Virus record (IMG/VR): IMGVR_UViG_3300030107_006644
Span: 141,518-205,517 of that record
Length of the DNA: 64,000 nucleotides
Direction: 5' to 3' (one strand)
The notes under the pieces are model-generated. The model ran no database searches. It worked only from the letters and a program-made list of their open reading frames with translations, and had not been told where the DNA came from. How positions within the stretch are numbered: position 1 is the stretch's first letter; each line of letters begins with the position of its first letter. Below are positions 1-64,000 of this stretch, in pieces. Position numbers and translations under genes: made by a program.

Positions 1-1332
1 AACACGGCCGGAGACGGAACAACAACGGCTACAGTGTTGTCTCGCGCAATACTTACGCAGGCGCAAGCGTTCTTAACTGCCGGCTCATCGCCTATCGAAC
101 TTAAACGTGGCATAGATAAAGCTGTCGAAGTTATAAGCGATAGACTGTATAAACAGGCAAAGCCAATTTCCAGTCAAGAAGACATTGCACACGTTGCCAC
201 CATATCCGCTAACGGCGATAAGGTTATAGGACAACTGATAGCTACGGCAGTGGATGCGATTGGTAAGGATGGGGCAATCACAGTAGAGGAAGCTCGTTCC
301 TTGACTACGGCACTCGATATTGTGGAGGGCTTTCAACTAGGCAGTGGATTTGTATCCTCGTCTTTTATTACGGACGAGCGCCGTGGGGCTGTTCGGTACG
401 AAAACAGCTACGTGCTGGTTACGGATGGCACAATCGACACGGTGGATGAGTTGCTTCCTGTGCTTGAGGTCGTGGCTCGCGAGAACAGGCCGCTAGTCGT
501 TGTCTCCGAGAACATCGAGGGGCAAGCATTGGCCGCTCTGATAATGAATTCAGTACGAGGCACGTTGAAGGTAGCAGCTATCAAGGCGCCTAGATATGGC
601 GAAGAGCGCCGCAACATACTTAAGGATCTGTGTTATGCTGTGGGAGCAAAGTTCGTCTCACGCGAATCTGGAGTCGGACTCCGCGAAGTAAAGTTGGAGC
701 ATCTGGGCACATGCAAAAGTATTGAAGTCTTAAAAACCAACACCACAATTGTTGGCGGCGGCGGAAACTACGAAGCTTTAGAAAAGAGGATCGAATCACT
801 CAGGGTAGAGCTTTCGCAGACGGAGAACTTGCATGAGTGCGAGAGGTTACAAGAGAGAATTACACGTCTATCTTCTGGCGTTGCCATAATAAGGGTTGGC
901 GCGCCAACTGAAATTGAAATGGTAGAAAAGAAGCACAGAATTGAGGATGCATTAGAGGCTGTCCGCTCCGCTCAAGAGGAAGGCATCGTTCCCGGCGGAG
1001 GCACTGCGCTAATTAGAGCGGTGACCAACTTAGAGGTACAGACCGAAAACGAGACTCAAGCTCAAGGTGTTGAGATTGTTCGTCGCGCCTGTTCAGATCC
1101 TCTACGTCAGATGGCTATTAACGCTGGAGAATCTCCCGACATTGTGCAGGAGAAGGTTGAGGCTCTAGAGGATTCCGTCAGCGGATATGATTTTGCCGCT
1201 GGAGAAATCAAAGATTTGATCGAGGTGGGAATTATCGACCCAGTAAAGGTCACGCGAACCGCACTTGAGAACGCAGCCTCGGTAGCTAGTACCTTAATTA
1301 CGACAAATCATGCAATAATACAAGTTGATTAG
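1..1332 (+). CDS. groEL: Group I chaperonin GroEL/Cpn60-like, 5' truncated by the window edge
   Basis: Frame open from base 1 (NTAGDGTTTATV); AIIRVGAPTEIEMVEKKHRIEDAL, EEGIVPGGG, GIIDPVKVTRTALENAAS; no C-terminal GGM tail. Confidence 0.96.
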   Translation, partial: NTAGDGTTTATVLSRAILTQAQAFLTAGSSPIELKRGIDKAVEVISDRLYKQAKPISSQEDIAHVATISANGDKVIGQLIATAVDAIGKDGAITVEEARSLTTALDIVEGFQLGSGFVSSSFITDERRGAVRYENSYVLVTDGTIDTVDELLPVLEVVARENRPLVVVSENIEGQALAALIMNSVRGTLKVAAIKAPRYGEERRNILKDLCYAVGAKFVSRESGVGLREVKLEHLGTCKSIEVLKTNTTIVGGGGNYEALEKRIESLRVELSQTENLHECERLQERITRLSSGVAIIRVGAPTEIEMVEKKHRIEDALEAVRSAQEEGIVPGGGTALIRAVTNLEVQTENETQAQGVEIVRRACSDPLRQMAINAGESPDIVQEKVEALEDSVSGYDFAAGEIKDLIEVGIIDPVKVTRTALENAASVASTLITTNHAIIQVD

Positions 1333-1343
1333 TTCTTTCTAAA

Positions 1344-1355
1344 ACTATATATTAC
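1344..1355 (+). promoter_or_regulatory. CTAT(A/T)TAT late-promoter-like motif abutting ATG
   Basis: actatatattac directly before ATG 1356; same motif family precedes other structural-type genes. Confidence 0.4.
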
Positions 1356-1631
1356 ATGGATGAAACCACACAAACGCTCATGGAGCTTAACAGCAAGCTT
1401 GATCGCATGTTGTCTAGCGTTGAGATGCTGGCCGAAAACCAGAATCGCATGAGTGAGGATATATCTAAGATTAAGGAGGCGGTATACAACCCAGACGAAG
1501 GATTATATGCACGACTGCGTGCATTAGAGCAGTGGAAGGCTGGCCAAGCAAAGGTACAGTGGGTCATTATTTCGGCAATTATAGCGATGGTGGCTAAACA
1601 ATTCTGGGACATTGTAGTATTATCACCATGA
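1356..1631 (+). CDS. Small coiled-coil protein with C-terminal transmembrane helix
   Basis: 91 aa; hydrophobic VQWVIISAIIAMVA. Confidence 0.7.
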   Translation: MDETTQTLMELNSKLDRMLSSVEMLAENQNRMSEDISKIKEAVYNPDEGLYARLRALEQWKAGQAKVQWVIISAIIAMVAKQFWDIVVLSP

Positions 1632-1637
1632 AAGAGA

Positions 1638-2255
1638 ATGATTACGCCGACTCCCAATGCAGACTCGAAAATGATAGAGGAGCTTCTATCGGAGTACGAT
1701 CTTGGTGCGTCAACTCGTAGATATCTTTTTTCATTGAGAAATTGGCTTTCAAGCAGGCCGCTAACATATAGGCAGCGAGGAGCACTCCATAGAATTAGAG
1801 AGAGGGCTAGAAATAGGATGGAGCCGACTCAACAATGGATAGCAATGTGGAGCGATGAAAAGAGAGAAGCAGCATCAATATGTGCCAAATACTACATCGA
1901 AAACCCGCCCTATTTTGATTGGCTAAGTCATAATATTCTAAACAATCCAGATTTTATACCAACACAGGAAGAGTACGAAAAACTTACCACCAACAAATAC
2001 GCCATAAAAGTTCTGAACGCTTATCATTCGGATGCGAAATACAAACTTGGAGATTTGATGACTTATCGCTTGGGCGCGCCTGCAGAAGTTAAAGCTTTGT
2101 TCGAGGGCCGCCTTGCTATTATCATAAAAACAAACTTATTACCAATTACTAGCGCAGCTATAGGCGCTAAAAACTACATGGTCTTATCACTAGGCAACGA
2201 CACTCCGTTTGTTGTCGAAGAAAGATTTATTAAAAAATACAAACAAAAGGCTTGA
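1638..2255 (+). CDS. Hypothetical protein with C-terminal SH3/KOW-like domain; paralog of 26255..27058
   Basis: Shared blocks KYY..YF..L..KIL.NPDF(I/V)P...Y..(L/I)T.NKYA.KVL and (I/V)VEER.IK. Confidence 0.8.
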   Translation: MITPTPNADSKMIEELLSEYDLGASTRRYLFSLRNWLSSRPLTYRQRGALHRIRERARNRMEPTQQWIAMWSDEKREAASICAKYYIENPPYFDWLSHNILNNPDFIPTQEEYEKLTTNKYAIKVLNAYHSDAKYKLGDLMTYRLGAPAEVKALFEGRLAIIIKTNLLPITSAAIGAKNYMVLSLGNDTPFVVEERFIKKYKQKA

Positions 2256-2302
2256 CTAAGCCGTCAATATACGTTATATTAGTTAAAGAAAAGGAGAAAA
2301 CT

Positions 2303-2701
2303 ATGCGTGTTAATGTATGCTATTCGGCAGAATTGGAGGAGCTTCCTTCTATTGTGCTTAACTTAAGTTCCGAGGTTGCCAACAATCTCAGAGCGATTGC
2401 AGATAGTCTGGATAACGGAGTGTCTGAGACCTTGGCAGGAGGTCAATCAAAGAATCCTGAAGATCTGGTAAGGGTCGATTACGCTCTGCGTGTTGCCCGT
2501 GCCGCATTTGTGAATCTGGATACGAGGATTCAAGATATTCAGCTGATTAATAGCGGTGCTGCTGATGTGTTTGCTAACCCTGAACAATATGAAGCAGAGA
2601 TTGCTCGCCGACAAGCAGAGGCTGCAGCCGCACAAGCTCAAGCAGAACGAGAGCCCGAGGAGCCTGTCGTGGTGGAAGTTGAGGAATCCGAGGAAGCCTA
2701 A
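2303..2701 (+). CDS. Hypothetical protein
   Basis: AAGGAG SD before ATG 2303 (track starts at TTG 2252); acidic C-terminus. Confidence 0.7.
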   Translation: MRVNVCYSAELEELPSIVLNLSSEVANNLRAIADSLDNGVSETLAGGQSKNPEDLVRVDYALRVARAAFVNLDTRIQDIQLINSGAADVFANPEQYEAEIARRQAEAAAAQAQAEREPEEPVVVEVEESEEA

Positions 2702-2714
2702 GTTGGTTTCGGAT

Positions 2715-2966
2715 TTGGCGATCCGGACAGGAGACATGGTTTACCTTCCGTCCGAGGTCCGTTTGCTGCAATATAACGACAATGGACTTGTCGTGAAACA
2801 CTGTAAAACAGAGAAGCCGCAGAATGTTCTGGTCACTGGCAATCAGCAAGATCATTCTTTTCTTCTTAAAAAGATGTACAGGGTGTTTTTTAAAGGAGAG
2901 CAGTGGTTTGCTAAAACGGAAGATCTTTATCCAGTATATAACAAAGTGGAGAAACACAAGTGGTAA
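2715..2966 (+). CDS. Hypothetical SH3-like protein (start uncertain, 2715 or 2736)
   Basis: TGDMVYL...VLV...YRVFF...WFAKTEDLY pattern. Confidence 0.6.
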   Translation: MAIRTGDMVYLPSEVRLLQYNDNGLVVKHCKTEKPQNVLVTGNQQDHSFLLKKMYRVFFKGEQWFAKTEDLYPVYNKVEKHKW

Positions 2967-3262
2967 AGCTAATAGAAGTCTGTAAGCCCAACAACTATAC
3001 AACGTTGGGCGACAAAACAAAATACACCTTGAAAGAGGTGTTTATCAATCCTCAACACGTTGTCTGTTTGCGCGAAGATAATCTAGCGCGCAGACATTTG
3101 GTTGAGGGTCGAATGCCTCCGGGCTTGGATGAGAGACAGGAGTTTACAAAGGTTCATATTAATCGAGGTCAATCTGGTATTGATATAACCGTAGTTGGCA
3201 ACCCTGTCATGATCGAACAACAACTCAATCTTGAAAAGCAGCAAGTTTTGCTGAAAGGATAA
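2960..3262 (+). CDS. Hypothetical protein
   Basis: 100 aa ORF overlapping the upstream stop, in operon. Confidence 0.75.
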   Translation: MVKLIEVCKPNNYTTLGDKTKYTLKEVFINPQHVVCLREDNLARRHLVEGRMPPGLDERQEFTKVHINRGQSGIDITVVGNPVMIEQQLNLEKQQVLLKG

Positions 3263-3264
3263 AA

Positions 3265-3561
3265 ATGAAATACTTTATTGTGCACGGCAGAACATCGTGC
3301 CCGTTTTGTGTTAAGGCTGTAGGTCTGTTAGAAAGCAAAAACGTGGCATATGTATTTTCGCCCGTAGATGGCGAGGTCTTGACAGAGACTAAGCAAAGGT
3401 GGGGTCACCCGACTGTGCCTATCGTGGTAGAGCGCGATCTACATGAGTGTGAATACGAATTGCTAATTGGCGGATATACCGAACTTAGTGAATATTTGAC
3501 GGAATACGTTGAAGACGAGCAGGAAGGAGGCGGCTGTGTTTTGGACAGCAATAGCGATTAA
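3265..3561 (+). CDS. grx: Glutaredoxin
   Basis: CPFC active site, HPTVPIV, LIGGYTEL. Confidence 0.9.
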   Translation: MKYFIVHGRTSCPFCVKAVGLLESKNVAYVFSPVDGEVLTETKQRWGHPTVPIVVERDLHECEYELLIGGYTELSEYLTEYVEDEQEGGGCVLDSNSD

Positions 3562-3736
3562 CCCAGCCCTTGAAAAGGCCGAGCATCATGTGTTTGATAG
3601 CCTGTCGCATGACAACAGTAAAGCATACGCAGACATTCAAAAGCTTCTGCCAAATCGAGTCATTATTGCCTTGGTGAAAGGCAACCACAGTTCGTCCACT
3701 TACGTGCCGGATAAGACCGTCCAAGTGATCTGGTAG
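3536..3736 (+). CDS. Hypothetical protein
   Basis: AGGAGG SD then GTG 3536; fills the operon gap. Confidence 0.55.
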   Translation: MFWTAIAINPALEKAEHHVFDSLSHDNSKAYADIQKLLPNRVIIALVKGNHSSSTYVPDKTVQVIW

Positions 3737-3740
3737 CAGC

Positions 3741-4085
3741 ATGCCAAATATTCTTTTGGGTTGCCTGCTGTTTGTCATAGGGCAAACACTGGTCTGGTTT
3801 CAGTTAAACTCTCAGTTTGTATGGGATTGGTGGAAAGACAAGCCAATACCGGCCATTGTTCTCTTCTCTGTACCGGCCAGCTTTTGCTTTTGGTATGGAG
3901 TGAGAATGGTGGTCGGAGAAATGAACGAACTATGGGGACCGAGATTGCTTATTTTTGGCATGTCTTACTTGACGTTTCCCTTGTTAACATGGCATTTTAT
4001 GGGGGAGAGTATGTTCGCGCCAAAGACGCTAATTTGTGTCCTCTTATCTTTTACAATAGTAGGAGTACAACTTTTTTGGAAATGA
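3741..4085 (+). CDS. Small 4-TM membrane protein (SMR/EamA-like size)
   Basis: 114 aa with four hydrophobic segments. Confidence 0.7.
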   Translation: MPNILLGCLLFVIGQTLVWFQLNSQFVWDWWKDKPIPAIVLFSVPASFCFWYGVRMVVGEMNELWGPRLLIFGMSYLTFPLLTWHFMGESMFAPKTLICVLLSFTIVGVQLFWK

Positions 4086-4129
4086 GGGAGCCACTGGCTC
4101 CTTTTTTGTTGGTATTAGGGCTTTAAATA

Positions 4130-4138
4130 ACTATTTAC
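4130..4138 (+). promoter_or_regulatory. CTATTTA late-promoter-like motif
   Basis: actatttac upstream of the 1746-aa gene. Confidence 0.5.
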
Positions 4139-4152
4139 ATAGTAGCCGCAAC

Positions 4153-7100
4153 GTGGAGCTTTATATGAAGAAGATTTACGAGGGCTGGCGACGTTATGTT
4201 AAGAGAGTTCAACTCGATGAGTCTCGCAAAGTTAAACGTTCGCAGCTCCAAGAAAATTTAGAAACACTGAACGAGATTTCTCGCGAAGTCTCAGACAGAA
4301 TATACAAATGGATGCGCGATGCATCGGTCATGGACTATTCGTTTGATGAATTGTTTGACGGTAAGATGCGCATGGCTATGCCGTTCGACTCTGAAGATGC
4401 GTTGAACCTTAAGAAGGTCGTCCGCGCACTCAAGAAAGACGGTTGGCAAGCCGGCGAAATGGTTCCGTGGGAAGGGGGCATGCACAGCGCCAACAAGTTC
4501 CCCACGCGCACGGTCAAACAGAAGAGACAAAGACTTGCAGACGAGGGCGGCGGCTTTTACGAAGAAGAGATCGAGGTCGCGGATCTGGGCCTTGCCAAGA
4601 GTTATGAAAAGGAAATACCCGCAGGCCCTCGCAAGGGAGAGATCATCCAGCGTACAGACAAGCTAGGAATGGGCAAAGCAATCGCCAAACTTGTTAAGGA
4701 GAAAAAGCTAGATAAAGAGTTGCTGGATTGGTGGCTTAAGAAACAAACTTATTATACAAAAGACAGGAACTGGACAGAGATCGAGGCATTGTTCGCCAAC
4801 ACTGAAGTGGATTATACTGTCATTATCTCGCGCCATCCAGTCGATGTACTCCGTATGAGTGATATTGGCAGCATCAGATCGTGCCACAGCGAGGGGCATA
4901 GTCACTTCCAATGCGCTGTGGCAGAAGCTAGGGGTCATGGACCCATCGCGTACCTTGTTCCGACGACAGAGTATGATAAACTCATGGCCGGCTTGTATGA
5001 GGAATATGATACTGCTGATGATCCTGAGTCGGCATACGATGTGAATCGATCCACCAGCAAATTACTTAAAGCACACGCAGTGTTCAAAGCAGAAGAATAT
5101 ATCAAAAATCACATTACGACCATACACTCTCGCTGGTCATCGATATACAAAATAATTGACAATATCAAAACTAGCAAGGACGAGGATATGCTTGAATTCG
5201 CAATCCAAGCAGTCTTCGATGCCGACCCTGTGTATGGAGAACTAGACCCTACCGTTCGCGGCTTGCTAACTGATCAAGCTGTGATGGACGCTGTGGTTGC
5301 CAAAGCCGAGGGCAAGGAATGGTCGCTCCGTCCAGACGACACGCAGGAAGACGAACCTGACGAACCTGAAGAAATCGGAGACATATCCAAGTTTGATGAT
5401 AAGGAAATCTTCAGAGACGGGCAGCGCGGAGTTAAAGGTATCGTTGCAAAGGGTCGCGTCAGGTTTAGAAAATTTGAAGATAGCGACTCGGATATGCAAT
5501 TTATTGCCCCAGAGCACAGAACATATGGTGCAGTTCCTCCCGGCTTTGTCAAGTCGATGGTCAAGTGGGCCGCAGAGAGCCAAGAGCAGACGTTTAGAGA
5601 CAACGGTTTTCTAGGCCGCCACCCAGAGCAGAGAGGCTTGCACGCCCCCAACTGGTACAGCCTGACTAGATATGGAGGATCGTATGAGGACACAGAAGAT
5701 GGGGATGTGCTGACGGCACTCTTTCAGCACTATGACTCGGAATTTAGTTCTTATAAGCTGGGTTGGAATGTCGATCATCACACCGAAGATGAGCAGGACA
5801 GCCTCGCCGAACAATATGAGCAGAGAGTCGACGATCTTAATGATTACGCGGCCAACAATTTGGGGCACTGCAGCACCCACGCCGAGGTTAATGATGACGG
5901 TGAAGAGCCCTATGTCTATGCCAGCGGAGACTTGTCAATCGAATTAAACCTTCTAGGCTGGGGCGGCTTGATGGAAGACTATGTTGGCACAAACTACTAT
6001 CAATCAAGAGGCGCCGATGAGGACGGCGACCCATATATTATTCCAAAGAGTTGGGGCGGTGATTATCAAAAGAGAAGACAATTTGAAAGAGCAATCGAAG
6101 ACAAGCTGGACATCTACTCGGAAGAGACGGATTGGGAGGTTAATGTTCAAAAAGGTGGAGCAATAGGTGAAAAGGGCCCAACAACAGTTTTAGAAGTGCG
6201 ATTTAGATTTAGCATGGAAGATGGTCACACTCCTGATGACTACGAGAACTTTATTGATTATCTTAAGTCCGATGTCGATGACAAATATGAGAACATTCGC
6301 GAAGGAATAAGGTTAGCACTGGTTGAAGAAGGGTACATGCTCAGAAACTACTTCGACAAGCTTAATTATGCAGCGACAGAAGATGACGAGGGAGAAGAGA
6401 TCGAGCCCGGCCCTACTCCAGCGGAGGAATTTGCTGGAAGTCTTCAGCACTTCGAATTCTATCCTCCATCGGATGATGGCGATGGCGAAATGTTGTTCGT
6501 GTCTCGCGGGCCCGGAAAGGTTAATTATATTACAACACCCACAATGATGCCCGCCTCGCTCCGAAAGCATGACAGAGCAACAGGCTGGACGGTGGCTGAT
6601 CTTGAGACAGCGTTTGGTGGCGAACGGTTCTCACTTGGATTCGGCACACCGCCGTCAGTCAAACACACAGGCCTTGGCATGCATAAGATAGCCATGGCCC
6701 TTAGCGACATACAAGAGGAAGCGGAAGCATATGCCGGCAGGCAATTGTCGCTTGACTTTGGGGAGAGATACGAGGCACCACCCGATCAGGATGTACTTCC
6801 AGACTTTGCAAAGAATGTGGAGTTCATAACCGTTCTTGCTACACCAACTGCTTCACAACAAGCGGGACTACCAGAGACAGGCGATAAGGACTCTAGACAT
6901 TTAGGTTTTGGGATCAGGGTTAAGATTCTTTCTGTTGATTCTGAACGCGAAATTAAAGGTGCAATTGCGTTTATGGAATATGTCGATAAGGAAATTAGGA
7001 CAATTGCCAGAGCATTTCAAAGTCTATGGGAACCCGCAATTGAAGAGGCTGAAGAAACAAAAAAGAAGGCGCAAGCCGCAGCAGTTAGCAAAGGCACGAT

Positions 7101-9393
7101 GGAGCAGCTTACAAACGCTCTCGACACTAAGGTGAGGAACATGCTCAACACCCCTAGGCCCGGTAATCCTGATTATCAGCCACCTCTTGTTGCTGTATTA
7201 AAGGCTTATATTGAGTGGGCCCACGCAGCATGGCCAGAAATGCACTTGCTTGAACGCAGAGTGCTTATAAATCAGTATTTGAGGCCGCTACAGCAGGGAA
7301 GTCTCGGCACATCAGCGGGTAATTTTGAGCCGAACAGCACTGGAAGCAGTCACTCTCCACTGCACTGGAAGCGAGCGGTTCAGCAAGCCCATCGCGAAGC
7401 CGGAGCCCCAGAAGCCGTGTGGGGCAGATATGATTGGTATGGTGATGCTGATTTTAGGGATATTATAGCGAAGCACCAAGCCGAGGCCGGCATTGACAGA
7501 GATGCAGAACTTGATGCAGATATTGAGCAGGCAGAGCGTGTGCAACAACAGCTATCACCTGAAGCTGACGCAGAACAGGAAGAGCCCATCGGCCTCGCAC
7601 GCTTAGGTACCGCACTCGACCGAGGTGGTGGAGGGCCGATTGTCAGGAGACACGGATCCGCCAATCCCCCCGAGCCCGAGGATTTGAGAGAGGCCATTCG
7701 GAAAGCGATAAGCGGAACTATTTACGGTAAAGGAGAAATCAAAGTGTCAAACAAAGACAAACTTAGAGAAGCAATTCGAGGAGCAATAAAACAAAAGCTA
7801 GACGAGAATTGGCTGCAGCGCGGGATGGCGTATGCAACTGGTCAAGGCGAAGAGTATGATCGCGATCAGACAGTCGCAAGAGAAAGCGAAGAAGCAAGAG
7901 AGCAAGGACTGCGTGGTCGGCCAGATCCAGATTATGAGCCACCTCCATATCTAGACAGAACATCGCAGTCAGGTCGACGCCCGAACGATATTTATGCCGG
8001 CTCCATTGCTGAACCAGATTACTTACCTGCAGAGTACGCCGGTTGGGAGCAGGGCGATGCAACCCCTTTCGAGCAAGATGTTCAAAATTGGTACCAGCTA
8101 GGCGGCCCGCTTGAAGTTGACGAATTTGGGTATCCAAGTGAAGACTACGAAGCTGGTACGAACTTCATGGCGGGCAGCGATCCTATGAGTGAATACTTTG
8201 TTGATCCTGTGGACAATCCTTACCTATACGATGCGATGACCGGCTGGTATGAAGGTGGCCTAGGCGACACTTGGACAGACCAGTTTGGAATGCAACGCGA
8301 TTGGGCACCCGAATTGCTTTATGGAGATCCGCGAAGGCATTTAGAGACCACACAACCGCCCGAAACGTGGCTTGATCCACTGGGCTCTATGGAAATACCT
8401 TGGCGAGGACGAGCCCCCGCTGAAGGCGAGTCGCACGACATTACACAAAACATACTCGATCAATACTTCGGTACGCACAACGACTTTGCCGGCCGTGTAC
8501 ACCCAGTGCACGGCGGCCGAAGCACTCATTTAGCTATCGATGCCGGCGGCAGAGTGGGCGATCCACTTTATGCTAGTTTGCCGGGCTACGCACACTTGCA
8601 ACGGCGCTATGGTGGGGGCGGTAACACTGTTGGCATGGTGTCCCTAGTCCCAGATCCTAATGATCCGACGCAACCCTACTACGTTGATCAGCGATACATG
8701 CACATGAGGTCTCACCCCGGCGGCTATACGACAAGAGGCCAACGAGTTGAGCCCGGTCAGTTAGTGGGTGAGCTTGGAGGCACCGGCACATCGACCACTG
8801 GACCTCATCTACATTGGAGCATGCAAGGTGGCGATCTTGGGACTGAATTGGGGGGCGGCGGAGTGAGGGTCGGGTTCGATCAGCCGGGAACCAGTCGAGC
8901 CCAGACAGACGCCTATTTCAATCCGCGAGTGGAGAGAGTTGCGCCTGTAAATCCGGGCCAACTGGCGACTCACTGGAAGTTCCCCGACAACAGCTATACC
9001 GTTCCAGATACATATCGGACTCCTTACATAAACCCTACGTTACTTAGCCCTGATATATGGAACTACTCCTATTACAACCCGCCCCCGATGCAGGGCCCTG
9101 CCCCGTACATACCGATAGGCCCCGGCGATCCGGGATGGTATCCAGAGCCGGGAGAAGAAGGCTACGGAGTACTGCGAGAAAATGCCCAGACCTCTGACTT
9201 AAAAGACGCAATTCGAGAAGCTATCAAATTAAAGGTTTCCACGAGTGAAGAGGCTCACCATGGTGGGTGCGATGCCTGCGAAACTTGCGGCGAGATGCAT
9301 GGTCCCGAAGAGCCTTGCGAATTGCCAACCTTAGAAGAGGCGATTAGGCAGGCGATACTTCGCAAAATAGGCAAGAAGGTTAAAGATAGATGA
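4153..9393 (+). CDS. Large probable virion/internal-head protein with C-terminal M23 (LytM) peptidase domain; likely start ATG 4165
   Basis: RYMHM...GQRVEPGQLVGELGGTGTSTTGPHLHWSM is the M23 signature; repeated (L)REAIR.AI helices; acidic. Confidence 0.8.
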   Translation: MELYMKKIYEGWRRYVKRVQLDESRKVKRSQLQENLETLNEISREVSDRIYKWMRDASVMDYSFDELFDGKMRMAMPFDSEDALNLKKVVRALKKDGWQAGEMVPWEGGMHSANKFPTRTVKQKRQRLADEGGGFYEEEIEVADLGLAKSYEKEIPAGPRKGEIIQRTDKLGMGKAIAKLVKEKKLDKELLDWWLKKQTYYTKDRNWTEIEALFANTEVDYTVIISRHPVDVLRMSDIGSIRSCHSEGHSHFQCAVAEARGHGPIAYLVPTTEYDKLMAGLYEEYDTADDPESAYDVNRSTSKLLKAHAVFKAEEYIKNHITTIHSRWSSIYKIIDNIKTSKDEDMLEFAIQAVFDADPVYGELDPTVRGLLTDQAVMDAVVAKAEGKEWSLRPDDTQEDEPDEPEEIGDISKFDDKEIFRDGQRGVKGIVAKGRVRFRKFEDSDSDMQFIAPEHRTYGAVPPGFVKSMVKWAAESQEQTFRDNGFLGRHPEQRGLHAPNWYSLTRYGGSYEDTEDGDVLTALFQHYDSEFSSYKLGWNVDHHTEDEQDSLAEQYEQRVDDLNDYAANNLGHCSTHAEVNDDGEEPYVYASGDLSIELNLLGWGGLMEDYVGTNYYQSRGADEDGDPYIIPKSWGGDYQKRRQFERAIEDKLDIYSEETDWEVNVQKGGAIGEKGPTTVLEVRFRFSMEDGHTPDDYENFIDYLKSDVDDKYENIREGIRLALVEEGYMLRNYFDKLNYAATEDDEGEEIEPGPTPAEEFAGSLQHFEFYPPSDDGDGEMLFVSRGPGKVNYITTPTMMPASLRKHDRATGWTVADLETAFGGERFSLGFGTPPSVKHTGLGMHKIAMALSDIQEEAEAYAGRQLSLDFGERYEAPPDQDVLPDFAKNVEFITVLATPTASQQAGLPETGDKDSRHLGFGIRVKILSVDSEREIKGAIAFMEYVDKEIRTIARAFQSLWEPAIEEAEETKKKAQAAAVSKGTMEQLTNALDTKVRNMLNTPRPGNPDYQPPLVAVLKAYIEWAHAAWPEMHLLERRVLINQYLRPLQQGSLGTSAGNFEPNSTGSSHSPLHWKRAVQQAHREAGAPEAVWGRYDWYGDADFRDIIAKHQAEAGIDRDAELDADIEQAERVQQQLSPEADAEQEEPIGLARLGTALDRGGGGPIVRRHGSANPPEPEDLREAIRKAISGTIYGKGEIKVSNKDKLREAIRGAIKQKLDENWLQRGMAYATGQGEEYDRDQTVARESEEAREQGLRGRPDPDYEPPPYLDRTSQSGRRPNDIYAGSIAEPDYLPAEYAGWEQGDATPFEQDVQNWYQLGGPLEVDEFGYPSEDYEAGTNFMAGSDPMSEYFVDPVDNPYLYDAMTGWYEGGLGDTWTDQFGMQRDWAPELLYGDPRRHLETTQPPETWLDPLGSMEIPWRGRAPAEGESHDITQNILDQYFGTHNDFAGRVHPVHGGRSTHLAIDAGGRVGDPLYASLPGYAHLQRRYGGGGNTVGMVSLVPDPNDPTQPYYVDQRYMHMRSHPGGYTTRGQRVEPGQLVGELGGTGTSTTGPHLHWSMQGGDLGTELGGGGVRVGFDQPGTSRAQTDAYFNPRVERVAPVNPGQLATHWKFPDNSYTVPDTYRTPYINPTLLSPDIWNYSYYNPPPMQGPAPYIPIGPGDPGWYPEPGEEGYGVLRENAQTSDLKDAIREAIKLKVSTSEEAHHGGCDACETCGEMHGPEEPCELPTLEEAIRQAILRKIGKKVKDR

Positions 9394-11432
9394 GTTATGA
9401 AAAGATAGCTAACGATTGGAAGAGGTTTATGTCCGAGGATCTGAATCCCGACATAGAGGCTGCAATAGATCGCTCAAGTTCAACAGAGCCATCACCGGCA
9501 ACGGAAGAGGACTTTGAATCGTATGCTGCTGTGGCCGATTATGTTAGTGGTCAAGGCCACGCTCCAGAGGGAATACTCGGCTTTGCCGATCAGTATGACG
9601 CTAGCAAATATCCCGATTGGAACGATAGGGTCGCTCGAACGGACGCTGAGCTGGAATCCCTGCCCGGTCTTGCTCCTCGCGAAACAAGGTTGCCGGGCGT
9701 ACATCGAGGTCCGTACAGGGAAGACGCAGCTATATTTAGCGCCGCTGAATCCGAGGCTGCAGCCGAGGAAGAAAGGTTACGTCAGCGTAGAGAAGAGAAC
9801 GATTACTGGAGAGACCAGCACGCTATCTCGCAAGGCTATGAAAGCTGGAATGACATGGCAGAGAACGACGAAGATTTGAGGGCAACCCTGCAGGTCCATC
9901 AGGACCGTGAGGACGAGCGCGAGCGCAGACAAGCTTACGATGAGGAATCTATGGAACATATGATTGCTCTAGGAATGTATGAACGCCCTGAAGAGCCGGA
10001 GCCGGGCCGTCGATATGGCTTTGAGGATTGGCGAGATGAAAACCCTAATGTTGCAAACGATTTCCGGGCCACAGAACAAGTTATGGGCTCCTCTTTCCTG
10101 CAGACAGTCGACTGGGAAGGTATGTCCGATCAGGATTACGAGACGCTGCAAAGAGCGGAGTATTTGTTTTTGATGTTTGGAGGATCCGGCGCCCGTCGAG
10201 GAAATGCCGGCCACGCTCATCATGAGGATTCGGAAGAAGCAGACTCAATTTTAAGAGAATTGTATGGCACAGTGTACGATGAGATGCTTGAGCGAGAAGA
10301 TTTGGGTAAAATGGTTCGACCTGTCACAACTAGGGTCAGGGATCGCGATACCGGCGTTGTCGAGAGAGTTAAGCAGTGGCAAGAGTGTTCGGATGATGAT
10401 ATGCAACAGCATCCGACGACTGACGGTGATCGCGCCGGTCGCGGAACAGGCTGCAGACCCCAACTTTACAACTCTGTTGACACTAGGGATCGATACATAG
10501 ACAATGCGATGGGGCAGAACAAGTATCACTGGAGTGCAGCAACGATCACCTTTCTCAACAGACATATGGCTCCGAACTTTCGAGGACATCAGGGACACTT
10601 TGCATACATGGGCGATGCTAAACGTGCTCTAGATTCTGAAGAGTACGAAGTAGGAGATTATGTAGCTCACCGGCCCGTCGATGATGAAACCGGGACTACT
10701 CACGGACAAATAACAATAGGAGATGTCGGTGTGGGCTCTTCGTTATGTAGTCCAAGAGGAGGTACTGGTGATGGCTGGTCAAATATTGGGTCTGCCAATC
10801 ACTGTGATATTGTGATCGCAAAGGATGTAGATGGAAACCTTGTCACAATGGGGGGCAATATTGCTAACGGAAGACTGGGGATCCGCGTTTTTACTTCTGA
10901 TGTTAGGGCATACCTCAAGCAGCACGGCAGGCAGCCCGGCGTAGATGTTGTTAGTTGGACTCGCCCTTCGATGGTGATCGCGCAAGCGCAACAACCCGGA
11001 CCAGCCTCCGATGCATTGGCTTTAGCCGAACCTCTTCAAGAATCTAAGGACACAACAACTTTACGAACCGCAATCCGCTCTGCACTTAAGTTATTAAAAG
11101 AAGATTATATTCAAAATGTTTACGAGGCCCAGTGTTCGCTCAACATTCATAAGAAAAAGGGTGGCGATAAAAAACAAACCTTAACAGACATTCGTGGCAT
11201 CCCCGGTGTTACAATTGTTAGTGTGGTTCCCGGTACAAGTCGAGAGATGGGGCATACCTTTATAACAACGCTGTCGGTTAAGTTTGAACTCAACAATAAT
11301 CTGCCGCCGCGTAATTACATTAAGAGGGTTCTGGTTCCTCACTTACGAAGAGTAGAGGGCGTCAGCAATATTCAGGTAAAGCGAATAACTAAGTTATCTA
11401 ATGTGCAGGGGGAAGAAGATTATCATGGCTGA
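9390..11432 (+). CDS. Probable virion protein with DUF2272/CHAP-like amidase domain
   Basis: HWSAATITF...HCDIVIA...MGGNI; N-terminal WKRFMSE; LRTAIRSALKLLKE helix. Confidence 0.75.
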   Translation: MSYEKIANDWKRFMSEDLNPDIEAAIDRSSSTEPSPATEEDFESYAAVADYVSGQGHAPEGILGFADQYDASKYPDWNDRVARTDAELESLPGLAPRETRLPGVHRGPYREDAAIFSAAESEAAAEEERLRQRREENDYWRDQHAISQGYESWNDMAENDEDLRATLQVHQDREDERERRQAYDEESMEHMIALGMYERPEEPEPGRRYGFEDWRDENPNVANDFRATEQVMGSSFLQTVDWEGMSDQDYETLQRAEYLFLMFGGSGARRGNAGHAHHEDSEEADSILRELYGTVYDEMLEREDLGKMVRPVTTRVRDRDTGVVERVKQWQECSDDDMQQHPTTDGDRAGRGTGCRPQLYNSVDTRDRYIDNAMGQNKYHWSAATITFLNRHMAPNFRGHQGHFAYMGDAKRALDSEEYEVGDYVAHRPVDDETGTTHGQITIGDVGVGSSLCSPRGGTGDGWSNIGSANHCDIVIAKDVDGNLVTMGGNIANGRLGIRVFTSDVRAYLKQHGRQPGVDVVSWTRPSMVIAQAQQPGPASDALALAEPLQESKDTTTLRTAIRSALKLLKEDYIQNVYEAQCSLNIHKKKGGDKKQTLTDIRGIPGVTIVSVVPGTSREMGHTFITTLSVKFELNNNLPPRNYIKRVLVPHLRRVEGVSNIQVKRITKLSNVQGEEDYHG

Positions 11433-12162
11433 TTATTATGATAAGTGGAAACGCTTTATAGCAGAGCGAAAACAGGCGCCGCACCAAATCTACTGTGATA
11501 TGGATGGCGTTTTGGTAGACTTCGTTCGCGGTGCTCTTGTATCTATTAACGAGGATGTTAATAACGCCAAGCTTTCCGACAAGAAAGAGACAGGCGGGAT
11601 GACTGATCTTGGCCATCTTAGACGCGCCATGAAACGAGAAGGTGTGGACACCGTAACCGAAGAGCATATTGAAAAATTTGCAGGTGGACACTCTAAAGTG
11701 AGAAAATACGCCATAAGACATATGTATGCCAGCTTGTCTGATGATGTAGACTTCTGGGCTAATTTGCCTTGGATGGAGGGTGGTCGTGAGTTGTGGGACT
11801 CGATCAAAAAGTATGAACCTTATATTTTAACTGCGCCTATGGGCCCCGGCTCTGAAGAGGGCAAGAGAAGGTGGATTCGCAGAAATCTTTCTCCGTCGCC
11901 CAAAAAGATATTCATGTCTCACGACAAGTTTAAGTGGGCAACAGATAGCGGTGGAAACGCCAATATCTTAATAGACGACTTTATGACCAATATTGGCCCA
12001 TGGAGAGAGAACGGTGGCATAGCTGTCCATCACGATGCAACCGACCTGCAGGAAACTTACGCCGAACTGTTAAGAAACGGCATTGAGGTATTGCGAGCCC
12101 CCGAGAGTCATGAGGAAGATCCCATGTCGTCTATGCACGATGACGACGAGGATGTTATATAA
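11425..12162 (+). CDS. HAD-family 5'(3')-deoxyribonucleotidase-like protein
   Basis: IYCDMDGVLVDF motif I, ILTAP, LIDD, W...GGIAVHH; ATG 11425 overlaps the upstream stop. Confidence 0.88.
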   Translation: MADYYDKWKRFIAERKQAPHQIYCDMDGVLVDFVRGALVSINEDVNNAKLSDKKETGGMTDLGHLRRAMKREGVDTVTEEHIEKFAGGHSKVRKYAIRHMYASLSDDVDFWANLPWMEGGRELWDSIKKYEPYILTAPMGPGSEEGKRRWIRRNLSPSPKKIFMSHDKFKWATDSGGNANILIDDFMTNIGPWRENGGIAVHHDATDLQETYAELLRNGIEVLRAPESHEEDPMSSMHDDDEDVI

Positions 12163-12265
12163 AACAAATTTCTTTACCTCATGATAAATTAGTGGAAGAA
12201 ATTACGAGAAAATAAGATTTTTATAGATCCGGCTAATAGTTACTACAGAGCGGAGGCCGTTTTGC

Positions 12266-13081
12266 ATGGGTCTAATGTCGAAAGCTATCACGATTTTTAC
12301 CACAGCTATGATGAGTGGTTGCGTACAAGTTGGTAGCACTGACCCCGTTGTTGTTAGCCCGACATTACCAAATGCACATTTTTGCGAAGCTGGTAGCGAG
12401 GTAAACAGAGAGGTACAATCCGCACCCTCCAGAAGACTCGCAAAGATAGCGACGAAGACAAGAAACGCAGCAGTTATGATACACCACCTCGACGGCTCAC
12501 GTCGAGGTTCTGGCGTGTATATGTCTTACGACAACCATCACTTAGTTTTAACCTCTGCTCACGTTGTGCAGGGCGGCCCACCGATAGTGAGAGTGACCAC
12601 GCATACCGGAGAGTCTGTTGTTGCACCTGTGGTTGTTGCGGCTCTTTCACATACAGAAGACTACGCCGTTCTCTTGATCGAGGAACCCTTGTCTTCTGCT
12701 ACAGCGATGCCATTAAAGATCCGCCAGAACTCTAGAAGCGGGATTGTCGGCGAGTCGATAGTTTACTCTGGTTCTCCCGGCCACCACGAACTTCTAACTC
12801 TTTACGGAAACGTGTCTGGTGTTGCTGCGAACGAGAATTTAATAGTACACTCCTATGCTTGGATGGGGGCTTCTGGCTCCGGTGTATTTGATGACAGAGG
12901 AAACCTTGTTGGCATACTGAGAGCTATAGACGTGAATGACGGCATAGTGGTGCCTCAACTGAATGAAGATATGGTCTGGGTTGCGCCACTGACAAGCGTA
13001 GACTTGCAGAGATTATCGCTGGTTCTGGAAATTTATGATCTAGCGAGTGAGGTAGATGAATTAAACATGCCGCAGAGATAG
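12266..13081 (+). CDS. Trypsin-like serine protease, probable lipoprotein
   Basis: LTSAHV (His), EDYAV (Asp), GASGSG (Ser); N-terminal hydrophobic stretch ending SGC. Confidence 0.88.
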   Translation: MGLMSKAITIFTTAMMSGCVQVGSTDPVVVSPTLPNAHFCEAGSEVNREVQSAPSRRLAKIATKTRNAAVMIHHLDGSRRGSGVYMSYDNHHLVLTSAHVVQGGPPIVRVTTHTGESVVAPVVVAALSHTEDYAVLLIEEPLSSATAMPLKIRQNSRSGIVGESIVYSGSPGHHELLTLYGNVSGVAANENLIVHSYAWMGASGSGVFDDRGNLVGILRAIDVNDGIVVPQLNEDMVWVAPLTSVDLQRLSLVLEIYDLASEVDELNMPQR

Positions 13082-13101
13082 GCAGTAAAGGAGAGAAAGT
13101 T

Positions 13102-14136
13102 GTGAAACAAGTTAAAGCATTTAAGATGTTGATGATGCTGCCACTGTTGTTCTTTACCTCTTGCTTATCAGTGGATTATAGAATGACCGGCGAAGGAGAG
13201 ACATCCGGCGAAAGCCAAATTATCGAGGTGCCAGTTTACATATTGGTAGAGGTGCCGGGCGAAACTGAATATGGGGAAATCTGGGTAGACTCTTTTGACC
13301 AACCTCAGAGCGTTGACGGTGTAGACATTCTATGGGTCATCGACACATCCGGTTCGATGTATAGGTACGACCCCGAGTTGATGGCTGGTATCGAGGCTAT
13401 GCTAGAGGCCTTACCAGAGACAGGATGGCGACTAGCTATGGTAAGCAACGATCCAACCAAGGCTTCTGTCGAGGCGCAGTTTCCTTTGGTGCCGGGCGAC
13501 GACATTGGTGACGCGATGGATATGTACAATGCCATGGGGCGCGGAGGAAGAGAAGAAGGCTTCGATGCGGCCTATGAGTATATCGTAAATAATTCTTATG
13601 CCTCCACATGGCTACGTCCAGATGCCGCTTTGTTAGTTGTTTTCGTCTCGGATGAAGAAGAGCAGAGCGACGATCACTTTACAGACATCGCTGATTTTAA
13701 GGCGTGGTATGGCTCTCAGCGAGGAGGCTCTGCATTTCTGGCTAGTATCAACAATGTTGCACAAGCAGACTCGGTATGTGATAACCCGCCAAGTTCTATG
13801 GATATTGGCGACAGATATATGGAGGCAACCAATTATTTTAGTGGAGTCGTTGTAGACATTTGCGCTGAAGATTGGGCCCCCGGCGTACAGGATGCGTCAA
13901 ACCGTCTGGAGCCATATGAGCATATAGAGTTAACATATGTGGTGAGCGATGAGTCCACTATCCGAGTTTTTGTCAACGGAGCGTTGAACTGGGATTGGTA
14001 CTATCAGGCGTCTGACAATACCGTGTATTTCACTGTGATTCCGGCAGGCAATGATCATGTGGATGTTGCCTATCATTATGATCCGGACGATCCGTATGGA
14101 AATGGTTCGGGAGACACGGGTGATACGGGAAGTTAA
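13102..14136 (+). CDS. vWA-domain lipoprotein
   Basis: DILWVIDTSGSM MIDAS, VVFVSDEEEQS; lipobox-like FTSC; C-terminal GDTGDTGS. Confidence 0.85.
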   Translation: MKQVKAFKMLMMLPLLFFTSCLSVDYRMTGEGETSGESQIIEVPVYILVEVPGETEYGEIWVDSFDQPQSVDGVDILWVIDTSGSMYRYDPELMAGIEAMLEALPETGWRLAMVSNDPTKASVEAQFPLVPGDDIGDAMDMYNAMGRGGREEGFDAAYEYIVNNSYASTWLRPDAALLVVFVSDEEEQSDDHFTDIADFKAWYGSQRGGSAFLASINNVAQADSVCDNPPSSMDIGDRYMEATNYFSGVVVDICAEDWAPGVQDASNRLEPYEHIELTYVVSDESTIRVFVNGALNWDWYYQASDNTVYFTVIPAGNDHVDVAYHYDPDDPYGNGSGDTGDTGS

Positions 14137-14155
14137 ACCTTTGGAGACGGCCGAG

Positions 14156-14416
14156 ATGACCGAAGAAGAAAAAAAATGCAGGCCACCATACCTTAAACTT
14201 GTTCACTCAAAGGCGTATGAGCCTCCGGCAGAACCTGAGAAAGTCGAAGAGATAGAGGTTATAGATTTTCACAAACCGTCTCGTGGTTTTCGCGACATGC
14301 TGAATCGAAAGGGCATAGATATGAAAACAATAACTATGGGCTTGGGTGCTATATGTATAATGTGTGCATCAATTGTGTTTATGATGACCGTGCTATTGTT
14401 GGCTTCCTCTTCTTGA
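14156..14416 (+). CDS. Hypothetical protein with C-terminal TM helix
   Basis: GGAG SD, ATG 14156; hydrophobic C-terminus. Confidence 0.6.
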   Translation: MTEEEKKCRPPYLKLVHSKAYEPPAEPEKVEEIEVIDFHKPSRGFRDMLNRKGIDMKTITMGLGAICIMCASIVFMMTVLLLASSS

Positions 14417-14434
14417 CGATTTGCGATAGAGCGA

Positions 14435-14443
14435 ACTATTTAT
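14435..14443 (+). promoter_or_regulatory. CTATTTAT late-promoter-like motif
   Basis: actatttat in the intergenic gap before 14474. Confidence 0.45.
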
Positions 14444-14473
14444 ATATTGTGAGGTGTAAGTTGTGGGATAGCT

Positions 14474-14659
14474 GTGCTAACATTGTGTACTTCGGCTTTC
14501 GTTTGCTATGTGGCGGCGAGAATCAGGAAATCGTATATGTTGGCAGAGCAAAAAAAGAGACTGTTATCTGAGATGGAACAGAAGAGGCAACTCTTGGAGA
14601 GCTTGGAGAAACTTAAAGCTAAGGCAGCCCGCAGACGAAAAGCCAAAAAGAAAACTTAA
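14474..14659 (+). CDS. Small basic membrane-anchored hypothetical protein
   Basis: 61 aa; hydrophobic N-terminus, K/R-rich tail. Confidence 0.55.
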   Translation: MLTLCTSAFVCYVAARIRKSYMLAEQKKRLLSEMEQKRQLLESLEKLKAKAARRRKAKKKT

Positions 14660-14700
14660 AAACCACATCAACATAGTATATGATATGAACTGGAGGACAA

Positions 14701-14955
14701 ATGTTTAAATGGTTGCGGCAAAAGCTAGGAATAGTTAGCCAAAAAGAGGTCGATTATTTAATTGCCGAGAACGCACTTTTGAGAGCTAAGGTGGCGATGT
14801 TAGAGAGAGATATTTCAACACTCAGAGGGGAGAATGCCATTCTGATGGAGCGCGAACGAGAACAGCAGAAGCAGGACTCCCGTGCGATGAAGTCAGTGTT
14901 GGAACAACTGGATCTGCTACTTCTCGAAACCTTAGACCCAATTGGAGATGCGTGA
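14701..14955 (+). CDS. Coiled-coil hypothetical protein
   Basis: GGAGG SD; heptad pattern. Confidence 0.7.
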   Translation: MFKWLRQKLGIVSQKEVDYLIAENALLRAKVAMLERDISTLRGENAILMEREREQQKQDSRAMKSVLEQLDLLLLETLDPIGDA

Positions 14956-15392
14956 TGGTGAGAAACAAGAAGCATGCAAAAAGCGCATGGATCGCAAATA
15001 GTTCTTGCGTAGCAAAGCCTTGGGGAGAAGAGATTTCGTGGGCCGCTTTGCCGTCAATACATGGGAAGATGCTTTATATCGAGGCGGGAACTAGAACCAG
15101 CTACAAATATCACAAGAGCAAAAATGAGGTTCTCTTTGTGTTGAAAGGTGAGGCAAAAGTACAGTTTGGCTCCGAATACACACTTGAAGATCCGATTGGC
15201 TTTCCCTTAAAGCACGCATTACTTGAGCCCGGCCAGTGTCTTAACGTGCAGTCAGGTTGCCCATACCGCATCGAGGCGATTACGGATTGCGAAATTGTAG
15301 AGATAAGCGATGGGCGCTCCGGAGAATCAGATAAAGTCAGGATCGAAGATGATTATGGGAGAGAAGCAACCTCCAAAGCGCGGAAAGAATAA
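14952..15392 (+). CDS. Cupin (mannose-6-phosphate isomerase type II C-terminal-like)
   Basis: KPWGEE, S..YH..K.E..FV..G, VRIEDDYGR. Confidence 0.85.
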   Translation: MMVRNKKHAKSAWIANSSCVAKPWGEEISWAALPSIHGKMLYIEAGTRTSYKYHKSKNEVLFVLKGEAKVQFGSEYTLEDPIGFPLKHALLEPGQCLNVQSGCPYRIEAITDCEIVEISDGRSGESDKVRIEDDYGREATSKARKE

Positions 15393-15728
15393 ATGAGTAA
15401 CAACAGCATGGAACTGATAACAGCGGGCGACGAAGATTTAAAGCCAAAGAAGCCTAGTAATCGCGCCCCCGAAGGTATACGGACCTTTACTGTCTGTCGC
15501 CAGCACGATGAGACTGGTATATCTGGGGAAGGCGTAGTTATTGAAGGCGCGACGTTCGCCACAGGCCATACGGTTATACACTGGCTCACTCCGGCACCCC
15601 GTGGATCAATTGCATTCTTTGATGCTTTTGATGACTTTATCAAGATTCACGTTACCAGCCATCCGAGCAACAACACCATTATCACGTTTGAAGATGGCGA
15701 ACAGACTATTTACGAAGGTAAGAGTTAG
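15393..15728 (+). CDS. Hypothetical phage protein
   Basis: 111 aa; DETGISGEGVV.EG..F..G.TVIHW. Confidence 0.75.
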   Translation: MSNNSMELITAGDEDLKPKKPSNRAPEGIRTFTVCRQHDETGISGEGVVIEGATFATGHTVIHWLTPAPRGSIAFFDAFDDFIKIHVTSHPSNNTIITFEDGEQTIYEGKS

Positions 15729-15749
15729 TAAGAGAGGTTCGTTTGCGTT

Positions 15750-15998
15750 TTGACTCAACACAACAAGTTTAATATTGGTGACCTCGTAAAGCTAGTACCG
15801 GCGGCAATAGGGTATCCAATGTTTGATGATGCAAAGGAAGCACTTGGTGTTGGCATTGTTATAGAACAGAGGATGCAGGCTCCAGAATGGGGAGATCCGT
15901 CCGGTATTCCCACCTTAATGTATCGTGTGATGTGGAGTGGTACAAATACGAAAAGATGGGAATTCCCCAGTGATTTAGTTAAAGTCATAGATAAATAG
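15750..15998 (+). CDS. MKVGDLV-family SH3/KOW-like protein
   Basis: FNIGDLVKL...GVGIVIE...YRVMW...DLVKVI. Confidence 0.7.
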   Translation: MTQHNKFNIGDLVKLVPAAIGYPMFDDAKEALGVGIVIEQRMQAPEWGDPSGIPTLMYRVMWSGTNTKRWEFPSDLVKVIDK

Positions 15999-16001
15999 TA
16001 T

Positions 16002-16289
16002 GTGGAGTGCGAACTTACAACTGCTACTGTCGGCATCGGAGATTTGATTAGGTGGGTAAAGCCGCTCTACTATATACAGAATGGTAAAGAGTATACATTA
16101 GAAAACTGGAACTATGCGCTCGTTATTGAGGTTAATATCAAGGTCTACTCTACTTTGGTAGTGCGAAATTTAACCTTGCAACTGCTTGGCGAACATAGCT
16201 CAATGCGTATAGACATATCTCTTGACATGTTGACTGATCTTGGGAAGATAGAGAAATTATGCGAAAGAAAATGGATTTGTATAGGTTGA
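16002..16289 (+). CDS. MKVGDLV-family SH3/KOW-like protein
   Basis: VGIGDLIRW...ALVIEV. Confidence 0.65.
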   Translation: MECELTTATVGIGDLIRWVKPLYYIQNGKEYTLENWNYALVIEVNIKVYSTLVVRNLTLQLLGEHSSMRIDISLDMLTDLGKIEKLCERKWICIG

Positions 16290-16370
16290 GTAGAACTACT
16301 TAAATTAAAGGTTCTCTCGAACCGCCGCGCGAAACTTCGCGGAAAATTTTTCAATGCGAGGTGCCAATGA

Positions 16371-16661
16371 GTGTCAATCAGGAGATTCCGAATCGGAGAT
16401 TACATACGCTGGGAGTCTGGAATCGAGGCATTCAGCGCAAGTGCGTCGGGCATTGTCCACCCAATCGAGTTCAGATACGACTATGGCATCGTGGTAGACA
16501 TAGCAGAAGGCAATCCGAAGGAGAACGCATCGGACGTTATCATCGCGTATTGTGTCGAAAAGAGAGATTGGATTGTTGCTCACGTTGACGATGCAGAATA
16601 TCGCATGGAACTGGTCAGCCGAGCACCAGAAAAGCCCATTGGTAAAGTCGATGGGAGATGA
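16371..16661 (+). CDS. MKVGDLV-family SH3/KOW-like protein
   Basis: FRIGDYIRW...YGIVVDI...MELVS. Confidence 0.7.
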   Translation: MSIRRFRIGDYIRWESGIEAFSASASGIVHPIEFRYDYGIVVDIAEGNPKENASDVIIAYCVEKRDWIVAHVDDAEYRMELVSRAPEKPIGKVDGR

Positions 16662-17049
16662 CAAGACGATAGAAGAGAAGCCGCCTGATGTGTTCGTAGG
16701 CGACATGATAAAGTGGAAGGAAGCCGAGTTCTCATATACGCCAAGCGACTACAAGGTTAAACACTACGTCGGAATAGTCGTAGAGGTGAAGGTGCCGGAA
16801 GCTACAGTGCAGGATATAATGTGGAACATATACTATAGTCACAGCTACGACCCATTGGTAGACGAGTATTACCGCAAGAACTTCTGGGACCAAAGATATG
16901 AAGAGGTGCCATGGATTAAGGTGTTGACTATTCAAGGCAAGACCGGAAAGAAGGTGTTTCGCTACCTTTCGATGGAGGATGAGTTTGAAGTCCTATCGCG
17001 AGCTAGTCTGCTGATCCTGCCAACCACGGAGAAGGAGCATGAAGAGTAA
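16651..17049 (+). CDS. MKVGDLV-family SH3/KOW-like protein with insertion
   Basis: VFVGDMIKW...VGIVVEV...IKVL...FEVLS; start placed at ATG 16651. Confidence 0.65.
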   Translation: MGDDKTIEEKPPDVFVGDMIKWKEAEFSYTPSDYKVKHYVGIVVEVKVPEATVQDIMWNIYYSHSYDPLVDEYYRKNFWDQRYEEVPWIKVLTIQGKTGKKVFRYLSMEDEFEVLSRASLLILPTTEKEHEE

Positions 17050-17269
17050 CCCCGATGCTTATGACATTGGCGATTACGTCGAAATAATGGTGTGTCCGTC
17101 CATTGGTGGCGGTGTGGAAGTCTGCTACGGGATTGTAGTGGCTAGCTCATCAAAAAAAACGAGCTATTTAATATACTTGTTTGACAAAAATCGCTGGAAG
17201 TGGTACAATGATTTTGAGCTTACACTGATGAGCGCAGCGGAAGAGGCAAATGGAACTAGGAAAAAATAG
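17039..17269 (+). CDS. MKVGDLV-family SH3/KOW-like protein
   Basis: YDIGDYVEI...YGIVV...YLIYL...ELTLMS. Confidence 0.7.
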   Translation: MKSNPDAYDIGDYVEIMVCPSIGGGVEVCYGIVVASSSKKTSYLIYLFDKNRWKWYNDFELTLMSAAEEANGTRKK

Positions 17270-17573
17270 CGGCGAAAGGCTACAAGTTTACAAATACACG
17301 GCAGAAGATGAGAACGGACAGATAGTGTTTTACTACACATACCCCGAGAAAAGCGAGAGAATCGTCAAGAGGGTTGAAGACAAGATTAAACAAGATGTGA
17401 TCGTGTTCGATATATTTCCGGGCTTAATCAATGGTGACGAAGAACTAGAAGAGGCAATATGGGTGACAACGCAAATACAAACTCCCATGTATCTTCCGGC
17501 AGGCATGGGCGTAACTATGCATGACTTTGGAACCATACTATACGGAATCGCAGAAGATGACGAAGACTCTTGA
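17250..17573 (+). CDS. Acidic hypothetical protein
   Basis: 107 aa; its stop TGA lies inside the first TTGACA of promoter element P1. Confidence 0.7.
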   Translation: MELGKNSGERLQVYKYTAEDENGQIVFYYTYPEKSERIVKRVEDKIKQDVIVFDIFPGLINGDEELEEAIWVTTQIQTPMYLPAGMGVTMHDFGTILYGIAEDDEDS

Positions 17574-17624
17574 CATGTTGCTGACAACTTTTCCATTGAC
17601 AGGCGGGTCGTGATGAGCTATATT
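17570..17624 (+). promoter_or_regulatory. Triple-box sigma70-type promoter element P1
   Basis: TTGACA 17570, CTGACA 17581, TTGACA 17596, 17 bp, TATATT 17619. Confidence 0.9.
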
Positions 17625-17647
17625 ATTAGGGTAAACAGGAGGAAGCC

Positions 17648-17923
17648 TTGAAGGTTGGAGATTTGGTAACGCTTTCATCTTATGGTAAGCGCATTAACTA
17701 TATGGGTAAGTGCATAGCCCAGCGAAAATATAACGGAGGATTTCGTGGCCCGTTGATTGGGCTGGTTATCGCAAAAGTCGAGCCCACACATTCGTGGGAG
17801 AAGCAAATGAAGTATTCGGTTGCATGGATTGATAACTGCGAGTTCAATCCACAAGGTCGAGATAACTGGGTGAAGTATTTTCACCGCAAAGACCTTAAGA
17901 TGGTCAAAAAAGCAAAGAAGTAA
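17648..17923 (+). CDS. MKVGDLV-family SH3/KOW-like protein
   Basis: MKVGDLVTL...IGLVIA...YSVAW...DLKMV; AGGAGG SD. Confidence 0.8.
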   Translation: MKVGDLVTLSSYGKRINYMGKCIAQRKYNGGFRGPLIGLVIAKVEPTHSWEKQMKYSVAWIDNCEFNPQGRDNWVKYFHRKDLKMVKKAKK

Positions 17924-17933
17924 GGAGATAAAC

Positions 17934-18257
17934 ATGCATAGAACAATGATTATGACAATCGCAACGCTGATGGCAGCAGCAGCATACGCAGATGAACCCC
18001 CAACAGCGGTCGAAGTGCCAGCTACCGCAACGACACAGCCAGTGCGCGTAGTTACAGGTACGGTTGTCGATTCAATGGGCGGATCTGACCTCCACGGGGG
18101 ATGGGTCAAGGTTCATTTGGATGGTCAGCCCGAAGGACTAATCAACACCTTCAGCGATATTGTCTTTCCGCACACCTGTACCACACTCGGTGATAAGTTC
18201 TACATCGTCTTTGGTAGCGTTACAACCAGTATTACATGCGGGGAACCAACCAAGTGA
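17934..18257 (+). CDS. Secreted hypothetical protein
   Basis: Signal peptide ending AAAYA; AAGGAG SD. Confidence 0.7.
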   Translation: MHRTMIMTIATLMAAAAYADEPPTAVEVPATATTQPVRVVTGTVVDSMGGSDLHGGWVKVHLDGQPEGLINTFSDIVFPHTCTTLGDKFYIVFGSVTTSITCGEPTK

Positions 18258-18556
18258 GAAAGAAACTTAACAAAACCGTGGTGTGCGCTGATGGGTTCTC
18301 CATGAGCGTGCAGGCCAATGGCACCGCTTATTGTCATCCTCGTCAGGAGCATGCAGAGCAGTACACGGAGGTCGAGATCGGCTTTCCTAGCGAGGAGGAA
18401 GAGTTGCTGATGGAGTGGGCAGAGAATCCCAGTGAGCCGACCGATACCGTGTATGCGTGGGTGCCTGCTGGACGTGTTTCGCTCGTTATCGCAAAGCATG
18501 GCGGCATGGTGTCGGGGGAACTTCCTCCCGGCATTCCGCGACTGGAAGCCTGTTGA
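18254..18556 (+). CDS. Hypothetical phage protein
   Basis: CADGFSMSVQA...YCHPR...EVEIGFPS; stop lies inside P2 box 1. Confidence 0.75.
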   Translation: MRKKLNKTVVCADGFSMSVQANGTAYCHPRQEHAEQYTEVEIGFPSEEEELLMEWAENPSEPTDTVYAWVPAGRVSLVIAKHGGMVSGELPPGIPRLEAC

Positions 18557-18607
18557 CATTTACTTGACAAAGTTTTCCTTGACTTTGCGCTCACTGTAGA
18601 GTATATT
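18553..18607 (+). promoter_or_regulatory. Triple-box promoter element P2
   Basis: TTGACA 18553, TTGACA 18564, TTGACT 18579, 17 bp, TATATT 18602. Confidence 0.9.
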
Positions 18608-18613
18608 ATTTGT

Positions 18614-18871
18614 ATGAAACGGAAGTTGAACATTGGCGATTTGGTGCGAGTCACCGAGGACACACACGATTCAAGGATGCCTCCCTCACGCACTGGTCTG
18701 ATTGTGAGTCAGGTTTGCGAAGAGGCATGGAATGATGAAAAGGTGCCTGTCGGCGTGTTTAACGTATGGATGACGAACGGTGAAACTCTAAGGTTTCACG
18801 AAATGTTCTTGGTAAAGGTCGAAAGGGTCGAAAGGGTCGAAAGGAACGAAGATGAGAAGAGAGAAGATTAA
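18614..18871 (+). CDS. MKVGDLV-family SH3/KOW-like protein, probably leaderless
   Basis: LNIGDLVRV...TGLIVS...FNVWM; ATG 7 nt after the -10 hexamer, no SD. Confidence 0.75.
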   Translation: MKRKLNIGDLVRVTEDTHDSRMPPSRTGLIVSQVCEEAWNDEKVPVGVFNVWMTNGETLRFHEMFLVKVERVERVERNEDEKRED

Positions 18872-18948
18872 ACGGGCGTTGCGCCAAACTCTGCGGATCC
18901 TAATCCTAGGCTATCCCGCTATTTATTTCTAAACTACTGGAGAAAATC

Positions 18949-19098
18949 ATGGAAATCGGTACTATTGTTCAACACTTTGTGTGTGATTATCGAGGTCGAA
19001 TCGTGGCCATGGCCAATGGTCTGGTTCACGTCCTTGTCGATGGCGTTGGCGTTGTGGAAGATCGTGTTGAGAACTTTGTCTTGTCCGAAGCGGCTTGA
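18949..19098 (+). CDS. MKVGDLV-family SH3/KOW-like protein (49 aa, not in the ORF track)
   Basis: MEIGTIVQH...GRIVA...VHVLV; GGAG SD; stop lies in P3 box 1. Confidence 0.7.
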   Translation: MEIGTIVQHFVCDYRGRIVAMANGLVHVLVDGVGVVEDRVENFVLSEAA

Positions 19099-19149
19099 CA
19101 TTTTCTTGACAGGAAACCACTTGACGAATGAGCGTTTGGTGAGTATATT
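19095..19149 (+). promoter_or_regulatory. Triple-box promoter element P3
   Basis: TTGACA 19095, TTGACA 19106, TTGACG 19121, 17 bp, TATATT 19144. Confidence 0.9.
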
Positions 19150-19175
19150 ATATGGGTAAGCAGGAGAAAGCAAAC

Positions 19176-19373
19176 ATGGAACTTGATACACCTTTTGATA
19201 ATGCAGCTATCGCATGCGAATGCATTGTAACATCTGTCGCCTTTGCCTCGCAGGTAATCGAGGCGCAGAAGAAACTTCAACTACAGCCAGAAGAAAATCG
19301 TGAAATGGTTTCTATTCTACTGGAAACCTATGCTATCGCATGGCTGGAAGCAGACGGAGCAGCGCAAGCCTGA
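19176..19373 (+). CDS. Hypothetical protein
   Basis: AGGAG SD, ATG 19176. Confidence 0.65.
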   Translation: MELDTPFDNAAIACECIVTSVAFASQVIEAQKKLQLQPEENREMVSILLETYAIAWLEADGAAQA

Positions 19374-19660
19374 TGAAGACTGTAATCGTATTCGACACCG
19401 ATGATGAAGAGGGCATGCGTAATGCCTTCAAGATCGTTGATCATCTTTCAATGCAGTATCTCAACCAACGCTTGCGTGCGATGACTCCAACGGAGATTCG
19501 TTTCGGTCGGATCGAGTTTATAAAGATGATCCGTGCATATGCGAAACATATTACAGACGCTCAAAAGGCTGACGCCAAGGTAGACATTAACAGTCTTAGA
19601 TTCAACAAAGAGTATGCTGATAAGATTTGGCAGGAGAAACGCGCAAAGGCACTGATATGA
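19373..19660 (+). CDS. Hypothetical protein
   Basis: TGATG coupling to the upstream gene. Confidence 0.7.
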   Translation: MKTVIVFDTDDEEGMRNAFKIVDHLSMQYLNQRLRAMTPTEIRFGRIEFIKMIRAYAKHITDAQKADAKVDINSLRFNKEYADKIWQEKRAKALI

Positions 19661-19758
19661 AACACAACGAAGAACCAAAAACCGATCCACTATTCACTGC
19701 ATACCTGTGTGTGTGCGTGTTCTGGATGCTCGCTGCTAGTGTCGCAGCGGCAAGTTAA
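19657..19758 (+). CDS. Possible 33-aa membrane peptide
   Basis: ATGA coupling; hydrophobic; stop lies in GTTAAACCT. Confidence 0.4.
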   Translation: MKHNEEPKTDPLFTAYLCVCVFWMLAASVAAAS

Positions 19759-19779
19759 ACCTTCCGGCGGAGAAAACCA

Positions 19780-19917
19780 ATGGCTAAGAAGAAAATCAAA
19801 ACCATCAAACCTCGCAACTGGCTGGCGCTTCATGCCCGTCGTCGTCGCGGTGGTCCGATGAGGGATCGAAAGAAGGCAGCGAACAAGAAGGCATGCCGTG
19901 GGAGAGTCCATGCATAA
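19780..19917 (+). CDS. Small highly basic protein (45 aa, not in the ORF track)
   Basis: MAKKKIKTIKPRNWLALHARRRRGGPMRDRKKAANKKACRGRVHA; GGAG SD. Confidence 0.65.
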   Translation: MAKKKIKTIKPRNWLALHARRRRGGPMRDRKKAANKKACRGRVHA

Positions 19918-20230
19918 GAAGCTGATCGGAGCACTCGTTCGGTTCTTGCCTGTTGGCAACTATCATGAGTTTCACAATGCTGTGGGTATGGTGACTTCGC
20001 ATAATAAACCTTCACATGTTCGCGTCAAGTGGATCAAGCCTGTTCACTATGCCGTTCACAGCGAACACTACAAGTTTCATGGACCGGCGACGGTTTCGGA
20101 CTTTGACCTCGACCGGCTTGAAGTGATCAGTAGCGTACTTAGTGACGAGCAGCTTGAAAGCGTTGTCGGTGGTATGAGTCCAGAAAGTTTTAGTAACTGG
20201 CGAGCGGAGAAGTTAAATGAAAGTCGGTGA
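19910..20230 (+). CDS. MKVGDLV-family SH3/KOW-like protein
   Basis: LIGALVRF...VGMVT...VRVKW...RLEVIS; ends NESR overlapping the next start. Confidence 0.7.
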   Translation: MHKKLIGALVRFLPVGNYHEFHNAVGMVTSHNKPSHVRVKWIKPVHYAVHSEHYKFHGPATVSDFDLDRLEVISSVLSDEQLESVVGGMSPESFSNWRAEKLNESR

Positions 20231-20387
20231 TTTGGTTTGGATTGATTGGAATAGTTACCCAGAAGAGGCGTTCACTGCATCCGGCGTTATCATTAAGGAT
20301 GAGGGATTTAGCTTCTTTAGGGTCTTGTTTAACGGTGAGCAGAGGGTTTTCCATTCTGATTATCTGGAGGCACTCAATGAAGCATAG
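20217..20387 (+). CDS. MKVGDLV-family SH3/KOW-like protein (56 aa, not in the ORF track)
   Basis: MKVGDLVWI...SGVIIK...FRVLF...YLEALNEA. Confidence 0.8.
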   Translation: MKVGDLVWIDWNSYPEEAFTASGVIIKDEGFSFFRVLFNGEQRVFHSDYLEALNEA

Positions 20388-20565
20388 TGGTGCGCCGAGT
20401 GTGGGCGATCTCGTTGTGGCGCTCTATGACGAGCAGCGAGGACTCAAGTGTATCGGCCTTGTTTTAGATTGCCGAGGTATTGAGTGTCGAATCAAGTGGG
20501 CTTCGCGCAGCGACCCTATTGGGTGGTGGAGAAGAGATCAGTTAAGGGTTGTGCATGCCGCTTGA
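20377..20565 (+). CDS. MKVGDLV-family SH3/KOW-like protein
   Basis: PSVGDLVVA...IGLVLD...RIKW...QLRVV; GGAGG SD inside the upstream gene. Confidence 0.75.
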   Translation: MKHSGAPSVGDLVVALYDEQRGLKCIGLVLDCRGIECRIKWASRSDPIGWWRRDQLRVVHAA

Positions 20566-20618
20566 AGTCTTGGCAATAATGGTTATTTGGATATGTTTTT
20601 GGATATTAAGGGAGAAGT

Positions 20619-20822
20619 ATGAAAGTCGGTGATCTCGTTATTATGCCTGATCAGAAGCTGCTGAAGGATGAGCCTGTACCTATTGCCGTCGTGCTGCAAA
20701 CAAAGCATGATGGCATCAACCGAGGCACAAGCCATAAGCGTGTTAGGGTTCACTGGATTCAAGATAATGAAAGATCATGGGAGCCTGTGAAGTGGCTGGA
20801 GGTAATCAGTGCGGTTAGTTAG
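20619..20822 (+). CDS. MKVGDLV-family SH3/KOW-like protein
   Basis: MKVGDLVIM...VRVHW...WLEVIS. Confidence 0.8.
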   Translation: MKVGDLVIMPDQKLLKDEPVPIAVVLQTKHDGINRGTSHKRVRVHWIQDNERSWEPVKWLEVISAVS

Positions 20823-21141
20823 AGACATAAAGTTAGTTAGAGATTTAATCCCTCGCATCATCGAGGAGGAAGGAGGCACATGCAACAGTCGCACGGTTCA
20901 CGGGGTCGATGAACACCTTGTCTTTCTTAGAGTCAAGATGATCGAAGAGGTGAATGAGTTTATTGTGGATCCATCTTATGAAGAGGCTGCAGACATGTTA
21001 GAGGTTCTAAAAGCCTTTTGTTTATTAAATGGCTTGGATTTTGATACCGTGGTCAGCACGGCGCAAAGCAAACAAGAGGAGCGCGGAGGATTTCATCGCG
21101 GAGTCATCTTGCAGGAGGTAACAAACAGTGAAGATCGGTGA
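20809..21141 (+). CDS. MazG-like / phosphoribosyl-ATP pyrophosphohydrolase-family NTP pyrophosphatase
   Basis: KLVRDLIPRII...KMIEEVNEF...EE.AD.LEV...K.EERGGF. Confidence 0.85.
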   Translation: MRLVRDIKLVRDLIPRIIEEEGGTCNSRTVHGVDEHLVFLRVKMIEEVNEFIVDPSYEEAADMLEVLKAFCLLNGLDFDTVVSTAQSKQEERGGFHRGVILQEVTNSEDR

Positions 21142-21334
21142 CTTGGTAAGATGGTGCGGAAAAATCTGCGTTGTTACGGAGGTTTATGAAAGCAAGATAT
21201 GGCGCACCGACAAAATGGGAAAGATGGTGCGTTGGGGAGAGATTGAACCCGAGCCTTTCGCCCGAATCTTGCTTGGCGATGAGCTGCGTGGTGTGCCGCA
21301 AACGGACCTAGAGGTAGTCAGTGGGTGCAGCTAA
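21128..21334 (+). CDS. MKVGDLV-family SH3/KOW-like protein
   Basis: MKIGDLVRW...DLEVVS. Confidence 0.8.
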   Translation: MKIGDLVRWCGKICVVTEVYESKIWRTDKMGKMVRWGEIEPEPFARILLGDELRGVPQTDLEVVSGCS

Positions 21335-21573
21335 ATGTAACCATACTTCCCGGCGATCTGCTATGGCAGTTGCGACCTCCGCACGGAGTCTGCCTATTGT
21401 TGGAGATAAAAGACCTTCCACAAGACGTTCGCTCAATGAAAGGCTGGATTTCTCAAGACTATCCAGTATACAGACTATTACATCAAGCTGGGTTCATTTT
21501 TGAGGATCCCCATTACTATTACGAGAAGTTAAACCTTAGCCGACAGGAGAAACAAGATGGCAACTTGTATTAA
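21325..21573 (+). CDS. Divergent SH3/KOW-like protein
   Basis: ILPGDLLW...VCLLLE...YRLL. Confidence 0.6.
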   Translation: MQLNVTILPGDLLWQLRPPHGVCLLLEIKDLPQDVRSMKGWISQDYPVYRLLHQAGFIFEDPHYYYEKLNLSRQEKQDGNLY

Positions 21574-21754
21574 ATGTGAAGAAGAATATAACGATAAGCG
21601 ACTAGCCCTAGGCTACCGCACATGCTTGGACTGTGGCGGTCGCGATGCCAACAGGATCAGTCGAGCGAGAACAGCACAGGTTCTCAAGTCAATGACGCCA
21701 AATCATTATGAAGGTAGTCCCGAAGACCTGTTCGATAAGCCCGACGAGTCTTGA
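21557..21754 (+). CDS. C4 zinc-finger protein (DksA/TraR-finger-like)
   Basis: CIKCEEEYNDKRLALGYRTCLDCG; stop lies in P4 box 1. Confidence 0.65.
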   Translation: MATCIKCEEEYNDKRLALGYRTCLDCGGRDANRISRARTAQVLKSMTPNHYEGSPEDLFDKPDES

Positions 21755-21805
21755 CATTTACTTGACAACTGCACCCTTGACTTTCCCGGTCAGGGGTGCT
21801 ATATT
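21751..21805 (+). promoter_or_regulatory. Triple-box promoter element P4
   Basis: TTGACA 21751, TTGACA 21762, TTGACT 21777, 17 bp, TATATT 21800. Confidence 0.9.
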
Positions 21806-21832
21806 ATAGGGGTAATCAGCAAGGAGTATACA

Positions 21833-21997
21833 GTGAACTTGACAGAAGATGAAATCGTTGACCTGATCGACTGCGTTAACAATCGCATTGATGACCTGAT
21901 GGACTGCGCCATGTTTGGCGATGCCGTCGAGATTGAGAGCGAGATTGAGAGGATGAATGAACTATCAACTAAACTTAGCGAAGCATTGGAGGCTTAA
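21833..21997 (+). CDS. Small very acidic helical protein (54 aa, not in the ORF track)
   Basis: AAGGAG SD, GTG start; 16 D/E versus 3 K/R. Confidence 0.7.
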   Translation: MNLTEDEIVDLIDCVNNRIDDLMDCAMFGDAVEIESEIERMNELSTKLSEALEA

Positions 21998-21999
21998 AC

Positions 22000-22365
22000 A
22001 TGGGCTATCGTTCAACAGCTATTCTCGCGGTCAGCAAAGAGGCTCGACCGTATCTTATGCACTTTCTCGGTAAAACACCGGCTGCTATGGAACTTTGTTT
22101 CGGACCACATGCGGATCGTACCGAAGACTTCCAAGGCGAAGAAGGGTCGGTCATGTTTCGTTTCGACAGCATTAAGTGGTACGAGGGCTATAAGGAGATC
22201 GACGCTATCGAGTCCTTCATGAGCCACATGGACTGCGACGAAGCAGAAGAACTGGGCGAGGGATGCGAGCATTATCGCTTTGTACGTACTGGCGAAGAGT
22301 ACGAGGATATTGAACAGCGTGGTTATGCCTTTGACATTCACCCGTCAGTCGGTATCGAGTATTAA
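22000..22365 (+). CDS. Acidic hypothetical phage protein
   Basis: MGYRSTAILAV...IKWYEGY...YRFVRTGEEYED. Confidence 0.75.
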   Translation: MGYRSTAILAVSKEARPYLMHFLGKTPAAMELCFGPHADRTEDFQGEEGSVMFRFDSIKWYEGYKEIDAIESFMSHMDCDEAEELGEGCEHYRFVRTGEEYEDIEQRGYAFDIHPSVGIEY

Positions 22366-22393
22366 AGTTAAAGGTTGATAACAGGATCATAAC

Positions 22394-22591
22394 ATGAAGT
22401 ATACAATACCGCAAGCAGGATCGATGATCGGCGCTCTCGCTACTGGTGAGAACATCAAAGGGATTCAGATCGTTGTCGAGTACAAGTGTGACGCGAAAGG
22501 CGAGTGGATTCGATTCATTAAAGATCCACCAGATCATTGGTGGGATCTTAGCAATATAAACATTATTTCAAAGAAGGAACAGAATGGCTAA
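22394..22591 (+). CDS. Hypothetical protein
   Basis: 65 aa, AGGA SD. Confidence 0.6.
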   Translation: MKYTIPQAGSMIGALATGENIKGIQIVVEYKCDAKGEWIRFIKDPPDHWWDLSNINIISKKEQNG

Positions 22592-22856
22592 CTTAGCATT
22601 TTCAGGAGAGAAGGTATCGCAGGACGAGGTGAAGAAAGCGTTGATGGCTATTTTAGCCGAGGACTGGCCCGAAGCCTTTACCGTAGACTTTCATTCAGAC
22701 GGTGGAGGATCGGTGGTTCGCGCCATCGTCGAATGTCACAACACCGACGATCATTTAGACAAGTCCTTGACTGACAAGCTGCCACTTAAGTTTATGGGAT
22801 GGCGACTTGTGATATTAAAGGTTCCTATTGGTCATGTTGGAGTCTTTTACTCCTGA
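22584..22856 (+). CDS. Hypothetical protein
   Basis: 90 aa; stop lies in P5 box 1. Confidence 0.7.
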   Translation: MANLAFSGEKVSQDEVKKALMAILAEDWPEAFTVDFHSDGGGSVVRAIVECHNTDDHLDKSLTDKLPLKFMGWRLVILKVPIGHVGVFYS

Positions 22857-22907
22857 CATTCTCTTGACAACTTTGCTATTGACTTCGACCCTCGCAGGTG
22901 CTATATT
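22853..22907 (+). promoter_or_regulatory. Triple-box promoter element P5
   Basis: CTGACA 22853, TTGACA 22864, TTGACT 22879, 17 bp, TATATT 22902. Confidence 0.9.
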
Positions 22908-22932
22908 ATATGAGTAACCAAGGAGAGTACAC

Positions 22933-23277
22933 ATGGCCTATCTCACGAAAGACGATCTCGTAATCATTCGCACAAGCGACACCACCATTCAGGCGCGTGT
23001 TGTAGACATGCAGTTTCGGCGCTTCAAGCGTTCATGGCAGGACAAGAAGACTGGTGAGTGGAAATACCGATGGAAGTCCGTGCCTTATGCGATTTGCGAG
23101 TGCTTCATCGGCGCTCCTGTCGGTACAGAGTTCTTGATTCCCGGCTATAAGCTGAAGAGTGAGGTCAAGAACGGAGAAAGTCTGCTTGTTCTCCGCGACA
23201 AGTATGCAGCCGAGTTCGATGGCGAGTGGGTAAGTAAGATGTTGGCCGAAAGCAAGGCCAAGCGAGCTAGTGCGTGA
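22933..23277 (+). CDS. Hypothetical protein, possibly a divergent SH3-like fold
   Basis: AAGGAG SD; LTKDDLVII...ARVVDM. Confidence 0.75.
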   Translation: MAYLTKDDLVIIRTSDTTIQARVVDMQFRRFKRSWQDKKTGEWKYRWKSVPYAICECFIGAPVGTEFLIPGYKLKSEVKNGESLLVLRDKYAAEFDGEWVSKMLAESKAKRASA

Positions 23278-23438
23278 AAGTCGGTGATCTGGTAAAGTAT
23301 AGACGCAACGCGGTAGACGCTGGTGTGGGCATCGCTCTCATCGAGGGTGCCAATGCGCGGTGGACGATTCTGTGGTCAACCGGCGTGAGTGAGATCGTTA
23401 GAGAAGAAAACTTGAAGGTGATCAATGAAAGTCGGTGA
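23274..23438 (+). CDS. SH3/KOW-like array gene 1 (54 aa, not in the ORF track)
   Basis: MKVGDLVKY...GVGIALI...WTILW...NLKVINESR. Confidence 0.8.
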   Translation: MKVGDLVKYRRNAVDAGVGIALIEGANARWTILWSTGVSEIVREENLKVINESR

Positions 23439-23604
23439 TATAGTAACTTGTAGCTACGGTATTGGCATGGTGGCAGCAAAGGCTTTGCAGCATGACGGCC
23501 CGCTATTCCGTATCATATTCAACGCTTTCCCAGAGCGCAAGATATGGGTTCGCCCGTGGGAACTGGAGGTAATCAGTGCAAGTCGGCGATCTGGTCAAGT
23601 TTGA
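23425..23604 (+). CDS. SH3/KOW-like array gene 2 (59 aa, not in the ORF track)
   Basis: MKVGDIVTC...GIGMVA...FRIIF...ELEVISASR. Confidence 0.8.
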   Translation: MKVGDIVTCSYGIGMVAAKALQHDGPLFRIIFNAFPERKIWVRPWELEVISASRRSGQV

Positions 23605-23764
23605 AACTAACTCATGGGTGATGCAGCGGGACGACTATGCAAATCCCGGTGTGATCGTGGAAGACGTGTCTGGCGTGAGCACCCGACGCTACCGAGTCAT
23701 GTGGGCCGATCAGAGAATCACGGTCGAACATGAAGGTTATCTTAAACCTTTGACATCTTCTTGA
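23576..23764 (+). CDS. SH3/KOW-like array gene 3
   Basis: MQVGDLVKF...PGVIVE...YRVMW; stop lies in P6 box 2. Confidence 0.8.
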   Translation: MQVGDLVKFETNSWVMQRDDYANPGVIVEDVSGVSTRRYRVMWADQRITVEHEGYLKPLTSS

Positions 23765-23803
23765 CAAGATCCGCTTGACTTCCATGCTCGCCCATGCTAT
23801 ATT
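23750..23803 (+). promoter_or_regulatory. Triple-box promoter element P6
   Basis: TTGACA 23750, TTGACA 23761, TTGACT 23775, 17 bp, TATATT 23798. Confidence 0.9.
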
Positions 23804-23825
23804 ATATGGGTAATCAGGGAGAGAT

Positions 23826-24008
23826 ATGATTAAGGTTGGCGATTTGGTAAGGATAGCGGAGCCCTTCATGGGCTATCAGGGTCAAGTGGGTATCGTTACA
23901 AAGATCCCGCTGACCGAGCGTGGCATGTGGGCTATCCTGCTCACATCCGGCGAGCTTATCGCCACGAGGCTTATGTCACGTATGGAGGTCGTCAATGAAA
24001 GTCGGTAA
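23826..24008 (+). CDS. SH3/KOW-like array gene 4
   Basis: MIKVGDLVRI...VGIVT...WAILL...MEVVNESR. Confidence 0.8.
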   Translation: MIKVGDLVRIAEPFMGYQGQVGIVTKIPLTERGMWAILLTSGELIATRLMSRMEVVNESR

Positions 24009-24174
24009 TCTAGTAAGTGTGAAGCGCACTCATGGCCGAGAGCCTGTCATCGGTGTTATCATCGAGATCAAGGAAGACGAACACAATCGAGTCGCACTTG
24101 TTGAGTCTATTAAAGGTAACTATCGGCTTTATGCTAACCCTCTCGACATCGAGGTGATAAGTGACTGTCGGTGA
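23995..24174 (+). CDS. SH3/KOW-like array gene 5
   Basis: MKVGNLVSV...IGVIIE...DIEVISDCR. Confidence 0.8.
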   Translation: MKVGNLVSVKRTHGREPVIGVIIEIKEDEHNRVALVESIKGNYRLYANPLDIEVISDCR

Positions 24175-24379
24175 TCTCGTTAAAGTTACACGCGCATCCA
24201 TCGGCGTGCCTGTTGGGACATTGGGTCTAATCATGTCCTCGCATGAAACCCGTGGAGACTATGATACTGCGTCGGGCGAGAAGATTCACATACTGCAGCT
24301 TATTGGAGGTGATTTTGCATGGGGGCAGAACCGTCGTTATTTGGGGAGAGACTTGGAGGTAATCAATGCAAGTCGGTGA
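24161..24379 (+). CDS. SH3/KOW-like array gene 6
   Basis: MTVGDLVKV...LGLIMS...DLEVINASR. Confidence 0.8.
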   Translation: MTVGDLVKVTRASIGVPVGTLGLIMSSHETRGDYDTASGEKIHILQLIGGDFAWGQNRRYLGRDLEVINASR

Positions 24380-24539
24380 TTTGGTGAGGAACCGTAACTC
24401 TGAGGGCGGCCTGCTGGGTATTATTGTGGGCTGGCAGGATCTCAGTTATGAGGGTTTGCAGCCTATTATACACTGGTTCGACGGGCGCACAAGTTGGATT
24501 ATGGCGCATCGCGTGGAGGTCATCAATGCAAGTCGGTAG
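24366..24539 (+). CDS. SH3/KOW-like array gene 7 (57 aa, not in the ORF track)
   Basis: MQVGDLVRN...LGIIVG...IIHW...RVEVINASR. Confidence 0.8.
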   Translation: MQVGDLVRNRNSEGGLLGIIVGWQDLSYEGLQPIIHWFDGRTSWIMAHRVEVINASR

Positions 24540-24735
24540 TCTATACAGGTTTGACCGTATCAACGGTCACACAACAACCGTGAATGGCCGGTTGGCGATT
24601 TATTTGGGCGAAGCCTTCATCCGTCGAGACGATGGCGTGACCATCGAGAACCACAGGGTTTTGATGGTTGGGAACACAAGCCCGACGATCATTGATCGCG
24701 GCCTGCTGAAGCACATGCGAGAGGTGACAGCATGA
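24526..24735 (+). CDS. SH3/KOW-like array gene 8
   Basis: MQVGSLYRF...LAIYLG...HRVLM...MREVTA. Confidence 0.75.
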   Translation: MQVGSLYRFDRINGHTTTVNGRLAIYLGEAFIRRDDGVTIENHRVLMVGNTSPTIIDRGLLKHMREVTA

Positions 24736-24905
24736 AAGTCGGTGATCTGGTAACACAGTCGCATGCCGGGAGTAATACAGGCATCATCATAGCCATCGAT
24801 CCCGAAGAAATCGGAGATTCAAAAGAAGTGCTGGTATTCTGGGACGATGGCGAAGTTTGGAACCATTCGATGCGGTTTCTGGAGGTGATCAGTGCAAGAT
24901 CCTAG
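24732..24905 (+). CDS. SH3/KOW-like array gene 9 (57 aa, not in the ORF track)
   Basis: MKVGDLVTQ...TGIIIA...VLVFW...FLEVISARS. Confidence 0.8.
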   Translation: MKVGDLVTQSHAGSNTGIIIAIDPEEIGDSKEVLVFWDDGEVWNHSMRFLEVISARS

Positions 24906-25092
24906 ACCTTGGAAGGTGGGCGATCTAGTCAGGATTAAACGCACTGGTGAGACTGCGTTGATATTGTACGTTGCCGATGCGTCCATCGGCTGCAAAATGA
25001 TTAAGATTCATACGGGCGAGTATTTCGCCCCTTGGAAGTTAAACCTTGTTAGCAAGGGAGCTAACAAGGTCGAAGAAGGGAGAGAGGAATGA
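24892..25092 (+). CDS. SH3/KOW-like array gene 10
   Basis: WKVGDLVRI...TALILY...KLNLVS. Confidence 0.8.
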   Translation: MQDPRPWKVGDLVRIKRTGETALILYVADASIGCKMIKIHTGEYFAPWKLNLVSKGANKVEEGREE

Positions 25093-25442
25093 TGCCGATT
25101 TGGGTTTTTATGGTTCGCTACGATGGCGAAATGGCTTGCAGTACGCACTTGACGGAGAAGGGCGCGATCCTGACCGCGATTGAAGACGTGCTGCAGTACC
25201 TTGGAGTAGAAGACGAAGAGGACGCGAAGAACATATTTAGCGAACCGAGAAGATACAGTAATGTTTCCGCAGTCGAAGCAGCACTGAAAGAAGACGAGGT
25301 TCAACCTCCCGAATGGGATATTGGAAAGATGCAGAAGATGAATCGTGAACAACTTTATCGAGTCTATGCCGGATGGTGCGAGAAGACGTGGGATCACCAC
25401 ATCTACGAGTGCGAGATCATGAAAACGACGGTGACCGGATGA
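25089..25442 (+). CDS. Acidic hypothetical protein
   Basis: 117 aa; ATGA coupling at both ends. Confidence 0.75.
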   Translation: MMPIWVFMVRYDGEMACSTHLTEKGAILTAIEDVLQYLGVEDEEDAKNIFSEPRRYSNVSAVEAALKEDEVQPPEWDIGKMQKMNREQLYRVYAGWCEKTWDHHIYECEIMKTTVTG

Positions 25443-25762
25443 AGTTAAACCTTGAAGCTGCACCCGTCGAGGTTGTCTGGCCGCCGTGTCTCTCGACTAT
25501 CGGAGGCAAGCGATATGCGATCAGCGGCAACGTCTGGATCGAAGTACCGATGTCCACCGTGTTCGACGATTTGCCTCGATATATGGTCTGTGAGGCCCGC
25601 AAAGCCCCTGTGACGGCTCCGTGTCAGTCATGGGAGGTACAGGGTAGCAAAGGCAACAAGTACGCTGTGAGGCTGTCTGAGGGTGTCTGGTCCTGCTCAT
25701 GTCCCGGCTACTCGTTCCGTCGCAAATGTCGCCATATTGAGGAAAAGAAGATTGAAGTTTAA
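25439..25762 (+). CDS. SWIM zinc-finger protein
   Basis: GSKGNKYAV...WSCSCPGYSFRRKCRHI. Confidence 0.8.
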   Translation: MKLNLEAAPVEVVWPPCLSTIGGKRYAISGNVWIEVPMSTVFDDLPRYMVCEARKAPVTAPCQSWEVQGSKGNKYAVRLSEGVWSCSCPGYSFRRKCRHIEEKKIEV

Positions 25763-25937
25763 GGTTGGTGACTTGGTGACTTGGAGGAATGGCCTTGCTC
25801 AACCTCCCGGTATCATATTAAAGGTTTCCACCGAAAGGCGTGCGTACCTTATTTGCTTTCCGCATAAGAGCGTCACCCAGTGGTGTCCCGACGAGTTCTT
25901 GAACCAGTTGACAACCTCTTTACAAGAAAATCCTTGA
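25752..25937 (+). CDS. MKVGDLV-family SH3/KOW-like protein
   Basis: FKVGDLVTW...PGIILK...YLICF; stop lies in the -35 box of P7. Confidence 0.75.
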   Translation: MKFKVGDLVTWRNGLAQPPGIILKVSTERRAYLICFPHKSVTQWCPDEFLNQLTTSLQENP

Positions 25938-25962
25938 CTTTGGGCCTGAAAGACTATATATT
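25908..25962 (+). promoter_or_regulatory. Triple-box promoter element P7
   Basis: TTGACA 25908, TTTACA 25919, TTGACT 25934, 17 bp, TATATT 25957. Confidence 0.88.
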
Positions 25963-25986
25963 ATAGGGGTAACAAGGAGAGATACC

Positions 25987-26181
25987 ATGCAACCCGTGAT
26001 TCCACTTGACAAGATTCTTGAGCGCATGCGCGAAGAGCAACAGCCCGAGCGCCCAGCTTTGCGACTGTATGCACCCGAGCCTTCACCCGGTGATCCTCGC
26101 GACCATGAGTGGCCACCACGCCGGATCGAAGAAGACGAGCAGCCCGAAAGAGGGGTTGCAATCATTGATTTCACGATTTGA
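25987..26181 (+). CDS. Small hypothetical protein
   Basis: AAGGAG SD; EQQPERPALRLY...RGVAIIDF; stop lies in P8 box 1. Confidence 0.75.
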   Translation: MQPVIPLDKILERMREEQQPERPALRLYAPEPSPGDPRDHEWPPRRIEEDEQPERGVAIIDFTI

Positions 26182-26231
26182 CATTTCCCTGACATTTTAG
26201 ACTTGACTTTCTCTCTTCCCTGTGAGATAAT
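26178..26231 (+). promoter_or_regulatory. Triple-box promoter element P8
   Basis: TTGACA 26178, CTGACA 26189, TTGACT 26203, 17 bp, GATAAT 26226. Confidence 0.85.
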
Positions 26232-26254
26232 ACAGGGGTAATCAAGGAGATCCC

Positions 26255-27058
26255 ATGCCCCGTGTGACCTACGCCGACCGCTTCGCTGCCCTTCTCGCCC
26301 GCCCGCTATCCAGTAGCGACCGGAGATTCTGCGAAAGTCTGCGAGACTTCTACCAGCGCAAAGGTCGCCTGACCTCTGGGCGTGTGCGGTGTTTTAAGCA
26401 GCTTGAGGAGCGTTACAGTGCCGAGAGGCTAGCCGAGGCTGCAGAGCGCGGCGGGCCGATGCTCAAGCGATTGAGCGGCCTTCTGCCCCGCGTGGAGGGC
26501 AACAAATGGGCAAGCGGATTCGTGATGAGTCTATCCCAACAAGTTCAAGGAGGGCGCAATCTCTCCGACAAGCAGATTACAATGCTTGAAAAGATCGAGC
26601 GAGAAAACAGTGATGAAGCAATCGCAGCACGACAGACATGGCATCTTGATTATGATGACGACAAGCGTTTGCGTGCGATGGTCGCGGCTCGATACTACCG
26701 GGAGAGCGGAGGCTACTTCCGCGATCTGGTTAACAAGATTCTTGAAAACCCTGACTTCGTGCCGTCCCAGCGGCAGTACAGGTCTATCACCGAGAACAAG
26801 TATGCACAGAAGGTCTTGGATGCCCATTTCGCCGCGCCTAAGTACGCGGTCGGGTCATTCGTCGCGATGCGCTCCAGCGCACCGTGGGCATGCCGTAGCG
26901 GGGCCGGAAACAAGCCTTGCGTTGTCATCCAGACCGATGCCGCTCCTGTCGTCAGTGCAGCCCGAGGAGTCAAGCGTTACAAGGTGCTGCCCATCGGATC
27001 GGCAAGGCCGATCATTGTCGAGGAGCGACACATTAAAGCTGCGAGAGGACTTAAATAA
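26255..27058 (+). CDS. Hypothetical protein with C-terminal SH3/KOW-like domain; paralog of 1638..2255
   Basis: RYY..GGYF..L..KIL.NPDFVPS..QY..IT.NKYA.KVL...YAVGSFV...IVEERHIK. Confidence 0.8.
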   Translation: MPRVTYADRFAALLARPLSSSDRRFCESLRDFYQRKGRLTSGRVRCFKQLEERYSAERLAEAAERGGPMLKRLSGLLPRVEGNKWASGFVMSLSQQVQGGRNLSDKQITMLEKIERENSDEAIAARQTWHLDYDDDKRLRAMVAARYYRESGGYFRDLVNKILENPDFVPSQRQYRSITENKYAQKVLDAHFAAPKYAVGSFVAMRSSAPWACRSGAGNKPCVVIQTDAAPVVSAARGVKRYKVLPIGSARPIIVEERHIKAARGLK

Positions 27059-27061
27059 CCA

Positions 27062-27228
27062 GTGCGGCCCCACCACATATATAACTAAAGGTGGGATTCA
27101 ATGCCTTGAGTGAATCCACTGCGCTCCACCAGTCCCTTTGCGGGATGAGGACGTGAACCCGAGAGGGAGTCGAAACAAGGCTGGCGAGGAAGACGCGGTA
27201 AGGACAGCGATCATCGGTGGGGCCGCAC
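27062..27228 (+). ncRNA. Candidate structured ncRNA, 167 nt
   Basis: Perfect 13-bp terminal inverted repeat GTGCGGCCCCACC/GGTGGGGCCGCAC enclosing hairpins GGATTCA/TGAATCC, GTCCC/GGGAT and CCC-GAGA-GGG; no ORF. Confidence 0.6.
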
Positions 27229-27266
27229 CCCCTTCAACTTAAACCTTTGAACTTTTGAGAAAACAC

Positions 27267-27665
27267 ATGAAAGTAGAACTGACCGACATTGAGATTATCC
27301 ACATTATGAACGCGCTTAAGCTGACAGCCAACAAGCTCCGCGAAAAGCACTCGATTTCTGGTGACATGGAGCAAGCCGATCTTGCCGACGAACTTGAAGA
27401 GATCGAGTTTGACTTGTTTGAGGCTGTCAATCGACGCGATGACGACTGGCTAGCCGACCGAGACGATCCCACAGACCTTATGGGCCAAACGCTCTCAGAG
27501 CCGGATGCTGCCCTTTCATTCGTGCAGGCAGGCATTGACGCCCGCGAGCAAGTTAAAGGTTCCTCAATGGCCGCACAACGCCGGGAAGAGCAGGTTAAGC
27601 GCATGATGAAAGGTACAGCCACACCACGCGATCCTGACTTCATGAATGATCCGGTGGACTGGTAA
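27267..27665 (+). CDS. Acidic hypothetical protein
   Basis: ATG 27267; helical and D/E-rich. Confidence 0.7.
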   Translation: MKVELTDIEIIHIMNALKLTANKLREKHSISGDMEQADLADELEEIEFDLFEAVNRRDDDWLADRDDPTDLMGQTLSEPDAALSFVQAGIDAREQVKGSSMAAQRREEQVKRMMKGTATPRDPDFMNDPVDW

Positions 27666-27677
27666 ATCAAACCTCTC

Positions 27678-27732
27678 TTGACATTCTCTTTACAACTTTA
27701 ACCTTGACTTCCTCACTCATATCGGCTATATT
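27678..27732 (+). promoter_or_regulatory. Triple-box promoter element P9
   Basis: TCAAAC 27667, TTGACA 27678, TTTACA 27689, TTGACT 27704, 17 bp, TATATT 27727. Confidence 0.88.
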
Positions 27733-27777
27733 ATAAGGGTAAGAACGAGTTGAACCCCCTGACTTTGGAGATTTTAC

Positions 27778-28560
27778 ATGGGTAACTATTCTGGAACTAT
27801 TCGATGCGGTCACTGTTACGAGCGAGGCCACAATCGGGCTGGCTGCGAGAAGCTGACCGAGCAACTTGCTACACAATGGAGTCGCATCGAGACTGCGGGG
27901 TATGATGATGACAACTATACTCATAAGCGCACCCGTCAAATGCTAGCCAAGCGTCAGGGGTCTGACCCTCTCACTGGTGAGAGCACCCGCAAGCGTCGGG
28001 CGACCTACGGAGGCCGCAAGTGCTCATACTGCGGCGAGCCGGGTCACACTCGTCGCACTTGTCCGTCGATGAAGACTGACAAACAGAACTATCGCACGTT
28101 GACTGCAGCATCGCGCTCGACCCTCATTGAACGCATGCGCGAGCATGGTTTCGGACCCGGCTCGCTCTTGACTACCGTGTCAAAGGATTGGGAGGATGGC
28201 GAGTACAAGACCCGCACGGTCCCGATGATTGTCAAGTCCGTGGACTGGGAAGCGATCCACCAACGGACATGGGGCAGTCAGGGTCAGGGTGGCCCCGAAT
28301 GTGTCACAGTGCTCCGCATGAATGATAGCCGCATCGTTCAGATTATGCTTCCTAACTGCGTTACAGGCTACGATCCTAGCTGGAATCGCGTTGAGCTTGC
28401 TGGTCGAGTAGAGGACGTGCAGCCTCCCGCTGGATGGCTCGATGCATCGGAACTCGACTCCAAGACCATGGGCCAAGTGGTCGAACTCTTTGAAACTGGG
28501 GTTGCCCGCGACTACTACTGGTGGCAGCGACAGCCCGAAATAGAAGGACAGGAAGGTTAA
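27778..28560 (+). CDS. Protein with two CCHC zinc knuckles
   Basis: CGHCYERGHNRAGC and CSYCGEPGHTRRTC. Confidence 0.8.
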   Translation: MGNYSGTIRCGHCYERGHNRAGCEKLTEQLATQWSRIETAGYDDDNYTHKRTRQMLAKRQGSDPLTGESTRKRRATYGGRKCSYCGEPGHTRRTCPSMKTDKQNYRTLTAASRSTLIERMREHGFGPGSLLTTVSKDWEDGEYKTRTVPMIVKSVDWEAIHQRTWGSQGQGGPECVTVLRMNDSRIVQIMLPNCVTGYDPSWNRVELAGRVEDVQPPAGWLDASELDSKTMGQVVELFETGVARDYYWWQRQPEIEGQEG

Positions 28561-28567
28561 ACCTTTC

Positions 28568-28622
28568 TTGACATTCTCTTGACAACTTCGCTATTGACTT
28601 TTCCTCTCCCCTGTGGGATAAT
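28568..28622 (+). promoter_or_regulatory. Triple-box promoter element P10
   Basis: TTAAAC 28557, TTGACA 28568, TTGACA 28579, TTGACT 28594, 17 bp, GATAAT 28617. Confidence 0.88.
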
Positions 28623-28651
28623 ACAGGGGTAATCGAGCAAGGAGCTATCCG

Positions 28652-29212
28652 ATGACTGACACGCCGACCACTTCTGACCTTCGCGCCCTCAAGCTGACCG
28701 AGGACGAATGGCACTCACTCATGCACATGGGTGAGTTTGATCCTATTCGCGCTCACATGGATATGCTTGTGCTGGCTGGGCTTGCCGTGCGAACGCACAT
28801 TCACCCGCCCGAATGGGATCTGACCGAGGCCGGTCACGCAGCCTGCAACGCGATTGATCTCATCCTCGACTGGGATGACTTTGTATTCGTAGGCGACGGA
28901 GAGGACACCGAGCCTTTCGGCGTTATTCAGCTTGAGAACGCTTCTGATGCCTCTGATACGGTCTTCCTGAATGGTGAGCCTATCGAGCGCAGCGAAGCCG
29001 TAGAACTGGCTTCTGAGGCCCCTAAGCGCATCGGCGTAGGATCGCTTGTGCGCCACCAGCACCACGGCGAAGGTCTAGTGACCGATCATTTCATGTGGGA
29101 TGGCGACTGGGGCGGCTTCAGGATTAAACTTCTTAAACCTTCCCAAACTGGCGCTACAACCTCGATTACCGAGTTTAGTGACCGCGCCGATTCCTTTGAA
29201 CTTGTAAGTTAA
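28652..29212 (+). CDS. Acidic hypothetical protein with C-terminal SH3/KOW-like domain
   Basis: IGVGSLVRHQHHGEGLVT...FRIKL...FELVS. Confidence 0.75.
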   Translation: MTDTPTTSDLRALKLTEDEWHSLMHMGEFDPIRAHMDMLVLAGLAVRTHIHPPEWDLTEAGHAACNAIDLILDWDDFVFVGDGEDTEPFGVIQLENASDASDTVFLNGEPIERSEAVELASEAPKRIGVGSLVRHQHHGEGLVTDHFMWDGDWGGFRIKLLKPSQTGATTSITEFSDRADSFELVS

Positions 29213-29219
29213 ACCTCTC

Positions 29220-29274
29220 TTGACATTTACTTGACAAGATAATCCTTGACCTTTTACCCCCACCGTGCTATATT
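29220..29274 (+). promoter_or_regulatory. Triple-box promoter element P11
   Basis: TTAAAC 29209, TTGACA 29220, TTGACA 29231, TTGACC 29246, 17 bp, TATATT 29269. Confidence 0.9.
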
Positions 29275-29323
29275 TATAATGTGAGCGAGGGATGAACCCT
29301 CGCCTTGACCTAGGAGTCCTATC

Positions 29324-30391
29324 ATGGCTGTCGATTTCGCCACTTTCCGTTCTGTCGTTCCTCATGTCACTGCTGCCCGCTTCCCCGTGCTCTTGCGCGG
29401 TCGTCACGGTGTCGGTAAATCACAGGTTGTTTATCAGCTTGCAGGCGATCTCGATCTCCCCGTTGTGGAGCGTCGAGCTTCGCAAATGACCGAGGGCGAT
29501 CTTCTCGGCCTTCCGTCTACCGATGGCGCGACCACCCGATGGAACCCGCCTGTCTGGTTTAAGACCGCGTGCGAGACTCCTGTTGTGCTCTTTCTGGATG
29601 AGGTTGACCGTGCGACGGTCGAGGTCCGTCAGGGCATTTTCGAGTTGACCGATAGCCGCAAGCTGGCTGGGTTCTCGCTCCATGAGGACACGATCATCAT
29701 CGCAGCCGTCAACGGTGGCGAACATGGCGCTCAATATCAGGTCGGCGAAATGGACCCGGCAGAGCTTGACCGCTACACGGTCTTCGACGTTGAGCCTTCC
29801 CATGAGGATTGGCTTGAGTGGGCGAAGTCTAACGTCGATGGCGTCGTTTGGGACTTCATCAACAACAATCGGAACCACCTTGAGCACGCTGGCGACTTTG
29901 AGCCGAACAAGGTTTACCCTTCCCGTCGTTCGTGGGATCGGCTCAATCAGGCTGCGACTGGTGCGGCTCTCTTTGAAGAGGGTGCCGATCTCGGTCTGCT
30001 CTACAACCTGACTTGCGCGTTTGTCGGCTTTGAAGCTGGCGTTGCGTTCAAGGACTTCGTTGAGAACTATTCCCGTCAGGTCACTGTCGAGGATATTTTG
30101 GTCAAGGGTGAGATTGACCGTACCTCCGAGTTCACGATCAACGAGCACAGTGCTTTGGTCGAAAAGATGGAGGCAACCGAGACTTTCGCGGATCACCTGC
30201 CTTCCGAGCAGATTCAGAACCTCGCTGATTTCTTCGTCACGCTGCCTTCTGAAGTTGCTATGAAGCTGTGGACCGTCATGGGTAACGGCGAGATCCAGAA
30301 CACTGTCGATCTCCACCAGTCCACTGCGTCCGATGGTCGCTCCGTGTCTGGATACCTCGTTGAGCTTCTGACCGGCGAGGCAGCAAGTTAA
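29324..30391 (+). CDS. MoxR-like AAA+ ATPase
   Basis: Walker A GRHGVGKS, Walker B LFLDEVDR, MDPAELDRY, YPSRRSW. Confidence 0.92.
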   Translation: MAVDFATFRSVVPHVTAARFPVLLRGRHGVGKSQVVYQLAGDLDLPVVERRASQMTEGDLLGLPSTDGATTRWNPPVWFKTACETPVVLFLDEVDRATVEVRQGIFELTDSRKLAGFSLHEDTIIIAAVNGGEHGAQYQVGEMDPAELDRYTVFDVEPSHEDWLEWAKSNVDGVVWDFINNNRNHLEHAGDFEPNKVYPSRRSWDRLNQAATGAALFEEGADLGLLYNLTCAFVGFEAGVAFKDFVENYSRQVTVEDILVKGEIDRTSEFTINEHSALVEKMEATETFADHLPSEQIQNLADFFVTLPSEVAMKLWTVMGNGEIQNTVDLHQSTASDGRSVSGYLVELLTGEAAS

Positions 30392-30400
30392 ACCTTGAAC

Positions 30401-30432
30401 GTCCCCCGCTTGTCGGGGGACTTAAACCTTTC
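30401..30432 (+). terminator. GC hairpin flanked by TTAAACCTT direct repeats; probable intrinsic terminator
   Basis: GTCCCCCG-cttgt-CGGGGGAC (8 bp) followed by ttaaacctttct. Confidence 0.55.
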
Positions 30433-30487
30433 TTGACATTCTCTTGACAACTTTGCCCTTGATTTTTTCGCTCCAGCGTGCTATATT
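30433..30487 (+). promoter_or_regulatory. Triple-box promoter element P12
   Basis: TTAAAC 30422, TTGACA 30433, TTGACA 30444, TTGATT 30459, 17 bp, TATATT 30482. Confidence 0.88.
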
Positions 30488-30510
30488 ATATGTGTAGTAA
30501 GGAGATTTCT

Positions 30511-31707
30511 ATGACCGACCAGCCTTCGACCTTCGACCTCAACAAGCACACTGCGCGTCTGCTTATGAACGAGCCCTTCTTTGCCGCGCTCTCGCGCCGG
30601 ATCAATAAGCGCAAGTCCAGCGCGATCCCGACTGCCGGTGTGCGCGTGACCGATGATGGTCACTTTGAAATGCTTTATAATCCTGCTTTCTTTGAGGAGT
30701 TGACCGACGTGCAGCGTGCGGGCGTCCTTAAGCATGAGTTCTACCACCTTGTTTTTGAGCACGTCACTGGACGGTTGCCCGAGGCTGGTATGTCTAAAAT
30801 GTGGAACATCGCCACAGACCTCGCGATCAACAGTCACCTTGTGGGCGAGTTGCCCGAACAGTGCTGTATGCCCGGTCAAGGCCCGTTCGCCGATATGGAG
30901 TTGGGCAAGTCTGCCGAGTTCTACTTTGCCGCACTGAAGAAGAAGGCAGAGGAGCAGGACGAGCAGGAGGGCGACGGTGAAGGTGGCGGATCCGGCGACC
31001 CGTCCGATCAAATGGGCGATAGCTTTGATGACCACAGCGGCTGGGGAGAGGGTTCAGGGACCGCTCAAGACATCGCGAAGGAGCGTCTTAAGGATTCGGT
31101 CAAGAAAGCCGCTGAAGAGGCTCAGAAGGCCAATAGCTGGGGTTCTGTTAGCTCCTCGTGCCGTCAAGACATCCTTGAGCGCATCGCGACCCGCATCGAC
31201 TGGCGCAAGGTGCTCCGCTACTTCATTAAAACTTCTCAACGGTCTAACCGTACTCGCACGGTCAAGCGTTTGAACAAGCGTTACCCCTACATTCACGCGG
31301 GTTCTCGCGTCAGGCGTCAGGCCCGTATCGCGATCAGCATCGATCAGTCTGGTTCCGTTGATGATGGCATGCTTGCCGCGTTCTTCTCCGAGTTGAACAA
31401 GCTGGCCGAGCTTGCCGAGTTTACGGTTGTTCCTTTCGACACCGAGGTTGCAGAGGATCACGTCCACGTCTGGAAGCGCGGAGAGCGCCGCAAGTGGGTC
31501 CGTGTTCGCTATGGAGGCACTTGCTTCAACGCTCCGACCCGATACGTCAATGAGGGCAACTTCGACGGTCACATCGTCCTGACGGACCTCATGGCCCCTA
31601 AGCCAATCGCTAGCCGATGCCAGCGTATGTGGATGACGACCAAGCAGTACGCGGAGCGTCCTTACTTTCAAACCAACGAGCGTATCATCGCTATTGATAC
31701 GCAATAA
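30511..31707 (+). CDS. Metallopeptidase-vWA protein (DUF2201-like), MoxR partner
   Basis: HEFYH (HExxH), WNIATDLAIN, acidic linker, SIDQSGSV MIDAS, GGTCF. Confidence 0.9.
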   Translation: MTDQPSTFDLNKHTARLLMNEPFFAALSRRINKRKSSAIPTAGVRVTDDGHFEMLYNPAFFEELTDVQRAGVLKHEFYHLVFEHVTGRLPEAGMSKMWNIATDLAINSHLVGELPEQCCMPGQGPFADMELGKSAEFYFAALKKKAEEQDEQEGDGEGGGSGDPSDQMGDSFDDHSGWGEGSGTAQDIAKERLKDSVKKAAEEAQKANSWGSVSSSCRQDILERIATRIDWRKVLRYFIKTSQRSNRTRTVKRLNKRYPYIHAGSRVRRQARIAISIDQSGSVDDGMLAAFFSELNKLAELAEFTVVPFDTEVAEDHVHVWKRGERRKWVRVRYGGTCFNAPTRYVNEGNFDGHIVLTDLMAPKPIASRCQRMWMTTKQYAERPYFQTNERIIAIDTQ

Positions 31708-31840
31708 ACAACACAACTTAAACCTTTGGAGGGTTTTGTGATTACTACTGCAGCAGCTATTTTGTTTTGTTCTCTTTGGGTCGCCGCCTTTTCGGTGCTT
31801 GGCTATGAAGCATGCGCCCCGCTCATTCGTGGGGTGTAAC

Positions 31841-32161
31841 ATGGCTATTTTCTCAAGAGACACGCGAGGAACCAATCAGACCGTTATTCAAGAGTGGTCC
31901 GAGGGTAGAAGTGCCAGAAATCATAAAGGTACACTGACCACAAACGGTATCTATCTTTACAGTTACACAGTGGTTATTGGTATCAGGCTTGAGTCCGGTG
32001 TAACAATCGTCAAGGACTGCACTGCGCCCGCTGGCATGTTCCATTCTATGACCACTTCACAGCATGTAGGCGCAGCAAAGCGAGTAGCTAACACTGTCAT
32101 GCATCCAAGGGTCTGGGAAGCAACGCCCGAACTGCATGAGTTCTCCGATGTGCCATTTTAA
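31841..32161 (+). CDS. Hypothetical phage protein
   Basis: LYSYTVVIG...SMTTSQHV; start uncertain (31799 or 31841). Confidence 0.7.
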   Translation: MAIFSRDTRGTNQTVIQEWSEGRSARNHKGTLTTNGIYLYSYTVVIGIRLESGVTIVKDCTAPAGMFHSMTTSQHVGAAKRVANTVMHPRVWEATPELHEFSDVPF

Positions 32162-32176
32162 GGGTCGAGGGTAATA

Positions 32177-32497
32177 ATGAAGTATTATTTAACGAAAACA
32201 GACGTTAGACGCGGGGATCCTCAAAAGGGTGAACCCGCTATTGTTGCGACAGAAGTTGTGATGACCAAGCCAGCAACGTACAAGGCGACAGAAGGAGCAC
32301 GCCAACGCTGGACCGCTATGGGTATTGAAAACCTGCATGTCATTGAACACAAAGCCAAGCGATACAACAGTTTGGTGAGGGAACAGAATAAAAGACGCAA
32401 AGCAGAGAAGAAGATGACCAAGGCAGACTTGGCCGAGATTGCTGCAGCGTTCGCAGACAATGACGAGGAGAATAAGGAAGAGGGTAGTAATGATTAA
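32177..32497 (+). CDS. Hypothetical protein
   Basis: 106 aa; GAGG SD. Confidence 0.7.
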   Translation: MKYYLTKTDVRRGDPQKGEPAIVATEVVMTKPATYKATEGARQRWTAMGIENLHVIEHKAKRYNSLVREQNKRRKAEKKMTKADLAEIAAAFADNDEENKEEGSND

Positions 32498-32609
32498 AAA
32501 GATTATTGCTGCATTGATTGTGATACTTCTATGGGAGAATAGACACACTATTGCAGAACACATTAAGGTATTCTGGTATGAAGGTGTTACCATTTCCCAG
32601 AACGGTTAG
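32490..32609 (+). CDS. Possible 39-aa membrane peptide
   Basis: MIKKIIAALIVILLW...; overlaps the upstream stop. Confidence 0.5.
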   Translation: MIKKIIAALIVILLWENRHTIAEHIKVFWYEGVTISQNG

Positions 32610-33353
32610 GAGGGATCAGGCCCGTGGAGTTTCATCGGGTTAGGACAAAGCAAGTTAAACCTTTCTATAAAGTGAGCGAAGAGGTAACAAAATGAGGGGA
32701 TGATCTAGTATATACACGATGCACCACTGTGTCAACGTGTCAAAACATATACGGTTAGCTGGGGAAGCGTATCAAAAGGTATACGCTGCTCAAGTTAAAC
32801 CTTTGTCACATAAATGTCACACAAGGCATGCTACAAGTGCGACAAGGGTGGACATGACAAGGCCGAGGGCCGAGGAGAATATAAATGTATCAGCGTAACA
32901 ACAATGATGCTACAAATGCGACAGACGAGAGCGCAGGTTATAACGACCATATCAGTGACGCACTAGCATGTGTCTTTATGTGTATCATTGTATACATCAT
33001 GTGCTACATAGGGTTTGCTCTTGACGTTGCAGGAGGATACGAAAGATGAGCGAGGGTAATAAAATAAATAATGATACACAATAATACATACAACACATGT
33101 AACACAGGTGATACAAGCAACACATAAAGGGACACAAGCATAAGGTAGGTGTAACCTATGTAACCAGTGACACATATAAAGCGTATACATTTATATATGC
33201 TACACAAAAGCATAGTAATAACAAGCACATACACTACCCCCCCTCCCCTCTCCCGGAATGTAAGTACCTGTAATCATTGGGGTTTCAAGCGACGACTAGA
33301 TCAACGTGTGATCGCTATGAAAAAAACGTAGATCTTCATTTTTCAGAAAATAT
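32610..33353. other. Non-coding A/C-skewed region with direct repeats and a C-tract; candidate replication origin or genome terminus
   Basis: No credible ORF; ATGCTACAA(G/A)TGCGACA at 32828 and 32907; TGTCAC x2 at 11-bp spacing; CCCCCCTCCCCTCTCCC near 33237. Confidence 0.5.
32828..32923 (+). repeat. 17-bp direct repeat pair (16/17 identical)
   Basis: ATGCTACAAGTGCGACA 32828-32844; ATGCTACAAATGCGACA 32907-32923. Confidence 0.8.
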
Positions 33354-33382
33354 TTGACAAATTTCGTAGGATAGGTTATATT
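33354..33382 (+). promoter_or_regulatory. Single sigma70-type promoter
   Basis: TTGACA-17-TATATT. Confidence 0.75.
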
Positions 33383-33456
33383 TATATGTGAGGGCTAAAA
33401 GATATGACAGTAAGTGAAGCCCCAAAAATTTTGCAAAGTAAAAAATCGAGGATATA

Positions 33457-35091
33457 ATGGCAGAATGCAGAGAATGTGGCGGTCCGATTCCGCCCAAGAA
33501 GACGAGCCGAGGGCCAAAGAAGAAGTATTGCAGTGAAAGATGCATGGATTTGTGGCACTACAAAAACGGAAAGCACAAATATGTGAAGAAGAACCCAAAT
33601 TGGGGTAGTCTAACGCCAAAGCGAGAGGCCGAAAGGAAAAAGAGGCGAGAAGAGTACGAATGGTACAGCCAAAATTGGCTAACAGCGACAGATCTTGGCG
33701 ATCACTTGGGGATTCACCCGACAGGAGTGTTCCACAGGGCCAAAAAGCTTGGAATAAGACCCAAAATTGTGTTGTGGAGCGGTAAGAAGTCGTTCTACAG
33801 CCCAGAACAGGCCAAACAGATCGAGGAGGAGTATTTAGAAACACCGATTCCAGAAGGATTTCTAAAAAAGGTAGATGCAGCAGAGTACATATCCATGGCG
33901 GAGGGTACATTTGACTGGTATGTTCTTAAAAGAGAGATAGTACCCAGCATGGAATGGCAACAGACGCATGGTCAGAGAAATAAATGCTTTCTATATAGCG
34001 TAGAATCGTTAGACGAGTTCCAAGAGGGTATGGATGCCAAGAGAGCCGAGAGAGCCGCTGTACGGGAAGCTAGGGCTGCTGAAAGAGAGGCGAGGGAGGT
34101 CGCCCGAGTAGAGGCTACTACGGGTAGGCTGACCATGCAACAGGTAGCTGCGCTTCATGGAGTCTCAGTAACCACTGTTCTTAAGTGGGTTAACCACGGT
34201 TTGGTGCCGTATGTTACGTTTAGCGGAGTTTATTACATCGATGAAGACGGTGTGCAAGAGAAGCCGTTTGTCATAAAGGAACACACACCTTCTCAAACCC
34301 TCACTGATGAGGAGCGGCGATTGAACGAAATGTTCACGGCTATAGAACGTAGCAAAAACATATCTTCTGATTATGATATGGAGAGGCAACACCAACGTGA
34401 GCGAACAGAAGAGCTTAGTAGAAGGCAGAAGGAGCGTTGGAAAGATCCGAATGTCAAGTTTAGGATCCTTGTTGCAAATGCCATTAAGGGCGATATCAAG
34501 AAAAATACGAAGGATCGGTACTTCCGCTTAGCGGTAAGAGATAGCTGGAAAGCGCTTAAAGAGAAGTGCGGGTATGACTGTGCTGCTCTTATCAAGCATA
34601 TCGAGTCGCAATTTACCGATGAAATGAATTGGGATAACCACGGAAGGGTTAAAAAGGAAGGAGAAGGCTTTACATGGCAAATAGATCACATTAAGCCTCG
34701 CTCTGCTTTTAAATATACAAGCGTCGACGACCCTAAATTCGCTGAATGTTGGAGTTTAAATAACCTTAGACCGCTCGATGCAAGGCTCAACCTGTCTAAA
34801 GGTAGTGATAGTGAAGATAAGAAACCCACTTTAAAGCCCTCAAACGACAGAAAAAAATTCTCGCAAAAAAATTCGGCGCCGTTTTTGGCTTCTCCCTACA
34901 AGGATTACCTACATCCTTCGGAAGTTGCGCACAAACTTGACGTCTGTGAAGACACTGTGCGTAGATGGATACGTCAAGGAAAAATTTCTGCCGCGAAAAT
35001 TGGCAATGCGCTTTACATTCACGAAGATAATGTCGAGCGGCCGGCCCGTCGCGCGTGGGGATCGGTCCGAAAAGTCGACTACAGGTACTGA
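33457..35091 (+). CDS. Multi-domain DNA-binding protein: N-terminal Zn finger, several excisionase/MerR-like HTHs, HNH nuclease domain
   Basis: CRECG...YCSERC; LTMQQVAALHGVSVTTVLKWVNHG; WQIDHIKPRSAF...CWSLNNLRPL...N.SKG; LHPSEVAHKLDVCEDTVRRWIRQG. Confidence 0.85.
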   Translation: MAECRECGGPIPPKKTSRGPKKKYCSERCMDLWHYKNGKHKYVKKNPNWGSLTPKREAERKKRREEYEWYSQNWLTATDLGDHLGIHPTGVFHRAKKLGIRPKIVLWSGKKSFYSPEQAKQIEEEYLETPIPEGFLKKVDAAEYISMAEGTFDWYVLKREIVPSMEWQQTHGQRNKCFLYSVESLDEFQEGMDAKRAERAAVREARAAEREAREVARVEATTGRLTMQQVAALHGVSVTTVLKWVNHGLVPYVTFSGVYYIDEDGVQEKPFVIKEHTPSQTLTDEERRLNEMFTAIERSKNISSDYDMERQHQRERTEELSRRQKERWKDPNVKFRILVANAIKGDIKKNTKDRYFRLAVRDSWKALKEKCGYDCAALIKHIESQFTDEMNWDNHGRVKKEGEGFTWQIDHIKPRSAFKYTSVDDPKFAECWSLNNLRPLDARLNLSKGSDSEDKKPTLKPSNDRKKFSQKNSAPFLASPYKDYLHPSEVAHKLDVCEDTVRRWIRQGKISAAKIGNALYIHEDNVERPARRAWGSVRKVDYRY

Positions 35092-35129
35092 AATTGCAAG
35101 GCTACTACTTAATAGAAGGGAGTGGCTTG

Positions 35130-35372
35130 ATGAACAAGGGCGATCTTGTATGGTGGTACGACTTGTATGATGATGATATCGTCAAAGACGCCGGTTCCGG
35201 AGTTGTCTTAGAGTCCAAGACATGGCGCTATGATAGTGAACCCGAGAGGGGCCCGAATTTCTCATCGAACATAATACGAACGATTCATCGTGTGTATAAG
35301 TTTAAAACATGTAATGAAGACTGGTATACTGAATCAAATTTGGAACTTCTTTCAGAAAAAACAGAAGATTAG
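35130..35372 (+). CDS. MKVGDLV-family SH3/KOW-like protein
   Basis: MNKGDLVWW...SGVVLE...RVY...NLELLS. Confidence 0.7.
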   Translation: MNKGDLVWWYDLYDDDIVKDAGSGVVLESKTWRYDSEPERGPNFSSNIIRTIHRVYKFKTCNEDWYTESNLELLSEKTED

Positions 35373-35429
35373 TATAAGTTGGCCTCTAGTTACTTATGAG
35401 GCTTACCTCACATTTTATTAGGAGTGTAA

Positions 35430-35732
35430 ATGTTGTCAAACTCAGCTTCCGGTTCAATTGACATAGAAGAGCTTCTCAAAGAGATGCTTTTAGTTCAATC
35501 GAGTGCTTCAAAAGCTACAAAAGAGCCAACACCTTATCAGGTTGTTAGTGGTTCTGGTGATGCTTGGTATTTTAGCCCCCAAGACAGAAAAATGGTTAGA
35601 GTTCAACGTGGTTCTGAAGTATTGGTTTTGTCGAAAGAGACTGATATTCCCGGAAAGGTTTATGTTACGGACAGTAGTTCAAAAATATTTCTGATGCCAG
35701 TTGAAGAAATCATTGATATCGGATACAATTAA
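35430..35732 (+). CDS. Hypothetical protein
   Basis: AGGAG SD; 100 aa. Confidence 0.7.
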   Translation: MLSNSASGSIDIEELLKEMLLVQSSASKATKEPTPYQVVSGSGDAWYFSPQDRKMVRVQRGSEVLVLSKETDIPGKVYVTDSSSKIFLMPVEEIIDIGYN

Positions 35733-35750
35733 ATTATAACAGGAGGCGGC

Positions 35751-35897
35751 ATGGGTTCGCTATTGTTCACCCCTTTCGGTGCCAAACTCGTATGGATAGC
35801 TATATGGCTATTTTTTTGGTGGCTATTTAGTGCCGAGTTCGTAGTTGTGGTGCTGTTGTCGATGATCGCATACAAAAACCTGTTCCCAGAAGATTAG
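35751..35897 (+). CDS. Small 2-TM membrane protein (48 aa, not in the ORF track)
   Basis: AGGAGG SD; hydrophobic. Confidence 0.6.
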   Translation: MGSLLFTPFGAKLVWIAIWLFFWWLFSAEFVVVVLLSMIAYKNLFPED

Positions 35898-35920
35898 ATA
35901 AACTTTTTCTATTTAACAGG

Positions 35921-35930
35921 CCTATTTATA
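35921..35930 (+). promoter_or_regulatory. CTATTTAT late-promoter-like motif
   Basis: cctatttata, ATG follows at 35934. Confidence 0.5.
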
Positions 35931-35933
35931 GAG

Positions 35934-38900
35934 ATGAGTAAATTAACAAGAAAACAGCTTGAAGAATTAATCCACAAGAAACTGATGGAAACTTCGATAG
36001 CTAGTACAAATCCCAGAAGCGCTCGTAGCGCTAGCATGCCGCCGAGAGCAAGGAATCAGGCAGATCAACGAAATCCTGCCGATGAAGAAGTGCTTAGCGA
36101 AGAAGTTGGCGAGACAGAAGAGTTCGAAGCAGAAGAAACATCTGGTGGCGATGCAATTGCTATGGCAGATCCTCCCAGCGAATCGGAGATTGAGGATTAT
36201 AGGCCGGAATTACCGGCCGAGCGACCTCCAGCAGAACCAGATTTGGAGAGATTTAGAATATCCCGTGGTGGAGGCGGTGGAGGATCTGGCGGGAGCCAGC
36301 AAGTCTTTTCGCGTAGAGCAGAGCTTACCCCGCAAGCGCGAGATTGGCAGCGTTATGATGCAGCAATCGAACGTCGAAACACAATTTTAGATACCTTCGG
36401 TCAAGCTGAAAGTCCGGAAGCGGCTGCTGAACAGTTTCTTCGCGGATTGGAAATAAGTCAAGAGGATATTCAGGGCGCATTCGGAGGGCAAGATTTTAGA
36501 TATCTCCGCACCGCGTTAGAAGATCAGACTGAAGACATCTGGGGAGGCATCAGTGATATGCGCACCGCGTTCGCTAGTCAGATAAATCAAGAAAGTAGTC
36601 CGACAGATAGGCAAGGGCGATCTCAATATATTGCAAATCCGGATATGCAAGCACTGATGGCAAAAATAGAACAGGGCAGCCCTCTTGATTCTAATGATAC
36701 CGAACTTATTACCAGCCGCATGCGGACTTTAGACGTCGGAGATACTCAAGCTTCGCCGATGGGAGCATGGGACTTCTACGAACAAGAAGGCCTTACTGTG
36801 GCCGGAGAGGACGGCCGGATCGAAATGCGGTCGCAACAAGATATGACTCCTTTGCAAAGTGCAACAAAAAATGTCATCCTAAACGCCATGGCTGGTGGAG
36901 ATTTTCAGCCTACCATTGGAATTGAATCAGTGCCAATGGCCCAGTATGGCGGCGGGCCCGGGCTGGCGGTCACTAGAGCCGTTGTACCTCCGGGTTCTGA
37001 AGAGTATGAACACTTGCAGAGAGTGCACGATCAAGTTCGAAGACAGGGGATTCACCCCACAGAAAGACAGGTTGGTACAGATTCTGAAGGCCGGCCAATT
37101 CTTTTAGCTATGGCGGATCTTAACCCTGAACACTTCGCATCCACTCGCCAGTCGAATCAAAACGCGCATACGATTGCCGCTGAGCGTGCCGGCTGGGGTG
37201 CGGAAATGGAAGACCTCCGGCAATACGCGGACGAACTCAATGATCAGATTAGATCAACAAACCGTAGAGGTCAAGCAACAGAGCCGCTTCGACAAGGCAC
37301 TTCTATTGCGGATACCGACTTTGTTCTCCCGATGGACTTTTGGCATCCAAATATGAACAGGCCGAGAACCCGCGAGGAACTCGAAGGAGTAATGACCTCG
37401 CGAATACAAAGACGAGCAACGCGGGATCGACGGCAGATCCGCAGACGAGCGAAGATCAGACGTGGGCAGGCTGCTGCAGCAGATGAGGGCGGGTGGGCAC
37501 AACAAGCTTATACGTCAATGGATCGGGCGAGGGCAGCCGCTGGGACTGAAAGCGGGGCACGCACTATGGCCTCTGTGGGTATTAAGCGCGATGATGATAA
37601 ATTTAATGAATCCCTCGACTATTCCAATTTTAAACCTTGGACGTCGCAAGGATTTGCAAATCTTGTAATGGCTGAAAGAAACCACCATAAGAATAAAATT
37701 GACAGACAAATTGCAGAAACTCAGGAACAAATTCGCACAAAACACAGAGATCGACGAGCATTAGAGAGCAAAGTGCGCAGAGTTTTAGAACAAAAACTAA
37801 AAAAAAAGCTGAATGAAGCAGTTCCATATGGACAGCAGTTTGTACCCGGTACACTACCCTACGACTATGGCGCGGGTGGAGAGGGCAATTGGGCCCAGCC
37901 GGCGAACTGGCAGCCGACAACTGTAGCCGATACTGGAGGTGGGGGTGCGCCGGCAGCCGTCACCCCACCGCCAAGGGGCAGGGCCTCGCACCCATTAAGC
38001 GATGTAATTGGCGATAACCAAGAACGCGGAAATCTATTTAGACGATGGGTGAATGCAAATTATGGAGATTCGCTAGCAGGAGTTTTTGAAACAGACCAGA
38101 GAACTGCGGGACTTACCAACCGTCGTACCGGGCAACCAGATCGCAGCCTAGGCGGGAGCGGAAACCCCTCTAACGCCCACATGCAAGCTGCTTGGGATGC
38201 CTATGGCGACCAATTTATTAGAGCCATGTCCGCTACCGACGAAGGCGCAGATGTACATCCTAATTTAAGACCGTCTGAGGGAGACGCTGGATATTTTAGC
38301 CAATTCGAAATGCCTACGCTCACTCCTCCGTCTGAAATTGAAACGCCCGAAACCGTAACACACACTTTTGGACAAGCCGATCTTGAGCAGCATCAAGCTG
38401 CGCTAGATAGCGATGATCAATTACCTCCAAGCTGGAGTCAGCAAAACCAACAGACGAGTCATAGTCCCGCTTATAGGGACAGAATGCTTAGATCCCGAGG
38501 CGGTCGGACATTTGGCCAAAAATTAGCAGACCCATGGCGTAGAGTTGGTCAACAAGTACGCGACACTGCAGGAACATATATAGATCCAGAAGATACTACG
38601 AACGCCGGCGTAGCTAGAAACGTTGCGCGCGGTATTGGCGGGGCTGCAACTCTTGGCCTTGTTGGACATCACCAGAGTACGGAAGCTAGCCCGCTTGGAG
38701 TGGTGGGCTCAACGGCAAGAGCTATTGGTAGTAATATAGGTACCGCATTGACTGAGCCTGTTAGGGCTATTGGCAATATCGGCACAAGACAGCGTATATC
38801 TGGATTTGACGCCGAGACTGGCCGGCGAACAGACACACCAGCTGGAACTCGCACAGATGTTGGCGCTGAGCTTAGTCGTATCGGTACTCACTTGAATCCT

Positions 38901-39134
38901 TTTGACGCCCAATCAGAACGTAGTCGCGCAACAGATCGTGCTGAAGCGAGCGCGGAAAGAATGGAAAGAATTGGGGGCCAAGAAGGTATAGATAGTATAA
39001 CAGATATGATCAGTCAGCGCCGAGCAGAGCGTGGTGTGCAAGAAGGCAAAACTAAAAGTAGAATAGAAACGAAAGGTCTTTTGACAGAAGAACAACGCCA
39101 CAGGTTTATAAAACTAGCATTAATTAAAAGTTGA
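35934..39134 (+). CDS. Large probable virion/internal-head protein
   Basis: 1066 aa; KLTRKQLEELIHKKLME and RALESKVRRVLEQKLKKKLNE helices; low-complexity G/Q/E/R. Confidence 0.75.
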   Translation: MSKLTRKQLEELIHKKLMETSIASTNPRSARSASMPPRARNQADQRNPADEEVLSEEVGETEEFEAEETSGGDAIAMADPPSESEIEDYRPELPAERPPAEPDLERFRISRGGGGGGSGGSQQVFSRRAELTPQARDWQRYDAAIERRNTILDTFGQAESPEAAAEQFLRGLEISQEDIQGAFGGQDFRYLRTALEDQTEDIWGGISDMRTAFASQINQESSPTDRQGRSQYIANPDMQALMAKIEQGSPLDSNDTELITSRMRTLDVGDTQASPMGAWDFYEQEGLTVAGEDGRIEMRSQQDMTPLQSATKNVILNAMAGGDFQPTIGIESVPMAQYGGGPGLAVTRAVVPPGSEEYEHLQRVHDQVRRQGIHPTERQVGTDSEGRPILLAMADLNPEHFASTRQSNQNAHTIAAERAGWGAEMEDLRQYADELNDQIRSTNRRGQATEPLRQGTSIADTDFVLPMDFWHPNMNRPRTREELEGVMTSRIQRRATRDRRQIRRRAKIRRGQAAAADEGGWAQQAYTSMDRARAAAGTESGARTMASVGIKRDDDKFNESLDYSNFKPWTSQGFANLVMAERNHHKNKIDRQIAETQEQIRTKHRDRRALESKVRRVLEQKLKKKLNEAVPYGQQFVPGTLPYDYGAGGEGNWAQPANWQPTTVADTGGGGAPAAVTPPPRGRASHPLSDVIGDNQERGNLFRRWVNANYGDSLAGVFETDQRTAGLTNRRTGQPDRSLGGSGNPSNAHMQAAWDAYGDQFIRAMSATDEGADVHPNLRPSEGDAGYFSQFEMPTLTPPSEIETPETVTHTFGQADLEQHQAALDSDDQLPPSWSQQNQQTSHSPAYRDRMLRSRGGRTFGQKLADPWRRVGQQVRDTAGTYIDPEDTTNAGVARNVARGIGGAATLGLVGHHQSTEASPLGVVGSTARAIGSNIGTALTEPVRAIGNIGTRQRISGFDAETGRRTDTPAGTRTDVGAELSRIGTHLNPFDAQSERSRATDRAEASAERMERIGGQEGIDSITDMISQRRAERGVQEGKTKSRIETKGLLTEEQRHRFIKLALIKS

Positions 39135-39159
39135 CATTCTGTCATTAACGCTATATAAT
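39131..39159 (+). promoter_or_regulatory. Consensus sigma70 promoter
   Basis: TTGACA-17-TATAAT; ATG 7 nt downstream. Confidence 0.85.
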
Positions 39160-39165
39160 ATGTAA

Positions 39166-39636
39166 ATGAGTATTTGGTTTACTGGTAGTGGTTATGAAAT
39201 CAAGTTTGACGAAATGGTCAAACAAATTGAACGCCATTTAGGCAAAAACGGCAAACTCTTTATCGGTACTGATTCTTTCTTGACCAAAAAAAGCTGTGTT
39301 TTCGCAACAGCGATATGTCTCCACGGAGCGGATGAGCAATCAGGAGGTATTTATTTTGTTCAAAAGGTTAAAACATCTAACCGACCCTTTCGGCACCTTA
39401 TGTTACGAATCTTGACTGAGGTTGAAAAGACAGTCGACACCGCGCTTAAAATATCCTCGCTATATCCTGAAGCCGATATAGAACTGCATTTGGATATAAG
39501 CGCGTCGAACACCGGTGCTGCAACTGCTAGGTTTTCCGATGCTTTAGCTGGATATGCAAAAAGCACAGGCTTCTCATGCAAACTCAAACCGTACTCATGG
39601 GCCGCAGCTTCTGTGGCCGATAAACATTCAAAATAA
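39166..39636 (+). CDS. RNase H-like YkuK/DUF458 family protein
   Basis: LFIGTDS...LTEVEKT...ELHLDI...KPYSWAAASVADKH. Confidence 0.85.
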   Translation: MSIWFTGSGYEIKFDEMVKQIERHLGKNGKLFIGTDSFLTKKSCVFATAICLHGADEQSGGIYFVQKVKTSNRPFRHLMLRILTEVEKTVDTALKISSLYPEADIELHLDISASNTGAATARFSDALAGYAKSTGFSCKLKPYSWAAASVADKHSK

Positions 39637-39644
39637 GAGGAACT

Positions 39645-40088
39645 ATGAATTTAGATGAAAAGAGGAAATTGCTGTATGCTGGATATTACGAAGCTATTAA
39701 CTGGGCCGAAAATGCTGGTTATGAAGTAATCGAGGGTCCGGAAGAACTAGATGCATGCTGGTCCGATGTAAAACACATAACAGTGTATTCTAGTCAAGGT
39801 GTTGAAAACAGGCTTTATTCTCTCCTACATGAATGCGGACATGCCCTAATCAGGAGAAACTGGAGTAAGTTTGAGTCCGAATACCCCGCTCATGCTACGG
39901 CTGAACTTGACCGACGCAAGATGAAAAGTGAAAAATATAAAGCTTCCCTGATCGAAGAAGAGGTTGAAGCATGGAAGCGAGGACGGCGTTTAGCCAAGAG
40001 GCTTGGAATATATGTCGACGATGAAAAATTTAATAAATTGAAAGCGAAATGTCTTATGAGTTATTTCACTTGGGCCGTAGAGACGTGA
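39645..40088 (+). CDS. HExxH metallopeptidase-like protein (ImmA/IrrE-like)
   Basis: LLHECGHALI...EEVEAWKRG. Confidence 0.75.
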   Translation: MNLDEKRKLLYAGYYEAINWAENAGYEVIEGPEELDACWSDVKHITVYSSQGVENRLYSLLHECGHALIRRNWSKFESEYPAHATAELDRRKMKSEKYKASLIEEEVEAWKRGRRLAKRLGIYVDDEKFNKLKAKCLMSYFTWAVET

Positions 40089-40214
40089 AAAGACACAAGC
40101 TTAAAGAAAGACTTTCTTCTGTAAGAGGAAAATTAGAGCTTTTACCTGTAGTTTTCTTGTTGTCTGCTGCTATTTATACTCACGTAATATACTACGGATA
40201 TCAGCGATCAAAAA

Positions 40215-40466
40215 ATGAAAAAAAACGAAAGTCTTGGACATAGCGCAACAAAGAAATTTGGAATTGGAGATCTTGTAACGTGGAAGGACCTATCTGGTCC
40301 TCAAAAATTGGGTATAATAAAAGAAATATACACAAAAATGCAAGGAGGGAGACCCGTGGCATATGCCCGGGTTTTTCTAGTTAAAGATGACAAAAAACAA
40401 TCCCTTTTGCACGAAGAAGACATAATTATTATAAAGCTACGGTTGGTTTCCAAGCGATCTCGATGA
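40215..40466 (+). CDS. MKVGDLV-family SH3/KOW-like protein
   Basis: FGIGDLVTW...LGIIKE...ARVFL...LRLVS. Confidence 0.7.
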   Translation: MKKNESLGHSATKKFGIGDLVTWKDLSGPQKLGIIKEIYTKMQGGRPVAYARVFLVKDDKKQSLLHEEDIIIIKLRLVSKRSR

Positions 40467-40525
40467 GAATATCGAAATTTATGCCGCTTTGCAATCACAA
40501 ATATTACTTTTTTACAACAAAGCAA

Positions 40526-40534
40526 ACTATTTAT
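40526..40534 (+). promoter_or_regulatory. CTATTTAT late-promoter-like motif
   Basis: actatttat, ATG follows at 40539. Confidence 0.5.
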
Positions 40535-40538
40535 TAAT

Positions 40539-43500
40539 ATGCGTAAGCCAAAAATTATTAACAATACAGAGGCTGATCACTCTAGCCTTATCGAATTAGC
40601 AAATCACTTTTTTCCTTTTGCTCAAAAGCAGATGGGATTTTCCGAACCCGTCACCATAGTTTTGATCTCAGACGAAGAGAACGGCGCAGACCACTTAGGA
40701 AAAACAGGATATTACAACCCTTCAGACAACAACATAGGATTGTATACTGACAGTAGGCATCCAAAAGATATTTTAAGATCTCTCGCGCATGAGTTGGTGC
40801 ACCATACTCAAAATGGCAAAGGTATGTTTAATTTAGATATCGATCTTGAGCCCGGCTATGCTCAGAATGATGAACATATGCGCGAAATGGAACGTCAAGC
40901 CTATGAGCTTGGGAACATGTGCTTCAGAGACTGGGAAGATAACAACAAAGAAGAGATTCGCAAATGGGATCTTAAGGAATCTATTCGTCAAGAACTTAGA
41001 AAAAGAATGTCTGGAACGCCGGAGATCTTAGAAGAAGGTCCTCGATGGGACAAGTTTAAAGGCGCAATGGGCTCGGCTGGCAAAGGCGTGTGGGGTGGGG
41101 TCAAGGCTGCACCGGGCGCGACTTGGAGAGGGATAAAACATTCTTGGACGGGAGATCCGGTAGCCATGAGTGCAAAACCTGCTCGGGGGCCCAAGGGAGA
41201 GTATATTCCGCGCGGCGGCCCGGGCAAGGAAAAAAAGCAATTTTTCACCGAAGAAGAACAGACCACGAGCGAATTTCCCTCCCCATTTCAGCAAAAAATC
41301 ACTGAAAAGTCTGATGCAGAAGCATGGGCTAAGTGGATTATGGATTTTCAAGAACCAGCTTTAATCAAAAAAGCATTTTATACAGTGATATACGATGAAA
41401 TTCTCGGTAACGATGGGGAACCGGTCAAATTTAAGATGAATAAGAAGCTCGAAATTGCCCAGCATTACACGGCAATGTTTTATGGACCGGATGGGCCCGG
41501 GCACGAAGAGGCACCACCTGCTGAAAGCCCAGTAGAAACTGCAGCAGATACTGCCGATGCCGATGCGGAAGAATCACCAGCAACAGCAGAGGTCGAGGAT
41601 GACTCCAGTATCTATGATGTGTCTAGAGTCATGACGCCCGGTACCGACTATGAAGATCCCATCGAGACAGGATATGGAACTTCCGTAGATGATCCAACTG
41701 CTGGAGGACTTGGTGGAGAGTGGAGAGAGCATAAGGAAATGAACAGTATGAACAAAAAACTCAGTATACGAGAAGAACTAAGACTTCGAAGTCTTATCGC
41801 CGAAGCAACACAGAGAGTAATGCAAAAACAAAGACTGCTGAGGGAGAATTCTCAAGAAGAGTTTGGCACATCTGATGTGACTGTCGACGAGCCCTCTGCA
41901 CACGGAGGTCTTGAAGATCGCGGAGAATGGACAAACCCTGTTACTGATGTTACACATGAAAACACAAGAGATGATGCTGCGGCCGATCTTCAGTTCGACA
42001 CATCGACTGCTTTTGGTACATCGTATACCCAAGGCGCCGGCGGTGCACCAGTAGGAAGCTGGCTAACCAATCCAGCAATGAGACATCCAACGGCATCTTG
42101 GACAGGGAGGCAAGAAAAGATCGCGCGGACCTTAGCCGGCGAGACTGTGACCAATCGCGACGGCAGCGTCTTTGAAATTGGCCGTGGAGATCAGAGGTTC
42201 GTTGATCGTCTGCAAAGCGGCGATTTGATGGGTACCGATTTGGGCATGGTTAGACGTGGAGAACGTATTAATCCAAATGCTTGGCGCGAAGCCTTATTGG
42301 AGGCTGGAGACGTGGGTCGTGCACTTTATGAGCAGCACGATGCCGAAGGCTGGATTAACGAAGGTGAAATTAAAGATTTTTGGCAACCAGCTTACGAAAG
42401 AGAATGGCTGTCGCAATATCGTGCGAACAACGATTATCATCGTGAAAGATTTGCTAGGCAAGAGGGGTTTCAAAGCTGGAACTCCCTGCAGGCTGCTGGT
42501 GGAGCCGACCTGTTTACAGTTACGGCTGAAGATATTGATGCTGAAATGCCTACTCGATTGGAATGGGCACAGCACCACTTAGGGCTTGGAGATATTAAAT
42601 CTGCCTCTGGTGCCGGCGGACTTGCAGGCGATCCTCGATTTGATATGAGGGTTAACCCCAATCTCACACAGCAACAGGCAGAGCGCAATATGCGTATGTG
42701 GGGATATGAGCCGGAATACGTAGATCTTCCCGATGGTAGAAGGATTCCCATGGCTCTGACGAGAGAACAGGCCGACGAACAAATTGCAGAAAACGAGTGG
42801 GGAGTCACCACGTTCTTGCGGCGAAATGTTGCAGATCCAATTGTTCAGGATATCGCTCAACAAGGCCAATTTGCTCACGATGCAATATTGCGCCCGATGT
42901 TTGGCAACGTGCAAAGCGGAGAATTTATACCCCTCTGGGCTGGCTGGGGCCTTGGTGATGATCCTATAAACCAATGGGGCCGGGATGACGTATATGGAAG
43001 CGGCCGTCAGTTCGGCGCATCGATGCCGGGAACATATAGAGATCCTCGAATGCAATCAGTTTATGCAGAATACTATGGTCCAGAAGACGCTCCTAGCGAA
43101 GATATGATTGGAAAAATGAAGCCTATGGATGAATGGAATATTCCCAACAGGGGCGCGGTGATTATGAATTCTCTTAACATGCCCGAATCATGGAAGTATG
43201 CCGCGATGTATTATGGTGGCGGTGCTGCGATGAGAGGTCTTGGGGCTTTGCGCGGCATGCCAGCAGCTGCCGGCGGAGCCGGTGCATCTGGTGGAGGCGC
43301 GGCTGGAGGTTGGCTTGGTGGCTCCGTTCCAAAATGGCTTGGGCAAATTCCCGGGCGAACACCGGGGCTATGGCGAGCACCGGGCGCCGGAGCGGTTGAG
43401 TCAGGCCTTGTTAACCTAGGTTCTCGTTTGGGACCGTGGGGAACAAGGTGGGGAACAACGCTCGGCCGATGGGGAGGATACGGCGCCGGTGCCGGTGCGG

Positions 43501-46355
43501 CCGGTAGTTTGGGAATGGGCGCGCTGGGTGTCGGTGGACATTTTGGAAGAAGCCTGATGGACGACGGGCCCGGGCTCAATCAACTGTTTGGTATCGGAAG
43601 CGGTGTAAATTGGTTAGGAGATCAGTTAGACCCGGGCAGATCGGGCTGGGGAAGAGAAGGTTGGACAAGCGATGCTAATTTTGGCCAACCACAGCCTAAA
43701 TATGAGCGCGATGAAAGCGGTGAATTTGTCAGAGATGAAAGAGGTCGACGAGTAATTGCGCGGGACGAAAACGGACTACCACAATATGAAACAAACGAAG
43801 ACGGAAGTTTAGTTTATGCGCATGATCAGTATCGTTCACTTTTAAGCCAGCCGGTGGGCAACTTGGCCGGGCTTGGAGATACAGAATATCAGCCATGGGA
43901 AAGTCCGTATGAGGCAAGGTGGGCAAGAGAAGCAGATCTTGGCGGAATGGCTGCAGCTTTTAATGCTGAAGATATACAACAAGCGGAGATGGCAACAGGT
44001 TTGCGCGCTGCTGATGCCCAAGTTCAATCATTGGAGACACAACTTCTTGGAATGGCAATGGAAAATGTGGCGGACGCGCCGGCAGATCTTGTTAATCCTG
44101 ATGCTGCCATGGCATTTGCAAGCGACATGGGAGTTGACAACGCTGAAGCTGTCTCGGATCAAGCCCAAGAATATGTAGAGCGAATTGAACGTCTTAAGCA
44201 AAACTATGGATTAACTAATGCTAGCGAAGCTGATGTTGGGCGTGTGTCCGAAGAACAAATGGCCATACTTCAGCAAAATCCGCAAAGTTTAGCAGAGTTT
44301 GAATCTGGAATGTCAGAATTAAGTGCCGGGTGGAATCAGGAAGTGACCGCACTGCTTGGACCTCAAGCAGGAAGAGAGGCCGGCGGCCAATATGCTTTTG
44401 ACTTTGGAGTTACCGGTACGGGTGGAAACCAATATAGAACACCAAATATGTCTCCGGCTGCAATAGAAGATTTACTTATGAACATTTCGTCTAACAGGGT
44501 GTCAAATGGAAACTATACAATACCTTCGGGAATTCCATTGCCAACATTGGAAGTTACCAATGAAAATGGTGAAACAGTGGAAGTTACTGCACATTCAGAC
44601 CCACATCGATGGTGGAACGCTCTTCATCAAATGCAGCAAGAGAGATTTAACAGTAATTTAGATCAGGCAATTGCAGGAGACCTCGATGAAATAATTGGCG
44701 AACGTTCTGCAGCCGGTAGTTTGGCTCGATTTATCACCGGCCAAGATGGCTTCCTAATGACTCAGGGTTCCGAGGCGCCAGTTGAAGCTGGATTGGAACA
44801 GGGCGAACGCGTTGGCCGGCGAGAGATGCTAGAAACCTATTATAATACAAGAGTCGAAGAGCATGTTGCACAGATTACAGAAAACCGGGTTCAACAGATG
44901 GTACAATACGGTAACATGAGTGAAGACGAAGCTCAGCTACAACTTCGTGGTATGCGGGATGAGATCGTAAGAGAAGCAACTGGATATGCTATAGATGATG
45001 TAACATTAAAAAGAATTCTTACTCCTATTCCTCCGAGTAGTCAAGACGGCACTTGGAACCCTCTAGCTGGAATAGGACAGTTTGGGTTAGGTTCTGACAA
45101 TCCCGATTCGGCTGGGCCTGAAGCTGAAGCATTTAACGCCGATATGACTGTCATAGCTATGCTAAGCATGCCTTCTCATAGAGACGCAATTCTGTCCCAC
45201 GAAGATGGTCTTGGAAAAGTTGCACAACTAGCGTGGGATTACGGATTTGCTAAAAACAATCCACAATTTATAGAACAGATTTTGCCCGGACCACAATATG
45301 CACAACTGAGAAGAACAATTTCCATGGCAGCATATAGAAAGTCGCAAACTCTTCTTGCGTGGGATACTGCCGGTGAGGCGACAAATCCGAGAACGGGAGA
45401 AAGGTTGGGTAACATCGATGTTCTTTCAGAAGAATCACAGCAAGCTTTTAGCCGACTCAGGAATATTAACTGGGGACACTTTGGCTTAGTAGAGGGCTCT
45501 GATGGTTCGGCGAATCTGGGCGCATGGAGAGATTACGCTGGAAACGGACATGATCTTGACCGGCTTGGTCCGGTCGGGAACGCCACAGCAACAAATCCTG
45601 ATGGCGAATTAACCGTTAACGCACAAGAAATGGTTGCACTGAATGAAGAGTTTAGCGATCTCAGCGATCTAGACCGACGAACGCCGTTGTATTCTGCTGC
45701 CTACAATGCTTTGCCGGAAGAAACACAAGACAGAATATACCAATATAGCGTAACTAGATCAGATATAATAGGTCGACAATATAAAAGGCGTGGAGAACTC
45801 CTGCAGGACGAAGGGCATGCGATCCCAAGAGCAAGACAAATGGCTGGAGCATATTACGTAGCTAGTTCCGGAGATCCGGTCTTAGATCAATTAAGAGGCG
45901 TAGGGTTCCCATCAGCAGCTATTGCAAATCAGGTTGCATTAAGACTTGTAGGCGGACAACCATTGCAGGACATTCAACTAGCTATAAACCCGGATGGGCG
46001 AGCCGCTGCAGCGATTGAGGCAGGGCGAGGAGATTTGAATGGCCCCATATGGGTAGCAGGGGAAACGCTAGACGAAGCCCGACAAAGTGGACAAACATTG
46101 CTGTGGGCCCCTAATCTTGAAAACTCAGCTGGAATGGGCGGTGCACTACCGCAAGGCGCAACAATCAGATTCGGCAGCAACCAGACGGGAGGCGAAACTA
46201 CGCAAGCTATAGAAGTTCCGCAGGCGCCCGGGGCTGGAGCTAGCGCTGAAGATCAGGCCGAATATCGTCGACAATTGCAAGATGCAGCGCGACAACAGGT
46301 GGGCGCACAGGGAGCCCCTAGACGCAGGGGTCGAGTTGTTGTACCGGCGAGATAA
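40539..46355 (+). CDS. Very large probable virion protein with N-terminal zincin-like (HExxH) domain
   Basis: 1938 aa; HPKDILRSLAHELVHH...MERQAYE; IREELRLRSLIAE helix; Gly-rich middle. Confidence 0.8.
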   Translation: MRKPKIINNTEADHSSLIELANHFFPFAQKQMGFSEPVTIVLISDEENGADHLGKTGYYNPSDNNIGLYTDSRHPKDILRSLAHELVHHTQNGKGMFNLDIDLEPGYAQNDEHMREMERQAYELGNMCFRDWEDNNKEEIRKWDLKESIRQELRKRMSGTPEILEEGPRWDKFKGAMGSAGKGVWGGVKAAPGATWRGIKHSWTGDPVAMSAKPARGPKGEYIPRGGPGKEKKQFFTEEEQTTSEFPSPFQQKITEKSDAEAWAKWIMDFQEPALIKKAFYTVIYDEILGNDGEPVKFKMNKKLEIAQHYTAMFYGPDGPGHEEAPPAESPVETAADTADADAEESPATAEVEDDSSIYDVSRVMTPGTDYEDPIETGYGTSVDDPTAGGLGGEWREHKEMNSMNKKLSIREELRLRSLIAEATQRVMQKQRLLRENSQEEFGTSDVTVDEPSAHGGLEDRGEWTNPVTDVTHENTRDDAAADLQFDTSTAFGTSYTQGAGGAPVGSWLTNPAMRHPTASWTGRQEKIARTLAGETVTNRDGSVFEIGRGDQRFVDRLQSGDLMGTDLGMVRRGERINPNAWREALLEAGDVGRALYEQHDAEGWINEGEIKDFWQPAYEREWLSQYRANNDYHRERFARQEGFQSWNSLQAAGGADLFTVTAEDIDAEMPTRLEWAQHHLGLGDIKSASGAGGLAGDPRFDMRVNPNLTQQQAERNMRMWGYEPEYVDLPDGRRIPMALTREQADEQIAENEWGVTTFLRRNVADPIVQDIAQQGQFAHDAILRPMFGNVQSGEFIPLWAGWGLGDDPINQWGRDDVYGSGRQFGASMPGTYRDPRMQSVYAEYYGPEDAPSEDMIGKMKPMDEWNIPNRGAVIMNSLNMPESWKYAAMYYGGGAAMRGLGALRGMPAAAGGAGASGGGAAGGWLGGSVPKWLGQIPGRTPGLWRAPGAGAVESGLVNLGSRLGPWGTRWGTTLGRWGGYGAGAGAAGSLGMGALGVGGHFGRSLMDDGPGLNQLFGIGSGVNWLGDQLDPGRSGWGREGWTSDANFGQPQPKYERDESGEFVRDERGRRVIARDENGLPQYETNEDGSLVYAHDQYRSLLSQPVGNLAGLGDTEYQPWESPYEARWAREADLGGMAAAFNAEDIQQAEMATGLRAADAQVQSLETQLLGMAMENVADAPADLVNPDAAMAFASDMGVDNAEAVSDQAQEYVERIERLKQNYGLTNASEADVGRVSEEQMAILQQNPQSLAEFESGMSELSAGWNQEVTALLGPQAGREAGGQYAFDFGVTGTGGNQYRTPNMSPAAIEDLLMNISSNRVSNGNYTIPSGIPLPTLEVTNENGETVEVTAHSDPHRWWNALHQMQQERFNSNLDQAIAGDLDEIIGERSAAGSLARFITGQDGFLMTQGSEAPVEAGLEQGERVGRREMLETYYNTRVEEHVAQITENRVQQMVQYGNMSEDEAQLQLRGMRDEIVREATGYAIDDVTLKRILTPIPPSSQDGTWNPLAGIGQFGLGSDNPDSAGPEAEAFNADMTVIAMLSMPSHRDAILSHEDGLGKVAQLAWDYGFAKNNPQFIEQILPGPQYAQLRRTISMAAYRKSQTLLAWDTAGEATNPRTGERLGNIDVLSEESQQAFSRLRNINWGHFGLVEGSDGSANLGAWRDYAGNGHDLDRLGPVGNATATNPDGELTVNAQEMVALNEEFSDLSDLDRRTPLYSAAYNALPEETQDRIYQYSVTRSDIIGRQYKRRGELLQDEGHAIPRARQMAGAYYVASSGDPVLDQLRGVGFPSAAIANQVALRLVGGQPLQDIQLAINPDGRAAAAIEAGRGDLNGPIWVAGETLDEARQSGQTLLWAPNLENSAGMGGALPQGATIRFGSNQTGGETTQAIEVPQAPGAGASAEDQAEYRRQLQDAARQQVGAQGAPRRRGRVVVPAR

Positions 46356-46396
46356 TAAGATGACGAAAGTGGTAGATGACATTTACACAATAACAC

Positions 46397-46405
46397 ACTA
46401 TTTAA
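46397..46405 (+). promoter_or_regulatory. CTATTTA late-promoter-like motif
   Basis: actatttaa upstream of 46456. Confidence 0.45.
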
Positions 46406-46455
46406 GATAGCAGAGATTAATAACTCAATTTTTCATTTTTTAAGGAGCAAGACAA

Positions 46456-47313
46456 ATGAGTAAAAAAACAAAATTAAACAGAAGGCAGCTTGAAGCTCTT
46501 GTCCGGAGCAAGCTGCAGGAAAAACTAAATATACAAGAGGACGTTGGCGATTGGGTCGGAAGGACTGCGAGCGCTGCGAGCAGAGCTGCCGGCAAAGTGG
46601 CCTCGGGAGCGGCGGAAGCAGGAGAAGCAGTCGGTACCGAAGTCGGCAAAACTGTGCAAGGCGTGTTGCCGGCTAACGTGGGCGATGTTGCGAGCACCGC
46701 CGGGGAAAGGATTGGTGCAGCCGTTGGCAAAGGTGTAGGATCGCTTAAGCGTGAAACCGGAAAGTGGAGCGATGCGATTCCTCGAAACCAGTCAATGCAA
46801 GAAGCTCAACTTAATGAGTTTTTTGGTGACGTGGCCCAAGGCATGATGGACTACGCCTACGGTACCGGAAGGCACGGCGGTGGTACGATTCACGGCGAGC
46901 CATGGCGAGACGTTGCAGCCCGAATGGCGCGAACTGGTGGCGTGGCATACAAACGAGATGACGCGCAAAATGTTAAAGGACCTCAGCCAAGCGCAGTTGA
47001 TAACCTTGGACCACGGGCAGGTGCGCAGTTTATGAGAGAAGCGGTAGCGGACGTGGTGGATCCGCCGGATATGCCTGAGACAGCAGATCTAGCAGATCTT
47101 GACGATGTGGAAGCGTTTGCTGCTGATGAAGTTATGGATGATATTACAGAACAAGCCGCCGGCGATGCAGTGAAAGCTGCAGCAGCAAATGCTGAAGAAG
47201 ATGGAGACGAATTGGGATCCATGGGCGATGCAGTTAAAAATGAACACCTGTCCGATAAAGAGTGGTACGACAATCAGCTTTTCGAGAACCTTAAAAAGAA
47301 ATGGATAAGATAA
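46456..47313 (+). CDS. Probable virion/internal-head protein
   Basis: KLNRRQLEALVRSKLQE; A/D-rich; C-terminal WYDNQLFENLKKKW. Confidence 0.75.
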   Translation: MSKKTKLNRRQLEALVRSKLQEKLNIQEDVGDWVGRTASAASRAAGKVASGAAEAGEAVGTEVGKTVQGVLPANVGDVASTAGERIGAAVGKGVGSLKRETGKWSDAIPRNQSMQEAQLNEFFGDVAQGMMDYAYGTGRHGGGTIHGEPWRDVAARMARTGGVAYKRDDAQNVKGPQPSAVDNLGPRAGAQFMREAVADVVDPPDMPETADLADLDDVEAFAADEVMDDITEQAAGDAVKAAAANAEEDGDELGSMGDAVKNEHLSDKEWYDNQLFENLKKKWIR

Positions 47314-47328
47314 AGGAATACATAATGT

Positions 47329-47511
47329 ATGAAAACTCGCAAAAAAACAGATTCTCAACATTATGTTATCTGGACTGACGAAGACGGCACAAGAAAAGTT
47401 GAACCCTTCGATAAGAAGGTTGAGGCGTATGAATTTATGGTCTCAAAACTCTCTATTGGTAACTGGGCATGCTTTCCTGAAAACGCTAGAATCTTAAGAA
47501 ACACTATGTAG
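47329..47511 (+). CDS. Small hypothetical protein
   Basis: 60 aa; AAGGA SD. Confidence 0.6.
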   Translation: MKTRKKTDSQHYVIWTDEDGTRKVEPFDKKVEAYEFMVSKLSIGNWACFPENARILRNTM

Positions 47512-47527
47512 TACAGGGCGATACAAG

Positions 47528-49174
47528 ATGAGCGTTACAAACGTAAACAAAATAACAAAAGTAATACTCGGCTCAGCCGAGGACGAGTGTTTATTAAGCG
47601 GCTCGAATTGGTTTGATAGAATACATGTTGGTAGTGGTGCCAATCAAGATGGCTCTTATCCTTCTTTCGTACTTCACCCATACAGTGATAACGATGTCTA
47701 CGTAGCTAGCAAAGATAGTGCTTTAATTGTAAGTGCACGTAATCCTTGTTATAGATATCTGCAAATAGAGATAGCTGACTGGCGAGTTGAAGATTGGTAT
47801 CGGCGAAGAGTTACTGCCGATGACGACTCTTTGGAGAACAATTATGGCTCTTATGATTACTTAGATATTTATATTGGCCGCCCAGTCGATGACAATGCCT
47901 CTTCTTATACGGAAACTTTTTGGGCTCGACTTGGAGGCGCCTCGTATAGTACTTTAGAAGTAGCCGAAGCCGGTAATGGCATAAATGATAAATACAGATC
48001 TTATCACGAAGGAACCATAAGAACGGTACCCGGCGTTGATAGTAGTAAAAAGTTTGTGATCGATATGGCTCAAGCGTGGGCGTCAGCAGCTAATCAAACT
48101 GATGATTATGGTTATCCAAGATATGCATATTACCCGACAGGTTCGACAGAAGCTACAGAAAACGGAATCGACACAAGGCCTGTTTATTTGCCAACTGGCT
48201 CAATTGCGTATGTAGTCTTTCACTGGCATACTGAAGCTACCGTAACTTCGCACGCAGGAACAATGGGTCGATTCTTCGAGATTACGTGTTCTTTTCACGA
48301 AAAGGTGTCAGAAACGGCTTACATATATGGCACTACCTCTGTATATGCAGAAAATGTATTGCAAAGGCAAAACCCGGGATTTATGCAATATCCCGCAGTG
48401 ACGCTAGCCTCCAGTATAATTCCCGGGCTCACATCTAGTATCGAAGGAGATATACCTACCTCAAACCGCACGGGACCGCCGGCCATATGCTGCCCAGTCG
48501 ATCAGTGGGATGATATAACTAAAGAAGTACCAACCGGTTTTGCAGCTATTGCTAGAGGTGATAATTGCGATGAGTATGGCACGGTGGAGCTAGTGTGGAA
48601 TGAAGCCACCTCTTCAACTGGATATACTCGCTACAACATTTATATTGACGATGGTACCAGCGGAGTTAATCCGGCCGATTCTTCAACGTATGCCTCTGCC
48701 TTAACACCCATATGGGGTACTTGTTTCCCGCCTCCAAATAGCGGAAGCGGAAAAGAAGATCATCCAGCCGACGAACCCGGTGCTGGATGGCCGAGACCGG
48801 GGGTTAGTGTCGGCGGCATAGGAAATGTTGGCCAAACTCAATCTGGTTCTAAGTTTTCAATATCACACACAATTACAGGTGTTGATACATCGCAAACATA
48901 CAAATATTGGCTTCAAGCAGTAGATGTATGTGGTGCTAGCAGTCTTATTAGCGCTGAAGCTAGTTTTACAACCACCGATTTAACCTGTAGTTCTCCATAT
49001 TATTATGATGAAGATTTTACGATTGACTACTATAAATGTTTACATATGCAATTTAATAGAAAAGGCGCTGTTCCGGGACAATATTGTCCTCCAGACCACG
49101 TTCCATTTGCTTACGGAACCAAAGGAGTTACAATTCGCTATCCCAAAACTCCTTATAGTGGTAATTTAGGCTAA
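47528..49174 (+). CDS. Beta-rich probable structural protein with FN3-like C-terminal part
   Basis: 548 aa; VELVWNEAT...YNIY...YKYWLQAVD. Confidence 0.7.
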   Translation: MSVTNVNKITKVILGSAEDECLLSGSNWFDRIHVGSGANQDGSYPSFVLHPYSDNDVYVASKDSALIVSARNPCYRYLQIEIADWRVEDWYRRRVTADDDSLENNYGSYDYLDIYIGRPVDDNASSYTETFWARLGGASYSTLEVAEAGNGINDKYRSYHEGTIRTVPGVDSSKKFVIDMAQAWASAANQTDDYGYPRYAYYPTGSTEATENGIDTRPVYLPTGSIAYVVFHWHTEATVTSHAGTMGRFFEITCSFHEKVSETAYIYGTTSVYAENVLQRQNPGFMQYPAVTLASSIIPGLTSSIEGDIPTSNRTGPPAICCPVDQWDDITKEVPTGFAAIARGDNCDEYGTVELVWNEATSSTGYTRYNIYIDDGTSGVNPADSSTYASALTPIWGTCFPPPNSGSGKEDHPADEPGAGWPRPGVSVGGIGNVGQTQSGSKFSISHTITGVDTSQTYKYWLQAVDVCGASSLISAEASFTTTDLTCSSPYYYDEDFTIDYYKCLHMQFNRKGAVPGQYCPPDHVPFAYGTKGVTIRYPKTPYSGNLG

Positions 49175-49179
49175 TAAAA

Positions 49180-49188
49180 ACTACTTAT
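49180..49188 (+). promoter_or_regulatory. CTACTTAT late-promoter-like motif
   Basis: actacttat upstream of 49211. Confidence 0.4.
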
Positions 49189-49210
49189 ATTATGACTGTA
49201 GGAGAAAAAA

Positions 49211-49471
49211 ATGAATTACAGCGATTTAAACAAAGTTACTAGAAAATTTCTTATTGGAGAAAATTCCAAGCCCGGAATACACAGCTACATTCAAGCTTTG
49301 AGCGAAACCTTGTCAAAATTCAAGCCCAAAAGCATGCTTGAAAGTCGACGATTAGAAATTGCAAATAGTCAACTAAAAGAAATTAGACGATCTGTTCGAA
49401 AGCTTGAAGAGCAAGTGAACGTGTTGCAAGAGCAACTTAAAGTTCTAGAAGAGGGAACAGATAATAAATGA
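49211..49471 (+). CDS. Coiled-coil hypothetical protein
   Basis: AGGAG SD; heptad C-terminus. Confidence 0.75.
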   Translation: MNYSDLNKVTRKFLIGENSKPGIHSYIQALSETLSKFKPKSMLESRRLEIANSQLKEIRRSVRKLEEQVNVLQEQLKVLEEGTDNK

Positions 49472-52047
49472 GCAAATTAAAGCTTTTACTCGAAGGTGGC
49501 GTTGCTGGTCACTTGGCCCATCTATATGACAATCCTGATCTGACTTTTAACGAAGTAAAATCAATTTTGCGCTCTGCTTCAAATGGCGAGCTTGTCGGCA
49601 CAGAAAAGACGGATGGATACAACATTTATCTAAGTGCTCGACAGGGTGTTGCATTGTACGCTAGAAACAAAGGAGATATGGTTGCTGGTGGCCGAACGTT
49701 GCAGGACTTAAACATGCGACAGTTCGCGGGAGGCCAACAAGTTAAAGATGTATATGTAAAATCTTTCTCAGCATTTCAAAGAATGGTTAGCAGTTTAGAG
49801 CCTAGAGAACAAGCTTTTGTTTTTGGCGCTAATGGTGAGATATTTTACAATACAGAGATTCAGGGCCCGGGCGCATCTAATGTAGTTAATTATGACGCTA
49901 ATATTTTATCGATTCACCGAAGTGGTCACAAGGTCTATGATGCTAAAACAAATAAAGTAGTTGCCATCCCAAAGCCAAGTGATGCTAATTATGCAGATTT
50001 TGCACGTCGATTTCCCAATATCAATATTGAGCGAAGTTCGCATTATCTTGATTCGGTCTTAGATCAGTTTGAAGAGGCCGGACAAGACACAGATTTCACA
50101 GTACGTAGGACGGCCATATTACAGCTTCAGGCTCTTTCTGACGATTCGGCATATCAAGAAGCTATTGAAAAGATGAATACTGCCGGCTTTGGCGGAAATA
50201 TGACTGTCGGAGATTATATAGAAGATAGACTTAAGCATTTATTAGGACAAGATTTGTCCTTTTTCCCCACACAGACCCAGCAAGACATTATTGATAAAAT
50301 TCTTAGCAAAGATGGCGCCAAAAATCTACGACAAATTTACAAAGGACTGCCAACCGATCAGGTTGAGGCAATTAGAGCCTTAGTTTCAAATGGTGGAAAG
50401 TTTATTTCAAAAGCCGTCTCGCCGTTGGAAAACGCAATTCACGATTTCGCAGTAGAGATGCTTAGAGGGCTGGAAAGTGCTTATATTCTCGACAACCAAG
50501 CCGAATTGGAAAGACTGAGACGTGAAGTTCGAACTGCAATTGATCAAATTTCTCAATATGGCGGCCCGGGAGCAACGGAAGCTCATGACATATTAAAGAA
50601 GCAATTACAAAAGCTTAAATCACATAGCAACATTAATTCTGTTGTTGAAGGGTTCGTGTTTGAATACAACGGGCAGAACTATAAATTTACCGGCAACTTT
50701 GCGCCCATAAATCAATTACTAGGCCTGTTTAAGTATGGGCGAGGTACTGCCCCTCCCATCATGGCGCAAGGCAGTCAGCACCTCTCTGAGGCTGTGCAAC
50801 ACACCAACCAACAACAGGCTATGACCTTCACATCTGCGGGTGCTGGGCAAATGCCTCAATCAATTGCTGTGATTCCCGGCGGATTCAAGCCTCCTCACAG
50901 AGGCCATGTTGCAATGGCTAAGCATTTTAACAGTTTAGCTGAAGTTACTCTGATTATTATGGGCCATGGTGCCAAAACCAACAAAAGAACCATCGCTGGT
51001 CAAGAAGTTTCGTTTGATGTCTCCAAAAATCTCTGGTCTCTGATGGGAGATGCAGTGGGTCTTGATGCGTATATAGTGGAGGCTCCACCCGGATCGAATC
51101 CGATGAAGATTGCGTATGAGGTTTTAGAATCTGCTCAGCCGGGTCAAACAATTTACATGGGTGCGGGAGCAAAAGATGCAGAGAGGTTTAGAGGGCAAGC
51201 AGAAGCATATGCTCCAGAAGGCGTCAATTTAGAGGTGGAGCCGTTTCCAGATATTAGACATTCATCTCAATATATGCAATTATTAGAAGCAAATCCAGAA
51301 ATTGCTCAAAATATGCCAAGTATAAAGAATGCCAAAAAGAGGCCAGAAGAGTTGCATGCTTCTGATTTGAGATATGTTGCAGAGCAGGCTATGCAGAATC
51401 CGATAGCCGTAGAGATGTTCAAAGACTTTCTACCTCAAGGAGTCGATGCAGGACAAGTTTTACAATCATTGGGCGTAACGGGTGCACAAGCTCAACCTGA
51501 AGAGATGGCAGAAATGCTTTTTAGAATAGTCGAAGAAACGCTACTGGAACAACCACAACAGCAAGGACCTCCACCGCCCGATTGGGAGTCGCTAGTTAAA
51601 GCTGCGGGGGAAACTACTGGGGCGCCTGTTCAGCAAATCACAATGACGTTGCAAGATATGGCTGGCGCTGTTGGACAAAGCGCGGAAGATATTGGCGCTG
51701 GACTGGATGCACTTGGGGGAGTTGCAGACGCATTAGGAAACCCAGAGGGCCCAGTACAAGGTCCTCTATCACAAATCCCCTCTAGTCTTGAGGGAGTTAT
51801 TGGCGATTTTGCCAAAAGTCACGATAAACAAGTTCAAAAACACAACAGCAACATGCAAACTCAGCAGTTTCTTGATCAGAAAAAGCAAGATTCTGCAGCT
51901 ATAGCAGAAATTTCCGCTGCTGGTGGTGGAGCGGTTGCTGGCTTTGCTGCTAAAGCTGAAGATGATGAAGATCAAGAGCCGACTATATTTCGCGAGGAAA
52001 TGATAGAAGAAGTTTTGAATTATTTATTACAAAGACGCATAAACTAA
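49468..52047 (+). CDS. Fusion of a ligase-like covalent nucleotidyltransferase domain and a HIGH-motif (cytidylyltransferase-like) domain
   Basis: TEKTDG (KxDG), FYNTEI, VEGFVF, YKF; AVIPGGFKPPHRGH. Confidence 0.75.
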   Translation: MSKLKLLLEGGVAGHLAHLYDNPDLTFNEVKSILRSASNGELVGTEKTDGYNIYLSARQGVALYARNKGDMVAGGRTLQDLNMRQFAGGQQVKDVYVKSFSAFQRMVSSLEPREQAFVFGANGEIFYNTEIQGPGASNVVNYDANILSIHRSGHKVYDAKTNKVVAIPKPSDANYADFARRFPNINIERSSHYLDSVLDQFEEAGQDTDFTVRRTAILQLQALSDDSAYQEAIEKMNTAGFGGNMTVGDYIEDRLKHLLGQDLSFFPTQTQQDIIDKILSKDGAKNLRQIYKGLPTDQVEAIRALVSNGGKFISKAVSPLENAIHDFAVEMLRGLESAYILDNQAELERLRREVRTAIDQISQYGGPGATEAHDILKKQLQKLKSHSNINSVVEGFVFEYNGQNYKFTGNFAPINQLLGLFKYGRGTAPPIMAQGSQHLSEAVQHTNQQQAMTFTSAGAGQMPQSIAVIPGGFKPPHRGHVAMAKHFNSLAEVTLIIMGHGAKTNKRTIAGQEVSFDVSKNLWSLMGDAVGLDAYIVEAPPGSNPMKIAYEVLESAQPGQTIYMGAGAKDAERFRGQAEAYAPEGVNLEVEPFPDIRHSSQYMQLLEANPEIAQNMPSIKNAKKRPEELHASDLRYVAEQAMQNPIAVEMFKDFLPQGVDAGQVLQSLGVTGAQAQPEEMAEMLFRIVEETLLEQPQQQGPPPPDWESLVKAAGETTGAPVQQITMTLQDMAGAVGQSAEDIGAGLDALGGVADALGNPEGPVQGPLSQIPSSLEGVIGDFAKSHDKQVQKHNSNMQTQQFLDQKKQDSAAIAEISAAGGGAVAGFAAKAEDDEDQEPTIFREEMIEEVLNYLLQRRIN

Positions 52048-52055
52048 CTATTTAT
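52047..52055 (+). promoter_or_regulatory. CTATTTAT late-promoter-like motif
   Basis: actatttat upstream of 52073. Confidence 0.5.
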
Positions 52056-52072
52056 TATAAGGAACATTCACA

Positions 52073-52969
52073 ATGGATCGAAAAACGTTTTTAGAAGAAT
52101 TGCAGCTTCGTCAGCAGATTCGCGAAGTCATTCAAATCGTGTATCGAAGAAAGGCTGCTAAAGTGCTCTCGGAAGAAAGGGTGTTGCGAAGCTGTATTCG
52201 TAAACTTATTCAAGAAGTTGTCGATGCTGAGCCCGCCTCTAACCCGAATAGATCGACAGGTATCACCGTTTTAGATGAAGAGGTCCTGCAGAATATTATT
52301 CCAATTTTTAAGAAATATTACATGCAGTTAGACAATGCAGAAAAACGAGAGTCTTTTCGCTCTCACATCATTAACGCGGCAGAGAATCTGCTAAGTACAA
52401 TCGGTTCTGGTCAAGAAGAAGGTGGAGAAACTGCACTGGCGGCTGCTCCCGAAGAACCTGAAGTGGAGCCGTTAGCTGAACAAGACGTTTCTATGAACGT
52501 TTCACCAAAAGACGATCCCATGTTCATTCCCGTAGAGGATGACAAGCCAGATCCGGAAACAGCTGAAAGAGATGAATTTAGAACCGGAATGGACGGAGAA
52601 TTATCGCCAGATCAAGAAGTGGGAGCACTCAGGGCTCAAACCGCATTCAACGGACCTGACACTACTATCAAAAAGGCTTATAAAGATTTGCGTGGAGAAG
52701 ACGCAGCATTGTTTGGCGAATATTTGATTACCAACCTCAAATTGCACTTCGATGCAATGGAAGAGGAAATTAGTATGACTCCGGAGCCCACGACCCCATC
52801 ATACGAAGAGGCGGCTGCAGAAATGGGTGGAGAGGTTGCGCCACCTGATGATATGGGCGCTGCGCCGCCCGTGGATGCTCCGATGGATGCTGGGCCACCT
52901 GCCGATATGGGTGCACCCGCTGGGGCTCCTATACCTCCTGAAGAGGGTGCTATGCCGCCGGGCATGTAA
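52073..52969 (+). CDS. Probable virion-associated acidic protein
   Basis: LEELQLRQQIREVI, LRSCIRKLIQE helices; NPNRSTGI; P/A/M/D tail. Confidence 0.75.
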   Translation: MDRKTFLEELQLRQQIREVIQIVYRRKAAKVLSEERVLRSCIRKLIQEVVDAEPASNPNRSTGITVLDEEVLQNIIPIFKKYYMQLDNAEKRESFRSHIINAAENLLSTIGSGQEEGGETALAAAPEEPEVEPLAEQDVSMNVSPKDDPMFIPVEDDKPDPETAERDEFRTGMDGELSPDQEVGALRAQTAFNGPDTTIKKAYKDLRGEDAALFGEYLITNLKLHFDAMEEEISMTPEPTTPSYEEAAAEMGGEVAPPDDMGAAPPVDAPMDAGPPADMGAPAGAPIPPEEGAMPPGM

Positions 52970-53043
52970 AAAGATCATTTTTCTGAGAGATTTACTTAAA
53001 ATCCGAAATATTATGTGCTATTTTGGGAGGGTAGGTGGTTTTA

Positions 53044-53424
53044 ATGAGTTGGAAACGAAAAAGAAGACTTCAAGGAAGTAATAAATACTATAGCATATCC
53101 AACAAACTGAAAAGAGAAAAGAAAATCTCAGATGACTTTGAAGTAATGCTTAACAATTTAGACTTAGAAGAAGTCATAGGTCTTAAGCTAGAGTTAGCCT
53201 CCCGTGCAGCTGGGGGTAAACTATTTGGAATCTGTATATGGAATTCTTTAACAGATGTTATTAGGGATGCTATATTTAAATATGCTCTCTCAGCAACTCG
53301 TTCAAAACGAGAGGCTGCTACCTTTTTAGGTATTGACATTCAGACGTTTTATAGATTACAGAACTACTATGGTTCAGAAACTTATTTTAAAGAAGAGAAG
53401 GACGCCCATGGGGAAATAACGTAA
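53044..53424 (+). CDS. Fis-like (HTH_8) DNA-binding protein
   Basis: YALSATRSKREAATFLGIDIQTFYRL. Confidence 0.7.
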   Translation: MSWKRKRRLQGSNKYYSISNKLKREKKISDDFEVMLNNLDLEEVIGLKLELASRAAGGKLFGICIWNSLTDVIRDAIFKYALSATRSKREAATFLGIDIQTFYRLQNYYGSETYFKEEKDAHGEIT

Positions 53425-53537
53425 AACATGGGCTCCATGCCTCTAACGAGCCCGACCTTAAGGGAGGTGAAATCCGATAAGGTGAACTGAAGAGAGGATA
53501 GTATGGTACTGGAGCGAGAAATGTACCCTCCATGGGC
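53404..53537 (+). ncRNA. Candidate structured RNA
   Basis: Closing stem GCCCATGGGG/CTCCATGGGC; hairpins GGGCTC/GAGCCC and GGTAC/GTACC; shares CCTCTAACGA with 57924..58050. Confidence 0.35.
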
Positions 53538-53557
53538 TTATATAATAAGGAAAGATA

Positions 53558-54154
53558 ATGAAAGCAACATTAATTAAGGCAATGCTGTGTGGAATGTTCC
53601 TCACTGCATGCAGTGCGTGTACACCAGAAATAGAAAGCGAGTCACCTTCGAATACAGATAGTGAAGTGGTAGTGGATAAACACCCATGGGCTACTTGGGA
53701 AGATTGCAGTCAAGTGCCCGGAGCACATCCATGCAATTTTGAACTCATGGACCAGAATGGAGAAATGGTAGAGCTTTACGATCAATATGAAAAGGTTATA
53801 GTAATTGATTTATCAGCTATGTGGTGTGGAGTTTGCAACAACATAGCAACGATGGGAGACCAATTCGTATCAGATTATGGTTCTGAGAATGTGGTTTGGT
53901 TAACCGTGCTGATTGATGACAGCACTGGAAATCCACCAGATTTAGCAGATCTGCAGCATTGGGCTGAAACATACAATATATCAGGACCAGTACTGGGCGC
54001 AGATAGGACCCTGATTGACCAAACTGCACAAACAGGATATCCAGTAACTTCTTGGCCAACTTTAGTAGTGGTTGATAAGCAAATGGTTATGCAATACGGT
54101 ATATATGGATGGAGCGAAAGCGTTGTTCGTGGCTGGGTTGAGAGTTTACTATAA
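53558..54154 (+). CDS. TlpA/redoxin-like thioredoxin-fold lipoprotein
   Basis: DLSAMWCGVC, SWPTLVVVD; lipobox-like LTAC. Confidence 0.85.
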   Translation: MKATLIKAMLCGMFLTACSACTPEIESESPSNTDSEVVVDKHPWATWEDCSQVPGAHPCNFELMDQNGEMVELYDQYEKVIVIDLSAMWCGVCNNIATMGDQFVSDYGSENVVWLTVLIDDSTGNPPDLADLQHWAETYNISGPVLGADRTLIDQTAQTGYPVTSWPTLVVVDKQMVMQYGIYGWSESVVRGWVESLL

Positions 54155-54411
54155 TGTGGAAAGTATATGCATGGAACGGAAGATTTATACAAGGTGACTT
54201 GGTAAGTAAACACTCCTCAGAATCTGCTGCTCTTAAAGCAGCAAAAAAATCAATAGGATATAAAAAAAATACCAAAGAAACAAAAAAGGGTGAAATACTT
54301 ATTTGGTTAGATAATGAAGATGGTACGCCCATGGGAGTTATCGTGAAAAAAACCAAAGTAGAAGAAATAAGGGGACGAAAAAGGATTCGACAGGGTAAGA
54401 AAAAGGAATAG
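54154..54411 (+). CDS. Basic hypothetical protein; 3' end overlaps the tmRNA 5' end
   Basis: 85 aa; TAATG coupling to the upstream gene. Confidence 0.6.
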   Translation: MWKVYAWNGRFIQGDLVSKHSSESAALKAAKKSIGYKKNTKETKKGEILIWLDNEDGTPMGVIVKKTKVEEIRGRKRIRQGKKKE

Positions 54412-54707
54412 TGCAAGTAGGTTAGATACGGCCTTAACAGTTCAAAAACAATAGTTGCAAATAACAACAATCACTTCGATTCTGTTCGCTTAGCGGCTTA
54501 ATCGGGAGGTCGCTCAAAACCTTCTATCCAATTTGGGCAAAAACAACAGACAAGTTGTAAAAATCAACAAATTTATCGCAATAGGATGGTAAGCGATATC
54601 TGAACGCCATCTATATTTGTCAGTAGCTGATAGAAACTGACTAAACTTGTGAATGACTACAGTTGGACTTATTGTGGACGCGGGTTCGATTCCCGCCGTC
54701 TCCACCA
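54371..54707 (+). ncRNA. ssrA: tmRNA; tag (A)NNNNHFDSVRLAA at 54457-54501
   Basis: 5' GGGGACG...GGATTCGAC; 3' GCGGGTTCGATTCCCGC CGTCTCC ACCA; acceptor pairing with G-U; tag ends LAA-stop. Confidence 0.95.
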
Positions 54708-54722
54708 CTTAAAGGAGAAAAC

Positions 54723-54881
54723 ATGAAATTTTTAGCATCAAAACAAGTAAGTGGCGCATGCGCAATTATAAACGGAGTTTTAGCGTTTAACTTTCTTATT
54801 AGCGGAAGTTGGCTTTTAGCGTTAATGTCAGCCGGCTTTTGCGGCCTCTGTACTAGAAATTATTTAGTAGCTGGGGATTGA
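54723..54881 (+). CDS. Small membrane protein
   Basis: AAGGAG SD; two hydrophobic segments. Confidence 0.6.
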   Translation: MKFLASKQVSGACAIINGVLAFNFLISGSWLLALMSAGFCGLCTRNYLVAGD

Positions 54882-54884
54882 TCA

Positions 54885-55100
54885 ATGGATGAGGAAGCCC
54901 GAGGAGCGCTAAGCGATCAGCAGATGCTGTTTACTATATTAACTGCACTAGTCAAAAAAGATGGTGGAGAAATAAGAATAACTGAAGAAGAGATGGATTC
55001 AGTCACAAAGAGTGACATGATGTTAATGTATTACGATAAAAAGAAGAAAGAAATTATCTTAGCAATGCACATGTTGTCTGGCCCAAGCGAAGAGTTTTGA
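54885..55100 (+). CDS. Hypothetical protein
   Basis: 71 aa, in operon. Confidence 0.7.
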   Translation: MDEEARGALSDQQMLFTILTALVKKDGGEIRITEEEMDSVTKSDMMLMYYDKKKKEIILAMHMLSGPSEEF

Positions 55101-55343
55101 ATGGAAGATGACGAGAAAGTAACCAAAATTGTAACTAATGCTTTGTGCAAGTGCGTTATTTATATTGGGCTAATAGTTTTGGCGGGAATGTGGCTATCTA
55201 ATTGCAACCTAGACGCAGAAACAATACAACAATGTGAGGAATCTTGTACAGGTACAGGCTCACAAATGGAGTCGGTAACCTCTGGTAAATGCGTGTGCGA
55301 AAGCACTGCAACTATTAGCGATCCGTGGGTTTTATCAAATTAA
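55101..55343 (+). CDS. Membrane-anchored Cys-rich small protein
   Basis: TM segment then CEESC...C.CE. Confidence 0.7.
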   Translation: MEDDEKVTKIVTNALCKCVIYIGLIVLAGMWLSNCNLDAETIQQCEESCTGTGSQMESVTSGKCVCESTATISDPWVLSN

Positions 55344-55352
55344 ATAAAATAT

Positions 55353-55381
55353 TTGATGTCGCTTCTCAAATGTGATATAAT
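55353..55381 (+). promoter_or_regulatory. Single sigma70-type promoter
   Basis: TTGATG-17-TATAAT. Confidence 0.65.
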
Positions 55382-55395
55382 TATTAGTAAGAGAG

Positions 55396-55905
55396 GTGTA
55401 TAGGTTGAAGATCAAGATTGCGTTCTATAAAGGTCCGGGCGATTGGAAAAACAGGATTATCCGGTGGTGGACAAAGAGTCCATATTCACACGCAGAATTG
55501 ATCATGGCTGATAACTTTACTTGGATTGGAATTAGTCCCTTATTGACCTCTACCGTGTCTGCAAGAAAGAAAGTCGACTTTGATTTAGAAAATTGGGATT
55601 TTTCTGATTTACAAATTACCCAAGAACAGAGTAATATTATACAAGAGTTTTATGAAGAAACACAGGGCAGCAAATATGATTGGATTGGGATGTTATTATC
55701 TCAGTTTTTCCCTTACAACATTAAGAGGAAAGGAAAATGGTATTGTTCTGAGTGGATAGCGTATGCACTTCGTATATCTGGAGTAGTCGATTGGAGAACA
55801 ATCAGGATATATGATAGGTGCGACCTTTCTCCCGGAGTTCTTTATCAAATTGTACAAGAGGCAAAAGAAAATCAAAATTCGCTTGACAGCGACCCCCCAA
55901 GCTGA
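55396..55905 (+). CDS. Permuted papain-like NlpC/P60 (YiiX-like) amidase
   Basis: YSHAELI, KYDWIG, WYCSEWIA, LSPG. Confidence 0.85.
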   Translation: MYRLKIKIAFYKGPGDWKNRIIRWWTKSPYSHAELIMADNFTWIGISPLLTSTVSARKKVDFDLENWDFSDLQITQEQSNIIQEFYEETQGSKYDWIGMLLSQFFPYNIKRKGKWYCSEWIAYALRISGVVDWRTIRIYDRCDLSPGVLYQIVQEAKENQNSLDSDPPS

Positions 55906-55911
55906 TATATT
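55883..55911 (+). promoter_or_regulatory. Single sigma70-type promoter for the tRNA-like RNA
   Basis: TTGACA-17-TATATT. Confidence 0.8.
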
Positions 55912-55922
55912 AGTATAGTTGA

Positions 55923-56007
55923 GGGGGCGTATCCCAGCCGTCTTATAAGCGGTGCATTAAACTTGGGTAATTGGTGCATGCGGGTTCAAGTCCCGTCGCC
56001 CCTACCA
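55923..56007 (+). tRNA. Non-canonical tRNA-Ile(UAU)-like RNA lacking a D-arm, with a 26-nt variable region
   Basis: 7-bp acceptor GGGGGCG/CGCCCCT, A73, CCA; T-arm GCGGG-TTCAAGT-CCCGT; anticodon arm GCCGT-CTTATAA-GCGGT; only TATCCCA between the acceptor and anticodon stems. Confidence 0.75.
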
Positions 56008-56025
56008 TCTTAAAAAGAGGAAAAC

Positions 56026-56268
56026 ATGGATCCAAATAAGGAAAACAACAAGTCTTGGAAAAAGGCAGGCTACTTTAGTACATATGAGGAAGCTCAAACT
56101 AAGAAAACGCAACTTCACGCCGAACATACGGTTGATAATGAGCTTGTAGTTAAGATACGCCGCAGCGGACCCGGCGGTACGCGTTTTACGGTCAAGTATT
56201 GGCATCCCGACTTTGTAAAGCCTAAAAACAAAAAGAAGAATAAGCGCCCCGATAGCTCAGCTGGATAG
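56026..56268 (+). CDS. Basic hypothetical protein; 3' end overlaps tRNA-Arg
   Basis: GAGG SD; 80 aa. Confidence 0.65.
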   Translation: MDPNKENNKSWKKAGYFSTYEEAQTKKTQLHAEHTVDNELVVKIRRSGPGGTRFTVKYWHPDFVKPKNKKKNKRPDSSAG

Positions 56269-56322
56269 AGCATCGGCCTTCTAAGCCGAGGGTCGTAGGT
56301 TCGAATCCTACTCGGGGTACCA
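56246..56322 (+). tRNA. tRNA-Arg(TCT)
   Basis: Canonical cloverleaf; loop CT-TCT-AA; encoded CCA. Confidence 0.95.
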
Positions 56323-56336
56323 TTTACGAGGAGAAT

Positions 56337-56951
56337 ATGAAAGATATTTATTGGTTAAAATCATCAACTGAAGACGAAGAAGAAGGTCCGAGTGCTAGCT
56401 CAAGCGACGACAACAATATAGTTTCCAGTCTAAATAACAACATCTACTTCTATTCAGAAGTAACTAGAGCTAAAAACTTGCAGCTAAATAAAAAACTGAT
56501 GACTTTGGGAGTTTCATTGGTTAACCGAAGCAATTCGCTTGGAGCATCACCACCACCGCCGATTAATTTGCATATTAACAGCTATGGAGGCAGTCTTTTT
56601 GCCGGATTTTCATCTGTTGATTATGTATTAAACTGTCCTGTGCCAGTTCATTCAGTTATTGATGGCTGTGCTGCATCTGCAGCCACACTCTTTAGCGTTG
56701 TCGCAGAGAGGAGATTCATGCATAAGCACTCGTTTATGTTGATTCACCAGCTTTCTTCTGGAATGTGGGGAAATTATGAATCACTTAAAGATGATATGGA
56801 GAATTGCGATCTGCTGATGGAAACAATTCGAACTATTTATAGCGACCATACTAAAATTCCCAAGAAGATGCTCAATCAAATTTTGAAAAGAGATTTGTGG
56901 TTCGATGCGGAAACGTGTTTAAAGCATGGTTTGGTCGATGAAATTATTTAA
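56337..56951 (+). CDS. clpP: ClpP-like protease
   Basis: HINSYGGSLFAG, CAASAAT, MLIHQLS, RDLWFDAE.CL..GLVDEI. Confidence 0.9.
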   Translation: MKDIYWLKSSTEDEEEGPSASSSDDNNIVSSLNNNIYFYSEVTRAKNLQLNKKLMTLGVSLVNRSNSLGASPPPPINLHINSYGGSLFAGFSSVDYVLNCPVPVHSVIDGCAASAATLFSVVAERRFMHKHSFMLIHQLSSGMWGNYESLKDDMENCDLLMETIRTIYSDHTKIPKKMLNQILKRDLWFDAETCLKHGLVDEII

Positions 56952-57069
56952 AATATCGGATAGAATATTTGACATTGTAACATTCGTAGGCATAGGGTTG
57001 TCTATTGGCATTATTGTTTTAAATTTACAATGTTTACTTACCTGCACACAACATTAAGGAGAAAATGAT

Positions 57070-57588
57070 TTGGCGCATCATTACGGTGATTTTATGAGAA
57101 AAAGAAAATATATTATGGTTTCTGGTGGGTTTGACCCTATTCACGTTGGACATGTACGCATGATTCAAGAAGCTGCTCGCCATGGCGATGGGCTTTATGT
57201 TGTCTTGAATAGTGATGATTGGCTTCTTCGCAAGAAAGGGTACATCTTTATGCCATTTGAGGAACGCGCTGAGATTATAAATGCAATTAGTGGTGTCACG
57301 GCCGTGATTCCGGTAGATGATTCAGATAACACCGTGTGTGAGGCCCTACGCAGAGTAAAGCCAGATTGTTTCGCCAACGGCGGTGATAGGACCAATAAAA
57401 ATACTCCTGAAATGCAAGTTTGCGAAGAATTGGACATTGAGATGATTTGGAATATAGGCGGCGGAAAGATTCAAAGTAGCAGCGAACTTGTAGCTAATTC
57501 CAACATTGTTGAAAGTAGAGAAAACACAAATCGTACTGAAACACAGCAAGTCGACTTATTTGAACATTGGTCGCTAGATCGAACATAA
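57070..57588 (+). CDS. Cytidylyltransferase-like (HIGH) protein, glycerol-3-P CT/RfaE-like
   Basis: SGGFDPIHVGH, LNSD..L.RKKG, FANGGDR, KIQSSS. Confidence 0.9.
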   Translation: MAHHYGDFMRKRKYIMVSGGFDPIHVGHVRMIQEAARHGDGLYVVLNSDDWLLRKKGYIFMPFEERAEIINAISGVTAVIPVDDSDNTVCEALRRVKPDCFANGGDRTNKNTPEMQVCEELDIEMIWNIGGGKIQSSSELVANSNIVESRENTNRTETQQVDLFEHWSLDRT

Positions 57589-57593
57589 ACCAC

Positions 57594-57622
57594 TTGACTT
57601 CAGCCCTATAATAGGGTATATT
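57594..57622 (+). promoter_or_regulatory. Single sigma70-type promoter for tRNA-Leu
   Basis: TTGACT-17-TATATT. Confidence 0.75.
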
Positions 57623-57630
57623 ATAAGTGA

Positions 57631-57715
57631 GGCTGAGTGGTGGAATCGGTATACACAGGAGACTTAAAATCTCCCGCCTTAAGGCTTGCGGGTTCGAGTC
57701 CCGCCTCAGCTACCA
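57631..57715 (+). tRNA. tRNA-Leu(TAA)
   Basis: Class II cloverleaf; loop CT-TAA-AA; CCA. Confidence 0.95.
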
Positions 57716-57731
57716 TTTTACAGGAAAATAA

Positions 57732-57920
57732 ATGCTTTTACTAATATTGCTAGCTTATAATCACGGACAACCAGAGTTACCACAATGTACTATTGATCGG
57801 TGCGAAGCGCAATATTGCGTAGTAGAGACACCGGAAGGAAGTGTTGATGTTTCACGAAAACCTCACTACAGAGAGGGTATGTTAATTGAGTGTCCTTTTT
57901 GGCTAATTGATCCGACTTAA
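57732..57920 (+). CDS. Small secreted Cys-containing protein
   Basis: CTIDRCE...C.VETPEG...EG..IECP. Confidence 0.65.
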   Translation: MLLLILLAYNHGQPELPQCTIDRCEAQYCVVETPEGSVDVSRKPHYREGMLIECPFWLIDPT

Positions 57921-57923
57921 ATA

Positions 57924-58050
57924 CGCTGCTCCCGTACAGCAGATGAAGTGGCGTTCCTCTAACGATATGCAGGCCATCATAGGGAAGTTGACATAGATTG
58001 CATTACACGGTCTGTGAAACTATCCACGAAATTGGTGCTGGGGAGCAAGC
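57924..58050 (+). ncRNA. Candidate structured RNA abutting the tRNA-Lys 5' end
   Basis: Long irregular closing stem GCTCCC/GGGAGC, CAGCA/TGCTG, GTGG/CCAC; no credible ORF. Confidence 0.45.
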
Positions 58051-58125
58051 GGGTCAATAGCTCAATGGTAGAGCACCGGGCTTTTAACCCGTAGGCTCTG
58101 GGTTCGAATCCCAGTTGACCCACCA
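58051..58125 (+). tRNA. tRNA-Lys(TTT)
   Basis: Canonical cloverleaf; loop CT-TTT-AA; CCA. Confidence 0.95.
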
Positions 58126-58152
58126 TTGAAGAGAATATGAGAAGATTAATAC

Positions 58153-58227
58153 GCGAATGTAGCTCAGTGGTAGAGCCCCACGTTGCCAACGTGGCTGTCG
58201 CTGGTTCGAATCCAGTCATTCGCTCCA
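58153..58227 (+). tRNA. tRNA-Gly(GCC)
   Basis: Canonical cloverleaf; loop TT-GCC-AA; U73; CCA. Confidence 0.95.
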
Positions 58228-58331
58228 ATCATGCGCTGTTCTGCTCGCATTATAAGCGGAACGCGGCTGCCGGTGGTCACGTAGGCAGGGGTTTCCGGTC
58301 ATCCTAGTTCGCGGCAGAAAACCGGTTTTTT

Positions 58332-58607
58332 ATGAAATATAAAGTAAATGATGTAGTGTTGGTTAAGTCTCCTGCGGGGAATGCAATTCCGCATATACAT
58401 GTTAAATTACTTAAAAGAATTGTGGTAAAAGCTAGCAAGGGTAGGAGCATGGATTGGCCCGGCTATTCTGGCTGGGAAGCGACTCCTGTCTATCAAAAAG
58501 AAATTGATATTCTTCGTAAAAAATGGAGCATTCCCTTTACTAAGCCGGAAAAAGACTTGACATTTGTCTATGACCGAGATATACTACATAAGGAGAAGAA
58601 AAAATGA
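58332..58607 (+). CDS. SH3/KOW-like hypothetical protein
   Basis: MKYKVNDVVLV...VKLLKR. Confidence 0.65.
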   Translation: MKYKVNDVVLVKSPAGNAIPHIHVKLLKRIVVKASKGRSMDWPGYSGWEATPVYQKEIDILRKKWSIPFTKPEKDLTFVYDRDILHKEKKK

Positions 58608-59119
58608 ATATATTTGCAATTGAAGGAAACAACGGTGTAATTGATTGGAAGGCTTCGGCTCGTTCACAAGACAATTATAGAGTAGTAAAAATGATCTTAG
58701 AATCGTGTCAGATGTTGTGCACGGCAATTAATGAGTTGTCTGGCGAGCATATTGCGCCATATCGTTCAACCCACAAGCATCACCCAAGTACAAAATGGGT
58801 TATGGCTTCTTCCGCTAATTTTGAAGCATTAGTAGTCCACACTGAAGCAATGCTAAGAGAATACACAGAACGTTTTAATAAGATACACAAGTGTCAGGCC
58901 GTCCTCGACAAATGCAAGCTTTTATATAGTCCAACACTTTTTGCTACTTGTAAGCCTACAAAATTGCCGCTAGCAATGCCATATGAATTCCAGAGCGATG
59001 ATATTGTGGAATCATATCGTAAGTTTTATGCTTCAAAGCCAAAGATTCGATATCCAAAGGACAAAGTGCCACAATGGTTTAAAGAATACAGAGGCGACAA
59101 AGAGTTTCAGATAATTTAA
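58604..59119 (+). CDS. Pyrimidine-dimer DNA glycosylase-related (DenV-like superfamily) protein
   Basis: MNIF...VVKMILESCQML...YRSTHKHHPS..W...LAMP...VESYRKFY. Confidence 0.8.
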   Translation: MNIFAIEGNNGVIDWKASARSQDNYRVVKMILESCQMLCTAINELSGEHIAPYRSTHKHHPSTKWVMASSANFEALVVHTEAMLREYTERFNKIHKCQAVLDKCKLLYSPTLFATCKPTKLPLAMPYEFQSDDIVESYRKFYASKPKIRYPKDKVPQWFKEYRGDKEFQII

Positions 59120-59694
59120 TGAGAGATAAAACAAGAAGGGAGAGATACGATGAGAAAAAGAGATCTGCTGAAAGTTTTCCTATTAGCCTCGTGTGTATTA
59201 ATTTTCAGCATGACGGTAACCTTGGTTATCTTATTAGAGCCGCTGCTTGCTTTGGCGCTGAACGGATTCATGTTATAGGTTCGATGCCGCGAAGATCGGC
59301 TTTAGACTCACTATCGGGAAGTTTATACGATTATGTCGAAATTAAAAAATACAGTTCGCCGATGGCTTTTCTTGATCACTGTCGAGACAGCGGCCTTAGA
59401 CTCGTATCTGCAGAGATTTGTAAAGGTGCGAAGCCCATTACTAGTCATAATTTCAACTTTGATAAGCCTTTGGCTCTGGTCGTGGGTAACGAACAAGTAG
59501 GAATTCCAGCGGAGATTTTGAAAAACAGCGAAACAGTCTATATTCCTATGCCCGGCGTAGGATATTGCTTAAATACTTCACAAGCCGCTAATATAATGTT
59601 GTACGAGGCTACAAAACAATATACGAGATCACAGGAACACAAAAAGGCTGTCCAAGTAGATTGGGCAGAGCAAGGCATGTTTAATCTGCCGTAG
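59119..59694 (+). CDS. SpoU/TrmH-family RNA methyltransferase
   Basis: NLGYLIRAAACFG, LVVGNEQVGI, YIPMPG..YCLNTSQA. Confidence 0.92.
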   Translation: MRDKTRRERYDEKKRSAESFPISLVCINFQHDGNLGYLIRAAACFGAERIHVIGSMPRRSALDSLSGSLYDYVEIKKYSSPMAFLDHCRDSGLRLVSAEICKGAKPITSHNFNFDKPLALVVGNEQVGIPAEILKNSETVYIPMPGVGYCLNTSQAANIMLYEATKQYTRSQEHKKAVQVDWAEQGMFNLP

Positions 59695-59702
59695 GAGCGA
59701 GA

Positions 59703-59888
59703 ATGAATATATGGGAAGACCACGTTGAGGGCCTCACAAGACAGGTGGCTTTAATGAAGGAACAGATGGAAGTGATGGAGCAGCGATTAGATTATTATGA
59801 GCAGGTTCTAGGTACTTTACTGTATGCACTAAAGACCGCCGGTATTATTGTAGACGATCCGGATGGCGAACATACGATGCCATCATAA
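59703..59888 (+). CDS. Small coiled-coil protein
   Basis: AGGAG SD; 61 aa. Confidence 0.65.
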   Translation: MNIWEDHVEGLTRQVALMKEQMEVMEQRLDYYEQVLGTLLYALKTAGIIVDDPDGEHTMPS

Positions 59889-59910
59889 AACAATTTAACA
59901 AGGAAGGAAT

Positions 59911-61500
59911 ATGTGTGGAATATTTGCCTATTATGGTAAAGACTACGAACTACAGGATATACAGGAACAGATAACCTCTATTAGATACAGAGGTCCGGAC
60001 AGTACGTCATACAGCATGCCAGATAGAGACTTGCTGATGGCTTTTCATAGGTTATCAATTGTAGGTATAGACAACGGCAATCAGCCGTTGCGCCACCCTG
60101 CAGACGAAAATTTATCGTTGATCTGCAATGGTGAGATCTATAATTATAAAGAGCTTATTTCTAAGTTTGGTTTCGAGTCGGCAACCGATTCAGATTGTGA
60201 AGTAATATTGCACTTGTATGAAAAATTTGGAATAGCCGAAACCGTTACAATGTTGGACGGTGTATTCGCATTTGTACTATATGATGAAAATACTAAAACA
60301 CTCTATTCGGCTAGAGATACATACGGTGTGCGCCCAAGTTTTATTGGATATCGTGGAGACGATATAATAATAGCATCGGAAGCAAAGGCTGTTGCGCCGC
60401 TTTGCTCAAAAGTGTTGCCCTTTCCTCCGGCTACTTGGTGGTCCTCAGCCGAGCCAAATGCTTTTATTTCTTACAAAAATACACTTTTCCGCCACCCAGT
60501 AGAAGCACCCGAACAAGAAATTTGCAACACCATTAACACTCTGTTGACAGAAGCGGTAGATAAACGTATGATGTCCGAGCGCGAAATTGGATGCCTGCTC
60601 TCAGGAGGATTAGACTCTAGCTTGATAGCTGCTCTGGTATCTAGAAATATTACCGATGGAAAGCTTAAAACCTTTTCTATTGGCATGCCCGGAAGTATTG
60701 ACGTTGAATATGCAAGAAAAGTGGCAAAACATATAGATTCAGATCATCACGAAGTTGTAATTTCGCCAGAAGAGTTTATCGATGCGATAGAAACCGTGAT
60801 TTATCACACCGAATCATATGATACGACAACGGTTAGAGCAAGTGTTGGCAATTATTTGGTATCAAAATACATACGCGAAAACACGGATTGCAAAGTTGTA
60901 TTTAACGGAGACGGCAGCGATGAGGTGTGCATGGGGTATGTATATAATCAGAACGCCCCTAACGAACGTGAGTTTTACGAAGAGAATAATAGACTTTTAG
61001 ATGAAATATATTTATATGATGTGTTAAGATCTGATAGGAGTATAAGTTCCAATGGCTTGGAGCCTAGAACACCATTCTTGGATAAAAAGTTCGTAGACTT
61101 TTATATGAGGGTTCCACCACACCTAAAAATGTTTAACGGTAAAGATAGGATAGAAAAATACTTGCTTAGAAAGGCATTCGCAGAAGATAATCTATTACCG
61201 GAAGATGTGTTGTGGAGAGCAAAGTGTGCGTTTTCTGATGGAGTAAGCAATATAAACAACTCATGGCATAAGATAATACAAAAGTATGTTGACAGTAAGG
61301 TAACTGATGAGGAGTTCCACGTACACAAATTAAAGATTAAGCACTGTCCACCAGTTTTGAAGGAAAGTTATTATTATCGAAAGATGTTTAACAATATGTT
61401 TCAGCCGTCGATGGCGCACCTAATTCCAAGATTTTGGATGCCTCGATGGACAAATACGAAAGATCCGTCAGCTAGAGAACTATCTAATTATAAGGAGTAA
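59911..61500 (+). CDS. asnB: Asparagine synthetase B (glutamine-hydrolysing)
   Basis: MCGIF, RGPD, HRLSIV, NGEIYN, LSGGLDSS, GDGSDE, LEPRTPFLD. Confidence 0.95.
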   Translation: MCGIFAYYGKDYELQDIQEQITSIRYRGPDSTSYSMPDRDLLMAFHRLSIVGIDNGNQPLRHPADENLSLICNGEIYNYKELISKFGFESATDSDCEVILHLYEKFGIAETVTMLDGVFAFVLYDENTKTLYSARDTYGVRPSFIGYRGDDIIIASEAKAVAPLCSKVLPFPPATWWSSAEPNAFISYKNTLFRHPVEAPEQEICNTINTLLTEAVDKRMMSEREIGCLLSGGLDSSLIAALVSRNITDGKLKTFSIGMPGSIDVEYARKVAKHIDSDHHEVVISPEEFIDAIETVIYHTESYDTTTVRASVGNYLVSKYIRENTDCKVVFNGDGSDEVCMGYVYNQNAPNEREFYEENNRLLDEIYLYDVLRSDRSISSNGLEPRTPFLDKKFVDFYMRVPPHLKMFNGKDRIEKYLLRKAFAEDNLLPEDVLWRAKCAFSDGVSNINNSWHKIIQKYVDSKVTDEEFHVHKLKIKHCPPVLKESYYYRKMFNNMFQPSMAHLIPRFWMPRWTNTKDPSARELSNYKE

Positions 61501-61503
61501 AAA

Positions 61504-61722
61504 ATGAAACCAATAAAAAGAGTATTACCAAAAGGGACAGCTGTATGTCGTTCAATTTTGGGGCACTACAATTTTCAATATCCTGCTGAAGATTGTACTG
61601 TGTTAACCAAGGATGTTGAGGTCGAACCTCTCAACTGGATCGGCTCACAGACTCACTATGCATACAGGACTACAAGTTTGGATGCCAATTGTGTTTTGTG
61701 GAGCATACTAAAGTTACGCTAA
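61504..61722 (+). CDS. Hypothetical protein
   Basis: AAGGAG SD; 72 aa. Confidence 0.6.
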   Translation: MKPIKRVLPKGTAVCRSILGHYNFQYPAEDCTVLTKDVEVEPLNWIGSQTHYAYRTTSLDANCVLWSILKLR

Positions 61723-61764
61723 TTAACAAGCAGTAGACTAATTAATTACGATATAGGAATATAG

Positions 61765-63078
61765 ATGGCTAAAAAGACCTACGTCATAGATACTAGCGCG
61801 TATCTCACAGACAGTCAATGCATTTATAAATATGGCAACAACGACATTGTAGTTCCTCTCAAGGTACTAGAAGAGATCGATAAGCATAAGAAACGGCAAG
61901 ACTCTGTTGGGATAAACGCTAGAGGTATCATCAGAACACTAGATTCACTGAGAGAAAAGGGCAACCTTCATCGAGGAGTACGCCTTGCAAAAGGTCAGGG
62001 AATTGTTAGAGTTAAGTCTGGAGCAGTAGACTTGTTACCTCCAGATTTAGATAGAAGACAGGCGGACCACATAATTATATCAACCGCCTTATCTTTGAAA
62101 AAAGCAGAGCCAAGCAAGAAAGTTATTATCGTAACGCGCGACATTAATATGCGAGTTATTTGCGATTCTATTAATGTAGAATGTCAAGATTACATTTCCA
62201 ATCAGGTGGTCGAGCGTGCAGAGAACATATATTCTGGATTCGCAGAATGTTTAGTTGATGATCAAATAGTGGATAGATTTTATGATGACGAAGAAATCGT
62301 GTTAGAGGATACAAAACACCTTCACCCCAATCAATTTATTATGCTAATCTCTAATGCGAACGATAAGAAGACTGCATTAGCTATCTTTGTAGATCACGAA
62401 AAGCCAATTAAACGTCTGATTAACTACAAAAATGGTATATGGAAGGTTAAATCTAGAAACAAAGAACAAATGTTTGCGATGAATCTGCTGATGAATCCGA
62501 ACATTCCAATCGTTTCATTGGTAGGTCGAGCCGGCTCGGGTAAGACTTTGTGCGCAATTGCTGCTGGCTTGGAACAAATTATGGGTAATGATGAGAAAAC
62601 CTATAAGAGACTTATAGTTTCCCGCCCAGTGCAACCTCTTGGTAAAGATATCGGCTTTCTTCCGGGAACAATGGAAGAGAAGATGCACCCTTGGTTAATG
62701 CCCGTACAAGACAATCTTCAATTTCTTATGGGTGATGATAGAGCAACTTTAGAGTTGTATATGGAAAAGGGGCAAATTGAAGTAGAAGCTTTGACCTATA
62801 TTCGCGGTCGTTCGATATCAAATGCATACATTATTATTGATGAAGCTCAAAATTTAACAACACACGAAATTAAGACTATTATTACGAGAGTGGGAGAAGG
62901 GACAAAAATAATTTTTACAGGGGATATTGAGCAGATTGATAACGTGTACGTTGATGAAACTACAAATGGCCTGACTTATGCAATTGAAAAGCTTAAAAAC
63001 TCCGATTTAACAGGTCATATTACGCTGCAAAAGGGCGAAAGAAGCAAGGTTGCAACGCTTGCAGCAAAAATGTTATAG
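61765..63078 (+). CDS. phoH: PIN-domain PhoH-family ATPase
   Basis: YVIDT (PIN), GRAGSGKT, RGRS, IDEAQN, GDIEQID, ERS. Confidence 0.95.
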   Translation: MAKKTYVIDTSAYLTDSQCIYKYGNNDIVVPLKVLEEIDKHKKRQDSVGINARGIIRTLDSLREKGNLHRGVRLAKGQGIVRVKSGAVDLLPPDLDRRQADHIIISTALSLKKAEPSKKVIIVTRDINMRVICDSINVECQDYISNQVVERAENIYSGFAECLVDDQIVDRFYDDEEIVLEDTKHLHPNQFIMLISNANDKKTALAIFVDHEKPIKRLINYKNGIWKVKSRNKEQMFAMNLLMNPNIPIVSLVGRAGSGKTLCAIAAGLEQIMGNDEKTYKRLIVSRPVQPLGKDIGFLPGTMEEKMHPWLMPVQDNLQFLMGDDRATLELYMEKGQIEVEALTYIRGRSISNAYIIIDEAQNLTTHEIKTIITRVGEGTKIIFTGDIEQIDNVYVDETTNGLTYAIEKLKNSDLTGHITLQKGERSKVATLAAKML

Positions 63079-63085
63079 AATTTTC

Positions 63086-63114
63086 TTGACAACCTATAAA
63101 TTTGTGATTATAAT
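63086..63114 (+). promoter_or_regulatory. Consensus sigma70 promoter
   Basis: TTGACA-17-TATAAT. Confidence 0.85.
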
Positions 63115-63131
63115 ATAAAGGAGTATATAAA

Positions 63132-63422
63132 ATGAAATCAAATGAAAATCCGACTTTGACACAAGCGGTAGATAGTACAACGGCACTAAAGGAGTGGCTT
63201 GTTAACTATGTTGGCGAGCAGCAAGAGCCAGAAAACGGCGAAGTTACTGTCGAAATGATAGTTAACACTGTAGCTGATGAATTTCCTGAGTTTTTGCTGG
63301 TAGTTGCAGAAGAGAATTGGGTTAGAGGATATCACCAAGCAATGATTGATGTCGAGTCGCTTGAGCGCAAAGCTCTCCAAGAAGTCGACAGTATGGATAA
63401 TAACACGACCAATGAGGGATAA
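63132..63422 (+). CDS. Hypothetical phage protein
   Basis: AAGGAG SD; LKEWLVNYVG...EFPEFLL.VAEENW.RGY. Confidence 0.75.
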   Translation: MKSNENPTLTQAVDSTTALKEWLVNYVGEQQEPENGEVTVEMIVNTVADEFPEFLLVVAEENWVRGYHQAMIDVESLERKALQEVDSMDNNTTNEG

Positions 63423-64000
63423 TCTAACAAAATATATTCAAAAATCTGCAACAGGACAAAAAGAAGACCAGCGTGTGATGTATAACAAGCTACCTTTTAT
63501 GGTAAAAGACCCGTTGCCAGAGAATATCAGTTTAGCCAACATTATTAAGACTATTGAATCATATGTACCAGAAAAGTTTACTGTCGGAATCGATATGGTC
63601 TTTGTTGGTCAGTTTGAAGACGTGGTTGAGAGAGATGCTACGTCTTTGTGGGCAGATGGGGCAATATTTGTAGATAACGAACAGGACAATGACGACGATA
63701 TTATAGAAGATATAATTCATGAAATAGCTCATGCTGTAGAAGACAGTTATATGCTAGAGGTGTATGGCGATGATTCCATTGAGAATGAGTTTTTGTTAAA
63801 ACGCCGACACTTATATGATATACTGGAGTCTCAAGGATTAGCAGATAATATACAGCCATTCTTATCTCTGCAATATGATTTGGAGTTTGACAAATATTTA
63901 TACAAAACTATTGGATATGAGCGCTTAACTTGGCTTACAATGGGGTTATTTGTATCTCCCTACGGAGCAACGTCTTTAAAGGAGTATTTTGCCAACGGAT
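63412..64000 (+). CDS. HExxH metallopeptidase-like protein, 3' truncated by the window edge (not in the ORF track)
   Basis: ATG 63412, open to the end; IIHEIAHAVE; SLKEYFANG. Confidence 0.8.
   Translation, partial: MRDNLTKYIQKSATGQKEDQRVMYNKLPFMVKDPLPENISLANIIKTIESYVPEKFTVGIDMVFVGQFEDVVERDATSLWADGAIFVDNEQDNDDDIIEDIIHEIAHAVEDSYMLEVYGDDSIENEFLLKRRHLYDILESQGLADNIQPFLSLQYDLEFDKYLYKTIGYERLTWLTMGLFVSPYGATSLKEYFANG

What the first reader, a model, noticed from the sequence alone, without database searches (positions are those of the whole stretch)
4165..12162. T4 capsid-targeting-like N-termini on three adjacent genes, including a metabolic enzyme
Seen: MKKIYEGWRRYV (4165), MSYEKIANDWKRFMSE (9390) and MADYYDKWKRFIAE (11425) share W(K/R)R(F/Y) near the N-terminus, the latter two ending in xxE. 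Established: the T4 internal-protein capsid targeting sequence (MKTYQEFIAE) is removed by gp21 after (I/L)xE. Inference: the HAD nucleotidase and two cell-wall hydrolases are tagged for packaging into the head and injection, i.e. a signal-peptide system for enzyme cargo.
Basis: partly seen in the sequence, partly recalled or inferred. Interest (0 to 1): 0.65.

Follow-up and report, generated by a model that had tools for sequence, protein, structure and literature searches.

The report
Capsid-loading tag on marine phage enzymes
Three neighbouring genes of an uncultured 205-kb marine T4-like phage carry worn copies of a 14-residue N-terminal tag that is shared by at least 12 proteins of this genome and hundreds in related phages, and that looks like a T4-type "address label" for loading enzymes into the phage head, although packaging itself has not been shown.

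Summary
The three N-termini are degenerate copies of a 14-residue tag, consensus MKLL-h-ENWR-x-[YF]-[LI]-x-E. It heads 12 genes of this 205,517-bp marine phage genome and more than 160 ORFs in over 120 IMG/VR loci, on at least 84 unrelated protein families. The motif occurs 10 times in the predicted proteome, always within the first 20 residues, against 0.06 expected. Conservation is at peptide level, not DNA level. Positions 12-14, left free in my search pattern, read [LIVM]-x-E in 85% of cases, which is the T4 gp21 cleavage motif. The genome encodes a gp21-type S77 prohead protease and a gp23-type capsid protein. All 12 near-complete tag-bearing genomes tested have the protease. Homologues without the tag exist, so it is not part of the enzyme fold. 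A virion-gene promoter-like motif precedes the operon. A second tag, MKITKxQLKQIIKEE, also has [LI]-x-E at 12-14. Best reading: a T4-type capsid targeting propeptide, confidence 0.6. Packaging, cleavage and injection remain inferred, because no cultured relative or virion proteome exists. It is a new variant of a known kind.

The parts
4084..4104 (+). Terminator-like hairpin with a T tract. It closes the upstream unit, so genes 1-3 start a new transcription unit.
   Evidence: 9-pair stem with 5 GC pairs, followed by a T run.
4130..4137 (+). ACTATTTA motif, a putative late (virion-gene) promoter or regulatory element, 35 nt before the gene 1 start.
   Evidence: The motif is about 7-fold enriched upstream of genes. 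It precedes the baseplate wedge, head-tail adaptor, tail sheath and scaffold/MCP operon, and the tagged operons g090, g095 and g128. It is conserved in relatives G015 and G005. No sigma-70-like promoter lies here.
4165..9393 (+). Gene 1 (g128), 1742 aa. A tagged giant protein with a C-terminal M23 peptidoglycan endopeptidase.
   Evidence: The orthologue in G007 is 74% identical over 1200 aa.
4165..4221 (+). Degenerate tag 1 of gene 1 (aa 1-19). W is at position 8, followed by R-R-Y, with LDE at 17-19 as the candidate cleavage site.
   Evidence: The G007 orthologue keeps W8 and IEE at 17-19.
7684..7788 (+). Two internal L-R-E-A-I-R motifs (aa 1174-1182 and 1200-1208). They are candidate internal S77 cleavage sites (LRE|A) ahead of the M23 module.
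   Evidence: The same LRE|A context occurs at the likely maturation site of the phage's own capsid protein.
8524..8826 (+). M23 peptidase domain (aa 1454-1554). The HxxxD and HxH metal-binding motifs are present.
   Evidence: PF01551, E 1.3e-8; TagE, ShyA, lysostaphin. The motifs were read in the translation.
9199..9357 (+). Two further internal motifs (aa 1679-1687 and 1723-1731), with IRE|A and LEE|A sites. The last one is the point where G007 continues into the domain that gene 2 carries here.
9390..11432 (+). Gene 2 (g129), 680 aa. A tagged protein with a DUF2272/CHAP-like module and a C-terminal ferredoxin-like domain.
9390..9437 (+). Degenerate tag 1 of gene 2 (aa 1-16). W is at position 10, followed by K-R-F-M-S-E.
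10431..10982 (+). DUF2272/CHAP-like putative cell-wall amidase or peptidase module (aa 348-531).
   Evidence: PF10030, E 1.4e-5, just under the curated cut-off. (feature score 0.92, structural TM 0.55-0.60 to DUF2272/CHAP clusters).
11076..11417 (+). C-terminal ferredoxin-like (ACT/NikR-C-like) domain (aa 563-676), preceded by an L-R-T-A-I-R motif at 11061-11087. In relatives it ends giant tagged proteins or stands alone.
   Evidence: pLDDT 83; weak PDB matches, TM 0.4-0.65.
11425..12162 (+). Gene 3 (g130), 245 aa. A tagged NT5C-like HAD phosphatase, putatively a 5'(3')-deoxyribonucleotidase.
   Evidence: phrog_2643, E 9e-20. (1346 homologues, some named 5'(3')-deoxyribonucleotidase or carrying PF06941). 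(best folds are cdN/mdN).
11425..11466 (+). Tag 1 of gene 3 (aa 1-14), ending in F-I-A-E, the same last four residues as the T4 IPII/IPIII targeting sequence.
   Evidence: The AF2 model puts a separate helix at residues 2-16 (pLDDT 64-78), ahead of a pLDDT-97 HAD core.
11488..12075 (+). HAD core and cap of gene 3 (aa 22-217). The catalytic DMDG motif is at aa 25-28.
   Evidence: (invariant C24 D25 M26 D27 G28).

Best explanation
The shared N-terminus is a portable, roughly 14-residue capsid-targeting propeptide of the T4 type. It is used by an uncultured clade of marine T4-like myoviruses with genomes of about 180-290 kb.

Inferred mechanism: the amphipathic helix (consensus MKLL-h-E-N-W-R-x-[YF]-[LI]-x-E) docks the newly made protein onto the scaffolding core of the assembling prohead. 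The gp21-type S77 prohead protease then cuts after the Glu of the terminal [LI]-x-E, usually Glu14. This releases the mature enzyme inside the head, from where it would leave with the DNA at the next infection.

In the window this applies to three proteins made from one late-type operon:
- a 1742-aa protein with an M23 peptidoglycan endopeptidase, which has further internal LxE|A sites that could release modules;
- a DUF2272/CHAP-like protein;
- an NT5C-like nucleotidase.

Shown: the tag, its position, its ending, its portability, its phage-specificity, its co-occurrence with the protease, and the shared upstream motif.

Inferred: binding to the core, cleavage, residence in the virion, and ejection.
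For: 1. Extent. There are 12 tagged genes in this genome, in three clusters. My information-content estimate for chance is 1-2 matches.

2. N-terminal position. The motif occurs 10 times in the proteome, all within the first 20 residues, against 0.06 expected. In held loci, 197 of 219 unique occurrences have the start codon exactly 7 residues before the Trp.

3. Protease signature at positions the search left free. Position 12 is L/I/V/M in 141 of 147 ORFs and position 14 is E in 127 of 147. [LIVM]-x-E at 12-14 occurs in 125 of 147, against a background of 1.6%. Conservation collapses after residue 14. T4 gp21 cuts after L/I-x-E, and CTS propeptides are 10-19 residues long (PMC9026906).

4. 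The machinery is present. The genome has a Gp23-type capsid protein (PF07068, E 2e-71). It has an S77 protease (PF03420, E 3e-31; 5JBL, E 2e-19, with the catalytic His and Ser aligned). The capsid protein carries a T4-like propeptide with an LRE|A site. S77 is present in 7 of 7 near-complete genomes with tag 1 and 5 of 5 with tag 2.

5. Portability. The tag sits on at least 84 BLAST-unrelated clusters, including HAD, Nudix, kinase-like, P-loop, HD and M23 proteins.

6. It lies outside the fold. Nearly all of about 120 NT5C homologues carry the tag. Three lack it and start about 10 residues before DMDG. Two others have a 40-50 residue linker between tag and fold. AF2 places a separate helix ahead of the fold. 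In mouse cdN the catalytic Asp is at residue 12, against 27 here.

7. Peptide-level selection. All six Leu and six Arg codons are used, and only a Shine-Dalgarno signal is conserved upstream.

8. Phage-specific. Only about 7 canonical copies occur in 596 Gb of prokaryote genomes, all on short MAG contigs carrying the same phage genes.

9. Co-regulation. A terminator, then ACTATTTA, then the operon. The same motif precedes the baseplate, adaptor, sheath and scaffold/MCP genes.

10. An independent second tag (MKITKxQLKQIIKEE) in the same phages has [LIVM]-x-E at 12-14 in 40 of 42 ORFs when only residues 1-8 were constrained.

11. Likeness to T4. IPII and IPIII start MKTYQEFIAE. Gene 3's tag ends FIAE, and the tag reads like the T4 CTS plus one helical turn.

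12. A cytoplasmic giant protein with an M23 domain and no export signal fits an ejected virion protein.
Against: - There is no direct evidence that any tagged protein is in a virion or is cleaved. The clade is uncultured.
- The planned tag-protease complex prediction could not be run.
- ClpP is also present in 7 of 7 complete genomes, so co-occurrence alone does not single out the S77 protease.
- The tag start (Met-basic-h-h-h) also fits the loose ClpX N-motif-2 degron class.
- Many cargoes are nucleotide-metabolism enzymes that a phage could simply express after entry.
- Packing 10 or more enzyme species plus many tag-2 proteins is more than T4 does.
- P1' after Glu14 is most often acidic, whereas T4 IP sites have Ala. 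T4 Alt does have Asp there.
- One own-genome tag (g041) lacks a clear [LIVM]-x-E.
- The similarity to the T4 CTS is by eye and too short to prove homology.
- That the upstream motif is a late promoter is itself an inference.
Confidence: 0.6

Rival explanations
1. The tag is a docking helix for a different phage assembly that is not the capsid. Examples would be a hub that gathers nucleotide-metabolism and takeover enzymes into a complex, or a client signal for the phage GroEL. It stays on the protein, and the [LI]-x-E is part of the binding surface rather than a cleavage site.
For: - Nearly every tag position is conserved, not just one helical face, as expected for a specific protein-protein interface.
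- Many cargoes are nucleotide enzymes: NT5C-like, Nudix, kinases, HD.
- GroEL is encoded just upstream, both here and in a distant relative.
Against: - It does not explain why two unrelated tags both place [LIVM]-x-E at residues 12-14.
- It does not explain why conservation stops exactly at Glu14.
- It does not explain why peptidoglycan hydrolases without export signals carry the tag.
- It does not explain why the operon shares its upstream motif with virion genes.
Confidence: 0.13
2. The tag is an N-terminal degron that hands these proteins to ClpXP. The phage supplies ClpP and the host supplies ClpX. This would limit the enzymes to a time window of the infection.
For: - ClpP is present in this genome and in 7 of 7 complete tag-bearing genomes, some with two copies.
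- The first residues (Met, basic, three hydrophobic, then a hydrophobic residue five positions on) fit the ClpX N-motif-2 class. The class exists per PMC12723719. Its consensus is from my memory of Flynn et al. 2003.
Against: - No ClpX-like AAA+ gene is in the genome.
- The phage encodes its own tmRNA with an LAA-ending tag, which already explains a phage ClpP.
- Degron classes are loose, whereas here N7, W8, R9 and E14 are near-invariant.
- The exact tag is absent from cellular genomes.
- An internal copy is retained at a domain junction in G007.
- The upstream motif is shared with virion genes rather than with sigma-70-like early promoters.
Confidence: 0.07
3. The tag is a protease-removed propeptide, but its job is assembly or zymogen control of head-internal or core proteins that stay in the particle or are degraded. 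It is not delivery of active enzymes into the next host.
For: - The same evidence as for S77 processing applies.
- T4 core proteins gp22, gp67 and gp68 are also cut at L/I-x-E and mostly leave the head.
- In G015 a tagged acidic 182-aa protein is encoded just upstream of the protease, where T4 has its core-protein genes.
Against: - The cargo families are bona fide enzymes with intact catalytic motifs: the M23 metal site, HAD DMDG, and the Nudix box. These have no obvious structural role.
- The diversity and turnover of cargo (84 clusters) resembles the T-even internal-protein loci, whose products are injected (PMC3012670).
Confidence: 0.12
4. The similarity reflects a nucleic-acid element (a translation enhancer, operator or recombination site) or simple chance.
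For: Some codon preference is seen at residues 3 and 4.
Against: - All synonymous Leu and Arg codons are used.
- Nothing is conserved upstream except a Shine-Dalgarno signal.
- Amino-acid identity persists across relatives whose capsid proteins are only 55-59% identical.
- The statistics exclude chance.
Confidence: 0.01

Closest known systems
Capsid targeting sequence (CTS) of phage T4 internal proteins IPI, IPII, IPIII and Alt (Mullaney and Black 1996; reviewed in PMC9026906, PMC3012670, PMC5694885)
   Same: - A short N-terminal propeptide (10-19 aa in T4, about 14 aa here) on otherwise unrelated proteins.
- It ends in L/I-x-E, the gp21 cleavage motif.
- The phage has a gp21-type S77 protease, a gp23-type capsid protein and a helical scaffold.
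- Cargo genes sit in variable clusters.
- The T4 IPII/IPIII sequence MKTYQEFIAE shares with the tag the MK start, the Glu at position 6 and the final F-I-x-E.
   Different: - The sequence is distinct. It is four residues (one helical turn, N-W-R-x) longer, with an invariant Trp.
- It is conserved across hundreds of metagenomic contigs rather than only the T-evens.
- There are far more cargo species per genome (about 10-12, plus a second tag class).
- Cargo includes recognisable metabolic and signalling enzymes and giant multi-domain proteins.
- P1' is usually acidic.
- Targeting and cleavage are untested.
Long N-terminal propeptides of ejection proteins in phiKZ-like giant phages (phiKZ, 201phi2-1, SPN3US), cut by gp175/gp245
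   Same: Head-internal ejection proteins are made with N-terminal propeptides. A diverged gp21-family protease removes them after Glu. Paralogues can share identical N-termini (PMC5694885).
   Different: - Those propeptides are mostly over 100 residues long.
- Their motif is S/A-x-E.
- They are not a short portable tag found on many unrelated enzyme families.
Phage P1 Dar antirestriction system (DarA, DarB, Hdf, Ulx and others packaged into the head)
   Same: Enzymes and defence-countering proteins are loaded into the capsid during morphogenesis and injected (PMC9024508 and PMC12810830 listed; details from my own knowledge).
   Different: Loading depends on a hierarchy of specific proteins, not on a common cleavable peptide. 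The capsid and protease type is also different.
Cargo-loading peptides of encapsulins (HK97-fold protein compartments); from my own knowledge
   Same: A short terminal peptide is sufficient to direct diverse enzymes into an HK97-fold shell.
   Different: Those peptides are usually C-terminal and are not removed by a protease. The shell is a cellular nanocompartment, not a virion, and there is no delivery to another cell.
ClpX N-motif-2 degrons (Flynn et al. 2003; class confirmed in PMC12723719)
   Same: The N-terminus is Met-basic-hydrophobic x3. The phage encodes ClpP.
   Different: That degron class is loose and cellular. This tag is tightly conserved, phage-only, and ends in a prohead-protease motif.

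Membership tests
T4-type capsid targeting sequence (CTS) | Located at the extreme N-terminus, 10-19 residues long | tested here: met
   The Trp is at position 8 in 197 of 219 unique ORFs. The conserved block is residues 1-14. All 10 motif occurrences in the proteome lie within the first 20 residues.
T4-type capsid targeting sequence (CTS) | Ends in the gp21 cleavage motif L/I-x-E | tested here: met
   [LIVM]-x-E at 12-14 in 125 of 147 ORFs, against a 1.6% background, at positions not constrained by the search. Present in 11 of 12 own-genome tags within residues 12-19. Motif definition from PMC9026906.
T4-type capsid targeting sequence (CTS) | The phage has the T4 head-maturation set: gp21-type protease, gp23-type capsid protein with propeptide, and a scaffold core | tested here: met
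   PF03420, E 3e-31, with His and Ser aligned to 5JBL. PF07068, E 2e-71. The propeptide resembles that of T4 gp23. S77 is present in 12 of 12 near-complete tag-bearing genomes. The scaffold is assigned by position and composition only.
T4-type capsid targeting sequence (CTS) | Attached to mature proteins unrelated to each other, and dispensable for their fold | tested here: met
   At least 84 unrelated clusters. Untagged and linker-separated NT5C homologues exist. AF2 gives a separate helix.
T4-type capsid targeting sequence (CTS) | Sequence relationship to the T-even CTS (MKTYQEFIAE) | tested here: inconclusive
   Shared features are MK, Glu6 and a terminal F-I-x-E. A 4-residue insertion is needed, and the peptides are too short for a statistical test.
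T4-type capsid targeting sequence (CTS) | Sufficient to carry a foreign protein into the prohead core | not testable with these tools
   Needs a genetic system or in vitro assembly.
T4-type capsid targeting sequence (CTS) | Removed by the prohead protease, with the mature protein present in virions and ejected | not testable with these tools
   No cultured relative was found. No RNA or proteome data are on hand.
ClpX N-motif-2 degron | N-terminal Met-basic-h-h-h-x5-h | tested here: met
   The consensus M-K-L-L-h-E-N-W-R-x-[YF] fits. The class definition is recalled from Flynn et al. 2003.
ClpX N-motif-2 degron | ClpXP-dependent degradation of the tagged protein | not testable with these tools
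   ClpP is present. No phage ClpX. The host is unknown.
5'(3')-deoxyribonucleotidase (NT5C) HAD family (gene 3) | HAD core with a DxDG nucleophile motif and an NT5C-type cap | tested here: met
   DMDG is invariant. phrog_2643, E 9e-20. Homologues carry PF06941. The best structural matches are cdN/mdN, E 8e-6, with TM only 0.4-0.5. No direct Pfam hit was found for the window protein. Substrate is untested.
Peptidase M23 (gene 1 C-terminal module) | M23 domain with HxxxD and HxH zinc ligands | tested here: met
   PF01551, 35.4 bits, above the 28.7-bit cut-off. PDB relatives TagE, ShyA and lysostaphin. Both motifs were read in the translation.
DUF2272 / CHAP-like hydrolase (gene 2) | Match to the family profile above its threshold | tested here: inconclusive
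   PF10030, 25.4 bits, against a cut-off of 27. Atlas features 0.92 and TM 0.55-0.60 to DUF2272/CHAP clusters. No PDB or NCBIfam hit. Catalytic residues were not checked.

The most novel reading that the evidence does not exclude
An abundant, uncultured clade of marine T4-like phages uses two sequence-readable 14-residue address labels to fill its heads with a large and rapidly shuffled arsenal of pre-made enzymes. These include nucleotidases, Nudix and HD hydrolases, kinases, nucleotidyltransferases and cell-wall hydrolases, on more than 84 families. They would be injected with the DNA to rewire nucleotide pools and signalling, and possibly nucleotide-based immunity, before any phage gene is expressed. 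Tag 1 works by imitating the core-binding N-terminal motif of the capsid protein's own propeptide (LL-x-K-W ... LLE, shared with T4 gp23). If this holds, the injected proteome of uncultured phages could be read directly from metagenomes.
Probability: 0.35. Interest if true: 0.85.

Novelty: new variant of a known kind. Interest (0 to 1): 0.66.

Why it matters
If the tag is a capsid-loading signal, it turns an unsolved annotation problem into a simple motif search. The problem is knowing which proteins an uncultured phage carries in its particle and injects. Here the search already marks 12 proteins in this genome and hundreds in ocean viromes.

It would show that the T4 targeting-sequence principle, known from a handful of small internal proteins in coliphages, has been scaled up in the sea to deliver whole sets of metabolic and signalling enzymes. 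That would change how so-called auxiliary metabolic genes in these phages are read: as injected effectors rather than genes expressed after entry.

It also offers a second and third natural tag for packaging foreign proteins into T4-like heads. And it gives a concrete, testable substrate set for S77 prohead proteases.

Tried and rejected
- **Complex prediction.** There is therefore no structural test of tag-protease contact.
- **Close relatives among deposited phages.** Megablast of the region against deposited phages gave no match. tblastn with gene 3 found only distant homologues, and the two checked (HTVC008M, immuto) lack the tag. No cultured carrier of the tag was found.
- **Described T4-like relatives.** A pattern search of the five nearest described T4-like genomes gave 0 matches. 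The tag is therefore not a general T4-superfamily feature.
- **Gene 2 relatives.** The search for related loci with gene 2 gave no relatives. Only its C-terminal domain recurs.
- **Phe-variant tag.** The pattern for the Phe-variant tag gave 0 IMG/VR hits. That variant was seen only on metagenome contigs, so I could not test covariation between tag and capsid propeptide.
- **Literature.** Searches for the motif strings, and for a CTS in marine or metagenomic T4-like phages, found nothing relevant. This covers open-access text only and is not proof of novelty.
- **ClpP co-occurrence.** This was meant to discriminate between the protease hypotheses, but it did not: ClpP is in 7 of 7 genomes.
- **DNA-level repeat or RNA element.** Rejected.
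- **Chance.** Rejected.
- **Tag as part of the HAD fold.** Rejected.
- **Gene 2 and other tagged proteins of unknown function.** PDB sequence search and NCBIfam gave nothing.
- **Gene 2 C-terminal domain.** The fold search gave only generic ferredoxin-like matches.
- **Not used.** Read laying was not used, because no RNA run holds the region. No alternative genetic code was needed.

Full report
**What is there.** The window is the last 64 kb of a 205,517-bp IMG/VR virus record that CheckV rates as complete. Gene 1 ends in an M23 peptidoglycan endopeptidase (PF01551 above its cut-off; PDB relatives TagE, ShyA and lysostaphin). Gene 2 has a DUF2272/CHAP-like module at moderate confidence and a C-terminal ferredoxin-like domain. 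Gene 3 is an NT5C-like HAD phosphatase (phrog_2643). It has 1346 homologues, and some of the 120 listed are named 5'(3')-deoxyribonucleotidase or carry PF06941. Its nearest folds are the mammalian cdN and mdN enzymes.

I laid out the whole genome and called genes crudely.
- W[KR][KRQ][FY] occurs 10 times in 64,726 residues, and every occurrence lies within the first 20 residues of a protein. From composition, 0.06 are expected there.
- With a GTG-started gene and one W-S-K-Y variant, the genome has 12 tagged genes in three clusters: genome 58-61 kb, 115-123 kb and the window trio.
- The nine copies outside the window are closer to a consensus, MKLL-h-E-N-W-R-x-[YF]-[LI]-x-E. A profile built from that consensus scores the window's three poorly, so they are the most eroded members.
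- Their membership rests on orthologues. Gene 3's close homologues start with the canonical tag at the same distance from the catalytic DMDG. Gene 1's orthologue in the nearest relative keeps the same eroded form.

**It is a peptide signal, not a DNA element.** The tagged starts use different synonymous codons, and their upstream DNA is unrelated. Across metagenomic copies all six Leu and all six Arg codons appear, and only a Shine-Dalgarno signal is conserved upstream.

**Distribution.**
I estimate one or two matches by chance.
- The same pattern found 28 places in 596 Gb of prokaryote genomes. Only about seven are canonical, and all of those lie on short MAG contigs carrying the same phage genes.
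- The five nearest described T4-like genomes have none: a 484-kb uncultured phage, Microcystis phage Mel-JY01, Rhodothermus RM378, Flavobacterium phage immuto and Pelagibacter phage HTVC008M.
- The region occurs in marine metagenomes from at least two independent studies. Homologues come from Tara Oceans, including the viral size fraction.
- The tag is therefore specific to an uncultured marine phage clade.

**Portability.** After removing the first 16 residues, 170 tagged proteins fall into 84 clusters with no BLAST similarity between them. Recognisable cargo includes:
- HAD phosphatases of two kinds;
- Nudix hydrolases;
- a protein-kinase-like and a nucleotidyltransferase-like protein;
- P-loop kinases, an HD-domain protein and a GDSL-type esterase;
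- the M23 giant protein.

In the NT5C family nearly all of the roughly 120 listed homologues carry the tag. Three lack it and begin about ten residues before DMDG. Two others have a 40-50-residue linker between tag and fold. AlphaFold2 places residues 2-16 of gene 3 in a separate helix of modest confidence (pLDDT 64-78), ahead of a core at pLDDT 97. In mouse cdN the second catalytic Asp is residue 12, and here it is residue 27.

**The protease signature.** My search pattern left positions 5, 7 and everything from 12 onward free.
- Among 147 unique ORFs, position 12 is L, I, V or M in 141 and position 14 is Glu in 127.
- [LIVM]-x-E sits at 12-14 in 125 of them, against a 1.6% background in the same proteins.
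- Conservation collapses after residue 14.
- T4 gp21 cuts after L/I-x-E, and T4 targeting sequences are 10-19-residue N-terminal propeptides. In the T4 sequence, residues 4 and 7 serve targeting and residues 8 and 10 serve processing (PMC9026906).
- T4 IPII and IPIII start MKTYQEFIAE (read from NC_000866). Gene 3's tag ends F-I-A-E. The consensus reads like the T4 sequence with one extra helical turn. That is a resemblance, not a proven homology.

**The machinery.**
- The genome encodes a Gp23-type major capsid protein (PF07068, E 2e-71).
- It encodes a Peptidase_S77 prohead protease (E 3e-31) that aligns to T4 gp21 (5JBL, E 2e-19) with the catalytic His and Ser in place.
- The capsid protein has a T4-like propeptide. 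It includes an LL-x-K-W ... LLEG motif shared with T4 gp23 and a likely maturation site LRE|A, both conserved in two relatives.
- The protease is present in 7 of 7 near-complete genomes that carry tag 1 and 5 of 5 that carry tag 2, including genomes of 280-293 kb. Other tag-bearing contigs are fragments by CheckV.

**Expression context.** A terminator-like hairpin at 4084-4104 closes the upstream unit. ACTATTTA follows at 4130-4137, then GGAG, then the start of gene 1. There is no sigma-70-like promoter. ACTATTTA is the most enriched upstream word in the genome. It precedes the baseplate wedge, head-tail adaptor, tail sheath and scaffold/capsid operon, as well as the tagged operons g090, g095 and g128. 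It recurs in relatives, directly before a tagged-gene island in G005. I read it as a late, virion-gene promoter. That reading is an inference.

**A second tag.** While examining a more distant relative I found a second N-terminal label, MKITKxQLKQIIKEE.
- In loci that had been fetched for tag 1, 42 ORFs begin with its first eight residues. At the unconstrained positions 12-14, 40 of them read [LIVM]-x-E.
- It is present in at least 120 further IMG/VR loci, often several per locus.
- Eroded copies head g033-g037, g058 (next to the protease) and three window genes.
- Related L-x-E-A-I-R motifs lie inside genes 1 and 2.

Two unrelated peptides place the same cleavage motif at the same distance from the N-terminus. 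In my view this is the strongest single argument for processing by the prohead protease.

**Gene architecture in the nearest relative.**
- G007's gene 1 orthologue (1720 aa, 74% identical) ends with the ferredoxin-like domain that gene 2 carries in the window.
- The break lies exactly at an L-E-E-A motif, so gene 2's tag and CHAP-like part look like an insertion at a module boundary.
- G007's NT5C domain is fused behind a 480-residue tagged protein, and it keeps an internal copy of the tag at the junction. Cutting there would release the nucleotidase. This suggests polyprotein logic, although it could be a recent fusion relic.

**Rivals.**
- *ClpXP degron.* The idea is not silly. ClpP is in 7 of 7 complete genomes, and the tag's first residues fit the loose N-motif-2 class (and my memory of Flynn et al. 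2003). Against it: there is no phage ClpX, and the phage has its own tmRNA with an LAA-ending tag, which explains a phage ClpP. The tag is far more conserved than any degron class, it is absent from cells, and it does not account for Glu14 in two tags.
- *Non-capsid docking tag.* This cannot be excluded, but it leaves the same facts unexplained.
- *A propeptide used for assembly only, without delivery.* This is possible for some members.
- *DNA or RNA element, or chance.* Both are excluded.

**What is not shown.** No tool result shows that any tagged protein is in a virion, is cleaved, or is injected. No cultured relative exists in the collections searched, and no RNA data cover the region. 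I put the capsid-targeting explanation at 0.6.

**Comparison and novelty.** The principle is established for T-even phages: diverse internal proteins share only a targeting sequence that loads them onto the scaffolding core (PMC3012670; PMC9026906). In a longer form it also holds for phiKZ-like phages (PMC5694885). Several things are new here:
- a distinct, longer and deeply conserved tag in an uncultured marine clade;
- a second tag alongside it;
- the number and kind of cargo;
- the possibility of reading an injected proteome from sequence.

Open-access literature searches found no description of either motif. I class the finding as a new variant of a known kind, with interest 0.66.

Noticed in passing
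window 35934-39134, 46456-47313, 52073-52969; genome 55243-58247 and 73251-73703; L195 8615-14354: There is a second N-terminal tag, consensus MKITKxQLKQIIKEE. It sits mostly on small proteins of unknown function. It has [LIVM]-x-E at residues 12-14 in 40 of 42 ORFs and occurs in at least 120 IMG/VR loci. In the window's genome the copies are eroded. One heads the conserved small protein right after the S77 protease.
   Followed up: partly
window 54371-54707 (+); tRNAs at 55923-58227: The phage encodes a tmRNA (RF00023, 126.7 bits) with tag peptide ANNNNHFDSVRLAA, plus five tRNAs. Together with the phage ClpP (genome 137911-138546), this suggests the phage brings its own trans-translation and degradation axis.
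   Followed up: partly
genome 87606-89516 (capsid protein), residues ~20-65: The capsid protein's propeptide carries LL-x-K-W-E ... LLEG, shared with T4 gp23 (LLNKWKPLLEG). It resembles tag 1 (LL-x-x-W-basic ... L-x-E). The tag might imitate the capsid protein's own core-binding motif. This is a by-eye similarity only.
   Followed up: partly
L162 (G007) 4844-12162, minus strand: In the nearest relative, the NT5C domain is fused behind a 480-residue tagged protein and keeps an internal tag copy at the junction. The gene 1 orthologue ends with the domain that gene 2 carries in the window. This implies module shuffling at L-x-E-A motifs.
   Followed up: partly
window 12266-13081 and 13102-14136: The next two genes encode a trypsin-like protease (PF13365) and a VWA-domain protein. 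Both have lipoprotein-type signal peptides rather than the tag. They are syntenic in G007 and, for the protease, in L195. These look like exported phage lipoproteins of unknown role.
   Followed up: no
window 15393-15728: This 111-aa protein is 60% identical to an L195 gene that carries a precomputed Pfam hit to Acb5 (PF26761). My own Pfam scan of the window protein gave nothing at E 0.01. It is a possible counter-defence gene about 3 kb downstream of the nucleotidase.
   Followed up: partly
window 4130-4137 and 15 other upstream sites genome-wide: ACTATTTA(T) is the most enriched upstream word. It marks virion genes and tagged operons, sometimes only 13-16 nt from the start codon. That spacing would imply very short or absent leaders.
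   Followed up: partly
window 1-1332; L195 1669-3222: A phage GroEL (Cpn60) gene lies a few kb upstream of the tagged operon, both here and in a distant relative. This conserved synteny is unexplained.
   Followed up: no
window ~16300-25900 and 35130-40470: There are many small paralogous genes whose products start with or contain K-V-G-D-L-V, about 55-110 aa each, interspersed with short antisense ORFs. Their function is unknown.
   Followed up: no
window 26000-32000: This is a GC-rich island (GC 0.54-0.56 against about 0.45, with GC skew near zero). It contains a MoxR-like AAA ATPase candidate at 29324. It may be a recent acquisition.
   Followed up: no
L047, minus strand, locus position ~3960: A tag-like peptide (14 residues, then a stop) lies in frame at the very end of an ORF that is open for 1131 codons upstream. 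It may be a frameshifted or fused gene.
   Followed up: no

What the first reader, a model, noticed from the sequence alone, without database searches (positions are those of the whole stretch)
7681..9393. Polyprotein-like virion proteins: cargo domains bracketed by repeated EAIR helices and LxE sites
Seen: in the 1746-aa protein the helix (D/K)LREAIR.AI occurs four times (about 7681, 7759, 9196, 9331), and the M23 region is bounded by KQKLDE and VLRE. Related helices with LxE ends recur in 9390 (LRTAIRSALKLLKE), 35934 (LEELIHKKLME, KLKKKLNE), 40539 (ILEE, RLLRE), 46456 (KLQE, QLNE), 49468 (KLLLE, HLSE, TLLE) and 52073 (KLIQE). Inference: shared head-assembly helices plus prohead-protease sites release independent effector domains, a plug-in cargo architecture.
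Basis: partly seen in the sequence, partly recalled or inferred. Interest (0 to 1): 0.6.

Follow-up and report, generated by a model that had tools for sequence, protein, structure and literature searches.

The report
Address-tag helices bracketing phage cargo modules
A giant protein of an uncultured marine T4-like jumbo phage carries short conserved helices at the borders of its cell-wall-cutting module. These helices, and a related 14-residue N-terminal leader on many other genes, look like T4-style capsid-loading and cleavage tags, but no cleavage or packaging has been shown.

Summary
AIRxA[I/L] helices occur four times in the 1746-aa protein (window 7678-7725, 7756-7803, 9193-9240, 9325-9372) and once in the next gene (11055-11102), far above chance. 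They are kept at the protein level while their codons differ.

Three architectures among relatives show cargo being plugged in at these helices:
- a fused form;
- a split form with a stand-alone 111-aa C-terminal domain gene;
- the window's form, with a roughly 1.75-kb extra block bracketed by two helices.

The genome is a distant T4-like myovirus. It has a gp21-type prohead protease (outside the window), a gp23-type capsid protein with a T4-like propeptide, and a scaffold-like protein. 41 of 43 distinct helices contain an (L/I)xE, the T4 protease motif.

A stronger, unreported signal also emerged. Its cargo includes kinases, NUDIX and nucleotidases.

Packaging and cleavage are inferences by analogy with the T4 capsid targeting sequence.

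Verdict: new variant of a known kind, interest about 0.6.

The parts
4130..4137 (+). ACTATTTA upstream motif, a putative late-type promoter element, 22 nt before the ORF.
   Evidence: There are 24 copies in the genome and 17 lie within 90 nt upstream of a start, against 9.4% expected by area. It also precedes the scaffold-like, adaptor and sheath genes and window genes 35934, 40539, 46456 and 52073.
4153..9393 (+). Giant protein gene (P0001, 1746 aa as an ORF). The likely true start is the ATG at 4165, preceded by GGAG, giving 1742 aa.
   Evidence: Homologues begin MKKIYEGWR....
4165..4221 (+). N-terminal W-type leader MKKIYEGWRRYVKRVQLDE, ending in LDE; a candidate propeptide.
   Evidence: In the family, 58 of 74 members have (L/I)xE within 20 aa after the Trp, against 16.5% background.
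4222..7600 (+). Conserved N-core of about 1150 aa, an orphan multidomain fold.
   Evidence: 95 metagenomic homologues of 970-2078 aa. AF2 pLDDT 75.8. No PDB fold match.
7678..7725 (+). Helix H1, EDLREAIRKAISGTIY.
7756..7803 (+). Helix H2, DKLREAIRGAIKQKLD(E|N). It is equivalent to the N-terminal leader of stand-alone M23 genes in relative G2.
8524..8826 (+). M23 metallopeptidase domain. HxxxD (HLAID) and HxH (HLH) are present.
   Evidence: Pfam PF01551 35.4 bits, above the cut-off. PDB TagE and ShyA.
9193..9240 (+). Helix H3, SDLKDAIREAIKLKVS, preceded by VLRE.
9265..9339 (+). Cys/His knuckle (CDACETCGEMH...C) and the most conserved element of the tail, CELPTLEE|A. This is the junction with the C-terminal domain in fused relatives.
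   Evidence: conservation 0.86.
9325..9372 (+). Helix H4, PTLEEAIRQAILRKIG, the C-terminal tail of the protein.
   Evidence: Many N-core-only relatives also end in such a helix.
9345..11096 (+). Block present in the window but absent from split relatives L153 and L154. It holds the H4 tail, the stop/start, a W-like leader, the cargo and H5.
   Evidence: blastn homology stops near 9344 and resumes near 11097; the relatives have only about 60 nt there.
9390..11432 (+). Second gene (P0002, 680 aa): leader-like N-terminus, cargo, H5, then the C-terminal domain.
9399..9440 (+). W-like leader EKIANDWKRFMSED.
   Evidence: 17.8 bits.
10506..10868 (+). DUF2272-like stretch of the cargo, below Pfam's threshold.
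   Evidence: PF10030 25.4 bits against a cut-off of 27. No PDB sequence match.
11055..11102 (+). Helix H5, TTLRTAIRSALKLLKE, directly joined to the C-terminal domain.
   Evidence: AF2 predicts a helix with pLDDT 55-72.
11103..11432 (+). C-terminal domain (CTD) with a ferredoxin-like beta-alpha-beta-beta-alpha-beta fold. It is fused to the giant protein in some relatives and is a stand-alone 111-aa gene in others.
11419..12162 (+). 5'(3')-deoxyribonucleotidase-like gene with the leader MADYYDKWKRFIAE. In relative G1 it is fused behind another leader-bearing module.
56337..56951 (+). ClpP-like protease gene, an alternative candidate processing or degradation enzyme.

Best explanation
The AIR helices are short, selected peptide tags that mark the borders of cargo modules in a head-loaded giant protein of a distant T4-like jumbo phage. 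The 14-residue W leader, MKLLxENWRxF(L/I)xE, shares their register (L-x-E-x-hydrophobic-R-x-hydrophobic-I/L), though the two profiles do not cross-detect each other.

Proposed mechanism, by analogy with the T4 capsid targeting sequence:
1. The tags bind a component of the prohead core, so that the N-core, the M23 peptidoglycan peptidase, the window-specific cargo and the ferredoxin-like CTD are built into the prohead.
2. The gp21-type prohead protease then cuts at the (L/I)xE sites that lie in or next to the tags. Candidate sites are LDE|S after the N-terminal leader, KLDE|N after H2, and the highly conserved ELPTLEE|A before the CTD.
3. The pieces are packaged with the DNA and ejected into the host, where M23 would cut the cell wall.

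Because each module carries its own tag, modules can be encoded as separate genes or strung together, and new ones can be inserted at a tag.

Shown: the repeat, its conservation, its position at module borders, the three architectures, the protease and T4-type head genes, and the enrichment of (L/I)xE.

Inferred: head location, binding to the core, cleavage and ejection.
For: 1. T4-type head module.
- The prohead protease (genome 72580-73254) hits phrog_207 at 5e-51 and T4 gp21 5jbl at 2e-19, with GELDHP and GISSRGLGS aligned to the chain's GELNAP/GVASRGLGS; I take these for the catalytic His and Ser motifs, from memory of gp21.
- The MCP is gp23-like. Its propeptide, LLSKWERTGLLEG...ELLRE|AS, resembles my recollection of T4 gp23's propeptide; the T4 sequence was not fetched here.
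- A scaffold-like gene with 16 (L/I)xE sites lies just upstream of the MCP.

2. The T4 protease cuts at (L/I)xE and removes 10-20-residue CTS propeptides. Alt is cut at ITE-6 and LTE-619 (PMC5694885, PMC9026906).

3. W leader.
- It occurs on at least 11 genes here with synonymous codon variation.
- In 143 leaders defined only by residues 1-11, position 12 is L/I in 85% and position 14 is E in 84%; conservation ends at residue 14.

4. AIR helices.
- 41 of 43 contain (L/I)xE.
- They are as conserved as the M23 active site.
- They occur as N-terminal leaders of stand-alone M23 genes in G2.
- They occur as N- or C-terminal ends of other genes in related contigs.

5. The G2 M23 genes also end in RRFKILAGIK. 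This is the C-terminal motif of the scaffold-like protein here and in Flavobacterium phage immuto.

6. Fusion and fission at tags.
- The CTD is fused, stand-alone, or carries inserted cargo.
- The nucleotidase is fused behind an internal W leader in G1.

7. The ACTATTTA upstream motif is shared with structural genes.
Against: - There are no proteomic or structural data, so neither head location nor cleavage has been observed.
- The gene lies far from the head module, next to GroEL and secreted lipoprotein genes.
- 7 of 17 helices in the three genomes lack Glu at the third position; (L/I)xE is a short motif, and the 43 helices are not phylogenetically independent.
- Residues after the putative cut sites are not enriched for the small residues that I recall at T4 sites.
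- The W and AIR profiles do not cross-detect each other, so their equivalence rests on a shared register and on equivalent positions.
- A complex prediction of H1-H2 with the scaffold-like protein gave no answer.
- Many W-leader cargos are ordinary nucleotide-metabolism enzymes, which could equally act in the cytoplasm.
Confidence: 0.5

Rival explanations
1. The helices are docking or oligomerisation elements of an uncleaved multidomain virion or ejection protein, comparable to large lysin-bearing phage proteins. They hold domains or subunits together; for example, the C-terminal H4 would keep the split-off CTD attached. The (L/I)xE content would be incidental to Glu-rich amphipathic helices.
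For: - Many N-core-only relatives simply end in one such helix after a flexible linker. This suits a docking peptide and cannot be a 'linker'.
- The split forms end in H4 exactly where the CTD was detached.
- AF2 predicts H5 as a helix abutting the CTD.
- No cleavage has been shown.
Against: - It does not explain why the same helix type serves as the N-terminal leader of stand-alone M23 genes.
- It does not explain why the leader class ends sharply in (L/I)xE.
- It does not explain why covalent linkage of the modules is dispensable.
- H5 is not confidently packed; pLDDT is 55-72 against about 95 for the CTD.
Confidence: 0.25
2. The helices are cationic amphipathic membrane- or DNA-binding segments that help the M23 hydrolase and its partners reach or disturb the cell envelope, or that bind packaged DNA. 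They would not be assembly tags.
For: - H4 (AIRQAILRKIGKKVKDR) and the terminal helices of relatives (KIRAKIRRIIKEAE, VIREAIRRKLRSTLK) are strongly basic and amphipathic.
- The neighbouring cargo is a cell-wall peptidase.
Against: - By my own count, H1-H3 are close to neutral.
- The same register occurs in the W leader on kinases, NUDIX and nucleotidases, which have no envelope role.
- This reading does not explain the conserved Glu.
Confidence: 0.1
3. The helices matter mainly as recombination linkers. Conserved coding stretches promote module shuffling, as proposed for conserved ends of T-even internal-protein genes, and have little function as peptides.
For: The borders of the window-specific 1.75-kb block fall in or next to H4 and H5. 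Fusion and fission events map to tags.
Against: Copies share residues but not codons (the same holds for the W leader). DNA homology is therefore too short and weak to drive recombination, while amino-acid conservation across relatives of 50-80% identity argues for selection on the peptide.
Confidence: 0.07
4. The tags are degradation or chaperone signals read by the phage's own ClpP-like protease or GroEL, timing the life of early proteins rather than loading the capsid. The W leader resembles what I recall as a ClpX N-terminal recognition class (Met-basic-three hydrophobic-x5-hydrophobic); this is a recollection, not tested here.
For: The genome encodes a ClpP-like protease (window 56337-56951) and GroEL just upstream of the giant gene. 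The cargo enzymes look cytoplasmic.
Against: - It does not account for internal and C-terminal copies.
- It does not account for the conserved (L/I)xE.
- It does not account for the sharing of a scaffold-type C-terminal motif by AIR-led M23 genes.
- It does not account for the late-type upstream motif.
Confidence: 0.08

Closest known systems
T4 capsid targeting sequence (CTS) on internal proteins IPI-III and Alt, processed by prohead protease gp21
   Same: - A short N-terminal peptide ends in (L/I)xE.
- It sits on otherwise unrelated proteins.
- The gp21-family protease, gp23-type capsid and scaffold are present.
- The cargo genes are variable and clustered.
- Alt shows that both ends of a protein can carry removable peptides (PMC9026906, PMC5694885, PMC3012670).
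   Different: - The sequence is different and longer: 14 residues with invariant Trp-Arg.
- There are many more tagged genes per genome (at least 11) and the cargo is largely enzymes.
- A second helix type (AIR) is used internally, at N-termini and at C-termini.
- Tagged modules are concatenated in a 1746-2877-aa protein.
- Nothing has been shown experimentally.
Long propeptides and ejection proteins of giant phages phiKZ and SPN3US, processed by an S80 protease at (S/A/G)xE
   Same: Jumbo myovirus heads carry many processed internal proteins. Paralogues share conserved N-terminal peptides with cleavage motifs, and several sites per protein occur (PMC5694885).
   Different: - Here the protease is closer to T4 gp21.
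- The motif is (L/I)xE.
- The tags are short helices, not propeptides of more than 100 residues.
- The N-core family has no match in cultured phages.
Virion-associated peptidoglycan hydrolases carried on large phage proteins (M23 domains in tape-measure or tail proteins)
   Same: An M23 domain is embedded in a very large phage protein. PHROG hits fall on the M23 segment of tape-measure proteins and endolysins.
   Different: There is no similarity outside the M23 segment. The N-terminal leader and the module tags point to the head rather than the tail; this is inferred.
Cargo-loading peptides of encapsulins and C-terminal targeting tails of HK97-type proteases and scaffolds
   Same: Short terminal peptides act as portable addresses that load unrelated cargo into an HK97-fold shell. 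The C-terminal LAGIK motif shared by the scaffold-like protein and cargo here is of that style.
   Different: The sequence and the system are different. This is a resemblance of principle only.

Membership tests
T4-type CTS / internal-protein system | A gp21-family (S77) prohead protease is encoded by the phage. | tested here: met
   Genome 72580-73254: phrog_207 5e-51; PDB 5jbl 2.2e-19 with His and Ser motifs kept. The gene lies outside the window.
T4-type CTS / internal-protein system | A gp23-type major capsid protein with a cleavable N-terminal propeptide, plus a scaffold core. | tested here: met
   MCP: phrog_138 3.5e-70 and PDB T4 gp23 hits at about 1e-29. The propeptide holds (L/I)xE sites and looks T4-like from memory; there is a scaffold-like gene upstream. 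Cleavage itself was not tested.
T4-type CTS / internal-protein system | A short N-terminal peptide ending in (L/I)xE, shared by otherwise unrelated proteins. | tested here: met
   W leader. AIR leader on G2 M23 genes.
T4-type CTS / internal-protein system | The peptide is necessary and sufficient for packaging into the head and is removed by the protease. | not testable with these tools
   Needs virion proteomics or reporter fusions. The complex prediction gave no answer.
Viral polyprotein (one chain cut into independent proteins) | Proteolytic release of the domains. | not testable with these tools
   There are only indirect hints: modules exist as separate genes in relatives, and (L/I)xE sits at the borders.
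Peptidase M23 (PF01551) | Profile match above the gathering score, with the HxxxD and HxH zinc motifs. | tested here: met
   35.4 bits against 28.7. HLAID and HLH are in the sequence. TagE and ShyA hits.
DUF2272 (PF10030) | Profile match above the gathering score. | tested here: not met
   25.4 bits against 27, so only 'DUF2272-like'. No PDB match.
Tape measure protein | A long, mostly helical protein encoded between the tail tube/chaperone genes and the baseplate genes. | tested here: not met
   PHROG tape-measure hits cover only the M23 segment. The AF2 model is mixed alpha/beta and multidomain. The neighbours are GroEL and enzyme genes.

The most novel reading that the evidence does not exclude
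A large clade of uncultured marine T4-like jumbo phages uses sequence-readable 'zip codes' to load a big, fast-changing set of enzymes and lysins into the capsid for injection. The zip codes are the 14-residue W leader, the AIR helix and a scaffold-type C-terminal LAGIK tail. The giant protein would be a true polyprotein, cut by the gp21-like protease into the N-core, the M23 lysin, extra cargo and the CTD. If so, the injected effector repertoire of these phages could be read directly from metagenomes: more than 140 distinct cargo proteins in 1 Mb of contigs.
Probability: 0.35. Interest if true: 0.78.

Novelty: new variant of a known kind. Interest (0 to 1): 0.6.

Why it matters
Proteins packed in a phage head and injected with the DNA act first in an infection. 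They counter host defences and take over the cell. They are hard to recognise from sequence, and outside T4 and a few giant phages almost nothing is known about them.

If these tags are loading signals, three things would follow:
- They would give a simple way to list injected proteins in an abundant but uncultured group of marine phages.
- They would show how new cargo is added by plugging tagged modules into existing genes.
- They would offer compact tags for packaging foreign proteins into phage heads, as the T4 CTS already does.

Tried and rejected
- Whole-protein searches of the giant protein against 50,697 phage records found nothing, by megablast or tblastn.
- PHROG and Pfam scans found no family for the N-core or for window proteins 35934, 40539, 46456, 49468 and 52073.
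- The AF2 model of the N-core had no convincing fold match. The best Foldseek E-value was 0.037; the best VIA-align Z was 6.2, on helical pieces only.
- The ESM Atlas feature search gave no usable hit.
- The word search with the second gene returned only itself.
- The complex prediction of H1-H2 with the N- and C-terminal parts of the scaffold-like protein gave 'no answer' (score 0.00). This is evidence neither for nor against binding.
- The trypsin-like protease next to the locus (window 12266-13081) was considered as the processing enzyme. I set it aside because it and its vWA neighbour have lipoprotein-type signal peptides.
- The T4 late promoter TATAAATA is not used: 3 copies, none upstream of genes.
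- The W leader is absent from the nearest cultured relative, Flavobacterium phage immuto.
- The W and AIR profiles do not detect each other.
- Three literature searches found no description of these tags.
Full report
**What the window is**

The window is the last 64 kb of a 205,517-bp IMG/VR virus record, and essentially all plausible genes lie on the + strand. Family scans of the rest of the genome show a distant T4-like myovirus:
- large terminase at 67176-68762;
- portal at 68769-70817, gp23-like major capsid protein at 87606-89516 and tail sheath at 93527-97021;
- baseplate wedge protein at 24260-26068.

The capsid protein's nearest cultured relatives are Flavobacterium phage immuto, Microcystis phage Mel-JY01 and Rhodothermus phage RM378, at about 40-46% identity.

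It exists at genome 72580-73254, outside the window. It matches phrog_207 at 5e-51 and T4 gp21 (PDB 5jbl) at 2e-19, with GELDHP and GISSRGLGS aligned to the chain's GELNAP and GVASRGLGS. I take these for the catalytic His and Ser motifs from memory of gp21.

The capsid protein's N-terminus reads LLSKWERTGLLEG...ELLRE|AS. This resembles my recollection of T4 gp23's propeptide (LLNKWKPLLEGEG...FLTE|AE); the T4 sequence was not fetched here. A 421-aa helical, Pro/Gly/Met-rich protein with 16 (L/I)xE sites sits directly upstream of the capsid gene, in the place of a scaffold.

**The observation**

The 1746-aa ORF (window 4153-9393) probably starts at the ATG at 4165, behind a GGAG, as its homologues do. 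It contains four helices:
- H1 EDLREAIRKAISGTIY
- H2 DKLREAIRGAIKQKLD
- H3 SDLKDAIREAIKLKVS
- H4 PTLEEAIRQAILRKIG

The next gene (9390-11432) contains H5, TTLRTAIRSALKLLKE.

AIR.A[ILV] occurs nowhere else in the genome's ORFs except for one unrelated hit. A profile built from 43 distinct helices of the family finds 18 hits of at least 5 bits in three related genomes, against 0.35 in shuffled proteomes. The copies share residues but mostly not codons. In ten relatives the helices score 0.64-0.86 conservation, the indel-rich linkers 0.3-0.45, and the M23 catalytic motifs about 0.65. The helices are therefore selected peptides, not generic coiled coil and not recent DNA repeats.

The M23 domain (aa 1458-1558) passes Pfam's threshold, keeps HxxxD and HxH, and matches the TagE and ShyA endopeptidases in the PDB.

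**Relatives show the plug-in pattern**

The first 1150 residues (the N-core) define a family of at least 95 metagenomic proteins of 970-2078 aa. None has a source name beyond 'hypothetical protein', apart from one labelled for its M23 part. Four kinds of architecture occur:
- Many members are the N-core followed only by a flexible linker and one terminal AIR-like helix, for example ...VLREAIRRAVLKSLNA* or ...KIRAKIRRIIKEAE*.
- Others are the N-core plus a roughly 105-aa C-terminal domain (CTD).
- Another group ends instead in a further domain closing with ELPVFFSYQKQV*.
- Only the closer relatives carry M23 between helices.

Among the closer relatives there are three states.
1. Fused. N-core, H, H, M23, H3, Cys knuckle, ELPTLEE, CTD. 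Examples are L017 at 1720 aa and L018 at 2877 aa. L018 has an extra stretch of roughly 900 aa with no Pfam match, flanked by further helices.
2. Split. The big protein ends ...ELPTL(K/E)EAIRKAILKKIGK*, and the CTD is a stand-alone 111-aa gene starting at an ATGA overlap (MSYQNLNEDYVQNVYEAQC...).
3. The window. It is as in (2), but the CTD gene has gained about 560 residues between MSY and EDYIQNVYEAQC. The gain starts with a leader-like KIANDWKRFMSED and ends with ...PLQESKDTTTLRTAIRSALKLLKE.

At the DNA level, homology to the split relatives stops near 9344 and resumes near 11097. The relatives have only about 60 nt there. The borders of the extra block therefore fall at H4 and H5.

The CTD model (pLDDT about 95 in the domain) is a generic ferredoxin/ACT-like beta-alpha-beta-beta-alpha-beta fold. 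H5 is predicted helical but not confidently packed. The N-core model (pLDDT 75.8) has no convincing match among solved structures.

**A second, stronger tag**

Both genes of the finding, the neighbouring nucleotidase gene and at least eight other genes begin with MKLLxENWR(R/K)(F/Y)(L/I)xE or a variant. These include a NUDIX hydrolase and a kinase-like protein. Codons and upstream DNA differ between them.

In about 1 Mb of those loci there are 237 N-terminal leaders on cargo of 66-837 aa.

In 143 distinct leaders defined only by residues 1-11, the unconstrained position 12 is L/I in 85% and position 14 is Glu in 84%. After residue 14, conservation collapses.

Among 140 non-redundant cargos, Pfam finds protein kinases, NUDIX, P-loop kinases (AAA_33, Zeta-toxin-like), 5'-nucleotidases, GNAT acetyltransferases, exonucleases and RNA-repair-type domains. 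Most have no match.

This is the format of the T4 capsid targeting sequence. That sequence is a 10-residue N-terminal peptide whose residues 8 and 10 govern cleavage by gp21. It sits on otherwise unrelated internal proteins and is sufficient to load foreign proteins into the head (PMC9026906, PMC5694885, PMC3012670). The leader is absent from Flavobacterium phage immuto, and I found no paper that describes it.

**How the AIR helices relate to this**

The AIR helices share the leader's register, L-x-E-x-hydrophobic-R-x-hydrophobic-(I/L). One pattern with that register catches both kinds: 9 hits in this genome against 0.15 expected. The two profiles do not cross-detect, however.

In relative G2, two stand-alone M23 genes downstream of the giant gene start with MNKKQRLLRESIRRALKQQINEQ. 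The best local match between such a gene and the window's tail is this leader against H2 (LREAIRGAIKQKLDEN); the M23 domains themselves are only 26% identical.

In other related contigs, AIR-like helices form the N- or C-termini of separate genes. 41 of 43 distinct helices contain (L/I)xE: 27 at the helix start and 11 as IRE. The junction ELPTLEE|A is the most conserved element of the tail, and an (L/I/M)xE precedes the CTD in nearly all lineages. After the N-terminal leader of the N-core family, 58 of 74 members have (L/I)xE within 20 residues, against 16.5% background.

Two further pointers to the head:
- The G2 M23 genes end in RRFKILAGIK. This is the C-terminal motif of the scaffold-like protein here (RMRMLAGIKK*) and in phage immuto (RWQKLAGIIK*).
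- The giant gene is preceded by ACTATTTA. This strand-specific upstream motif is also found before the scaffold-like, adaptor and sheath genes.

**Interpretation and limits**

The best reading is a T4-style loading and processing system in which each cargo module has its own short tag. Modules can then be separate genes or be strung into a polyprotein-like chain, and new cargo can be inserted at a tag.

Shown:
- the tags, their conservation and their border positions;
- the fusion and fission states;
- the T4-type protease and head genes;
- the (L/I)xE enrichment.

Inferred:
- that the proteins enter the head;
- that the tags bind the core;
- that the protease cuts at them.

Points against:
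- The gene lies away from the head module.
- Several helices lack Glu at position 3.
- The helix set is not phylogenetically independent.
- Many W-leader cargos could be cytoplasmic enzymes.
- The one complex prediction gave no answer.

The rivals are an uncleaved docking or oligomerisation role, membrane or DNA binding by basic amphipathic helices, recombination linkers, and degron or chaperone signals. They are weighed in the fields above.

The AIR profile does not find the listed helices in 35934, 40539, 46456 or 49468. 52073 gives 3.7 bits, near the shuffle noise, although similar N-terminal helices occur on proteins of similar length (252-284 aa) in other contigs; whether these are homologues of 52073 was not tested.

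35934 and 46456 do share a distinct N-terminal helix, (L)(T/N)R(K/R)QLExL(I/V)(H/R)xKLxE. It also occurs in genome genes 55721 and 57225. 35934 additionally ends in a LAGIK-like tail. These may be a third tag class, but that is weaker evidence. The isolated LxE strings in 40539 and 49468 are not above chance; the background is 1.2% per position.

**Verdict**

This is a new variant of a known kind, the T4 CTS / internal-protein principle. It differs in having a previously undescribed and widespread leader, internal and terminal helix tags, and a polyprotein-like concatenation around an orphan 1150-aa core.

Noticed in passing
Genes whose starts lie at window 4165, 9390 and 11419; genome-wide starts at G000 58257, 60194, 115009, 118354, 118949, 120360, 120995 and 121453: A 14-residue N-terminal leader, MKLLxENWRxF(L/I)xE, sits on at least 11 otherwise unrelated genes (NUDIX, kinase-like, nucleotidase, unknowns).
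   Followed up: yes
G000 86309-87574 (C-terminus), 57225-57485 and window 35934-39134 (C-terminus); L018 genes 18631-20040 and 20037-21068; L033 10725-11966: A C-terminal motif, R(F/M/W)xxLAGI(K/R), is shared by the scaffold-like protein (also in Flavobacterium phage immuto) and by several non-scaffold proteins, including AIR-led M23 genes. It may be a second loading tag.
   Followed up: partly
Window 4130-4137; 24 sites genome-wide, for example upstream of window genes 35934, 40539, 46456 and 52073: The strand-specific upstream motif ACTATTTA has 17 of 24 copies within 90 nt of a gene start. The T4 motif TATAAATA is not used.
   Followed up: partly
Window about 15,700-25,000: More than a dozen paralogous small ORFs (about 55-110 aa) begin MKVGDLV... 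and end ...LEVIS.... This is a multi-copy small-protein family of unknown role.
   Followed up: no
Window 12266-13081 and 13102-14136: A trypsin-like serine protease (Trypsin_2) and a vWA-like protein (Pfam match below threshold) both have lipoprotein-type signal peptides. The pair is conserved next to the giant gene in relatives L153 and L154.
   Followed up: partly
Window 1-1332 and 56337-56951: The phage encodes GroEL (phrog_5725, 3.6e-115) a few kb upstream of the giant gene (ends 1332; gene starts 4153), and a stand-alone ClpP-like protease.
   Followed up: no
Window 9265-9320: A small Cys/His knuckle (C-x2-C-x2-C-G-x2-H...C) lies between H3 and ELPTLEE. It is present in some relatives and absent in others, and may bind zinc.
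   Followed up: no
G000 115009-117645 (878 aa) and its G1 homologue: This protein has a W-type helix at both ends: MPIYHDKWRQFLKEEEE... at the N-terminus and ...MHRMYKKWRSFIK* at the C-terminus. This recalls the double-ended processing of T4 Alt.
   Followed up: no
Window 49468-52047, N-terminus: MSKLKLLLEGGVAGHLAHLYDN shares the EGGVAGHL motif with the N-terminus of an unrelated 2078-aa metagenomic protein (P0101). Its meaning is unknown.
   Followed up: no
G000 15087-23465 (2792 aa) and 27552-39830 (4092 aa): Two further giant ORFs lie in the baseplate/tail region. They were not analysed.
   Followed up: no
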